Notes under the pieces: generated by a model
What the model saw: the letters and a program-made list of their open reading frames with translations, nothing else
Told to the model about the DNA's origin: nothing
The model's database searches: none
Virus genome (UHGV): UHGV-0320916
Direction: 5' to 3' (one strand)
Origin: a virus
DNA: 30,316 nt
Translations under genes and position numbers: made by a program
In this document: positions 1 to 30,316 of the stretch, piece by piece
How the letters are laid out: the number at the start of each line of letters is the position of its first letter
Position numbering within the stretch: position 1 is the first letter of the stretch

Positions 1-485
1 GCTGGGCATTCCCGTGGCCATCGGTCACGCGGCGGACAATCTCGGCGATGCCGATTTTGTCGTCCGCACCGCCGCCATCCACGATGACAATCCCGAGATC
101 TCCGGCGCGGTCGCACGCGGCATCCCGGTCTTTGAGCGGGCGCAGGCGTGCGATGATGGTGTCGCCGTGGCCGACGCGGTAGCCGGAGTGGAGCAGCGGC
201 AGCGTACCGCCGATCATCACGGTGGGGTCGGTGTCCGCCGCCATGAAGATGTGTGTCGCCATGCTGGTGGTGGTCGTTTTGCCGTGCGTGCCGGAGATGC
301 ACAGGGCGTTGCGGTAGCCGTGCATGATCGCGCCCCACGCCTGCGCACGCTCAAAGACCGGGATGCCGCGTGCGACCGCGCCGGAGATCTCGGGATTGTC
401 GTCGTGGATGGCGGCGGTGCGGACGACAAAATCGGCATCGCCGAGATTGTCCGCCGCGTGACCGATGGCCACGGGAATGCCCAGC
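1..485. repeat. Inverted repeat: arm 1..150 is the reverse complement of arm 336..485 (2 mismatches, at ~85 and ~139), separated by a 185-bp spacer; left arm runs off the window edge
   Basis: Direct comparison: window 1-10 gctgggcatt equals revcomp of 476-485; identity holds to position 150/336 and breaks at 151/335. Confidence 0.9.
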
Positions 486-643
486 GCGCGCAGGTGCTCC
501 ACGGCGGGGGAGTCGTTCATGTCGCTGCCCTGCACGGAGAGTCCCATGGAATGCAGGACCTCGGCGAGAGGGCTCATCGACACGCCGCCGATGCCGGCGA
601 GGTGCGCCCGCTTGCCGGGTACGAGATAGGAATTGATATCCAT
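150..643 (-). pseudogene. murC: UDP-N-acetylmuramate--L-alanine ligase (MurC)-like, N-terminal ~165 codons only; reading frame breaks at ~150 where the inverted copy begins
   Basis: Minus-strand translation from ATG at 643: MDINSYLVPGKRAHLAGIGGVSMSPLAEVLHSMGLSVQGSD...ISGTHGKTTTTSMA..., matching the Mur ligase N-terminal Rossmann motif and the GTHGKTTTT P-loop; strongly GC-rich third positions unlike the rest of the window. Confidence 0.6.
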
Positions 644-736
644 AGCGTTTTCCTTCCCAAAAGCACACATTCCGACAGCCTTCGGCATTTGCCGAAATCG
701 GCGCGGAAGTGAATTGCAAAAATTTATCCCATATAG

Positions 737-3082
737 TCGGATGATGGCGCGCCGTTCCGCTACAGCTTCAGCGCCCTGAAGGACCGCCATAATGCCGTTG
801 AGGTGAACTGGATTGACCCGAACAACGGCTGGGAGACGGCGACAGAGCTTGTTGAAGATACGCAGGCCATTGCCCGTTACGGTCGTAACGTCACGAAGAT
901 GGATGCCTTTGGCTGTACCAGCCGGGGGCAGGCACACCGCGCCGGGCTGTGGCTGATTAAAACGGAACTGCTGGAAACGCAGACCGTGGATTTCAGCGTG
1001 GGCGCAGAAGGGCTTCGCCATGTGCCGGGCGATGTTATTGAAATCTGCGATGATGACTATGCCGGTATCAGCACCGGTGGTCGCGTGCTGGCGGTGAACA
1101 GCCAGACCCGGACGCTGACGCTCGACCGTGAAATCACGCTGCCATCCTCCGGTACCACGCTGATAAGCCTGGTTGACGGAAGTGGCAATCCGGTCAGCGT
1201 GGAGGTTCAGTCCGTCACCGACGGCGTGAAGGTAAAAGTGAGCCGTGTTCCTGACGGTGTTGCTGAATACAGCGTATGGGGGCTGAAGCTGCCGACGCTG
1301 CGCCAGCGACTGTTCCGCTGCGTGAGTATCCGTGAGAACGACGACGGCACGTATGCCATCACCGCCGTGCAGCATGTGCCGGAAAAAGAGGCCATCGTGG
1401 ATAACGGGGCGCACTTTGACGGCGAACAGAGTGGCACGGTGAATGGTGTCACGCCGCCAGCGGTGCAGCACCTGACCGCAGAAGTCACTGCAGACAGCGG
1501 GGAATATCAGGTGCTGGCGCGATGGGACACACCGAAGGTGGTGAAGGGCGTGAGCTTCCTGCTTCGCCTGACCGTGGCAGCGGATGACGGCAGTGAGCGG
1601 CTGGTCAGCACGGCCCGGACGACGGAAACCACATACCGCTTCACGCAACTGGCGCTGGGAAACTACAGGCTGACAGTCCGGGCGGCAAATGCCTGGGGGC
1701 AGCAGGGCGATCCGGCATCGGTATCGTTCCGTATTGCCGCACCGGCAGCGCCGTCGCGGATTGAGCTGACGCCGGGCTATTTTCAGATAACCGCCACGCC
1801 CCATCTTGCCGTTTATGATCCGACGGTACAGTTTGAGTTCTGGTTCTCGGAAAAGCGGATTGCGGATATCAGGCAGGTTGAAACCACAGCCCGCTATCTT
1901 GGCACGGCGCTGTACTGGATAGCTGCCAGTATCAATATCAAACCGGGCCATGATTATTATTTTTACATCCGCAGTGTGAACACCGTTGGCAAATCGGCAT
2001 TTGTGGAGGCTGTTGGCCAGCCGAGTGATGATGCATCCGGCTATCTGGATTTTTTCAAAGGCGAGATAGGGAAAAGCCATCTGGCTCAGGAGCTGTGGAC
2101 GCAGATTGATAACGGTCAGCTTGCGCCTGACCTGGCTGAAATCAGGACGTCCATTACGGATGTCAGCAATGAAATCACGCAGACCGTCAATAAGAAACTG
2201 GAAGACCAGAGTGCGGCAATTCAGCAGATACAGAAGGTTCAGGTTGATACAAATAATAACCTGAACAGCATGTGGGCTGTGAAGCTGCAGCAGATGCAGG
2301 ACGGACGCCTTTATATCGCGGGTATTGGTGCCGGTATTGAGAACACCCCTGACGGCATGCAGAGTCAGGTGCTGCTGGCGGCGGACAGGATTGCGATGGT
2401 TAATCCTGCGAATGGCAACACAAAGCCGATGTTTGTTGGTCAGGGCGATCAGATATTTATGAATGAAGTGTTCCTGAAATATCTGACGGCTCCCACCATT
2501 ACCAGCGGCGGTAATCCTCCGGCATTTTCCCTGACACCGGACGGGCGGCTGACGGCGAAAAATGCCGATATCAGCGGTAACGTGAATGCGAACTCCGGGA
2601 CGCTCAACAACGTCACGATTAACGAGAACTGCCGGGTTCTGGGAAAACTGTCCGCGAACCAGATTGAAGGCGATCTCGTTAAAACAGTGGGCAAAGCTTT
2701 CCCCCGGGACTCCCGTGCACCGGAACGGTGGCCATCAGGGACCATTACCGTCAGGATTTATGACGATCAGCCGTTTGACCGGCAGATTGTTATTCCGGCG
2801 GTGGCATTCAGCGGCGCTAAACATGAGAGAGAGCATACTGATATTTACTCCTCATGCCGTCTGATAGTGCGGAAAAACGGTGCTGAAATTTATAACCGTA
2901 CCGCGCTGGATAATACGCTGATTTACAGTGGCGTTATTGATATGCCTGCCGGTCACGGTCACATGACGCTGGAGTTTTCGGTGTCAGCATGGCTGGTAAA
3001 TGACTGGTATCCCACAGCAAGTATCAGCGATTTGCTGGTTGTGGTGATGAAGAAAGCCACCGCAGGCATCAGTATCAGCTGA
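737..3082 (+). CDS. J: Host specificity protein J (central tail fibre), 5'-truncated: frame opens after a TAG at 734-736 and encodes only the C-terminal ~780 aa; no start or N-terminal ~350 aa present
   Basis: Translation [59 protein letters not shown]... through ...[13 protein letters not shown] is collinear with lambda J C-terminal part; ORF track 803..3082 is the same frame. Confidence 0.85.
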
Positions 3083-3101
3083 ATTTTATAACCCCAATAC
3101 G

Positions 3102-3127
3102 GGCGTCAGAAATGACGCCTTTTTTAT
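3102..3127 (+). terminator. Intrinsic terminator-like hairpin after J (ggcgtca-gaaa-tgacgcc followed by a T run)
   Basis: Stem-loop plus T tract read directly from sequence. Confidence 0.5.
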
Positions 3128-3149
3128 TGCAGAAAAGCGAGAGGTAATT

Positions 3150-3749
3150 ATGCGTAAATTATGTGCTGTTATTCTGTCCGCAGTAGTCTGGCTGGTTGCC
3201 GCTGGTACGCCAGCGAGCGCAGCAGAGCATCAGTCCACACTAAGCGCCGGGTATCTTCAGACCCATACTGATATGCCAGGCAGTGATGACCTGAAGGGCA
3301 TTAACGTGAAATACCGTTATGAATTTACGGACACGCTGGGGCTGGTGACGTCATTCAGTTATGCCAATGCCAAAGATGAGCAAAAAACGCATTACAGCGA
3401 TACCCGCTGGCATGAAGATTCCGTGCGTAACCGCTGGTTCAGCATGATGGCGGGGCCATCTGTACGCGTGAATGAATGGTTCAGTGCTTATGCGATGGCG
3501 GGTATGGCTTACAGCCGTGTGTCGACCTTCTCCGGGGATTATCTCCGCGTAACTGACAACAAGGGGAAAACGCACGATGTGCTGACCGGAAGTGATGACG
3601 GTCGCCACAGCAACACGTCTCTGGCGTGGGGGGCTGGCGTGCAGTTTAACCCGACCGAATCCGTGGCCATTGATATTGCTTATGAAGGCTCCGGCAGTGG
3701 TGACTGGCGCACTGACGGTTTCATCGTGGGTGTCGGTTATAAATTCTGA
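3150..3749 (+). CDS. lom: Lom outer membrane protein (Ail/Lom family)
   Basis: 199 aa; MRKLCAVILSAV...signal peptide, ends ...DGFIVGVGYKF; near identical to lambda Lom; GAGG RBS 6 nt upstream. Confidence 0.9.
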   Translation: MRKLCAVILSAVVWLVAAGTPASAAEHQSTLSAGYLQTHTDMPGSDDLKGINVKYRYEFTDTLGLVTSFSYANAKDEQKTHYSDTRWHEDSVRNRWFSMMAGPSVRVNEWFSAYAMAGMAYSRVSTFSGDYLRVTDNKGKTHDVLTGSDDGRHSNTSLAWGAGVQFNPTESVAIDIAYEGSGSGDWRTDGFIVGVGYKF

Positions 3750-3775
3750 TTAGCCAGGTAACACAGTGTTATGAC

Positions 3776-3802
3776 AGCCCGCCGGTTCAGGCGGGCTTTT
3801 TT
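3776..3802 (+). terminator. Intrinsic terminator-like hairpin after lom (agcccgcc-ggttca-ggcgggct followed by tttttt)
   Basis: Stem-loop plus T tract read directly from sequence. Confidence 0.55.
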
Positions 3803-3813
3803 GTGGAGTGGAT

Positions 3814-6213
3814 ATGGCAGCAGTAAAAATCTCAGGTGTGCTGAAAGATTGTGCGGGAAAACCAATACAGAACTGCACTATTCAACTGAAGGCAAAGCGT
3901 AACAGCACCACGGTACTGGTGAACACGGTGGCTTCTGAAAATCCGGATGAAGCCGGACGTTACAGCATGGATGTTGAGTATGGCCAGTACAGCGTCACCC
4001 TGCTGGTTGAAGGTTTTCCGCCTTCACATGCCGGGACCATTACCGTCTATGAAGGCTCCAGACCAGGTACGCTGAATGATTTTCTCGGTGCCATGACGGA
4101 AGATGATGTCATGCCGGAGGCATTGCGTCGTTTTGAGGCAATGGTGGAAGAAGTGGCACGCAACGCCGAAGCCGCCTCTCAGAGCGCAGCGGCGGCAAAG
4201 AAATCCGAAACTGCAGCGGCATCATCGAAGAACGCGGCGAAAACCTCAGAAACGAATGCAGCTAATAGTGCACAGGCGGCAGCGACCTCAAAGACTGCAT
4301 CGGCAAACTCCGCGACAGCAGCCAAAAAATCAGAAACCAACGCGAAAAATAGCGAGACAGCCGCAAAGACGAGCGAAACCAACGCAAAGTCCAGCCAGAC
4401 GGCAGCGAAGACCAGCGAAACGAATGCCAAAGCCAGTGAAACTGCGGCAAAAAACAGCCAGGTTGCAGCAGCCCAAAGCGAGAGCGCGGCAGCCGGTTCT
4501 GCGACTTCAGCAACTGGATCAGCAACTGCTGCGGCTAACAGCCAGAAAGCTGCGAAGACGAGTGAAACTAACGCAAAGTCCAGCCAGACGGCAGCGAAGA
4601 CCAGCGAAACGAATGCCAAAGCCAGTGAAACTGCGGCGAAAAACAGTCAGGATGCAGCAGCCCAAAGCGAGAGTGCCGCAGCTGGTTCTGCAAGTGCGGC
4701 GGCTTCTTCTGCCTCTGCATCAGCCAACAGTCAAAAAGCTGCAAAAACCAGTGAAACCAACGCAAAGGCGAGCGAGACTGCGGCGGCTAACTCAGCGAAA
4801 GCATCGGCAGCAAGCCAGACGGCTGCAAAAGCAAGTGAAGACGCAGCCAGAGAGTATGCAAGCCAGGCTGCGGAGCCGTATAAACAAGTTTTGCAGCCGC
4901 TTCCCGATGTGTGGATACCGTTTAACGATTCACTGGATATGATTACGGGCTTTTCGCCGTCATATAAAAAGATTGTTATTGGTGATGATGAAATAACGAT
5001 GCCTGGCGATAAGGTTGTAAAGTTTAAACGCGCATCAACTGCCACATATATCAATAAATCAGGCGTATTTAGTGTTGCTAAAATTGATGAGCCACGATTT
5101 GAAAAAGAAGGTTTATTGATTGAAGGACAGCGCACTAACTATTTTGTTAAATCCAATATCCCCGCTGAATGGACGAGTACCAGCAATATCGATAAAACTA
5201 ATAATGGTGTTGATGAATTTGGTTTTTCATATGCCAAAATGCGAACAAAAGATAATATGACAGGACAATCATCTGCACTTAGTCTGCATACATGCAGTGC
5301 ATCCCGGGGGATTGATGTTAGTGGCGATAATAAGTATTGCACTGTTTCATGCAGGGTTAAAGCTCCTGATGGTCTTCGTTGTCGTTTGCGTTTTGAAAAA
5401 TACGATGGGTCGGTTTATACATTTTTAGGAGATGCTTATTTAACTTTCGGAACTCTGATAATAGAAAAAACTGGCGGAGCAGCCAATAGAATAGCAGCTA
5501 CTGCAACTAAAGATCCGGTTACAGGGTGGATTTTCTATGAGGCAACTATAGAAGCTGTTGAAGGTGAAACCTTAATTGGCGCAATGATTCAGTATGCGCC
5601 GAAAAAAGGTGGTGTAACTGAAGCGGGAGATTATATTTACCTTGCAACACCACAATTTGAAAACGGCGGATGTGCTTCATCTTTTGTTATTACGACAACT
5701 GTACCCGCAACCCGCTCCAGTGATATGGTGACGATCCCAACTGAAAATAATATCTATAATAGACCGCTTACGTGCCTGGTCGAGGTTAATAGAAATTGGG
5801 GCGATATTCCTCCTAATGTAGCACCGCGTATTTTTGATTTTTCTGGTGTGCCACCTATTGAGTCAATTACATACGCTTTTAACACAACTGAGAAATATTA
5901 CGGTCAGCTTTATATGCAAACTTATAAAGCGTCGACAAGTACTTACGTTTCTAGTGTGTTTGCTGGTCGAACTGATGTTCGAAAATTCATTGGTGGTTTT
6001 AATATTTATTCTGATGGTACTAAACGAGTAGTTTCTAACGGTGAGGCTACTAAAACCATGAAAACGGAGTGGACGGGCGTAAAAACATGGACCTTTATTC
6101 GAATTGGAGGTCAAGCCACATCGGGAACTCGTCATCTATTCGGCCATTTGAGAAATCTTCGTCTCTGGCATAAAGAATTAACTGATGCGCAAATGGGGGA
6201 GAGTATTAAATGA
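3814..6213 (+). CDS. stf: Side tail fibre protein Stf: lambda-like N-terminus, Ala/Ser/Thr-rich SETNAK-type repeat shaft, AT-rich divergent C-terminal domain with LamG/concanavalin-like signature at its end
   Basis: MAAVKISGVLKDCAGKPIQNCTIQLKAKRNSTT... matches lambda Stf N-terminus; repeated ...AAKTSETNAKASETAAKNSQ... units; C-terminus ...HLFGHLRNLRLWHKELTDAQMGESIK; ATG at 3814 preferred over track GTG at 3808. Confidence 0.85.
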   Translation: MAAVKISGVLKDCAGKPIQNCTIQLKAKRNSTTVLVNTVASENPDEAGRYSMDVEYGQYSVTLLVEGFPPSHAGTITVYEGSRPGTLNDFLGAMTEDDVMPEALRRFEAMVEEVARNAEAASQSAAAAKKSETAAASSKNAAKTSETNAANSAQAAATSKTASANSATAAKKSETNAKNSETAAKTSETNAKSSQTAAKTSETNAKASETAAKNSQVAAAQSESAAAGSATSATGSATAAANSQKAAKTSETNAKSSQTAAKTSETNAKASETAAKNSQDAAAQSESAAAGSASAAASSASASANSQKAAKTSETNAKASETAAANSAKASAASQTAAKASEDAAREYASQAAEPYKQVLQPLPDVWIPFNDSLDMITGFSPSYKKIVIGDDEITMPGDKVVKFKRASTATYINKSGVFSVAKIDEPRFEKEGLLIEGQRTNYFVKSNIPAEWTSTSNIDKTNNGVDEFGFSYAKMRTKDNMTGQSSALSLHTCSASRGIDVSGDNKYCTVSCRVKAPDGLRCRLRFEKYDGSVYTFLGDAYLTFGTLIIEKTGGAANRIAATATKDPVTGWIFYEATIEAVEGETLIGAMIQYAPKKGGVTEAGDYIYLATPQFENGGCASSFVITTTVPATRSSDMVTIPTENNIYNRPLTCLVEVNRNWGDIPPNVAPRIFDFSGVPPIESITYAFNTTEKYYGQLYMQTYKASTSTYVSSVFAGRTDVRKFIGGFNIYSDGTKRVVSNGEATKTMKTEWTGVKTWTFIRIGGQATSGTRHLFGHLRNLRLWHKELTDAQMGESIK
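4366..4790 (+). repeat. Direct repeats with 189-bp (63-codon) period inside stf: units starting ~4366 and ~4555 are near identical over ~138 bp, a third degenerate unit starts ~4744
   Basis: aagacgagcgaaaccaacgcaaagtccagccagacggcagcgaagaccagcgaaacgaatgccaaagccagtgaaactgcgg... recurs 189 bp later with a few substitutions. Confidence 0.85.
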
Positions 6214-6491
6214 AAGATTTAACGCTCAAATTTGCAGACAGGGCCGACTTTTCGGCCTTTATGGAGAGTATTGGCTATTATGATGACGAGTCGATGCAGG
6301 ATGATATTCTTATTGACGTGATAGGTAACGTGTACAAAGAAACCGGAGAACTGACTGAAGATGGCGAACCGGTATGTGTTAAGGAAGACGGATATTTTGT
6401 AAACGTGCGCATCATTAATGATGCAAAAAAATCGTCAATATTCGATAAATACGCGATTGTTGTTGAGCATCAACTTCGTGGCTGGATGTGA
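6210..6491 (+). CDS. Hypothetical acidic 93-aa protein, start overlaps stf stop (ATGA)
   Basis: ORF MKDLTLKFADRADFSAFMESIGYYDDESMQDD...; translational coupling to stf; no family recognised. Confidence 0.5.
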   Translation: MKDLTLKFADRADFSAFMESIGYYDDESMQDDILIDVIGNVYKETGELTEDGEPVCVKEDGYFVNVRIINDAKKSSIFDKYAIVVEHQLRGWM

Positions 6492-6500
6492 GGGAGACAA

Positions 6501-7205
6501 ATGGCTACATCGACAGTAATTCCAGGAGACATCACCACGTTAAAGGGAGATGTCAGTAAAGCCAAGGAAGATATTTCCTCAATTAACGGAAAAGTATCAA
6601 CGCTTCAGACTGATATGACCAGTGCAAAGCAGGATATCAGCACCAGATACACAAAAACTGAAGTTGATAATAAGCTGAAAAACAAAGTGGAAGTGAACGA
6701 TCTGGAAAGTGGTCGTTATGGTGGAGATTTTTACCCGCTGACTGGTCGTGAAGCGTTTTATTTGTGGGGATTGGGCACGACTACAGCGGCGGCAAACCTT
6801 TATCTTAATCCTGACCCCGCAATTTCGTCTGTACTGCGGTCCACATCGTCTATCCGCTATAAACATTCAGTAGAGACGATAGATTCGGAGCACGCCGATC
6901 TCATTTTCAAGATGCGCCCTGTGTGGTACAGGTCGCAATGCGAAAATGACAGGCGCGATTGGGGATTCTATGGATTGATTGCCGAGGAAGTAGGAGAAAT
7001 TGCCCCTCAGTTTGTTCACTGGCGACCAGCTAACGAGAATGATGCTCCTGAAGCTATTTCCAGCAATGGCCTTGTTGCCGAAGGTGTAATGTACGAACGT
7101 CTGGTTGTTCCACTGATTCACCATATCCAGAAACTGACTGAAAGAGTTGATGAACTTGAGTCAGAATTAAAGTTGTTATCAACTTCCCGAAGCGATATCG
7201 GATAA
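6501..7205 (+). CDS. Tail-fibre-like protein: N-terminal coiled-coil segment plus C-terminal domain resembling the intramolecular chaperone (peptidase S74-like) of phage fibres/tailspikes
   Basis: AGGGAG RBS; heptad-like N-terminus (LKGDVSKAKEDISSINGKVSTLQTDMTSAKQDIS); C-terminal ...SSIRYKHSVETID...MRPVWYR...GFYGLIAEEVGEIAPQFV...ELESELKLL pattern resembles that domain from memory. Confidence 0.5.
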   Translation: MATSTVIPGDITTLKGDVSKAKEDISSINGKVSTLQTDMTSAKQDISTRYTKTEVDNKLKNKVEVNDLESGRYGGDFYPLTGREAFYLWGLGTTTAAANLYLNPDPAISSVLRSTSSIRYKHSVETIDSEHADLIFKMRPVWYRSQCENDRRDWGFYGLIAEEVGEIAPQFVHWRPANENDAPEAISSNGLVAEGVMYERLVVPLIHHIQKLTERVDELESELKLLSTSRSDIG

Positions 7206-7215
7206 AGGAGGAGTA

Positions 7216-7509
7216 ATGGATATAACACCTTTCCTTCATGCACTTTGTGCTGTGGCTGCGCAGGTACTGGTTGGTCTTTTTACCGGAAACTGGGCTTACG
7301 GGGCGATAGCCGGTTGTACGTTCTTCATTGCTCGTGAACATACCCAGGCAGAATATCGCTGGATTGAAATGTTCGGGCATGGCAAGCGAATGAATATGCC
7401 GTGGTGGGGCGGTTTTGATCCGCGCGCGTGGGATGTAGCAAGTCTGATGGATTTTGCTGTGCCGGTGGTGGCGTGTCTGCTGGTCTGGCTGTTGGTTAAT
7501 CGTGGGTGA
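7216..7509 (+). CDS. Hypothetical small membrane protein (97 aa, 2-3 predicted hydrophobic helices)
   Basis: Strong AGGAGG RBS 5 nt upstream of ATG; hydrophobic stretches ALCAVAAQVLVGLF and FAVPVVACLLVWLLV. Confidence 0.55.
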   Translation: MDITPFLHALCAVAAQVLVGLFTGNWAYGAIAGCTFFIAREHTQAEYRWIEMFGHGKRMNMPWWGGFDPRAWDVASLMDFAVPVVACLLVWLLVNRG

Positions 7510-7529
7510 AAAAAGGTGAGCTGTATATG

Positions 7530-7658
7530 CAACGGAGGAAGAAACCTCGTTGCTGGAAGCCTGGAAGAAGTATCGGGTGTTGCTGAACCGTGTTGATACA
7601 TCAACTGCACCTGATATTGAGTGGCCTACGAACCCTGTCAGGGAGTAATCATTGGGAT
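7530..7658 (+). pseudogene. tfa: Tail fibre assembly protein (Tfa) C-terminal remnant, ~42 codons, no start codon
   Basis: Frame encodes [42 protein letters not shown], matching the lambda Tfa C-terminus; frame is closed by TGA at 7527-7529. Confidence 0.75.
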
Positions 7659-7702
7659 TATGCCGCAGCACGTCTTAAGCAAGAACGTGCTGCGGTTGGA
7701 TG

Positions 7703-8359
7703 CTATTTTTTCCCTGAAGCGGAAAACATTACTACAGTACCTTGAACCTTGGTTTTAACATTCTCGAAATGCTCTGAGAGTATATGTGTTAAGCCTTCTT
7801 CGGAATCTTTTGTGTTTGAAAAGATGCCTTTCTGATTGTAAATGCGCATCAGTTTTTGACCGAAGCTATTGTGCACAACTCCATCGCCAAGAATTGTGGC
7901 TCCGTATAGAGTTCCATCGTCAGTTAAGGCCTGCGCCGCATTGCGTATTACACAGCTTTTTGTAGATATATTTCCAGGCAGGCAGTGAAGAAGGTAAAAC
8001 ATGGAAATGGAATCAAATTGACCATGTAACGCCGCGGGATAAGGTTCAAAAACATCATGGCTAATTTTATGTTTAATTTTTGATTCCCCAGCCCTTGTAG
8101 ATGCCGCGTTCAGGCTAGCTTCGTTCAAATCCATTAAAGATATCAGACTACTCTCAGGTACGTGAGTAAGGTAAAACCCAGTTCCAACACCAATATCCAG
8201 ATGGTTGTTACCTAAATGTTCCAGAAAGTGTGGAAGAAGGTGTTCCTTTGTAGGACATCCCCATGCAAGCCGATTTGATACTCCCAAAACCCACCAGTCA
8301 TAAAGCTTTAGGGTAAGTGGTGTGTAAATTTTAGCCCCATCATCTGTGTTTTTTTTCAT
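7703..8359 (-). CDS. ybcY: Class I SAM-dependent methyltransferase (DLP12 YbcY-like)
   Basis: Motif I LDIGVGTGFY; ORF track 7703..8371, ATG at 8359 (MKKNTDD...) has better GGTG spacing; lies between two tfa remnants as in DLP12. Confidence 0.7.
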   Translation of the reverse strand: MKKNTDDGAKIYTPLTLKLYDWWVLGVSNRLAWGCPTKEHLLPHFLEHLGNNHLDIGVGTGFYLTHVPESSLISLMDLNEASLNAASTRAGESKIKHKISHDVFEPYPAALHGQFDSISMFYLLHCLPGNISTKSCVIRNAAQALTDDGTLYGATILGDGVVHNSFGQKLMRIYNQKGIFSNTKDSEEGLTHILSEHFENVKTKVQGTVVMFSASGKK

Positions 8360-8427
8360 TAATTTCACCATGTTATAGTTTTATTTGTGAATTAAATCAA
8401 TTATGGCGATGAATTACAAGGGGTTAA

Positions 8428-8726
8428 ATGCTGCCGCAGCATAGCGATATTGAAATAGCCTGGTATGCTTCGATACAGCAGGAGCCGAATGGCTGGAAGA
8501 CCGTCACCACACAGTTCTACATCCAGGAATTCAGTGAGTATATTGCGCCACTGCAGGATGCTGGGAAATCGCAACGGAGGAAGAAAGATCGTTGCTGGAG
8601 GCATGGAATAAATATCGGGTATTGTTGAATCGTGTTGATACATCAGTAGCTCTGGGTATGAAGCTGTTTGTAACTCATGTTACAGTAACAGCCATTACTA
8701 TCTCGAAGGTGCAAAATGTATATTGA
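8428..8726 (+). pseudogene. tfa: Tail fibre assembly protein (Tfa) homologue with a frameshift: ...[10 protein letters not shown] in one frame, [27 protein letters not shown]... in another
   Basis: Two frames each match consecutive parts of lambda Tfa (IAPLQDA then [23 protein letters not shown]); junction at ~8560-8570. Confidence 0.65.
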
Positions 8727-8839
8727 TTTGATATTTTATAAATTTACTTCGAATCTGGCACGTCAACTTTTGATTAAAGTAATATCAGTTTTCGGCGAAA
8801 AAAGGACCGTGTACATGAGACGATTTCATACAAGAATAA

Positions 8840-8889
8840 CAAAAATATGAATATGCTCCCAATGCAATATATGTTTTGCATTGGGAGCA
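8840..8889 (-). terminator. 13-bp perfect-stem hairpin (gctcccaatgcaa / ttgcattgggagc) 21 nt past the hydrolase stop, U-rich on the minus-strand side
   Basis: Stem 8855-8867 pairs with 8877-8889; minus-strand downstream sequence auauucauauuuuu. Confidence 0.45.
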
Positions 8890-8909
8890 AATAGCGGAAT
8901 ATTTTGAAA

Positions 8910-18759: not shown

Positions 18760-18900
18760 CTTATGTGGTTGGGTGATCTGGCTTTTCAGCCACGTAGTCG
18801 AGAGTCGACGTTGTTTAAAGAGCCTGCCAGTCTGTTCCATTTGGCTTCCAGCGTCCTGCTGACGGTTAAATAGTACGATATGTACTTTATGAGATCAATA
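18760..18900. promoter_or_regulatory. Candidate pL/oL region with nutL expected nearby; contains inverted repeats ACAAtttgTTGT and AGTACgatatGTACT that resemble repeats in the cI-cro intergenic region
   Basis: Position upstream of N on the minus strand; palindromes read from sequence; no promoter assignment verified. Confidence 0.35.
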
Positions 18901-19090
18901 CAATTTGTTGTAAGTTGGCGTGGTTTTTTATAACGCTTTGTATTTAATAGTGTTGTTTTTTAGCGTGGATGTATTGCCTCGGCGATGTAAGGAGAGATCA
19001 GAATTGCGTGGTTTAGTGGGTTGCATCTATTTATTTTTCAATAAATACAATTGGTTATGTGTTTTTAGGTGGGGCGATCGTGAGGCAAAG

Positions 19091-19117
19091 AAAACCCGGC
19101 GCTGAGGCCGGGTTTTT
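19091..19117. terminator. Bidirectional intrinsic terminator (aaaa-cccggc-gctgag-gccggg-ttttt) directly after the stop of the 258-aa gene
   Basis: GC stem flanked by A run and T run; analogous position to the lambda terminator after rexB. Confidence 0.7.
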
Positions 19118-19894
19118 CTAGGCTACCAGAGACTCAATCCAAGAGTCTCTGGTATGGAATGGCAACACTCGTGCGGTATCATTAAATAGTAGTGATAGTT
19201 GCTGTAGCTCAGGTGTTAACCCATCGCTGTCAACTATTACAAATCTATTGTTTATGTCAGGAACGACCTGACTTAAGTCAACAATCTTCCCAACTGTTGA
19301 GTGGGCAGTATTCCATCCCTTACTGCTGGCAAGGCTTACCGTAAACCCGCGTTTTGGTGGTATTAGTCGAGACTCATTCCTTAGCGTTAACGGAACAGTA
19401 ATGTTATGCCCACTAATACCTTTCACTTTTTCCTTTAAGGCTAGTCGCTTCCCAAGCCCTGCTGATTTTAAGTAACTGATTACACATTTTTCGAACTTAT
19501 CGTCTTTGACCTCAGCATACCAATCAGCAGTTTGGGCGGATGCAAGAATCCCACCACGAATAACATTTGCAGTTACCTGTCCAACGGACGACTCATCTGC
19601 CCACGCAGATATCTCTCCAGAGTCATTTAATGAAATTCCTTGCGAAGCGAGTGATGACCTGATCAGATCAATTTTCTTTTTAGTCAGGTGGATGCCGCGT
19701 GATTCAATATTCATCAATGTATCGCAGTAGTCTGTAACCCTATACTGACCACTCATCTCTTGAACGAATACACTTATCTGCTCACAATCATCGTAGTATG
19801 TGAAGGGACTAATAACGCGCAGCAACGTGTCGCTCATTGGGTGGCATTCAAACCCGAGCTTAGATATGACTGTTGAACACGTTACATTTCCCAT
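19118..19894 (-). CDS. Hypothetical 258-aa protein, second gene of a two-gene cassette in the rexB position; no recognised domain
   Basis: ORF MGNVTCSTVISKLGFECHPMSDTLLRVISPF...; start overlaps upstream gene by 13 nt; AT-rich relative to flanking lambda genes. Confidence 0.65.
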   Translation of the reverse strand: MGNVTCSTVISKLGFECHPMSDTLLRVISPFTYYDDCEQISVFVQEMSGQYRVTDYCDTLMNIESRGIHLTKKKIDLIRSSLASQGISLNDSGEISAWADESSVGQVTANVIRGGILASAQTADWYAEVKDDKFEKCVISYLKSAGLGKRLALKEKVKGISGHNITVPLTLRNESRLIPPKRGFTVSLASSKGWNTAHSTVGKIVDLSQVVPDINNRFVIVDSDGLTPELQQLSLLFNDTARVLPFHTRDSWIESLVA

Positions 19895-20424
19895 GATAGC
19901 TGACCTGATTTATCTTGATTAGGTAAAGGTGGGCTGCCTTCATATATGATATTAAGCGCCTCGCAAAAATAATTCCAGTAGCCAAAAAAATCATCTGGCT
20001 TGATGTTCGTTTCAAGCTTAAGTGCAATTTCTTCCCCAGCTGATTCGAAGTACATGTGATAGTGAGGACCTCGAGCCACCTCAACAAAATCTGGATGGTT
20101 CACTATAGATTTATTACGGTGTGGCTTGTTATCCGCAGGGTACGGGTCAAGCGCGTAAATGCGCCTGTCATGAAGAAACATCACAAATGAAATCTTCACT
20201 ATATCCACCCCTTCAACGATAGGAGGACGCCAGTGAAGCATAAATCTTATGCCTGTGATTGGGTTGCCAATTTCATCAAAAGCTTTGAGATCCAATTTAA
20301 ACCAGATTGGGGTTCGTCCCTCACTTCCGGTCCATGTAACTCCGCTAAAAGTTACTTTTTTCAAGCGAGTAATAGCTTGGTCAACCTCTTTCTGGGTAGG
20401 CTTAAAGTCGCCTTTTTTAGCCAC
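19882..20424 (-). CDS. Hypothetical 180-aa protein, first gene of a two-gene cassette in the rexA position downstream of cI; no recognised domain
   Basis: ORF MAKKGDFKPTQKEVDQAITRLKKVTFSGVTW...HRNKSIVNHPDFVEVARGPHYHMYF...; 46 bp downstream of cI stop, same strand. Confidence 0.65.
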   Translation of the reverse strand: MAKKGDFKPTQKEVDQAITRLKKVTFSGVTWTGSEGRTPIWFKLDLKAFDEIGNPITGIRFMLHWRPPIVEGVDIVKISFVMFLHDRRIYALDPYPADNKPHRNKSIVNHPDFVEVARGPHYHMYFESAGEEIALKLETNIKPDDFFGYWNYFCEALNIIYEGSPPLPNQDKSGQLSWEM

Positions 20425-20470
20425 TGATTCGTATCACCATGAAAGTTATTGTTAATACCTGTGCTTCTTG

Positions 20471-21130
20471 TCACCCAAACGTCTCTTCAGGCCACTGACT
20501 AGCGATAACTTTCCCCACAACGGAACAACTCTCATTGCATGGGATCATTGGGTATTGTGGGTTTAGTGGCTGTAGAAACACCTGACCGCTATCCCTGATC
20601 AGTTTCTTGAAGGTAAACTCATCACCACCAAGTCTGGCTATACAGAAATCGCCTGGCTCAACAGCCTGCTCAGGGTCAACCAGAATTAACATCCCGTCAG
20701 GAAAGCTGGGCTTGGAACCTGTTGGTGCGGTCATTGAGTTACCTTCAACCTCAAGCCAGAATGCAGAGTCACTGGCTTTTTTGGTTGTGCTTACCAATCT
20801 CTCCGCATCGCCTTTGGTAAAGGTTCTGAGTTCTGGAGAGAACATCCCAGCCTGAACATGAGAAAAAACAGGGTACTCATATTGTTTTTTAACTGGGGCC
20901 GATGAGTATTCGCCAACAGGTGAAAATGTCCCGTCGTGGTTGAATGATATGTTATCAATACCAAGGTATTTAAACACCACACCAATATCACTAAGAGATG
21001 GATGACGAGATCCGCGCAACCAGTGTCCAATCCCACCCTGCGTCATACCTAGCTCTTCGGCTAACTTCTCTTGAGTTATGCCGAGCTCTTTCATTCTGGA
21101 TCTAGCCAGTTCATACCATTTCATTTTCAT
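20471..21130 (-). CDS. cI: CI repressor: lambda-type C-terminal dimerisation/autocleavage domain with a non-lambda N-terminal HTH domain (hetero-immune)
   Basis: C-terminal ...[131 protein letters not shown] matches lambda CI; N-terminal HTH ...[23 protein letters not shown] differs; start codon uncertain (21124-21172). Confidence 0.85.
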
Positions 21131-21241
21131 GTCCTTATTATTACGCTTTGTACTGGAACCATCCATGCACAATGTGTATTTTTACTTGTATTCGTAAAGT
21201 ACATATTGTATTTTTTTATTCGTGTTTACTATGGAGGGCAT
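21131..21241. promoter_or_regulatory. Immunity-region operator/promoter (oR, divergent pRM/pR) between cI and cro; contains ACAA...TGTA-type inverted repeats
   Basis: Divergent cI/cro arrangement; candidate -35 TTTACT and -10 TATTGT 17 bp apart upstream of the cro RBS GGAGGG. Confidence 0.5.
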
Positions 21242-21457
21242 ATGAGCAACCTACGAAAATATCGAGAGTCACTGAATATCTCTCAAACAACACTTGCTAA
21301 GGCAGTTGGATGCACACAGGGAGCTATCGGACATTGGGAATCTGGTCGTCGCTTCCCAGACCTTAAAACATGCCGTGCTCTTGTTGCGTGCCTAAACAAG
21401 TTAGGCGCAAAAGTCAGTCTTGATGACGTGTTCCCGCCGGAACACAAAGCCGCTTAA
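21242..21457 (+). CDS. cro: Cro-like HTH repressor (not lambda Cro sequence)
   Basis: 71 aa MSNLRKYRESLNISQTTLAKAVGCTQGAIGHWESGRRFPD...; GGAGGG RBS; HTH similar to the cI N-terminal domain. Confidence 0.75.
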   Translation: MSNLRKYRESLNISQTTLAKAVGCTQGAIGHWESGRRFPDLKTCRALVACLNKLGAKVSLDDVFPPEHKAA

Positions 21458-21598
21458 TAAGCGGATCCGCTCTTTGTAACAACGGACATTCGTCCTACGT
21501 CGCTGAAAAGCGAGTTCCAAGATATCTGACCAACTAAGGCCATATGCGTTTCCACGCATACCTTTCAACTAACTATTCACTATTGGAAATCTTAAGAA

Positions 21599-21895
21599 AT
21601 GGAAAGAACAAGTTACAGCAAACTATCACAGCGTGACGTTGATCGCGCAGAAACAGATTTACTTATCAATCTGTCAGCTATTACCCAGCGCGGTCTGGCA
21701 AAGATGATTGGCTGTCATGAATCGAAGATAAGCAGAACGGACTGGAGATTTATTGCTTCGGTCTTGTGTGCTTTCGGAATGGCATCAGACATCAGTCCGA
21801 TTAGCAGGGCTTTTAAGTATGCGCTTGATGGACTCACCAATAAAAAACGCCCGGCGGCAACCGAGCGTTCTGAACAAATCCAGATGGAGTTCTGA
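21599..21895 (+). CDS. cII: CII transcriptional activator (lambda-like C-terminus, divergent N-terminus)
   Basis: ...LTNKKRPAATERSEQIQMEF matches the lambda CII C-terminus. Confidence 0.8.
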   Translation: MERTSYSKLSQRDVDRAETDLLINLSAITQRGLAKMIGCHESKISRTDWRFIASVLCAFGMASDISPISRAFKYALDGLTNKKRPAATERSEQIQMEF

Positions 21896-21927
21896 GGTCA
21901 TTACTGGATCTATCAACAGGAGTCATT

Positions 21928-22827
21928 ATGACAAATACAGCAAAAATACTCAACTTCGGCAGAGGTAACTTTGCCGGACAGGAGCGTAATGTGGCAGATC
22001 TCGATGATGGTTACGCCAGACTATCAAATATGCTGCTTGAGGCTTATTCGGGCGCAGATCTGACCAAGCGACAGTTTAAAGTGCTGCTTGCCATTCTGCG
22101 TAAAACCTATGGGTGGAATAAACCAATGGACAGAATCACCGATTCTCAACTTAGCGAGATTACAAAGTTACCTGTCAAACGGTGCAATGAAGCCAAGTTA
22201 GAACTCGTCAGAATGAATATTATCAAGCAGCAAGGCGGCATGTTTGGACCAAATAAAAACATCTCAGAATGGTGTATCCCTCAAAACGAGGGAAAATCCC
22301 CTAAAACGAGGGATAAAACATCCCTCAAATTGGGGGATTGCTATCCCTCAAAACAGGGGGACACAAAAGACACTATTACAAAAGAAAAAAGAAAAGATTA
22401 TTCGTCCGAGAATTCTGGCGAATCCTCTGACCAGCCAGAAAACGACCTTTCTGTGGTGAAACCGGATGCTGCAATTCAGAGCGGCAGCAAGTGGGGGACA
22501 GCAGAAGACCTGACCGCCGCAGAGTGGATGTTTGACATGGTGAAGACCATCGCGCCATCAGCCAGAAAACCGAATTTTGCAGGGTGGGCTAACGATATCC
22601 GCCTGATGCGTGAACGTGACGGACGTAACCACCGCGACATGTGCGTGCTGTTCCGCTGGGCATGCCAGGACAACTTCTGGTCCGGTAACGTGCTTAGCCC
22701 GGCCAAACTCCGCGACAAGTGGACCCAGCTCGAAATCAACCGTAACAAGCAACAGGCAGTCGTGACAGCCAGCAAACCAAAACTCGACCTGACAAACACA
22801 GACTGGATTTACGGGGTGGATCTATGA
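21928..22827 (+). CDS. O: Replication initiator O
   Basis: 299 aa MTNTAKILNFGRGNFAGQERNVADLDDGYARLSNMLLEAYSG..., matches lambda O. Confidence 0.93.
   Translation: MTNTAKILNFGRGNFAGQERNVADLDDGYARLSNMLLEAYSGADLTKRQFKVLLAILRKTYGWNKPMDRITDSQLSEITKLPVKRCNEAKLELVRMNIIKQQGGMFGPNKNISEWCIPQNEGKSPKTRDKTSLKLGDCYPSKQGDTKDTITKEKRKDYSSENSGESSDQPENDLSVVKPDAAIQSGSKWGTAEDLTAAEWMFDMVKTIAPSARKPNFAGWANDIRLMRERDGRNHRDMCVLFRWACQDNFWSGNVLSPAKLRDKWTQLEINRNKQQAVVTASKPKLDLTNTDWIYGVDL
22277..22400. promoter_or_regulatory. Replication origin inside O: four ~18-bp iterons (tccctcaaaacgaggga-type) followed by an A-rich tract
   Basis: Iterons at ~22277, 22297, 22321 and 22344, then acacaaaagacactattacaaaagaaaaaagaaaag. 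Confidence 0.85.
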
Positions 22828-23525
22828 AAAACATCGCCGCACAGATGGTTAACTTTGACCGTGAGCAGATGCGTCGGATCGCCAACAACATGCCGGAACA
22901 GTACGACGAAAAGCCGCAGGTACAGCAGGTAGCGCAGATCATCAACGGTGTGTTCAGCCAGTTACTGGCAACTTTCCCGGCGAGTCTGGCTAACCGTGAC
23001 CAGAACGAACTGAACGAAATCCGCCGCCAGTGGGTTCTGGCTTTCCGGGAAAACGGGATCACCACAATGGAACAGGTTAACGCAGGAATGCGCGTAGCCC
23101 GTCGGCAGAATCGACCATTTCTGCCATCACCCGGGCAGTTTGTTGCATGGTGCCGGGAAGAAGCATCCGTTATCGCCGGACTGCCAAACGTCAGCGAGCT
23201 GGTTGATATGGTTTACGAGTATTGCCGGAAGCGAGGCCTGTATCCGGATGCGGAGTCTTATCCGTGGAAATCAAACGCGCACTACTGGCTGGTTACCAAC
23301 CTGTATCAGAACATGCGGGCCAATGCGCTTACTGATGCGGAATTACGGCGCAAGGCTGCCGATGAACTGACCTGTATGACAGCGCGAATTAACCGTGGTG
23401 AGACGATACCTGAACCAGTAAAACAACTTCCTGTTATGGGCGGTAGACCTCTAAATCGTGCACAGGCTCTGGCGAAGATCGCAGAAATTAAAGCTAAGTT
23501 CGGACTGAAAGGAGCAAGTGTATGA
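22824..23525 (+). CDS. P: Replication protein P (DnaB helicase loader)
   Basis: 233 aa MKNIAAQMVNFDREQMRRIANNMPEQYDEKPQVQQVAQIINGVF..., matches lambda P; overlaps O stop. Confidence 0.93.
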   Translation: MKNIAAQMVNFDREQMRRIANNMPEQYDEKPQVQQVAQIINGVFSQLLATFPASLANRDQNELNEIRRQWVLAFRENGITTMEQVNAGMRVARRQNRPFLPSPGQFVAWCREEASVIAGLPNVSELVDMVYEYCRKRGLYPDAESYPWKSNAHYWLVTNLYQNMRANALTDAELRRKAADELTCMTARINRGETIPEPVKQLPVMGGRPLNRAQALAKIAEIKAKFGLKGASV

Positions 23526-23811
23526 CGGGCAAGAGGCAATTATTCATTACCTGGGGACGCATAATAGCTTCTGTGCGCCGGACGTTGCCGCGCTAACAGG
23601 CGCAACAGTAACCAGCATAAATCAGGCCGCGGCTAAAATGGCACGGGCAGGTCTTCTGGTTATCGAAGGTAAGGTCTGGCGAACGGTGTATTACCGGTTT
23701 GCTACCAGGGAAGAACGGGAAGGAAAGATGAGCACGAACCTGATTTTTAAGGAGTGTCGCCAGAGTGCCGCGATGAAACGGGTATTGGCGGTATATGGAG
23801 TTAAAAGATGA
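23518..23811 (+). CDS. ren: Ren protein
   Basis: ...AIIHYLGTHNSFCAPDVAALTGATVTSINQAAAKMARAGLLVIEGKVWRTVYYRFATREEREGKMSTNL..., matches lambda Ren. Confidence 0.85.
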   Translation: MYDGQEAIIHYLGTHNSFCAPDVAALTGATVTSINQAAAKMARAGLLVIEGKVWRTVYYRFATREEREGKMSTNLIFKECRQSAAMKRVLAVYGVKR

Positions 23812-23884
23812 CCATCTACATTACTGAGCTAATAACAGGCCTGCTGGTAATCGCAGGCCTTTTTATTTGGGGGAGAGGGAAGTC

Positions 23885-24325
23885 ATGAAAAAACTAACCT
23901 TTGAAATTCGATCTCCAGCACATCAGCAAAACGCTATTCACGCAGTACAGCAAATCCTTCCAGACCCAACCAAACCAATCGTAGTAACCATTCAGGAACG
24001 CAACCGCAGCTTAGACCAAAACAGGAAGCTATGGGCCTGCTTAGGTGACGTCTCTCGTCAGGTTGAATGGCATGGTCGCTGGCTGGATGCAGAAAGCTGG
24101 AAGTGTGTGTTTACCGCAGCATTAAAGCAGCAGGATGTTGTTCCTAACCTTGCCGGGAATGGCTTTGTGGTAATAGGCCAGTCAACCAGCAGGATGCGTG
24201 TAGGCGAATTTGCGGAGCTATTAGAGCTTATACAGGCATTCGGTACAGAGCGTGGCGTTAAGTGGTCAGACGAAGCGAGACTGGCTCTGGAGTGGAAAGC
24301 GAGATGGGGAGATCGGGCTGCATGA
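23885..24325 (+). CDS. ninB: NinB recombination protein
   Basis: MKKLTFEIRSPAHQQNAIHAVQQILPDPTKPIVVTIQERNRSLDQNRKLWACLGDV..., matches lambda NinB. Confidence 0.88.
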   Translation: MKKLTFEIRSPAHQQNAIHAVQQILPDPTKPIVVTIQERNRSLDQNRKLWACLGDVSRQVEWHGRWLDAESWKCVFTAALKQQDVVPNLAGNGFVVIGQSTSRMRVGEFAELLELIQAFGTERGVKWSDEARLALEWKARWGDRAA

Positions 24326-24849
24326 CTATCAAATCAAATACGCCAGCACACGACAAGGACTGCTGGCAAACGCCGCTTTGGCTTTTTGATGCACTGGATA
24401 TTGAGTTTGGATTCTGGCTGGATTCGGCAGCGAGCGACAAAAATGCTCTGTGTGCTCACTGGCTAACTGAGGCCGACGACGCGCTCAATTCTGAGTGGGT
24501 AAGCCACGGTGCAATCTGGAATAACCCACCGTACAGCAATATCAGGCCGTGGGTGGAAAAAGCCGCTGAGCAGTGCATACAACAGCGACAGACGGTAGTG
24601 ATGCTTGTGCCAGAGGATATGTCAGTCGGATGGTTCAGCAAGGCTCTGGAGAGTGTCGACGAAGTTCGCATTATCACTGATGGACGGATTAATTTTATCG
24701 AACCATCGACGGGGCTGGAGAAGAATGGAAACAGCAAAGGCTCCATGCTGCTGATTTGGCGACCGTTCATCAGTCCTCGACGGATGTTTACTACCGTATC
24801 CAAAGCGGCATTGATGGCGATCGGGCAGGGCGTCAGGAGGGCTGCATGA
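24322..24849 (+). CDS. Phage-type DNA N6-adenine methyltransferase (Dam-like)
   Basis: [31 protein letters not shown]...; NPPY catalytic motif ([10 protein letters not shown]); ATGA overlap with ninB stop. Confidence 0.8.
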
Positions 24850-25022
24850 GACGACAGCGACGAAGCATCACCGACATAATCTGCGAAAACTGCAAATACC
24901 TTCCAACGAAATGCTCCAGAAATAAACGCAAGCTAATCCCAAAAGAATCTGACGTAAAAACCTTCAATTACACAGCCCACCTGTGGGATATCCGGTGGCT
25001 AAGATATCGTGCGAGGAAATGA
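24846..25022 (+). CDS. ninE: NinE
   Basis: [58 protein letters not shown]; ATGA overlap with the methyltransferase stop. Confidence 0.7.
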
Positions 25023-25366
25023 CAATGGATTATTCACAGTTAAGTGATTTTGAAATTAACAGAATGGTAGGAGACATAATTTTTAAAGGCCTTTGGGCAA
25101 GTAAACCGGAAACATCAGGGAATAACACCAACAAATGGTATTACGGAAATGCTGATACAACTTTTGAGCCATTAAATCATTTGCCTGACTACTGCAATGA
25201 TCCGAGCGCTTCATGGCCGATTATTGAGAAATACAGGATTTCTATCTTAGACCAGTTAACTGAATGGTGTGTGGATGCAAAAGGCGTAAGCCCAATATTT
25301 GATACCAGACCTCTCCGCGCCGCCATGATTGTCTTTCTCCTGATGCAGGAGGCCAATAATGCTTAG
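25019..25366 (+). CDS. Hypothetical nin-region protein (115 aa)
   Basis: [76 protein letters not shown]...; ATGA overlap with ninE stop. Confidence 0.55.
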
Positions 25367-25553
25367 CCCATCTCAATCCCTTCAATACCTGAAAGAAAGC
25401 ATAGAGCGGGCTTCAATGTGCACAGAGTGGATTCTATCTAGGTTTAGCGCATACAGAAGATTGCCGGTAAAGGGCATGCCAAGCAAGTCGATGCTGCATA
25501 TGCAAAAGAATGCGCGCTGGAAGGTATGGCGAGAACACAGGTTATGTGGCTAA
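25359..25553 (+). CDS. Hypothetical nin-region protein (64 aa)
   Basis: ORF overlapping the previous stop; [29 protein letters not shown]... Confidence 0.4.
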
Positions 25554-25572
25554 AAGAGGGGGTTATTAAGGC

Positions 25573-25935
25573 GTGAATACCTACAGCATCACATTACCCT
25601 GGCCTCCGAGCAATAATCGCTATTACCGCCATAATCGCGGGCGCACGCACGTCAGCGCAGAGGGGCAGGCATACCGCGATAACGTCGCCCGAATCATTAA
25701 AAACGCAATGCTGGATATCGGCCTGGCTATGCCTGTGAAAATCCGCATTGAGTGCCACATGCCGGATCGCCGTCGCCGTGACCTGGATAATCTGCAAAAA
25801 GCCGCTTTTGACGCACTCACTAAAGCAGGTTTCTGGCTGGATGATGCTCAGGTCGTTGATTACCGCGTTGTGAAGATGCCTGTTACCAAAGGTGGGAGGC
25901 TGGAACTGACCATCACCGAAATGGGGAATGAATGA
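25573..25935 (+). CDS. rusA: RusA Holliday-junction resolvase (GTG start)
   Basis: 120 aa [45 protein letters not shown]..., matches E. coli DLP12 RusA. Confidence 0.92.
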
Positions 25936-26072
25936 TGTTTGAGTTTAATATGGCAGAACTTCTTCGCCACCGCTGGGGGCGTCTGCGCTTATATCGTTTC
26001 CCCGGTTCTGTTTTGACCGATTACCGAATACTGAAGAATTACGCCAAAACCCTGACAGGAACAGGAGTATGA
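25932..26072 (+). CDS. ylcG: YlcG-like small protein (46 aa)
   Basis: [46 protein letters not shown]; ATGA overlap with rusA stop; not in ORF track (short). Confidence 0.7.
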
Positions 26073-26157
26073 AGTCAGAGATAACAATCAACTAATACTG
26101 TTTTGTTGATTTTTGCTTGTAATTGGCGTTCTGGTCTGATTTTTGTGGAGTAAGTTG

Positions 26158-26541
26158 ATGCGTGATATTCAGATGGTTCTTGAGCGTTGGGGTGCGTGGG
26201 CGGCTAATAATCATGAAGATGTGACCTGGTCGTCCATTGCCGCCGGTTTTAAGGGATTAATTCCTTCAAAAGTAAAATCTCGCCCGCAATGTTGTGACGA
26301 TGACGCGATGATCATTTGCGGGTGCATGGCCCGTCTGAAAAAGAACAACAGCGATTTACACGATTTATTAGTAGATTATTATGTATGTGGTATGACATTC
26401 ATGTCACTGGCAAGTAAGCATTGCTGCTCGGATGGTTATATCGGGAAAAGGTTACAGAAGGCTGAGGGCATAATTGAAGGGATGTTAATGGCATTAGATA
26501 TCCGGTTAGATATGGATATCGTTGCTAATAATTCTAATTGA
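26158..26541 (+). CDS. quuD: Late-gene antiterminator Q (DLP12 QuuD type)
   Basis: [60 protein letters not shown]...; ORF track begins at 26143. Confidence 0.85.
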
Positions 26542-26562
26542 TATGCAATTGTTTACTAAAAG

Positions 26563-26590
26563 TTATTAAAAATGGGGCGTGGAAACGCCC
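26563..26590 (-). terminator. Hairpin ggggcg-tggaaa-cgcccc followed on the minus strand by a U run; candidate nmpC terminator
   Basis: Minus-strand read ggggcguuuccacgcccc auuuuuaau. Confidence 0.45.
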
Positions 26591-26678
26591 CCAAAATAAA
26601 GGGTAATATATAACAGAAGGTTTATATAGTAAGAAGCAAGGTAGTGCTTCTAAAGGAAGTGGCTTGAGGGCTCCACTT

Positions 26679-26720
26679 ATATGTTGCGGAGGCAAAGCCT
26701 CCCGCAACATATCTTTTTCG
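26679..26720 (+). terminator. Strong hairpin plus T run ~180 nt downstream of Q: candidate tR' of the short pR' transcript
   Basis: atatgttgcggagg-caaag-cctcccgcaacatat followed by ctttttcg. Confidence 0.5.
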
Positions 26721-26729
26721 TAAGTCAGA

Positions 26730-27812
26730 TTAGAACTGATAAACCAGACCTACAGCGACGATGTCGTCGGTATCAATACCAGCTGTTTTGGTAAACTTAC
26801 TATCGTCAATTAAGTTGATTTTGTAATCAACAAAAGTAGACATGTTTTTATTAAAGTAGTAAGTAGCACCGACATCGACATACTTGACTAAGTCTCGGTC
26901 ACCATGAACACCAAGGTCTTTACCTTTTGACTGAAGGTAAGCAACAGATGGGCGCAGACCGAAGTCAAACTGATATTGTGCTACTGCTTCAAAGTTTTGT
27001 GCTTTGTTTGCAATATGGTTATTACCAAAAACGGTCATATTCTGAGTTTCAGAATATGTGGTAGCCAGATAGATATTGTTCGCATCATATTTCAGGCCTG
27101 CAGCCCATACTTCCGCATTTTTGCCGGAGGCATTGAATTTGCTCTTACCATAGGCGACCTGACCGTCAGTGCGATCTGATTTAGCATAGGTTGCACCCAC
27201 GCCGAATCCTTCATACTCATAAGTAGTGGAGAAACCGAAACCATCACCATTGGCTTCAGTTACGTCAGTGCGGTCATTTTTACCCTGATACTGAGCAGCA
27301 AAGTTCAGGCCATCGACCAGACCAAAGAAGTCGTTGTTACGATAAGTTGCAACACCAGTAGTGCGACCAGTCATGAACACATCTGTTTGGGTCCAGGTAT
27401 CACCACCGAATTCTGGCAGAACGTCAGTCCACGCACCGATGTCGTATGCTACACCGTAGTTACGGCCGTAATCGATTGAGCCGTAATCACCAAATTTCAG
27501 GCCTGCAAATGCAAGACGGGTTTTGTCTTTGGAAGAACCTTGAGATTCAGCACGGTTGCCTTTGAATTCATATTCCCACTGACCGAAACCAGTCAGTTGA
27601 TCGTTGATTTGGGTTTCACCTTTGAAGCCAAGACGGGCATAAGTAGTATCACCATCATCTGCATCATTAGAGGAGAAGTAGTGCTTGGCATTAACTTTCC
27701 CGTATAGATCCAGCTTGTTACTGTCTTTATTATAAATTTCAGCTGCCTGAGCAGACATCGCCATCAGTACTGATGCAGCTACAGCAGAAATTGCCACTGT
27801 TAATTTTTTCAT
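26730..27812 (-). CDS. nmpC: General porin NmpC/OmpD family, intact; antisense to late transcription between Q and the lysis genes
   Basis: [40 protein letters not shown]...VGLVYQF; typical OmpC/OmpF-family porin with C-terminal Phe. Confidence 0.9.
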
Positions 27813-28400
27813 TGTACGCCCTTTTTTTGAACTATTATTAAAAAATGATGTCACTGCGCGATAAATATTCATCTAATCAATGTGATTATTTCAAGATGTA
27901 AGTTTTAGTTTCTCATTTAATTTGTGAAGTAGATCTCTATTTTTATCTGAACCTTTTCTATCTAATCCTATTCATGGCTCTTGTCTGAACAAAAATAAAT
28001 CTATTAGCTAATTTATATTAATGGCACTTATTTATAAGCGCTCTATAATTCTTTAGCTTAATTTAAACAAACTAAAAATAACATCGGAAATTATTAACTG
28101 ATTATTTGTTGAGGTTTTCTTATGTATTTGTGGTGGTGTTTTGAACACTCGGTGGCATTCTCACAAATATCATTTAGTAGTTTACGTACGTAAAAAATTG
28201 GTTATGCTGTTAAGAGTGGTTACTTCGTCACACAGCTTAAACCCGCCGTCGAGCGGGTTTTTCCATTTTTTGAGTCTCGATATTAGCTGATAACCCAATA
28301 CCTGAGTTATTCACTGACTCCGAATCTGTTACGTTTCTGCCTTTATTGCGATACGTAGTATCCCCTTAATTTACACCCGCTTTGTCTGCGAGGTGGGGTT

Positions 28401-28616
28401 ATGAAATCCATGGATAAGTTAACAACGGGTGTCGCCTATGGCACCTCAGCAGGTAGTGCCGGTTACTGGTTTTTACAGCTGCTCGATAAAGTCACGCCCT
28501 CACAGTGGGCAGCAATAGGTGTGCTGGGTAGCCTGGTATTTGGCCTGCTGACGTACCTGACAAACCTTTATTTCAAGATTAAAGAAGATAAGCGCAAGGC
28601 TGCGAGAGGTGAATAA
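28401..28616 (+). CDS. essD: Class II holin (phage 21 S / pinholin type, dual-start MKSM)
   Basis: [71 protein letters not shown]. Confidence 0.9.
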
Positions 28617-29113
28617 TGCCTCCATCATTACGAAAAGCCGTTGCTGCTGCTATTGGTGGCGGAGCAATTGCTATAGCATCAGTGTTAATCACTGGCCCAA
28701 GTGGTAACGATGGTCTGGAAGGTGTCAGCTACATACCATACAAAGATATTGTTGGTGTATGGACTGTATGTCACGGGCATACAGGAAAAGACATCATGCT
28801 CGGTAAAACGTATACCAAAGCAGAATGCAAAGCACTCTTGAATAAAGACCTTGCCACTGTCGCCAGACAAATTAACCCGTACATCACAGTCGATATACCG
28901 GAAACAACGCGCGGCGCTCTTTACTCATTCGTTTACAACGTGGGTGCTGGTAATTTCAGAACATCGACGCTTCTTCGCAAAATAAACCAGGGCGATATCA
29001 AAGGCGCATGTGATCAGCTACGTCGCTGGACATATGCTGGCGGTAAGCAATGGAAAGGTCTCATGACTCGTCGTGAGATTGAGCGTGAAATCTGTTTGTG
29101 GGGTCAGCAATGA
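28616..29113 (+). CDS. rrrD: SAR endolysin (phage 21 R-type lysozyme)
   Basis: N-terminal signal-anchor [20 protein letters not shown] followed by lysozyme domain ...[26 protein letters not shown]... Confidence 0.9.
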
Positions 29114-29571
29114 ACAGAGTAACCGCGATTATCTCCGCTCTGGTTATCTGCATCATCGTCTGCCTGTCATGGGCTGTTAATCATTACCGTGATAACGCCA
29201 TTACCTACAAAGCCCAGCGCGACAAAAATGCCAGAGAACTGAAGCTGGCGAACGCGGCAATTACTGACATGCAGATGCGTCAGCGTGATGTTGCTGCGCT
29301 CGATGCAAAATACACGAAGGAGTTAGCTGATGCGAAAGCTGAAAATGATGCTCTGCGTGATGATGTTGCCGCTGGTCGTCGTCGGTTGCACATCAAAGCA
29401 GTCTGTCAGTCAGTGCGTGAAGCCACCACCGCCTCCGGCGTGGATAATGCAGCCTCCCCCCGACTGGCAGACACCGCTGAACGGGATTATTTCACCCTCA
29501 GAGAGAGGCTGATCACTATGCAAAAACAACTGGAAGGAACCCAGAAGTATATTAATGAGCAGTGCAGATAG
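29110..29571 (+). CDS. rzpD: Spanin inner-membrane subunit Rz
   Basis: [55 protein letters not shown]...; ATGA overlap with R stop. Confidence 0.88.
29330..29512 (+). CDS. rzoD: Spanin outer-membrane lipoprotein Rz1, embedded in the +1 frame of Rz
   Basis: [60 protein letters not shown]; lipobox VVGC, Pro-rich. Confidence 0.85.
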
Positions 29572-29602
29572 AGCTGCCCATATCGATGGGCAACTCATGC
29601 AA

Positions 29603-29896
29603 TTATTGTGAGCAATACACACGCGCTTCCAGCGGAGTATAAATGCCTAAAGTAATAAAACCGAGAAATCCATTTACGAATGTTTGCTGGGTTTCTGTTT
29701 TAACAACATTTTCTGCGCCGCCACAAATTTTGGCTGCATCAACAGTTTTCTCCTGTCCAATTCCCGAAACGAAGAAATGATGGGTGATGGTTTCCTTTGG
29801 TGTTACTGCTGTCGGTTTGTTTCCAACAGTAAACGTCTGTTGAGCACATCCTGTAATAAGCATTGCCAGAGCGGCAGAAAACAACATTTTTTTCAT
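29603..29896 (-). CDS. bor: Bor lipoprotein (serum-resistance family)
   Basis: MKKMLFSAALAMLITGCAQQTFTVGNKPTAVTPKETITHHFFVSGIGQEKTVDAAKICGGAENVVKTETQQTFVNGFLGFITLGIYTPLEARVYCSQ. Confidence 0.9.
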   Translation of the reverse strand: MKKMLFSAALAMLITGCAQQTFTVGNKPTAVTPKETITHHFFVSGIGQEKTVDAAKICGGAENVVKTETQQTFVNGFLGFITLGIYTPLEARVYCSQ

Positions 29897-30019
29897 CTTA
29901 TTATCCTGCATTGTTAAAAACGGCAGAATCCTATGTGACAACAATTAAACGATAGTTAAATGGATTGATGAAAATTAAAACTATATAGGTGGATGCTCAG
30001 CCTATTGGAGGAGGGGGGG

Positions 30020-30316
30020 CACTCAGAATCCTGTGGAATGAAATAAACCGCTCTATCTGAACCGCCCCGGGTTTCCTGGAGAGTGTTTTATCTGTGAACT
30101 CAGACTGCCAGATCATCGTTTCCGATGGAAGCATAATAAGCTTTTTCTGCTTCTGCCGGAGGAGTATGGCCCAGCCTTTCCAGCAATCGTCGATTGTTAT
30201 ACCAGTCCACCCACGTGAGTGTGGCCAGTTCCACTTCTGCACGGTTTTTCCAGCTCTTACGGTGTATTACCTCCGCTTTGTAAAGACCATTGATGCTCTC
30301 CGCCATCGCGTTGTCA
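30020..30316 (-). mobile_element. IS3-family insertion sequence, partial: C-terminal ~70 codons of the transposase (30100..30316, minus strand) continuing beyond the window; element end lies somewhere in 30020-30099
   Basis: Translation ...DNAMAESINGLYKAEVIHRKSWKNRAEVELATLTWVDWYNNRRLLERLGHTPPAEAEKAYYASIGNDDLAV* fits the conserved C-terminus of IS3-family OrfB transposases; terminal inverted repeat not identified. Confidence 0.6.

Follow-up and report, generated by a model that had tools for sequence, protein, structure and literature searches.

Oscillibacter murC DNA folded back and joined to the middle of gene J at the tip of a lambdoid phage contig: a probable artefactual chimera

The window, that is, the whole stretch of 30,316 nucleotides recorded as virus genome UHGV-0320916, is for the most part a lambdoid phage of the argU/intD type, whose genuine sequence corresponds to the contig body at 738–30316. 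From position 738 onward it is 99.5% identical at the nucleotide level to Escherichia phage PhiR55_1, starting at nucleotide 1136 of gene J and continuing through lom; moreover, 738–6032 shows 99.7% identity to the argU prophage in the genome of E. coli LST200A (NZ_CP110858.1), in which J is intact (3603740–3607219) and the usual tail genes lie upstream of it, and 11957–30316, carrying intD, the recombination, immunity, replication and lysis genes and iss, is 99.98–100% identical to the same prophage. At its right end the window stops some 220–270 nt into a copy of IS3. The phage part contains an attP-type join, with the att core at 11954–12003, so that free phage DNA was probably present in the source.

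The first 737 bases are clean sequence, with neither Ns nor low-complexity stretches, and have a GC content of 64.5%, compared to 46.4% in the remainder of the window. A scan of 1–1200 for promoters and terminators gave no meaningful signal, the apparent terminator matches being mirrored copies within the arms of an inverted repeat described below. The features of this left end, together with the only integrase found, are the following; L001 denotes the murC locus of Oscillibacter sp. MSJ-31 (NZ_JAHLPT010000002.1), in which the matching stretch lies at about 81.7–82.3 kb.

1–150, plus strand: Oscillibacter murC codons 53–103 in sense orientation, haplotype "B" (L001 3159–3308, forward, 98.0% identity)
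14–712, plus strand: composite open reading frame of 232 aa, made of 46 sense MurC residues (58–103, from arm 1) followed by antisense murC
150/151: junction A, where L001 3308 (forward) is joined to L001 3494 (reverse), with at most 1 nt in common (G150)
150–643, minus strand: Oscillibacter murC codons 1–165, haplotype "A", encoding the N-terminal Mur ligase domain followed by ~30 residues from the start of the middle domain
644–737, minus strand: 94 nt from the native spacer upstream of Oscillibacter murC (L001 2907–3000)
737/738: junction B, where Oscillibacter L001 2907 is joined to J nucleotide 1136; blunt, with 0 nt of microhomology
738–3082, plus strand: start of the phage segment, the 3' two-thirds (codons 379–1159) of the lambdoid tail-tip gene J, assigned by comparison with PhiR55_1 and LST200A and by Pfam
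746–753: AscI site GGCGCGCC, native to J, 8 nt inside the phage side
12017–13180: integrase, belonging to the phage's own att module, 11 kb from the junction

The original prediction, which recognised a MurC N-terminus on the minus strand at 150–643 with GC-biased codons foreign to the rest of the window, is borne out on both counts: the fragment matches Pfam Mur_ligase (PF01225, E=4.6e-25, residues 14–110), and its GC3 is 0.87, against 0.38–0.64 for the phage genes. The donor taxon, which a database search had been expected to name, was found by a protein-guided scan covering one genome per species; the 165 aa of the fragment are 100% identical to the protein of Oscillibacter sp. MSJ-31, below which the same scan returned a graded series of Oscillospiraceae, and 150–737 is the reverse complement of L001 2907–3494, with 98.6% nucleotide identity. 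Oscillibacter is a strictly anaerobic gut Firmicute. In MSJ-31 the native murC has 456 codons and the three complete Mur ligase domains, and it follows a divergently oriented gene for a nucleotidyltransferase of the poly(A) polymerase family (Pfam PolyA_pol and HD); in the window the middle domain (PF08245) is limited to about 30 residues, the C-terminal domain (PF02875) is missing and the frame is broken at 150. The murC piece is thus a fragment, not a gene, 64% of the gene being missing. The open reading frames flanking murC in MSJ-31 have no Pfam match to mobile-element proteins, and the locus is ordinary housekeeping DNA. Carriage of the piece on a plasmid or other mobile element was also considered and rejected, the only matches among 72,556 plasmids being murC homologues of about 65% identity in Sinorhizobium, Streptomyces and a few other genera.

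On the other side of junction B the sequence enters J at nucleotide 1136, i.e., at the second position of codon 379 of a gene of 1159 codons. The switch into the middle of J without a start codon or upstream tail genes, previously placed at about 737, can thus be located exactly at 737/738. Two in-frame stops stand immediately 5' of the entry point, and the first 378 codons of J, its start codon and the upstream tail genes (I, K, L and others), which are present in both PhiR55_1 and LST200A, are all missing from the window. The Pfam matches of the J fragment are Phage-tail_3 (partial), Ig_J, Ig_J_second, Phage_Tail_Tip and Ig_GpJ_C, so that the C-terminal Ig-like, tail-tip fibre and receptor-binding domains are present (PF24421, PF24489, PF09327 and PF12421). 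The AscI site at 746–753 does exist, as had been pointed out, but it does not sit at the junction; the homologous position of PhiR55_1 (locus position 3009) has the same site, and a second AscI site occurs in the window at 11993. An origin of the join at AscI was accordingly rejected, the site being native to J and 8 nt away from the break.

J is a multi-copy gene in E. coli, with a median of 2–3 places per genome. A sharp copy-number boundary at 738 was looked for and rejected, since both halves of the gene are multi-copy (a median of 3 versus 2 places per genome for the parts on either side of 738, the 5' part being found at 3 places in LST200A); the multi-copy state of J therefore supports the notion of a repeat region only in general and leaves the exact position 738 unexplained. 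The coexistence of a multi-copy J at one end of the contig and of IS3 at the other is typical contig-break behaviour.

The internal structure of the Oscillibacter DNA is that of a fold-back. A repeat search returned an inverted repeat between 1–150 and 336–485, with 148/150 complementary positions and a spacer (loop) of 185 nt, in agreement with the 150-nt inverted copy with two mismatches described earlier; the arm length of 150 nt is a lower bound, since arm 1 starts at the first base of the window and is cut by its edge. Followed from junction B, the path begins 94 nt upstream of murC and proceeds as far as codon 165, where the strand flips, and then leads from codon 103 back to codon 53. 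The plus-strand reading frame at 14–712 is, as had been recognised, a composite of one genuine MurC segment and antisense sequence; an exact-product look-up found no identical product on record, and the frame is spurious, an accident of the fold-back and not a gene. The same kind of look-up was equally negative for the run-off MurC fragment, the J fragment and two Stf start variants.

Base-by-base comparison places the two mismatches between the arms at 85/401 and 139/347, and both coincide with natural polymorphism of the locus. If an arm position is called polymorphic when the minor allele is counted at least 3 times among 40 close full-length contigs, 8 of the 150 positions are polymorphic, and both arm-to-arm differences fall on such sites, each arm carrying one of the two standing population alleles; the chance that two random changes would match in this way is roughly (8/150 x 1/3)^2, or about 3e-4. 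Five independent contigs from gut metagenomes (L104, L106, L114, L128 and L132) match the 150-mer of arm 1 exactly, and seven other independent contigs (L092, L094, L099, L101, L122, L124 and L125) match that of arm 2 (336–485). Four of the arm-1 contigs (L106, L114, L128 and L132) differ from 150–737 at 8–9 of 588 sites, and the fifth, L104, is far more divergent from it. Compared with the independent contigs, 1–737 contains no private base, so that no divergence after the event is apparent. Two origins of the mismatches were rejected on these grounds, namely a copy made within a single molecule and mutated later, and one molecule folded on itself and altered by sequencing errors. The arms are thus two natural Oscillibacter strain haplotypes rather than one duplicated molecule: either the same locus of two co-circulating strains was joined, or a consensus took up the alleles of the other strain on the second pass.

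It could be argued that the fold-back is a genuine inverted duplication of an Oscillibacter strain, only the join to J being artefactual, because two differences between the arms are what diverged paralogous copies might show. Such an origin is hardly credible: murC would be interrupted at codon 165, the alleles at both sites of difference circulate in the population instead of being private, and the 31-mer spanning junction A occurs in none of the loci compared (L001–L135), among them 52 contigs from metagenomes and 80 loci from genomes.

The two junctions have in common an almost complete lack of homology between the joined partners. At junction B the native Oscillibacter sequence goes on as ATAATACG, and in the phage parent the bases before the break are ...GTGATGC; no base is common to the two in register. 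Such partial similarities as the parents have at the two junctions are displaced by 3–5 nt from register. Template switching driven by microhomology was consequently rejected, the parents sharing 0 nt in register at B and at most 1 nt at A. The natural inverted repeat nearest to junction A, GCGATCATG (L001 3313–3321) and CATCATCGC (3486–3494), is complementary at 8 of 9 positions and lies 5 nt out of register. Direct repeats in 1–3000 are limited to weak two-copy matches, none of which flanks the junction.

A further peculiarity is the 8-mer GATGATGG, which is found past both junctions at an equal offset (152–159 and 740–747); the frequency of such a coincidence in random breakpoint pairs is 2.2e-4, a figure calculated post hoc. 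The shared 8-mer may be due to chance, as it consists of ATC-ATC/GAT-GAT codon doublets, or to a sequence bias of the step in which fragment ends are made; it is left unexplained by a chimeric origin of the left end and counts against it. BccI (CCATC 4/5) would cut exactly at 149/150 and 737/738, and a C^CGG cut also falls on phage position 738, but ends generated by restriction are not supported, the right-hand ends of 1–150 and 150–737 being devoid of such sites; we take the pattern to follow from the shared motif and give it no weight as evidence.

The lack of homology also bears on the question of whether the structure arose in the computer only, i.e., whether unrelated graph tips were glued together by an assembler, a scaffolder or a merging or polishing step and no chimeric molecule ever existed. 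The position of the structure at the contig tip, the IS3 repeat at the other contig end and the presence of alleles of two strains in the arms, which is expected when a graph traversal passes through a strain bubble, are all consistent with this possibility, which is nevertheless unlikely. De Bruijn and overlap joins require a shared k-mer or an overlap, and the parents have 0 nt in common at B and at most 1 nt at A; since there is no shared k-mer at the junctions, the graph alone could not have joined the pieces, and at least one read-level chimera per junction would be needed. In addition, a tip ending at the end of the bubble branch of the polymorphism at 85 would imply an inferred k of 84–85, a value that to our knowledge is not a default in common metagenome assemblers; as a guide to the assembler actually used, this estimate was set aside as uninformative.

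The join was then sought in independent sequences. The first 760 bases have no match among 5,426 complete E. coli genomes, 1–737 has none among 50,697 phage records, the join is not found in the 72,556 plasmids, and the strings spanning junction A and junction B are both missing from IMG/VR. When human-gut metagenomes were scanned with the 27 nt preceding junction B on the Oscillibacter side, all of the 52 contigs retrieved ran on natively (ATAATAC...), with neither the J entry nor junction A in any of them (0/52). The mirror test on viral contigs, in which the query was the 35 nt immediately following junction B on the phage side, returned native J upstream (...AGTAATGTGGTGATGC) in 120/120 contigs among the matches listed, and junction B in none of these 120.

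These searches weigh on the proposal that the window is a real molecule, namely a lambdoid phage or prophage that became defective when illegitimate recombination put Oscillibacter DNA in the place of its head genes and of its tail genes as far as the middle of J. The sequence is indeed clean, without Ns or low complexity, E. coli and Oscillibacter both inhabit the gut, and the attP-type join indicates that free phage DNA was probably present; all the same, a real molecule of this kind is very improbable. The donor belongs to another phylum and the join is homology-free and missing from all the independent data sets queried; the two haplotypes in the arms would need two donors; no target-site duplication, att site, transposase or integrase is seen at the join; and a phage without residues 1–378 of J and the upstream morphogenesis genes could not propagate. 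The variant in which free DNA of an E. coli lambdoid phage captured Oscillibacter chromosomal DNA by end-joining in the gut is to be regarded as equally far-fetched. Of the two possibilities that the original prediction had left side by side, an artefact is therefore favoured by the lack of homology, the uniqueness of the join and the two haplotypes, and a real rearrangement is strongly argued against.

On the basis of the sequence comparisons, the left-end structure is almost certainly not biological. The reading that we prefer, with a probability of about 85%, is that the first 737 bases are a non-biological chimera of three pieces at the contig tip, which arose through chimeric library molecules carried into the assembly. 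The source would have been a gut sample in which DNA of an E. coli phage occurred together with that of two or more Oscillibacter strains; the phage sequence would have run out inside J, a member of a multi-copy family, and the tip would have been extended through rare chimeric library molecules or reads. At junction B, phage DNA would then have been attached to an Oscillibacter fragment intermolecularly and without homology, by ligation or by a template jump. Junction A would be a fold-back in which the strand was switched inside the Oscillibacter murC locus, and joins of this kind result either from phi29 amplification or from the end-repair of partly single-stranded fragments pairing with a similar molecule. 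The second pass over the same 150 nt would have been filled with the alleles of the other strain, and the "inverted repeat" would show its two mismatches because two Oscillibacter strains were present. Neither the murC piece nor the truncated J nor the composite reading frame is predicted to be expressed or functional.

The proposed chimera may be compared with artefacts of known origin. Inverted joins with an intervening deletion make up 85% of MDA chimeras, proximal segments being those most commonly joined, and 93.5% of the proximal inverted ones have at least 2 bp of complementarity at the junction, which in intermolecular joins (more than 10 kb apart) is often missing (Lasken & Stockwell 2007, PMC1855051). 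Junction A resembles these products in that two proximal segments of the same locus are joined in inverted orientation with 185 nt deleted between them, and junction B in that it is devoid of complementarity, as intermolecular MDA joins often are; on the other hand, the complementarity at junction A amounts to at most 1 nt, and two strain haplotypes are present here, whereas the MDA mechanism is mainly intramolecular. The two haplotypes argue against a single MDA template, unless the assembler mixed the strains. Strand-split artefact reads and PDSM library chimeras arise at the end-repair step, when partial single strands from molecules of similar sequence anneal to each other (PMC6344851, PMC10908179). 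The opposite-strand alignment within a few hundred bases is a feature shared with the fold-back described here, and the pairing of similar molecules would permit one locus to be derived from two co-occurring strains; this route would thus explain why the same locus was joined from two strains. Chimeras of the latter type are, however, anchored on a short inverted repeat at the junction, whereas here the nearest one (8/9) is 5 nt off register. The lack of at least 2 bp of complementarity at junction A and the out-of-register position of the inverted repeat both count against a chimeric origin.

Chimeric contigs joining different genomes in metagenomes offer a third comparison: as in these, two unrelated members of a community are found in one contig, and the foreign part is short, lies at the tip and adjoins a repeated gene family. 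Typical graph chimeras are joined via a shared conserved sequence, which is absent from the join analysed here. Finally, specialised transduction (lambda gal, lambda bio) likewise places non-phage DNA next to phage DNA in the stead of phage genes. The DNA carried by a transducing phage comes from either side of the attachment site in the phage's own host; in the window the DNA is that of a Firmicute, joined in the middle of J far from att, folded back and derived from two strains.

Were the molecule real, it would represent a cross-phylum capture of DNA by a coliphage. On the reading preferred here, that of an artefactual chimera, the relevance of the finding lies in quality control and not in biology: left untrimmed in a database, the contig would suggest a coliphage with a Firmicute cell-wall gene and would give rise to a false "auxiliary metabolic gene", a false call of horizontal transfer, a false host link and a spurious 232-aa open reading frame, so that trimming at 737/738 is warranted. 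The arms of an inverted repeat carrying the alternative standing alleles of co-occurring strains would also provide a sign, readable without the reads, of fold-back artefacts in metagenomes.

The two chimeric junctions, namely the fold-back within the Oscillibacter murC segment and the join between this segment and phage gene J, share the 8-mer GATGATGG, found at 152-159 and at 740-747 and hence at an identical offset after each of them; the chance of such a coincidence is about 2e-4, a figure calculated post hoc. In the murC gene of Oscillibacter sp. MSJ-31 (locus L001), GCGATCATG / CATCATCGC (L001 3313-3321 and 3486-3494) form a naturally occurring inverted repeat, imperfect (8/9) and situated 5 nt away from the breakpoint of the fold-back. 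This repeat could have seeded the strand pairing, but its register does not fit the join seen in the window. When compared with the public contigs carrying the Oscillibacter side (L084-L135), window 150-737 is a mosaic: L107 matches 150-335 perfectly and L122 matches 336-737 perfectly; a perfect match over the whole of 150-737 was found in none of these loci. Natural recombination would be consistent with such a mosaic, and so would a consensus drawn across co-occurring strains.

Features of the phage portion and of its right end
3808-6213: stf, side tail fibre, with imperfect peptide repeats especially at 4100-4950
6501-11534: b-region with several cargo genes
6501-7205: ORF with a Peptidase_S74 chaperone domain (b-region)
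7703-8371, minus strand: SAM-dependent methyltransferase (b-region)
8910-10394, minus strand: alpha/beta hydrolase, 494 aa, TAP-like C-terminus (b-region)
10581-11534, minus strand: ompT, omptin OmpT (b-region)
11954-12003: attP-type core, 50 nt, equal to the 3' part of tRNA-Arg (argU)
12017-13180, minus strand: intD
~26730-27872, minus strand: cargo porin of OmpC/NmpC type, between Q and the lysis genes (from the LST200A annotation)
~29603-29896, minus strand: cargo gene iss, serum-survival lipoprotein, after Rz (from the LST200A annotation)

The stf product contains a long run of Ala/Ser/Thr-rich imperfect peptide repeats of the pattern ...KTSETNAKxSxTAA..., and the AT skew within the gene is very strong (0.355 over 4001-5000); no record of the protein sequence was present in the exact-match gene index. 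Window 6033-11956 is missing from E. coli LST200A, which carries a closely related argU prophage and in which, at this place, the truncated tail-fibre gene adjoins an IS3 copy. An IS3-family element, located in LST200A between iss/rzpD and the terminase genes, is entered at the right end of the window, the sequence stopping ~220-270 nt into it (~30050-30316); the contig break is thereby of the typical repeat-induced kind and suggests that the window is an entire contig.

The state of the phage DNA is indicated by the att core, which includes the second AscI site (11993) and directly links the ompT side to the intD side, these being respectively the attR and the attL sides in E. coli LWY6. The arrangement is attP-type, so the phage DNA was not a single integrated prophage: it was in an excised, circular or concatemeric state, or in that of a tandem lysogen.

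Follow-up and report, generated by a model that had tools for sequence, protein, structure and literature searches.

With a probability of roughly 60%, the region described here belongs to a DLP12-like lambdoid phage and makes up the 3' half of an operon for a two-component side tail fibre. It lies in a viral sequence (UHGV-0320916) of 30,316 nucleotides, which is referred to in full as the window, and consists of the fibre gene stf followed by genes for proteins of 93, 234 and 97 amino acids (p93, p234 and p97). The central protein, p234, is most readily understood as the distal or branch subunit, in minimal form, of a side fibre made of two parts, because the N-terminal motif that it shares also heads other genes, among them the one for Gp24, a distal fibre already published for phage IrisVonRoten. 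As a whole the module is an ordinary, poorly studied kind of phage tail-fibre module.

Organization of the locus

The three tightly packed open reading frames behind stf, followed by a remnant of tfa, are exactly those given in the preliminary description of this DNA (Table 1). The TGA stop of stf overlaps the ATG of p93 in an ATGA overlap (TTAAATGAAAG) and p93 has a pI of 4.3, with 20 acidic versus 10 basic residues, which agrees with the earlier view of a translationally coupled acidic protein. The p234 gene has its own RBS and starts 9 nt past p93, with GAGGGAGA ahead of the start, while p97 starts 10 nt past p234, with AAGGAGGAG ahead of the start. A consensus scan of the + strand over 3808-7700 returned no promoter-like or terminator-like sites; because none lies inside 3808-7509, stf to p97 can be taken as a single operon. 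The tfa remnant, 39 codons of a lambda-type tail fibre assembly gene, has the Tfa C-terminus without the N-terminus and marks the site at which an older stf-tfa cassette gave way to the present one.

Table 1. Features of the stf-p97 region, in nucleotide positions of the window.
Feature	Residues	Positions	Strand	Description or basis
stf	801 aa from GTG	3808..6213	+	ATG at 3814 is the likely true start
stf tail-attachment domain	5-134	3820-4209	+	Pfam phage_tail_N, E=6.6e-66
stf shaft, Ala/Ser/Thr-rich repeats		4333-4785	+	Tandem repeats, repeat search
stf conserved neck	~330-440		+	Conservation profile
stf head-spike-fibre/galectin-like domain, variable	437-637		+	NCBIfam GTA_spike_fiber, E=2.4e-14
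stf conserved end	last ~30		+	Conservation profile
p93	93 aa	6210..6491	+	PHROG 1361; small acidic stand-alone protein
p234	234 aa	6501..7205	+	C-terminal intramolecular chaperone domain
p234 proposed docking peptide, MATSTVIPGDITTLKG	1-16	6501..6548	+	N-terminal motif
p234 predicted alpha-helical (trimeric coiled-coil) stalk	12-60	6534..6680	+	AlphaFold
p234 predicted autocleavage site and dyad	Thr115/Ser116; Ser116/Lys121	6843..6863	+	S74 match starts at residue 116
p234 Peptidase_S74 domain	116-234	6846..7202	+	Pfam, AlphaFold, Foldseek
p97	97 aa	7216..7509	+	PHROG 1443; small membrane protein, three hydrophobic segments
tfa C-terminal remnant		7529..7648	+	Identical region of IAI39 so annotated in RefSeq; direct translation

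The proposed proximal subunit and its probable partner

Stf would be the proximal subunit of the fibre. Behind a tail-attachment region come a helical shaft rich in alanine, a conserved neck and a hypervariable head-spike-fibre/galectin-like domain, whose ligand is probably a surface glycan. Its C-terminal ~445-560 residues are 46-50% identical to the lateral fibres of PeterMerian and of IrisVonRoten (Gp22).

The protein encoded immediately downstream, p93, belongs to phrog_1361 (E=2.2e-46) and has homologues in 183 phage records. Wherever there is annotation, among the 40 rows listed, the homologue lies at or overlaps the 3' end of an annotated fibre or tail gene, and a homologous StfC is found directly upstream of p93 in all 89 loci examined. 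The homologues are never fused to another protein, are always at most 150 aa long, and accompany the Stf C-terminal domain even in phages that have no distal gene. Searches of Pfam, NCBIfam and PDB families, Tfa-type chaperones included, gave no match to p93; the protein resembled none of the known fibre chaperones (lambda Tfa / Mu gpU type) in either sequence or fold, and the predicted fold was uninformative. From this genomic company p93 is probably a partner in the assembly of the C-terminal domain of Stf. Translational coupling would keep its synthesis matched to that of Stf, and it would serve that domain as a dedicated partner, most likely as an assembly chaperone and possibly as a structural joint. 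The lambda Stf-Tfa and the Mu/P2 fibre-chaperone pairs resemble this arrangement in having a small gene immediately 3' of the fibre gene; here, however, the true Tfa is reduced to a remnant and p93 has no match among Tfa-type chaperones.

The chaperone domain of p234

By sequence and predicted fold, p234 has a genuine Peptidase_S74 intramolecular chaperone domain. The preliminary description had noted a C-terminal pattern resembling that of self-cleaving chaperones (..SSIRYKHSV..GFYGLIAEEV.., residues 116-164), and this pattern falls inside a Pfam match to PF13884 that covers residues 116-172 and profile positions 1-57 of 58 (27.5 bits, E=3.8e-6; gathering threshold 22 bits). The profile search suggested at that time thus gives a significant match, with the Ser/Lys dyad conserved. 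Proteins of 345, 510 and 574 aa in the position of p234 score 47-55 bits against the same profile, and distal proteins of at least 231 aa carry S74. In p234 the domain makes up the C-terminal half, behind the predicted coiled coil of residues 12-60. AlphaFold models residues 120-233 at pLDDT 78-93, as a fold that ends in a long C-terminal helix, and the top Foldseek matches of the domain are MyRF ICA 7dc3 (E=2.7e-5, probability 1.0), 3gud (GA-1 chaperone) and 3gw6 (endoNF chaperone). The C-terminus of DT57C LtfA (8hqz, E=8.5e-7) is the only solved sequence relative, and its S/K residues align with S116/K121 of p234.

Neither Ser116 nor Lys121 varies among 40 homologues, the most distant of which have 28% identity, and a conserved pre-cleavage segment (TTTxxANL...RSTSS) is also present. 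The domain is predicted to be released by autocleavage after trimerization, and a dyad without variation implies that the product set free is the N-terminal part of p234 itself. More specifically, the S74 domain would nucleate folding of the trimer starting at the p234 C-terminus and would then cut itself off at Ser116 by means of the Ser116/Lys121 dyad, leaving a 12.4-kDa mature protomer on the fibre. Endosialidase K1F, T5 pb1, GA-1 gp12 and MyRF share with p234 the HMM match, the Ser-x4-Lys dyad, the C-terminal position and the predicted fold, but there the domain completes a large spike or fibre, whereas in p234 it is half of a protein of 234 aa.

Alternatively, p234 might act in trans, outside the virion, as a chaperone for the folding and trimerization of Stf. 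Its mature part is tiny, it is conserved while the Stf receptor domain varies, and BASEL/GenBank records label 231-aa and 510-aa homologues 'putative lateral tail fiber chaperone'. That label derives from the Pfam name 'chaperone of endosialidase', however, and to our knowledge an S74-type domain works within its own chain in all studied cases (endoNF, T5 pb1, GA-1 gp12; PMC4728585). A trans-acting role is also argued against by the dyad, which would free the N-terminal product of p234 itself, and by the occurrence of the same N-terminal motif at the head of a 574-aa fibre with two receptor-binding domains. Finally, phages 1H12 and 4A7 possess an Stf of the same type together with p93 and p97, and no p234-like gene; because these phages carry Stf, p93 and p97 only, Stf would seem not to require p234. 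Such a chaperone role for p234 is therefore unlikely, and the earlier suggestion of a chaperone set for the Stf tip stays plausible for p93 only, being contradicted for p234 by 1H12 and 4A7.

Conservation and selection

At least 80% of the interval 5800-7700 is present in 382 complete E. coli records, and comparison with the window copies gives dN/dS values of 0.24 for p93, 0.13 for p234 and 0.11 for p97. All three genes are under purifying selection, and because of these records and ratios the reading frames are more than chance. Gene order is fixed in 80 IMG/VR prophage loci, the 234-aa allele being present in 53 of them and a 345-aa allele in 26. The T1-like phages PeterMerian and phiE31-2 have a fibre with a C-terminus 47% identical, a 92-aa protein (46-53%) and an S74 protein of 215-231 aa that is 55-60% identical to p234 over its full length; these are lytic phages with compact genomes. 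The same order is found in IrisVonRoten, KurtStettler and KarlBarth, with distal genes of 574, 510 and 98+196 aa, respectively. The cassette therefore recurs in lambdoid prophages and in T1-like, T5-like, Seuratvirus and Dhillonvirus phages, and a second fibre gene stands directly 3' in one operon in 80 prophage loci and five phage groups. The three genes are a conserved, working accessory set that many E. coli phages share.

The preliminary description had left room for a mosaic remnant of fibre exchange. That option is rejected, given the purifying selection, the fixed order in the 80 loci and the conservation along the full length, at 55-60% identity, in the lytic T1-like phages; the comparison of the loci downstream of stf that the description had proposed shows the three genes kept as a unit in related prophages, and p93 and p234 in lytic phages. 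A related reading, in which p234 is the orphaned C-terminus of a decayed 1,300-aa fibre (PHROG 3299) and p93 and p97 are junk reading frames, draws on the alignment of p234 to positions 1147-1384 of a 1385-position PHROG profile and on the tfa remnant just downstream. It is very improbable, since the data on selection and conservation already refute it: p234 is preceded by an RBS of its own, its conserved N-terminus is where the protein truly begins in seven phages, its motif-retrieved copies have 233-234 codons in 71 of 79 cases, and it is kept in the lytic phages.

p234 as a proposed distal subunit

The motif M[AVT]TxTxIPxDI[TK]xLK heads seven distal proteins of 98-574 aa in five phage groups; also written M-x-T-x-T-x-I-P-x-D-I-T-x-L-K, it is common to all genes after p93. 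Loci retrieved by the motif alone have p93 at most 20 nt upstream in 78 of 79 cases. The 345-aa allele shares only residues 1-28/32 with p234, so that a conserved N-terminal module is found on otherwise different distal bodies. Behind the motif, AlphaFold predicts helices at residues 12-47 and 52-60 (pLDDT about 80-87 for residues 11-40), and the N-terminus has weak matches to the trimeric coiled coils of the P22 gp26 tail needle and to DT57C LtfA repeats, in keeping with the coiled-coil-like N-terminus proposed previously. The tip, residues ~62-115, which is the only part of the very small mature protein that could house a receptor-binding domain, is modelled at pLDDT <50; this segment is conserved and not variable. 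On the basis of synteny, the motif and the published models of a homologue, residues 1-~16 would form a docking peptide onto Stf, residues ~12-60 a trimeric coiled coil and residues ~66-115 a short tip. Of the options raised earlier, that of a small accessory fibre is the best supported, since p234 has its proposed N-terminal docking motif in common with longer, bona fide distal fibres encoded at the same position.

Across the prophage loci p234 is 93-100% identical, as against 40-100% for StfC. Such conservation beside a varying StfC is unusual for a specificity-determining tip; it would fit a structural or conserved-receptor role.

The p234 allele assorts independently of the StfC allele, and contact between p234 and Stf is deduced from synteny, the motif and homologue models, so that p234 might instead be an independent short fibre elsewhere on the tail tip, or a soluble trimer. 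However, in five phage groups whose tail tips are unrelated, p234 always comes after Stf and p93, and the shared motif would then need a conserved partner, for which the only conserved neighbours are p93 and the neck and tail of StfC. An independent location is thus improbable, slightly more so than action in trans.

Comparison with known fibre systems

The closest parallel to p234 as a distal subunit is IrisVonRoten, a Tequintavirus in which Gp22, Gp23 and the T-shaped distal Gp24 have the same gene order as stf-p93-p234, and in which multimer modelling places Gp24 as a distal fibre on the proximal Gp22, with the galectin-like domain of Gp22 protruding (PMC11990801). Over its C-terminal ~440 aa, Gp22 shares 50% identity with the C-terminus of Stf, Gp23 is homologous to p93 (37% identity), and Gp24 opens with the same motif as p234 (MVTKTVIPTDITKLK) and closes with an S74 domain. 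Gp24 differs in its 574 aa and two receptor-binding domains, where p234 has ~50 residues between coiled coil and cleavage site, and this lytic T5-like phage is without p97.

In the branched, L-shaped fibres of DT57C, a second fibre protein is likewise attached via the first and both LtfA and LtfB end in S74 (PMC4728585, PMC10713586), LtfB attaching through LtfA by a conserved N-terminal module (PMC4728585). The likeness of LtfB to p234 lies in the described arrangement. LtfA differs from Stf in carrying an S74 domain itself; Stf has none and finishes with the head-spike/galectin-like domain. The 231-aa proteins of Drexlerviridae (e.g. PeterMerian bas05_0029; SECphi27 'chaperone of endosialidase') are full-length p234 orthologues with 55-60% identity, similar length, motif and dyad, in the same fibre-p93-p234 arrangement. 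These phages differ in being lytic and in having no p97 downstream, and the name 'chaperone' has no experimental basis.

The membrane protein p97

The hydrophobic segments of p97 lie at about residues 5-24, 25-39 and 73-97 (hydropathy), and its alignment shows an invariant loop, AREHTQAEYRWI..FG.GKR.NMPWWGGFD. It belongs to phrog_1443 (E=3.5e-59), with homologues in 75 phage records, mostly temperate. These follow a P22-like tailspike (with a start that overlaps the tailspike stop in JEP4), a myovirus (P2-like) tail fibre assembly gene (overlapping its stop in phiHAP-1), GpJ in Comamonas and a pectate-lyase-type spike in Citrobacter. From its sequence and gene neighbourhood, p97 appears to be a three-helix membrane protein that closes receptor-binding operons in unrelated temperate phages, and thus a general companion of such operons that is not specific to this fibre. 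This general association was not foreseen in the preliminary description. One Aeromonas homologue is chromosomal and without phage neighbours.

No PADLOC, Pfam or NCBIfam match was obtained, known defence and superinfection-exclusion families being considered. As a small inner-membrane protein and not a fibre part, p97 would most plausibly alter the envelope of the infected or lysogenic cell, by superinfection exclusion or receptor masking. The consensus scan of the + strand found no promoter or terminator of its own, although a weak or non-sigma-70 promoter may escape such a scan; a missing promoter sits awkwardly with expression in lysogens. Alternatively p97 might be a late factor for fibre function or release, for instance masking receptors on lysing cells, with no part in protecting the lysogen. 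Its shared orientation and tight spacing with the late fibre genes, the lack of any promoter-like site for p97 itself and the overlaps in JEP4 and phiHAP-1 would suit such a role. Against it speak the lytic T1-like, T5-like, Seuratvirus and Dhillonvirus phages, which have this cassette without p97, and the chromosomal Aeromonas homologue, so that a late role, while conceivable, is the less probable one.

Implications

A common type of Stf would thus consist of two parts, carry a defined docking motif and come with an accessory gene specific to the fibre. This reading corrects database labels of this stf type as split pseudogenes, as well as the misleading labels 'chaperone' for the S74 proteins and 'hypothetical' for p93. 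The range of E. coli strains open to a phage, or to an engineered delivery particle based on lambda, is set by lambdoid side tail fibres; in fibre transplants the Stf C-terminus would have to be moved together with p93, and the distal subunit together with the chaperone domain that belongs to it. PHROG 1361 and PHROG 1443 are abundant uncharacterised families whose clear genomic association makes them testable.

A bolder and rather doubtful proposal is that p93, the Stf neck and tail and the 16-residue motif make up a universal plug-and-socket joint, that p234 is a capping or minimal plug directed at a conserved receptor, and that p97 founds an envelope-altering, lysogen-protecting family. If this were true, any distal fibre of 98-574 aa could be swapped onto one proximal type across lambdoid, T1-like, T5-like, Seuratvirus and Dhillonvirus phages, and p97 would be the first of a so far undescribed membrane-protein family associated with receptor-binding operons.

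Gene organisation of the fibre cassette

The window is that of an E. coli DLP12-like lambdoid phage, and its ORF map agrees with the preliminary description of the region from stf, the side tail fibre gene, through p93, p234 and p97, three small ORFs named by their length in amino acids. Upstream of the small ORFs, the first of which is translationally coupled to stf, come J, lom and stf itself; downstream they are followed by genes for a ybcY-type methyltransferase and an alpha/beta hydrolase and by ompT. Past lom, and ending 11 nt short of the stf start, there is a strong hairpin resembling a terminator (stem of 8 bp with 7 GC pairs, then a T-run), so that expression of stf through p97 must need either read-through by Q antitermination or an unrecognised promoter. 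In the RefSeq annotation of IAI39, stf is cut into two 'incomplete' pseudogene pieces (L001 4015-6414) and an antisense protein is placed over its repeats; because stf is intact in the window, this annotation is probably an artefact of the low-complexity repeat shaft.

Features of the window discussed in the text
Feature	Coordinates	Strand	Remarks
Terminator-like hairpin	3776-3797		between lom and stf
stf	3808-6213	+	801 codons, single intact ORF; TGA stop overlaps ATG of p93
Antisense 'hypothetical protein' (IAI39 RefSeq)	4179-4619	-	146 aa; over alanine-rich repeats
Tandem repeats of stf shaft	4333-4785		low complexity
p93	6210-6491	+	93 codons; acidic, pI 4.3
p234	6501-7205	+	234 codons; start 9 nt past p93; preceded by GAGGGAGA
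p97	7216-7509	+	97 codons; start 10 nt past p234; preceded by AAGGAGGAG
Tfa remnant	7529-7648	+	C-terminal end of lambda-type Tfa, N-terminus missing; from direct translation
ybcY-type SAM methyltransferase	7703-8371	-	intact; Tfa remnants on both sides
Second Tfa C-terminal remnant	~8567-8650		
Partial tRNA-Arg 3' end	11969-12001		GGGCCGCAGGTTCGAATCCTGCAGGGCGCGCCA; directly upstream of intD
int-exo-bet-cI-O-P-Q-porin-lysis-iss arm	about 12000-30316		same kind of prophage
OmpC/NmpC-like porin gene	26730-27872	-	between Q and lysis genes
iss/bor serum-survival lipoprotein gene	~29604-29897	-	past lysis cassette

p234 carries an S74 chaperone domain

The earlier suggestion that p234 contains the self-cleaving intramolecular chaperone domain Peptidase_S74 (S74, PF13884) proved correct on the grounds of a Pfam match, a conserved dyad and the predicted fold. 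The Pfam match covers residues 116-172 (27.5 bits; gathering score, 22), and neither Ser116 nor Lys121 varies among 40 aligned p234 homologues, which reach down to 28% identity. The Ser-x4-Lys spacing is that of the catalytic dyad of endosialidase K1F and T5 pb1, and the dyad of p234 is spaced alike. Among solved structures, only the C-terminus of DT57C LtfA (8hqz, E=8.5e-7) is related in sequence; its Ser and Lys line up with residues 116 and 121. An AlphaFold model built from the 40-homologue alignment has a helix at residues 12-60, an unconfident segment at 62-113 and a confident domain at 120-233; the low confidence of the middle segment is what would be expected of a part of the protein that requires a trimer. 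In Foldseek the confident domain matches MyRF ICA (E=2.7e-5) and the chaperones of GA-1 and endoNF. Self-cleavage would divide the 26-kDa protein into a mature protomer of 115 residues (12.4 kDa) and a freed chaperone of 119 residues (13.7 kDa).

Relationship of p234 to distal fibre subunits

The gene that follows p93 (the distal gene) varies greatly in length among phages, encoding 215 aa in phiE31-2, 231 aa in PeterMerian, 234 aa in the window, 345 aa in 2G7b, 510 aa in KurtStettler and 574 aa in IrisVonRoten, and being split into 98 aa and 196 aa in KarlBarth. Despite these differences, all of the products begin with M[AVT]-T-x-T-x-I-P-x-D-I-[TK]-x-L-K, a proposed docking motif, and S74 is present in every scanned distal protein of at least 231 aa. 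The IrisVonRoten product, Gp24, is a 'T-shaped' distal fibre; in the published model it is joined to the proximal fibre Gp22, from which a galectin-like C-terminal domain juts out to the side (PMC11990801). Gp22 is the homologue of Stf and Gp23 that of p93. In DT57C, genetic work showed LtfB to be attached via LtfA through a conserved N-terminal module also present in phiEco32 gp15 (PMC4728585). Because of its position, motif and domain, p234 would thus be the shortest known distal or branch fibre subunit of this kind. Among the loci retrieved by the motif alone, p93 lies no more than 20 nt upstream of the distal gene in 78 of 79, a count of little independent weight because these are close relatives of the window.

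In the split distal fibre of KarlBarth, a Dhillonvirus (gp30/gp31, L090 5270-6149), it is the 98-aa protein that bears the docking motif, while the overlapping 196-aa protein has a Phage_tail_C_2 domain and lacks S74. The split may have arisen through a frameshift, or it may reflect a programmed shift or a tip that really consists of two pieces.

The 'chaperone' label carried by the Drexlerviridae homologues would have p234 act in trans as a chaperone for Stf. This label was most likely taken from the Pfam name, and in 1H12 and 4A7 the same Stf type and p93 are followed directly by p97, so that Stf of this type does not need p234; a role in trans is therefore unlikely. The middle of the C-terminal part of Stf (StfC, aa ~450-760) is hypervariable whereas p234 is conserved, which suggests that strain specificity is set by Stf and not by p234. 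If so, p234, as a distal subunit, may have a structural role or may bind a conserved receptor.

Conservation of the cassette across phages

Full-length p234 relatives of 215-231 aa and 55-60% identity were found by tblastn against GenBank phages in dozens of lytic T1-like Drexlerviridae. A much closer copy of p234, at 96.6% identity, is that of phage PhiR49_1 (PV340568). In PeterMerian and phiE31-2, a lateral tail fibre that shares 47% identity with Stf over its C-terminal ~445 residues is followed by a 92-codon ORF that overlaps the fibre stop and encodes a protein with 46-53% identity to p93, and then by the S74 protein. Comparison of the loci 3' of stf in related prophages likewise bears out the expectation that the three genes are kept as a unit: in 80 IMG/VR prophage loci fetched with p93, the order N-terminal part of Stf (StfN), StfC, p93, distal gene, p97 is constant. 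The distal gene is the 234-aa allele in 53 of these loci and a ~345-aa allele, which matches p234 over its first 28-32 residues only, in 26; the remaining locus ends at a contig edge. The 234-aa allele occurs with StfC partners that are 40%-100% identical to that of the window, and thus there is independent assortment of distal gene and receptor-domain allele. Measured pairwise against the copies in the window, dN/dS is 0.24 for p93, 0.13 for p234 and 0.11 for p97. This wide conservation and the low dN/dS contradict the view that the module is a mosaic leftover of fibre exchange. The best 80 matches of the IMG/VR scans by p93 and by motif comprised only close E. coli relatives, and the cross-family evidence is therefore based on a handful of GenBank phages.

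The role of p93

Homologues of p93 occur in 183 phage records, spanning lambdoids, Drexlerviridae, Dhillonvirus, Seuratvirus/Nonagvirus, T5-like and rV5-like phages, and among the 40 of these records that were listed the matches lie at or overlap the 3' end of an annotated fibre or tail gene wherever the record carries annotation. A homologous Stf-type C-terminus is directly upstream of p93 in 89 of 89 collected loci, and p93 accompanies this domain with or without a distal gene, the latter in 1H12, 4A7 and the rV5-like EmilHeitz. It is always a separate protein of ~90-110 aa: when 1.84 billion representative proteins were searched with a profile, 64 matched, all of at most 150 aa and none fused to a fibre. 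Its fold is predicted, with moderate confidence, to be an alpha+beta sandwich, for which no structural neighbour was informative, and p93 matched no family in PADLOC, Pfam or NCBIfam and no solved structure. The favoured reading is that p93 is an assembly partner dedicated to the head-spike/galectin-like domain; alternatively, it may be a structural joint between the proximal and distal subunits. The conserved StfC neck (aa ~330-440) and last ~30 residues could provide surfaces for p93 as either partner or joint.

In EmilHeitz, a Vequintavirus, the homologue of p93 is extended to 110 aa, includes an internal insertion and lies 3' of a 1478-aa lateral fibre (L088 5001-6022). The next gene lacks the docking motif, and p93 can thus accompany a fibre alone in a myovirus.

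The p97 family

p97 belongs to PHROG 1443, with 75 phage records, mostly of temperate E. coli phages; none of the lytic phages examined has it in the cassette. Its homologues end receptor-binding operons of unrelated architecture: in JEP4 the gene overlaps a P22-like tailspike gene at the stop codon of the latter and adjoins int, in the myovirus phiHAP-1 it overlaps a tail fibre assembly gene, and it lies 3' of GpJ in a Comamonas prophage and 3' of a pectate-lyase-type spike in a Citrobacter prophage. Three segments of the protein are hydrophobic (about 5-24, 25-39 and 73-97), and the loop between the second and third, AREHTQAEYRWI..FG.GKR.NMPWWGGFD, is near-invariant across genera in the alignment, which argues for a specific target or activity. 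No match to p97 was found in Pfam, NCBIfam or PADLOC. Lysogenic-conversion genes classically sit beside tailspike genes, as do P22 gtrABC, Sf6 oac and those of epsilon15; because p97 occupies such a location, a role in envelope modification or exclusion is tentatively proposed, the main rival being that p97 is a late-acting release aid. That p97 is a moron with its own promoter was unsupported, as a scan for consensus promoters and terminators found none on the + strand between 3808 and 7700.

A chromosomal homologue in Aeromonas rivipollensis (57% identity, L179 4001-4309) lies between pirin and RIO1 kinase genes; two genes for lipid A acyltransferases are close by, and the 8 kb of sequence contains no phage gene. 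The origin or function of the family may be cellular. In the lambdoid phages 1H12 and 4A7 the p97 homologue is immediately followed by the sitABCD manganese/iron transporter operon, which runs in the other direction (L006 4677-8126, L094 3677-6273). The region 3' of p97 is a cargo hotspot, occupied in the window by ybcY, the hydrolase and ompT.

History of the locus

The two Tfa remnants flanking the ybcY-like methyltransferase, a gene that is a pseudogene in K-12, indicate that recombination put StfC-p93-p234-p97 in the place of an older stf-tfa pair, an exchange that fits the mosaic allele pattern of the IMG/VR loci. These remnants are stacked scars of earlier fibre-cassette exchanges. RefSeq annotates a DinI fragment in the same region.

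Colinearity of the window with IAI39 beyond ompT proved wrong, the remainder being the int-to-lysis arm of the phage. The tRNA-Arg 3' end at intD, where ARAGORN found no complete tRNA, and the int arm following ompT show that the ompT and int ends are connected in the manner of attP. In appearance the window is thus a phage genome in circularised or permuted form with ompT as cargo, and not a chromosomal segment. The porin and iss/bor genes are typical lambdoid morons, unrelated to the fibre cassette.

A search of the literature on p93, p97 and the 231-234-aa S74 proteins found nothing beyond annotation labels. The fresh aspects of the locus are limited to how generally the docking motif goes with p93 and to the unexplained p97 family; the module itself is a functional set of accessory genes, common to many phages, of what is probably a two-part side tail fibre.

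Follow-up and report, generated by a model that had tools for sequence, protein, structure and literature searches.

A methyltransferase gene between two tfa remnants in a DLP12-family lambda-like phage: a probable module-swapping scar of a known kind

That tail-fibre genes undergo mosaic exchange is textbook phage biology, and the lambda stf-tfa module and the mosaic exchange of its fibre genes were reportedly treated by Hendrix and Duda and by Haggard-Ljungquist, both in 1992, and by Sandmeier in 1994. Lambdoid phages additionally carry morons, genes added to the late region or b-region together with a promoter and a terminator of their own, including lom, bor, sitABCD and ompT. The tail fibre assembly protein Tfa is described as modular in a passage of PMC9608196 that cites North et al. 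2019, with a variable N-terminal fibre-binding domain and a conserved C-terminal helical trimerisation domain. An arrangement of two tfa pieces around a methyltransferase gene, tfaD-ybcY-tfaX, is already annotated in the DLP12 element of Escherichia coli K-12.

We investigated the corresponding region of a 30,316-nucleotide stretch of phage DNA (the window, to which all positions refer). The window represents the right half of a lambda-like, plaque-forming phage type (2G7b, ev243), and aligns to phage 2G7b with 88% coverage and 98.9% identity, with ev243 also matching. Positions 7529-8650 are 97.2% identical, over 1,129 aligned columns, to the tfaD'-ybcY-tfaX segment of K-12 DLP12, and ompT lies downstream, indicating that the DLP12 order recognised in a preliminary description reflects the same locus and not mere likeness. 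Beyond 8650 the homology to K-12 is interrupted until ompT at 10577, where positions 10577-12003 are 98% identical to K-12 ompT and its flank. This ompT region, on the minus strand, is the last cargo before the attachment site and integrase, and both ev243 and 2G7b continue from it into int. To the right of the second tfa remnant is a further cargo gene, a minus-strand alpha/beta hydrolase of the secreted type (8910-10394; Abhydrolase_1, E = 3e-33). No Rfam family matched within positions 6000-12500. We consider it highly probable that the region is the accessory (moron) segment that a DLP12-family lambda-like phage carries between its tail-fibre genes and its attachment site, and that both tfa pieces are dead recombination scars. 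The arrangement is an ordinary module-swapping scar, of a kind already known.

A repeat finder recovered positions 7529-7603 and 8571-8645 as a single 75-nucleotide direct repeat, 88% identical and with a spacing of 1042 nt. Both copies are on the plus strand, were also recovered by a pattern search and encode the conserved Tfa C-terminus (the conserved tfa 3' box), flanking the minus-strand methyltransferase gene. The degenerate box pattern had exactly two sites in the 30-kb window, and none in 100 shuffles. Of the 75 positions, 9 differ between the copies, synonymously in six cases, and the longest perfect run is about 20 nt. The preliminary description had placed a Tfa C-terminal segment of about 75-90 bp at 7537-7612 and 8570-8645; its repetition in direct orientation and the second interval hold, and the first interval is about 8 nt off.

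The first remnant (7520-7648, plus strand) preserves the final 40 codons of a tail fibre assembly gene of the lambda type, as defined by Caudo_TAP and by homology to K-12 tfaD and PhiR26_1 tfa. Its translation of 39 residues, ending at a natural stop codon at 7646-7648, matches positions 95-130 of the 131 in the Pfam profile PF02413 (Caudo_TAP; E = 1.3e-17). As first described, this copy has no start codon: there is an in-frame TGA at 7517-7519, and no ATG, GTG or TTG until the TTG at 7550. Homology to K-12 tfaD and to the intact, 194-aa tfa of PhiR26_1 begins exactly at 7529. Left of this point is a different module, consisting of an 801-aa Stf, a 93-aa ORF, a 234-aa fibre protein with a Peptidase_S74 chaperone domain, and lastly a hydrophobic 97-aa ORF (7216-7509, plus strand) belonging to phrog_1443 (unknown function, E = 3.5e-59) and without a match in Pfam or NCBIfam. 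The stop of this last ORF is 20 nt before the start of the tfa homology, and both the ORF and its junction to tfa are the same in ev243, 2G7b and ev017. PhiR26_1 has a true tfa at the position of the first remnant, where its intact stf and tfa are followed by the same ybcY-tfaX-hydrolase-ompT block, with 99.5% identity from 7529 on. The reading of the first remnant as the scar of a fibre-module exchange is supported, and the Peptidase_S74 domain suggests that the replacement module may be independent of Tfa.

The second remnant (8515-8650, plus strand; Caudo_TAP and K-12 alignment) is an internal fragment covering about codons 137-183 of 194, without the N-terminal domain or the final 11 codons. 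It exceeds the repeat, starting at 8515-8521 and ending at 8645-8650, with the right-hand limit taken from the K-12 alignment. It forms the centre of tfaX (8428-8726, plus strand), a chimeric ORF of 29 unrelated, 48 tfa and 24 unrelated codons defined from its split ORFs, the K-12 alignment and phrog_2341. The preliminary description had noted that this copy is split across two reading frames, and we confirm the split (ORFs 8428-8628 and 8592-8726), which is due to a 7-bp deletion located between 8563 and 8564 in the K-12 alignment. The relatives PhiR26_1 and ev243 have an uninterrupted 101-aa tfaX ORF, and the two-frame split is therefore a lineage-specific deletion. The same split is found in 2G7b, whose 66-aa and 44-aa "tail fiber assembly proteins" are halves of one frameshifted chimeric ORF. 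Against Caudo_TAP, the second half of the split copy scores E = 1.5e-5, and the intact allele E = 9e-18 (positions 75-121 of 131). All three tfaX alleles are common, with at least 1000 contigs each for the intact and the K-12 nonsense allele and 800 for the allele with the 7-bp deletion; among plaque-forming phages, ev243 has the intact form and 2G7b and PhiR49_1 the deleted one. A 167-aa representative of the tfaX cluster (P0122), considered as a tfa-tfaX hybrid protein, proved to be an unrelated fibre fragment and a clustering artefact.

The fibre-specific N-terminal Tfa domain, of about 130 residues, is absent from both copies, and the conserved C-terminal helical segment, including a shared stretch of 17 residues, is present in both. 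A working tfa is an unbroken ORF that has a start codon and follows stf directly, and neither copy has this form. Neither is intact through a missed start, the first being without a start before the TTG and the second being frameshifted. Both tfa pieces should be annotated as pseudogenes.

The second remnant abuts unrelated DNA (8402-8514) on the left, and on the right appY in K-12 and hydrolase-ompT in the window. The left-hand segment, which supplies the first 29 tfaX codons, is shared with phage Ayreon at 90.6% identity ending exactly at 8514; a distant DNA search found it only beside ybcY and in Ayreon, and recovered no intact parent gene. Among 50,697 phage records, no donor allele for the tfa fragment was closer than 87%, the best intact tfa genes being 85-87% identical. 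The view of the locus as the scar of repeated fibre exchange stands for the first copy and needs correcting for the second, an internal tfa piece joined to unrelated DNA and cargo and so a scar in a different sense. PGAP labels 8446-8526 on the minus strand a DinI fragment, and the minus-strand ORF 8401-8643 had no Pfam DinI match at E<=10. In other genomes, the region equivalent to 7650-8530 is labelled "nucleocapsid protein". Both labels appear weak.

Between the remnants, we identified an intact class I SAM-dependent methyltransferase of the YbcY family (7703-8371, minus strand, 222 aa; Methyltransf_12 match), for which the ATG at 8359, preceded by GGTGA and giving 218 aa, is the more likely start. 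The protein contains motif I (GxGxG) and a seven-stranded Rossmann-like fold, lacks the DNA-methylase catalytic motif, whether (D/N/S)PP(Y/F/W) or PCQ with ENV, and is not a DNA methylase. Its fold matches small-molecule class I methyltransferases, including phosphatidylethanolamine N-methyltransferase (8ys9), juvenile hormone acid methyltransferase (7ec0), UbiG and natural-product methyltransferases, at only 11-21% identity, and none of these stands out as one substrate class. Searches against PDB sequences, whether started from the single protein or from a profile, yielded weak matches only (JHAMT, E = 1.5e-5, and UbiG), and those against NCBIfam gave matches far below the cut-offs and no equivalog. 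The N-terminal motif of the family, YDWWVL...N..AW.C, had no match among the named families tested, and in Salmonella and Enterobacter, homologues of 56-60% identity had no conserved partner gene beside them. The proposed search for substrate-class signatures thus returned a fold of the small-molecule type and no DNA-methylase motif, and did not single out one class.

The association of the methyltransferase with this locus, on which the earlier reading depended, is upheld by its presence in 3,846 of 5,426 E. coli genomes (about 70%) and in 15 phage records. The gene is AT-rich (GC 40-43%), and is intact even in the minimal remnant argU-int'-'tfa-ybcY-ompT of FDAARGOS_1253, from which tfaX and the hydrolase are gone. 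The family is conserved, and its fold and motifs suggest that the substrate would most likely be a small molecule or lipid rather than DNA. Very widespread, intact and resembling a small-molecule enzyme, this methyltransferase is the main biological interest of the region.

The divergent spacer between the methyltransferase gene and tfaX (8372-8427) contains a promoter-like site, TTAACC-16-CATAAT, on the minus strand at 8427-8400, which is a consensus match only. In K-12, the ybcY<>tfaX spacer was bound by RpoD holoenzyme in genomic SELEX in vitro, and is HNS-marked in the same table (PMC3946193). The methyltransferase probably has its own sigma-70 promoter and would be expressed from the prophage. 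At the other end of the gene, folding predicts a stable, terminator-like hairpin with a T-run (7662-7696, plus strand) between the convergent tfa remnant and methyltransferase. The surrounding segment (7640-7725) folds at -35.5 kcal/mol (z = -4.7), and none of 200 shuffles was as stable. The hairpin is kept in K-12 and Ayreon, its T-run being on the plus strand only, and it was not called by a simple terminator scan, most probably owing to a loop too long for that scan. On the strand of the methyltransferase itself, no clean terminator was found after the gene. The cargo varies between relatives: 7742-8401 is missing from Ayreon, and ev017 has sitABCD instead.

In a comparison of six phage or prophage genomes, no fewer than six recombination breakpoints fell inside the tfa box or at most about 60 nt away from it. 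The breakpoint at 7529 is shared by the window, ev243, 2G7b and ev017, that of Ayreon is about 12-30 nt upstream of 7529, and ev017 has another at 7585, followed by sitABCD. Further breakpoints lie at 8514/8515 and 8645-8650, and a switch between the K-12 and window types is located inside 8600-8650. The tfa 3' end, which encodes the conserved helical oligomerisation domain, is almost identical across otherwise unrelated fibre modules, and would therefore provide a homology patch for recombination between co-resident lambdoid genomes. The clustering of breakpoints in these six genomes is consistent with this interpretation, under which the tfa box serves the swapping both of fibre modules and of cargo (appY, hydrolase-ompT, sitABCD). 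The outcome is a compact, checkable breakpoint map, in which one conserved 75-nt coding box is the junction for fibre and cargo swaps.

The comparisons show the following history, the order and age of its events being inferred from present-day genomes. Through an old illegitimate join at 8514/8515, a second tfa allele contributed an internal 3' fragment to the DNA downstream of the methyltransferase, creating the chimeric tfaX ORF. The DNA to the right of about 8600-8650 was exchanged, giving appY in K-12 and hydrolase-ompT in the window. In the window lineage, everything left of 7529 was replaced by the fibre module bearing Peptidase_S74, leaving 40 tfa codons, and tfaX then decayed, through the 7-bp deletion in the window and through a TGA in K-12.

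In this history the two copies descend from different working tfa alleles, as the preponderance of synonymous differences between them indicates, and not from a local duplication. A duplication of the 3' end of a single tfa, caused by insertion of the methyltransferase cassette in or next to it, would explain why the copies are direct, close to the cassette and confined to the same 75-nt segment, but we consider it very improbable. Nine differences in 75 positions, mostly synonymous, are the pattern of alleles that diverged while functional, and the second copy is at most 87% identical to any intact tfa. It moreover begins 56-63 nt further upstream than the first, at its join to unrelated DNA, and Ayreon has that same DNA without a second tfa piece. 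In K-12 and PhiR26_1 a long or complete tfa is present upstream, the gene never being split by the cassette. It is just as improbable that the repeats, once in place, form a working deletion switch in which RecA-type recombination would excise the methyltransferase with appreciable frequency, as the earlier suggestion that they could mediate its deletion would imply. Their length, identity, direct orientation and perfect run make them a substrate in principle; however, two 600-nt model junctions, with the window-type or the intact-tfa left flank, were found at >=80% coverage in none of 5,426 complete E. coli genomes, although each flank separately occurs in more than 3,300. For a longer model junction of 1,059 nt, the matches listed were all normal, two-piece loci, because the search joined its two flanks, which the 600-nt junctions preclude. 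The only loss of the methyltransferase seen, in Ayreon, removed 7742-8401 through breakpoints at 7741/8402, and the FDAARGOS_1253 remnant lost tfaX and the hydrolase and kept the methyltransferase. Repeat-mediated deletion is accordingly rejected at the population level.

Decay of a chimeric ORF accounts for tfaX better than the proposal that the intact 101-aa form is a genuine gene, of which the window would hold a null allele. Such a protein would combine the Tfa oligomerisation helix with a hydrophobic tail, and might for example interfere with the Tfa of competing phages. The number of contigs with the intact ORF and its own PHROG family are in favour of this proposal, as is a predicted promoter facing tfaX in the K-12 spacer that binds RNA polymerase (PMC3946193). 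We nonetheless judge it decidedly unlikely. Alleles inactivated in two independent ways are each roughly as frequent as the intact one, and both states are found among plaque-forming phages. The fibre-binding N-terminal domain is absent, and the 29 N-terminal codons derive from a stretch that Ayreon leaves non-coding or reads differently. Somewhat less doubtful, but still unlikely, is a role for the YbcY-family methyltransferase as a lysogenic-conversion enzyme and selected payload, which would methylate a host envelope lipid or metabolite and alter the surface or physiology of the lysogen; phosphatidylethanolamine N-methylation is given as an example because the top Foldseek match is the bacterial PmtA 8ys9.

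The locus can be compared with known systems. As in the lambda stf-tfa module, unrelated fibre modules have the Tfa C-terminal segment in common, and this segment is the site of exchange junctions, but neither copy in the window is a working tfa, and the resident fibre carries a Peptidase_S74 intramolecular chaperone domain. With phage morons, the methyltransferase shares its AT-richness, an orientation opposite to the late genes, a position beside other cargo and a patchy distribution among relatives, although its promoter is only predicted, RNA polymerase binding being known in vitro and for K-12 only. The closest system is DLP12 (b0561-b0563), which has the three elements in the same order and orientation, with ompT downstream. 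DLP12 is a cryptic remnant, whereas the window comes from a complete, plaque-forming phage type. K-12 tfaD keeps 187 codons, fused to a terminase remnant, where the window keeps 40, and K-12 ybcY is a pseudogene through a 2-bp loss at the start codon, where the window gene is intact. Finally, K-12 tfaX is stopped by its TGA (61 aa) and continues to the natural tfa end beside appY, whereas tfaX in the window has the 7-bp deletion, is cut at 8645-8650 and is followed by the alpha/beta hydrolase.

We identified a direct repeat of 75 nt, corresponding to the tfa 3' box, at 7529-7603 and 8571-8645 (repeat finder and pairwise alignment; 88% identity, spacing 1,042 nt). A degenerate pattern of this box matched two sites in the whole window, exactly both copies, and none in 100 shuffles. 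Together with the ORFs and the Caudo_TAP and Methyltransf_12 matches, this upholds the preliminary description of two tfa pieces around a minus-strand methyltransferase, although its first pair of repeat coordinates was shifted by about 8 nt and the tfa-derived DNA extends beyond the repeat in both copies. Copy 1 indeed has no start codon (in-frame TGA at 7517-7519; earliest start a TTG at 7550), covers the last 36 positions of Pfam Caudo_TAP (E=1.3e-17) and closes with TAA at 7646-7648; remnant 1 also lacks the fibre-binding domain. The split of copy 2 over two frames, as overlapping ORFs 8428-8628 and 8592-8726, is caused by 7 bp missing between 8563 and 8564 in the window and in phages 2G7b and PhiR49_1. 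In phages PhiR26_1 and ev243 this region is a single 101-aa ORF (tfaX), Tfa-like in its middle part only (Caudo_TAP positions 75-121, E=9e-18), and in E. coli K-12 tfaX is instead closed by a TGA, giving a 61-aa TfaX. Neither remnant can count as a Tfa, since each lacks the N-terminal domain and an intact ORF.

The three tfaX alleles are all common, the intact form in at least 1000 contigs, the 7-bp deletion in 800 and the K-12 nonsense form in at least 1000, and plaque-forming phages occur in both states (ev243 intact, 2G7b broken). This points to tfaX evolving neutrally, with a role for the intact allele being conceivable.

Left of 7529 the window has a different fibre module from PhiR26_1, comprising an 801-aa Stf, a 93-aa ORF, a 97-aa hydrophobic ORF and, between these two ORFs, a 234-aa fibre protein that has an intramolecular chaperone domain (Peptidase_S74). 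The stf ORF (3808-6213) is intact in the window and contains long Ala/Ser/Thr-rich near-tandem repeats (KTSETNAKSSQTAAK...); in E. coli IAI39 and LST200A, PGAP renders the same gene as pseudogene pieces with opposite-strand "hypothetical proteins", and that of LST200A is additionally interrupted by an IS3 insertion. The three small ORFs occupy 6210-7509 (93 aa, phrog_1361; 234 aa, Peptidase_S74; 97 aa, phrog_1443). For the 234-aa protein, the match is confined to the C-terminal 240 positions of phrog_3299, a fibre family of 1,385 positions, and the protein may therefore be a remnant in its own right or else a short, separate fibre.

The two box copies differ at 9 positions, 6 of them synonymous, with 2 amino acids differing, and they therefore diverged while parts of working tfa genes. 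The copies accordingly represent different tfa alleles, and the mostly synonymous differences make a local duplication of the tfa 3' end very unlikely. Among 50,697 phage records, no intact tfa above 87% identity was found as donor for remnant 2, which leaves an old join or an unsampled donor as the explanation.

In the six genomes compared, breakpoints cluster in or near the box. The fibre module ends at the same junction, 7529, in the window, ev243, 2G7b and phage ev017. Homology to K-12 tfaD begins at this same base, as does that to PhiR26_1 (99.5%), in which stf and a complete 194-aa tfa precede the same ybcY-tfaX-hydrolase-ompT block. The tfa of phage Ayreon was truncated independently, about 12-30 nt further upstream, and in our reading of its translation the Stf C-terminus resembles a fused S74-type chaperone. 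A further breakpoint, at window position 7585, is followed by sitABCD cargo in ev017. For remnant 2, tfa-derived DNA extends on the left to 8514/8515, where Ayreon, sharing 8398-8514 at 90.6%, diverges and has no second tfa piece, and on the right to 8645-8650. Inside 8600-8650 the window diverges from K-12, and further on the two are unrelated, K-12 continuing into the natural tfa end and appY and the window into an alpha/beta hydrolase. In ev017 and ev207, both Jouyvirus phages, the sitABCD operon for iron/manganese transport is joined directly inside the first box and stands in place of methyltransferase, tfaX, hydrolase and ompT (seen at 4034-7500 of the ev017 locus).

Tfa is described as modular in the passage of PMC9608196 that cites North et al. 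2019, in that the N-terminal, fibre-binding domain varies and the helical C-terminal domain, which drives trimerisation, is conserved. This conservation explains the near-identical tfa 3' DNA among otherwise unrelated modules, so crossovers of co-resident lambdoid genomes can land there. In our reading, the box would be a shared homology patch at the border of fibre module and cargo, and both remnants would be by-products of at least three exchanges, with decay afterwards.

It had also been proposed that the repeats could mediate deletion of the methyltransferase, and this was not borne out. Junctions were modelled from box recombination with the left flank of the window or of an intact tfa, as queries short enough that the search could not merge two normal flanks into one match. 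Neither query was found at ≥80% coverage anywhere in 5,426 complete E. coli genomes, while parts of them matched in more than 3,300. The observed losses take other routes. Ayreon lacks 7742-8401, retaining the last 11 methyltransferase codons and, starting some 30 nt ahead of the annotated ATG, the upstream DNA with part of the predicted promoter. In the minimal remnant of E. coli FDAARGOS_1253 (argU-int'-'tfa-ybcY-ompT), the methyltransferase is intact and tfaX and the hydrolase are gone, which fits the UPEC context reported in PMC6854850, with ompT 272 bp from ybcY. This extreme remnant of the DLP12 family (3925-6907 of its locus), beside a tRNA-Arg gene, has kept only int', a 375-nt tfa fragment, intact ybcY and ompT.

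The gene in the middle encodes a class I SAM methyltransferase whose family is uncharacterised, in an uninterrupted 222-codon ORF (7703-8371, minus strand) matching Methyltransf_12 and related models above cut-offs. An 881-nt segment carrying it occurs in 15 phage records and in 3,846 of 5,426 E. coli genomes, with a maximum of four places in any one genome; the exact protein is found in at least 1000 contigs. Homologues of 55-70% identity, none carrying a specific name, were identified in Salmonella, Enterobacter, Citrobacter, Klebsiella, Yersinia, Erwinia, Aeromonas and Shewanella. The Salmonella neighbourhood consists of ordinary chromosomal genes and that of Enterobacter, where fragments of DUF3987 and Peptidase_S74 lie nearby, resembles the remnant of a mobile element; these two share no partner gene. 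All invariant residues of a 22-member alignment are kept. Nearly all homologues begin at the fifth codon of the window ORF, ATG 8359, preceded by GGTGA, which makes a 218-aa product likely; exactly at the equivalent start, ybcY of K-12 has lost 2 bp.

A confident AlphaFold model (pLDDT 89.5) gave as top Foldseek matches bacterial phosphatidylethanolamine N-methyltransferase, juvenile hormone acid methyltransferase and natural-product methyltransferases, and neither a DPPY nor a PCQ motif is present, which together argue for a small molecule or lipid, not DNA, as the predicted substrate class. The gene is AT-rich (GC 40-43%), is convergent to the late genes, with a stable hairpin in between (7662-7696, z=-4.7), and has a promoter-like site at 8427-8400. 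The K-12 ybcY-tfaX spacer bound RpoD holoenzyme in genomic SELEX, with an HNS mark in the same table (PMC3946193). Such traits are usual for phage morons, and by these the gene is a putative moron.

The 494-aa alpha/beta hydrolase (8910-10394, minus strand) is phage cargo in place of appY, adjoining ompT. Its N-terminus looks, in our reading, like a signal peptide; it has a TAP-like C-terminal domain, weakly matches prolyl aminopeptidases and is labelled "putative lactone hydrolase" in 2G7b (phrog_20134, unknown function). Just past its stop on the minus strand is a terminator-like inverted repeat (8851-8892; 17 nt, 94% complementary, 8-nt loop).

The match to the tfaD-ybcY-tfaX order of DLP12, a cryptic prophage of K-12, holds: 7529-8650 aligns to tfaD'-ybcY-tfaX at 97.2% identity and 10577-12003 to ompT at 98%. 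The 3-kb region is 99.9-100% identical to the chromosomes of E. coli IAI39, CE10 and LST200A, within a prophage beside ompT, envY and nfrA, the DLP12 site. Past ompT (12003-30316) phage DNA continues, not chromosome, which places the window in virion order or in a tandem prophage and sets it apart from a simple DLP12 remnant. The plaque-forming, lambda-like phages 2G7b (covering 88% of 25 kb at 98.9%) and ev243 are collinear with it through int, early genes, Q, porin gene and lysis genes, with the same integrase, and the window is thus the right half of a Nesevirus-type phage genome. The Q-porin-lysis block (within 26202-29950) is 91-96% identical to DLP12 quuD-nmpC-essD-rrrD. The tfa-methyltransferase segment is located in an accessory region, with fibre genes on one side and the attachment site on the other.

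Our analysis corrects the anatomy, identifies the 7-bp deletion, maps the breakpoints, gives a negative result for deletion through the repeats and assigns the methyltransferase to the small-molecule type. Nothing here is new in kind, the arrangement and the mechanism being already known. That conserved tail-fibre sequences are sites of mosaic exchange has long been established, and the annotated tfaD-ybcY-tfaX locus of DLP12 has the same arrangement, which a complete phage of that family carries here.

Follow-up and report, generated by a model that had tools for sequence, protein, structure and literature searches.

Genes that are co-expressed with a prophage repressor determine which other phages infect the lysogen. 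Which function, then, do the two genes fulfil that lie directly behind the cI-type repressor gene of virus genome UHGV-0320916, of which a stretch of 30,316 nucleotides (the window) was analysed here? Like rexA-rexB of phage lambda, they are two same-strand genes directly after cI and before the operon terminator and pL, and their expression in the lysogen, deduced from this layout, would likewise follow the RexA-RexB pattern. The sequence-only reading of the window had proposed that the rexA-rexB slot here holds a candidate anti-phage module expressed in the lysogen. Our analysis supports the pair, termed A-B, as such a candidate: the cassette is swapped at exact borders, it occurs behind other repressors, and it is flagged by both PADLOC and DefensePredictor. 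A lysogen-expressed, two-protein anti-phage cargo in this slot is the best overall explanation, and we hold it to be slightly more probable than its negation.

Locus organisation and transcription signals

All genes of the operon are encoded on the minus strand. Gene A (19882-20424) has a GTG start and encodes 180 amino acids; gene B (19118-19894) starts with ATG and encodes 258. They overlap by 13 nt (19882-19894, minus strand, ATGGGAAATGTAA), and A is separated by a 46-nt spacer (20425-20470, minus strand) from the cI stop, which ends at 20471. The gene sizes, overlap and spacing described earlier are thus borne out by the ORF coordinates. In sister variants, as in most variants, the overlap is 4 nt (ATGA), and the overlap suggests translational coupling of A and B. 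The upstream gene of the operon (20471-21172, minus strand) encodes the cI-type repressor with HTH_3 (2e-10) and Peptidase_S24 (1.3e-28) domains in Pfam; its start is annotated at about 21166 in near-identical phages, and the records of ev017, 2G7b and 2B8 list it as a LexA-family regulator. Folding of the cI-A spacer revealed no hairpin or terminator (dG of only -3.3), so that A-B would be reached by read-through from the cI transcript; a Shine-Dalgarno-like GGTG is present in the spacer, 9 nt ahead of the GTG start of A.

Directly after the B stop follows an intrinsic terminator (19087-19117, both strands) equivalent to lambda tIMM, consisting of the hairpin CCCGGC-ctcagc-GCCGGG flanked by an A-run and a T-run on opposite sides. 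Because it folds on both strands (-20 kcal/mol on the minus and -23 kcal/mol on the plus strand), the terminator is bidirectional. It was overlooked by a consensus terminator scan and was found by sequence and folding. Beyond it lie, all on the minus strand, a pL/OL candidate (18870-18898) that has a 12-mer in common with OR (ATATGTACTTTA, recurring inverted in the OR region at 21195-21206), nutL boxA (18815-18823) at the start of the early-left operon, the nutL boxB hairpin (18797-18809), which the consensus scan also picked up, and the N antiterminator gene (18408-18752; Pfam N_peptide, 4.4e-32). Folding and the N_peptide match therefore corroborate that the pair ends at a strong bidirectional terminator upstream of pL, nutL and N.

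A-B as an exchangeable cargo module

The cassette had also been described as AT-rich relative to its flanks. This proved to be a weak point: its GC content is 43.3%, compared with 43.2% for the entire immunity region (16400-22400), 46.2% for cI, 49.6% for N and 41% for sieB, and an argument for foreign origin from GC content was rejected on these values. It is the mosaic breakpoints, not the GC content, that define A-B as a discrete cargo module. The cargo that extends from the cI stop (20471) to the terminator (19117) is replaced exactly at these borders in phages whose flanks are about 95-99% identical, and other genes fill the same post-cI slot in sister phages. The breakpoints are 19117/20471 in comparison with 2G7b and 19114/20464 in comparison with 2B8; since homology with these two phages ends at 19117 and 19114, respectively, the terminator is assigned by alignment to the conserved backbone, outside the swapped cargo.

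Two other repressor types precede the identical cassette, one in a P22-like prophage and one in a prophage of E. coli O104:H4, so that it is also present in the O104:H4 outbreak lineage. The replication genes near the cassette differ as well: the window has lambda O/P, strain GF4 a DnaB-type helicase and O104:H4 a DnaC-like ATPase. A-B thus moves as a unit between lambdoid phages with different repressors and replication genes. It was detected in 61 of 5426 complete E. coli genomes (~1%), as a single, chromosomal copy, and also in prophages of many Enterobacterales.

The two genes are always inherited together. A lies upstream of B and overlaps it at all ten genome loci, and the order is kept for four distant relatives of A with 20-27% identity. 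Co-occurrence of the pair downstream of cI could be followed across 80 viral loci: A and B are adjacent in 79, again with A first and overlapping B, and a cI-like gene lies upstream in 77. The pair is also encoded, in this arrangement, by Pseudomonas phage phPA-G and Burkholderia phage phi644-2. One distant A-B locus adjoins a TacAT toxin-antitoxin pair.

Domain architecture of B and A

Protein B comprises two domains. The N-terminal domain (residues about 1-122; 19529-19894, minus strand) belongs to DUF1828 (PF08861; 40.9 bits, cut-off 22), which is matched by all 23 members of the B subfamily. Its fold is that of type III secretion chaperones and YbjN-like proteins, with C6, G14, C17, P30, D36, D55 and G93-E94 invariant. 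The C-terminal, DUF1829-like domain (residues about 123-258 plus the stop codon; 19118-19528, minus strand) has a PD-(D/E)xK restriction-endonuclease-like fold (alpha-beta-beta-beta-alpha-beta) with invariant W125, S161-G162-H163, W194 and D206. Across the alignment (24-52% identity), in which K181 and E135 vary, no canonical D...(D/E)xK triad is retained, and the domain may instead possess a variant His/Asp site.

Protein A is identical to RefSeq WP_001074607 and rare: a set of 1.84 billion proteins contained just 22 cluster representatives. It resembles DUF6978 and the PADLOC model PDC-M24A; its match to DUF6978 (PF22398) covers only the C-terminal half of the model and scores 23.6 bits, below the cut-off of 29.6, and 7 of 18 A-family members match this family (best 2e-6). 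The earlier statement that no motif is recognisable in the pair is incorrect: the DUF1828 domain of B exceeds the Pfam cut-off, and A has a DUF6978 match, albeit below the cut-off. The conserved core of A consists of W31, R88, D93, H102-x-N104, G119-x-H121-x-H123 and F153, among which D93, H102, N104, H121 and H123 form a probable metal site. Readings of the H-x-N...H-x-H pattern as HNH, cupin or LAS-metallopeptidase motifs were rejected by reasoning on spacings and flanking residues, which do not fit. Sequence and profile searches of PDB chains with A yielded no relative, the predicted model of A is poor and had no fold match, and NCBIfam matched neither A nor B. PDB matches obtained for A and B were discarded as spurious (a designed Kelch-like repeat protein, a His-tag and CCT delta).

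Despite the shared position, A-B differs substantially from RexA-RexB. Pfam and PADLOC searches at E<=1 gave only DUF6978, DUF1828 and PDC-M24A/B and no similarity to RexA or RexB, the gene sizes are reversed, and, in contrast to RexB, neither product is a membrane protein. With a membrane segment defined as a 19-residue stretch of hydropathy above 1.6, none was detected in A (maximum 1.22) or B (0.79), compared with 3.03 for the neighbouring SieB. The initial impression that neither protein resembles RexA or RexB and that a four-helix membrane protein is missing was therefore correct, and the lack of a membrane protein excludes an ion-channel mechanism of the RexB type.

The C-terminal tail of A

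The last six codons of A (19885-19902, minus strand) encode a clamp-motif-like tail, Q175-L-S-W-E-M180, which is preceded by the Pro-rich linker PPLPNQDKSG and has low pLDDT in the predicted model. The published clamp-binding consensus is QphixLF or QphixLxL. In the A family, the tail follows the consensus Q-[LMI]-x-[LFW]-x-[LIM], or more broadly Q-phi-x-[LFW]-(x)-[LIMV], at the very end of the protein; 26 of the 33 complete tails fit the strict clamp-motif pattern, and most others carry a looser Q-x-x-L-L. The window's own QLSWEM fits imperfectly, as W and M occupy positions 4 and 6 and deviate from the consensus there. Family tails match the published consensus, such as QIGLPL in comparison with Hda (QLSLPL) and QIGLGL in comparison with Pol IV (QLVLGL), and the bacterial clamp-binding proteins Hda, Pol IV and Pol II (QLGLF), like the A family, present a terminal peptide of the Q-phi-x-L-(x)-[LF] type after a flexible linker. 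Outside the tail, A has no homology to these three proteins or to SocB, a Caulobacter toxin that blocks replication through DnaN.

Conservation of the tail extends from Enterobacterales to a Pseudomonas phage, a range over which the remainder of A drops to about 20% identity. It is absent from a more distant Burkholderia A-like protein and is, within PDC-M24, a feature of the window's branch. Its loose pattern was found in 2 of 166 unrelated ORFs (about 1%). The tail codons differ synonymously among A-family members; given this variation and the 4-nt overlap in most variants, an origin of the tail as a mere by-product of a ribosome binding site or of the overlap with B was rejected. Similar C-terminal patterns were also seen in two unrelated CII-like proteins encoded at related loci.

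Based on these likenesses, the tail of A may bind the host beta sliding clamp DnaN, a reading we regard as tentative. Still more tentatively, A could be tethered to the clamp, with A-B immunity using the clamp as a platform for locating phage DNA under replication or as a guarded host hub that, when disturbed by a phage, sets off the system. The literature searched yielded no clamp-tethered defence system, and immunity of this kind would be unlike any characterised anti-phage system that we found.

About as plausible as clamp binding is that A-B is a defence module whose tail has another role: it could be held by the DUF1828 domain of B, for assembly or auto-inhibition, or act as a degradation signal that shortens the life of A, as known from sensors of the toxin-antitoxin type. 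Type III secretion chaperone-like folds bind extended peptides, and the N-terminal domain of B resembles such folds. Translational coupling of A and B would suit a partner role of the tail; its recurrence on the two CII-like proteins indicates that the pattern alone is unspecific, and the Burkholderia relative keeps the pair without the tail. However, clamp motifs are typified by an invariant Gln with an aliphatic residue next to it and a hydrophobic one at position 4, and the tail remains constant while B diverges to 24-29% identity, which speaks more for a target conserved in the host than for a partner evolving along with the tail.

Defence predictions and proposed function

In PADLOC, A-B matched only PDC-M24A and PDC-M24B, in the right gene order. 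For the window's pair these matches are weak and partial (A, 3.8e-4, residues 98-160 only; B, 5.4e-7, residues 5-169), and all PDC-M24 E-values are given without PADLOC's own thresholds. Relatives score better, with best values of 4e-15 for B and 4e-6 for A; PDC-M24B was matched by all eight B-type proteins, and in the ev017-type B residues 2-249 align with positions 4-254 of the 256 in the model. Judged by these profile matches, the pair appears to be a divergent branch of PDC-M24, a PADLOC candidate proposed by 'guilt-by-embedding'.

The DefensePredictor tables list a sister pair from E. coli (WP_000968518 / WP_001062368, ev017-type) as 'Predicted novel defense gene', with log-odds of 5.6 and 4.9 at a cut-off of 4. 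This pair has the same domain call (DUF1828 + DUF1829). Its B is about 51% identical to that of the window, A-type relatives of this branch are 38-45% identical, and the cluster representative of its A-type protein is WP_001074607, the window's own A. In the DefensePredictor study 45% of the tested units were validated overall, and in another study four of eight tested PADLOC candidates conferred protection. The sister-pair accessions are missing from the DefensePredictor tables of cloned or validated units, and the A and B proteins are absent from the supplements of Vassallo et al. 2022. A non-exhaustive literature search found no experiment on A-B or PDC-M24 and no paper naming PDC-M24. A-B is thus already catalogued computationally, and the putative clamp-docking tail is the new lead. 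The lines of evidence for defence are only partly independent, since both predictors rely on genomic or sequence context.

The validated DUF1829 system of DefensePredictor turned out to be HipAD (DS-6), which is different from the A-B pair. HipAD, a prophage-associated two-gene system of validated defence function, combines a HipA-like kinase with a DUF3037-DUF1829 protein and shares with A-B the DUF1829 (PDDEXK-clan) domain in the second protein. In contrast to HipAD, A-B encodes no kinase, has DUF1828 in place of DUF3037, and its first gene is unrelated. In HipAD, the DUF1829 protein has been suggested to act as an antitoxin-like partner and not as a nuclease. A further parallel is BstA, an abortive-infection protein that is likewise prophage-borne and located beside immunity genes and that is reported to act where phage DNA replicates (PMC8585504). 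It is a single protein of a different family, and no similarity to A or B was found (in PADLOC, only the PDC-M24 models matched).

Taken together, we consider it likely, though by no means certain, that A-B is a defence module, most likely a superinfection-exclusion or abortive-infection system expressed in the lysogen. An accessory pair serving the phage life cycle or lysogen physiology, for example replication or repair via the clamp or the tuning of induction, rather than immunity, appears improbable. Genes of the cI operon that are expressed in the lysogen are not necessarily defensive, a clamp-binding tail would suit a modulator of replication or repair, and pathogenic lineages, O104:H4 among them, widely carry the cassette. 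Yet unrelated cargos swap at fixed borders, as in defence hotspots, both defence predictors flag A-B, and the cassette is tied to no particular replication module. Least probable is an addiction module of the toxin-antitoxin type, which would keep the prophage or the immunity region stable and play no part against other phages. In its favour, the two genes are small, overlap, are strictly co-inherited and travel on a mobile element, a TacAT pair adjoins one distant locus, and an antitoxin-like role has been proposed for the sole validated DUF1829 protein; but searches of Pfam, NCBIfam and PADLOC matched neither A nor B to any toxin or antitoxin family, 180 and 258 amino acids are large for a classical type II system, and, as many prophage toxin-antitoxin systems do defend, it overlaps with the main explanation.

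For A-B as a defence module, we propose the following hypothetical multistep scenario, in which (i) A-B would be read from the cI transcript (pRM), and A and B are presumably made in coupled amounts and as a complex; (ii) B would contribute a DUF1828 domain of chaperone-like fold, for regulation or peptide binding, and a DUF1829-like, nuclease-fold domain directed at DNA, which may bind rather than cut DNA because the canonical triad is missing; (iii) A would supply the probable metal site formed by D93, H102, N104, H121 and H123; (iv) the flexible tail of A would dock on the host beta sliding clamp and thereby place the complex on replicating DNA; (v) if a superinfecting phage uses the host clamp for its replication, its DNA would there be blocked or cut by the complex; alternatively, the complex would be released once a phage disturbs the clamp. 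Any particular effector chemistry among these is unlikely when taken singly. If the clamp-docking tail holds true, phage immunity would be linked directly to the host replisome, and DUF6978, DUF1828 and DUF1829 would gain a function. With 1.3 kb, two genes and a known native promoter context, A-B is a small test case, and its characterisation would make one system of two predictions, PDC-M24 of PADLOC and the DefensePredictor pair. At some loci, a DUF3024 gene matching PDC-S43 shares the slot.

Organisation of the cassette

Both genes lie where the sequence-only reading had placed them and agree with it in size: gene A (19882-20424, minus strand) encodes 180 aa from a GTG start and gene B (19118-19894, minus strand) 258 aa from an ATG start, the two overlapping by 13 nt (ATGGGAAATGTAA), and RefSeq annotates both ORFs likewise in identical DNA. 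The upstream gene (20471-21172) encodes a cI-type repressor with HTH and Peptidase_S24 domains, and the 46-nt gap noted earlier between its stop and the A start contains GGTG as a ribosome-binding element and forms no hairpin on folding (dG -3.3). The bidirectional terminator proposed after B is likewise borne out by a hairpin (19087-19117) directly 3' of the B stop that folds on either strand (-20 and -23 kcal/mol), with a perfect 6-bp GC stem flanked by an A-run and a T-run; a consensus terminator scan missed this hairpin and T-run, and negatives from that scan are unreliable taken alone. Downstream, on the same strand as the cassette, follow a pL/OL candidate (18870-18898) containing a 12-mer common with the OR region but inverted, nutL boxA (18815-18823), nutL boxB (18797-18809) and N (18408-18752; Pfam N_peptide, 4e-32). 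The cassette had been described as AT-rich relative to its flanks, which did not hold: its GC content is 43.3%, compared with 43.2% for the immunity region (16400-22400), 41% for sieB and 46.2% for cI.

Exchange of cargo in the rex slot

The cassette is a discrete, mobile cargo module. Among phages whose cI and flanks are ~95-99% identical to those of the window, the rex slot, which holds rexA-rexB in lambda, contains a diverged A-B pair (ev017, ev207, PhiR57_1, PhiR63_2), a single 283-aa protein with no family match (2G7b), an NYN-domain protein (2B8) or a 173-aa protein (one Stx2a phage); E212 has an ORF that agrees with that of the 2B8 protein in length (285 aa) and position. Homology between the window and 2G7b ends at 19117 and restarts at 20471, and with 2B8 it ends at 19114 and restarts at 20464, so that the swapped unit runs exactly from the cI stop codon to the B stop codon and the terminator is part of the backbone. 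The cassette (99.8-100% identical) also stands behind two other repressors, in an E. coli O104:H4 prophage whose replication module differs and in a P22-like prophage of strain GF4. It was found in 61 of 5426 complete E. coli genomes, chromosomally and as a single copy per genome; the window-type pair was absent from deposited phage genomes, where the best B match is 50.8% identical.

Co-inheritance of A and B

The pair is strictly co-inherited. Species-representative genomes of Pantoea, Providencia, Yersinia, Xenorhabdus, Thorsellia and Izhakiella (seven genomes, six genera) carry an A homologue directly upstream of B, with an overlap of 4 or 13 nt; each of the seven full loci has a cI-like gene ahead of the pair, and cro, cII and the replication genes run divergently on the other side. 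An overlapping A upstream of B also occurs on one short contig (L012, 518 bp) labelled Actinomadura rugatobispora, whose enterobacterial-type A/B junction and B fragment (57% identical to window B) probably represent a contaminant in that assembly. Co-occurrence downstream of cI, a point raised by the sequence-only reading, was confirmed among 80 IMG/VR viral loci (L017-L096): A and B are adjacent in 79 (overlap 13 nt in 45, 4 nt in 34) and a same-strand cI-like gene lies upstream in 77. One locus has B without a detectable adjacent A, possibly through a frameshift, and L055 and L062 have no recognisable cI-like gene upstream.

The arrangement extends to distant relatives. Each of four metagenomic A relatives (20-27% identity) has a B-like gene of ~250 aa overlapping its 3' end, and one pair again stands behind a Peptidase_S24 gene. 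In Pseudomonas phage VB_PaD_phPA-G (PP083311.1; L104), an unannotated A-like ORF of 194 aa (1920-2504, plus strand; RVVAID, HMNK, HPHLH, tail GQMGFDV) shares 4 nt with the annotated B-like gene and lies downstream of a CI-like repressor, and gp48/gp47 of Burkholderia phage phi644-2 have the same A-like/B-like layout. Some loci have a further gene in the slot, a DUF3024 gene lying between cI and A, as in Providencia and Izhakiella prophages (113 aa; L006 4052-4393, L007 4053-4394, L011 4044-4385; for the L007 copy, Pfam 1.1e-26 and PADLOC PDC-S43 3e-35). This gene may act as a third component or represent a second cargo in the slot, and the cI-A spacers of ~290-440 nt in some viral loci may also contain it.

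Protein families and existing predictions

The two proteins, described earlier as free of motifs, do have family matches: B scores above the Pfam threshold for DUF1828, and A matches DUF6978 with a sub-threshold score. In PADLOC they match only the paired candidate models PDC-M24A and PDC-M24B, weakly for the window pair and more strongly for relatives (B, 4e-15; full-length coverage for ev017 B). The pair is probably a divergent variant of the PDC-M24 candidate family, in a classical location. PADLOC PDC entries are 'guilt-by-embedding' predictions; in one study four of eight tested candidates protected, PDC-M24 not being among the eight. DefensePredictor (Science 2026) gives the sister pair of the ev017 type (WP_000968518 / WP_001062368) log-odds of 5.6 and 4.9 (cut-off 4) and the label 'Predicted novel defense gene'. 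The window's protein A is itself the cluster representative for the A-type protein (WP_001074607). None of these accessions appears in the tables of 94 cloned units, of which 45% were validated. Our literature search, with Brenes & Laub 2025 outside its scope, found no mention of PDC-M24, these accessions or defence-linked DUF1828/DUF6978.

From the secondary-structure layout, we assign a chaperone-like fold to the DUF1828 N-domain of B and a nuclease fold to its C-domain. An independent published HHpred run on the sister protein (~51% identical to B) gave DUF1828 at 99.5% and DUF1829, of the PDDEXK clan, at 98.8%. Across an alignment reaching down to 24% identity, C6, G14, C17, P30, D36, D55, L60 and G93-E94 are invariant in the N-domain, and W125, F134, V138, S161-G162-H163, W194, G202 and D206 in the C-domain. 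Because K181 and E135 both vary, this nuclease fold lacks the canonical D...(D/E)xK triad, and nuclease activity is putative only.

The A family is rare (22 cluster representatives among 1.84 billion proteins); a search of solved structures returned no relative, and the structure model was unusable. Its conserved core (W31, R88-I-Y-A-x-D93, H102-x-N104-K, G119-P-H121-x-H123 and F153), the portion common to DUF6978 and PDC-M24A, looks like a metal or active site.

Proposed function

The best-supported reading, which we consider fairly probable, is that the cassette encodes a two-protein anti-phage module, expressed in the lysogen and carried in the rex slot as exchangeable cargo. The earlier proposal of such a module stands as a candidate; the pair is less unrecognised than was claimed, because PADLOC and DefensePredictor already flag it. 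We propose that the amounts of A and B would be coupled and that the two proteins probably form a complex. B would supply a DNA-directed domain of nuclease fold besides its chaperone-like one, and A a probable metal site; the A tail, if it does dock on the host sliding clamp, would bring the system to replicating DNA or let it monitor the clamp. A plain addiction module is a less well supported alternative; in HipAD, the only validated system with DUF1829, the DUF1829 protein has been proposed to act as an antitoxin-like partner that binds DNA. A non-immune accessory function also ranks below the anti-phage reading.

Clamp docking, one concrete new hypothesis for the pair, comes from the C-terminus of A. 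Nearly all full-length members end in a Pro-rich linker followed by S-G-Q-[LMI]-x-[LFW]-(x)-[LIMV]-COOH: QLSWEM in the window type; QMGFGI, QIGLPL, QMGFNL, QIGLGL and QLGLGI in other Enterobacterales; QMGFDV in the Pseudomonas phage; and QLRLL, QMQLL, QTSLL, QMSLEL and QMGLDL in distant relatives. Tail codons differ synonymously between members and the A/B overlap is only 4 nt in most variants, so that selection acts on the peptide. The family pattern fits published clamp-binding motifs, namely the pentapeptide Q-phi-x-L-F (consensus QL[S/D]LF) and the hexapeptide Q-phi-x-L-x-L (Hda QLSLPL, Pol IV QLVLGL), which lie mostly at protein termini and in which positions 1, 4 and 5 matter most. QLSWEM itself is an imperfect match, the loose pattern occurs in ~1% of unrelated ORFs (2/166), and the Burkholderia A relative does not have this tail. 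We regard docking of the tail on the host clamp as a tentative possibility; the tail might instead bind B or act as a degradation signal. No paper on a clamp-tethered anti-phage system was found in the literature. Two CII-like proteins (L006 2455-2802 and L008 2990-3277, both minus strand, in related loci) end in QINLDI and QITLNF, which fit the loose pattern, perhaps by chance or as another C-terminal signal, and call for caution on motif specificity.

Other genes of the window

The window as a whole is lambda-like, its order being tail tip J, tail fibre, moron block, integrase, recombination genes and immunity region, then O/P, nin region, Dam and a porin gene (26730-27872, minus strand) in the late region. 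Between N and the cIII/kil region, on the strand opposite to N and the cassette, is a SieB superinfection-exclusion gene (17804-18391, plus strand; Pfam SieB 6.7e-25) whose product has a strong membrane segment, so that the window has at least two candidate exclusion functions ~1 kb apart. The early-left operon encodes a DUF2528 protein (16845-17213, minus strand; Pfam 6.7e-47) that is kept in ev017, 2G7b and 2B8. The moron block (7703-11534, minus strand), between the tail fibre genes and integrase, encodes a methyltransferase (7703-8371), a 494-aa alpha/beta hydrolase (8910-10394) and an omptin-family outer-membrane protease (10581-11534), all on the minus strand.
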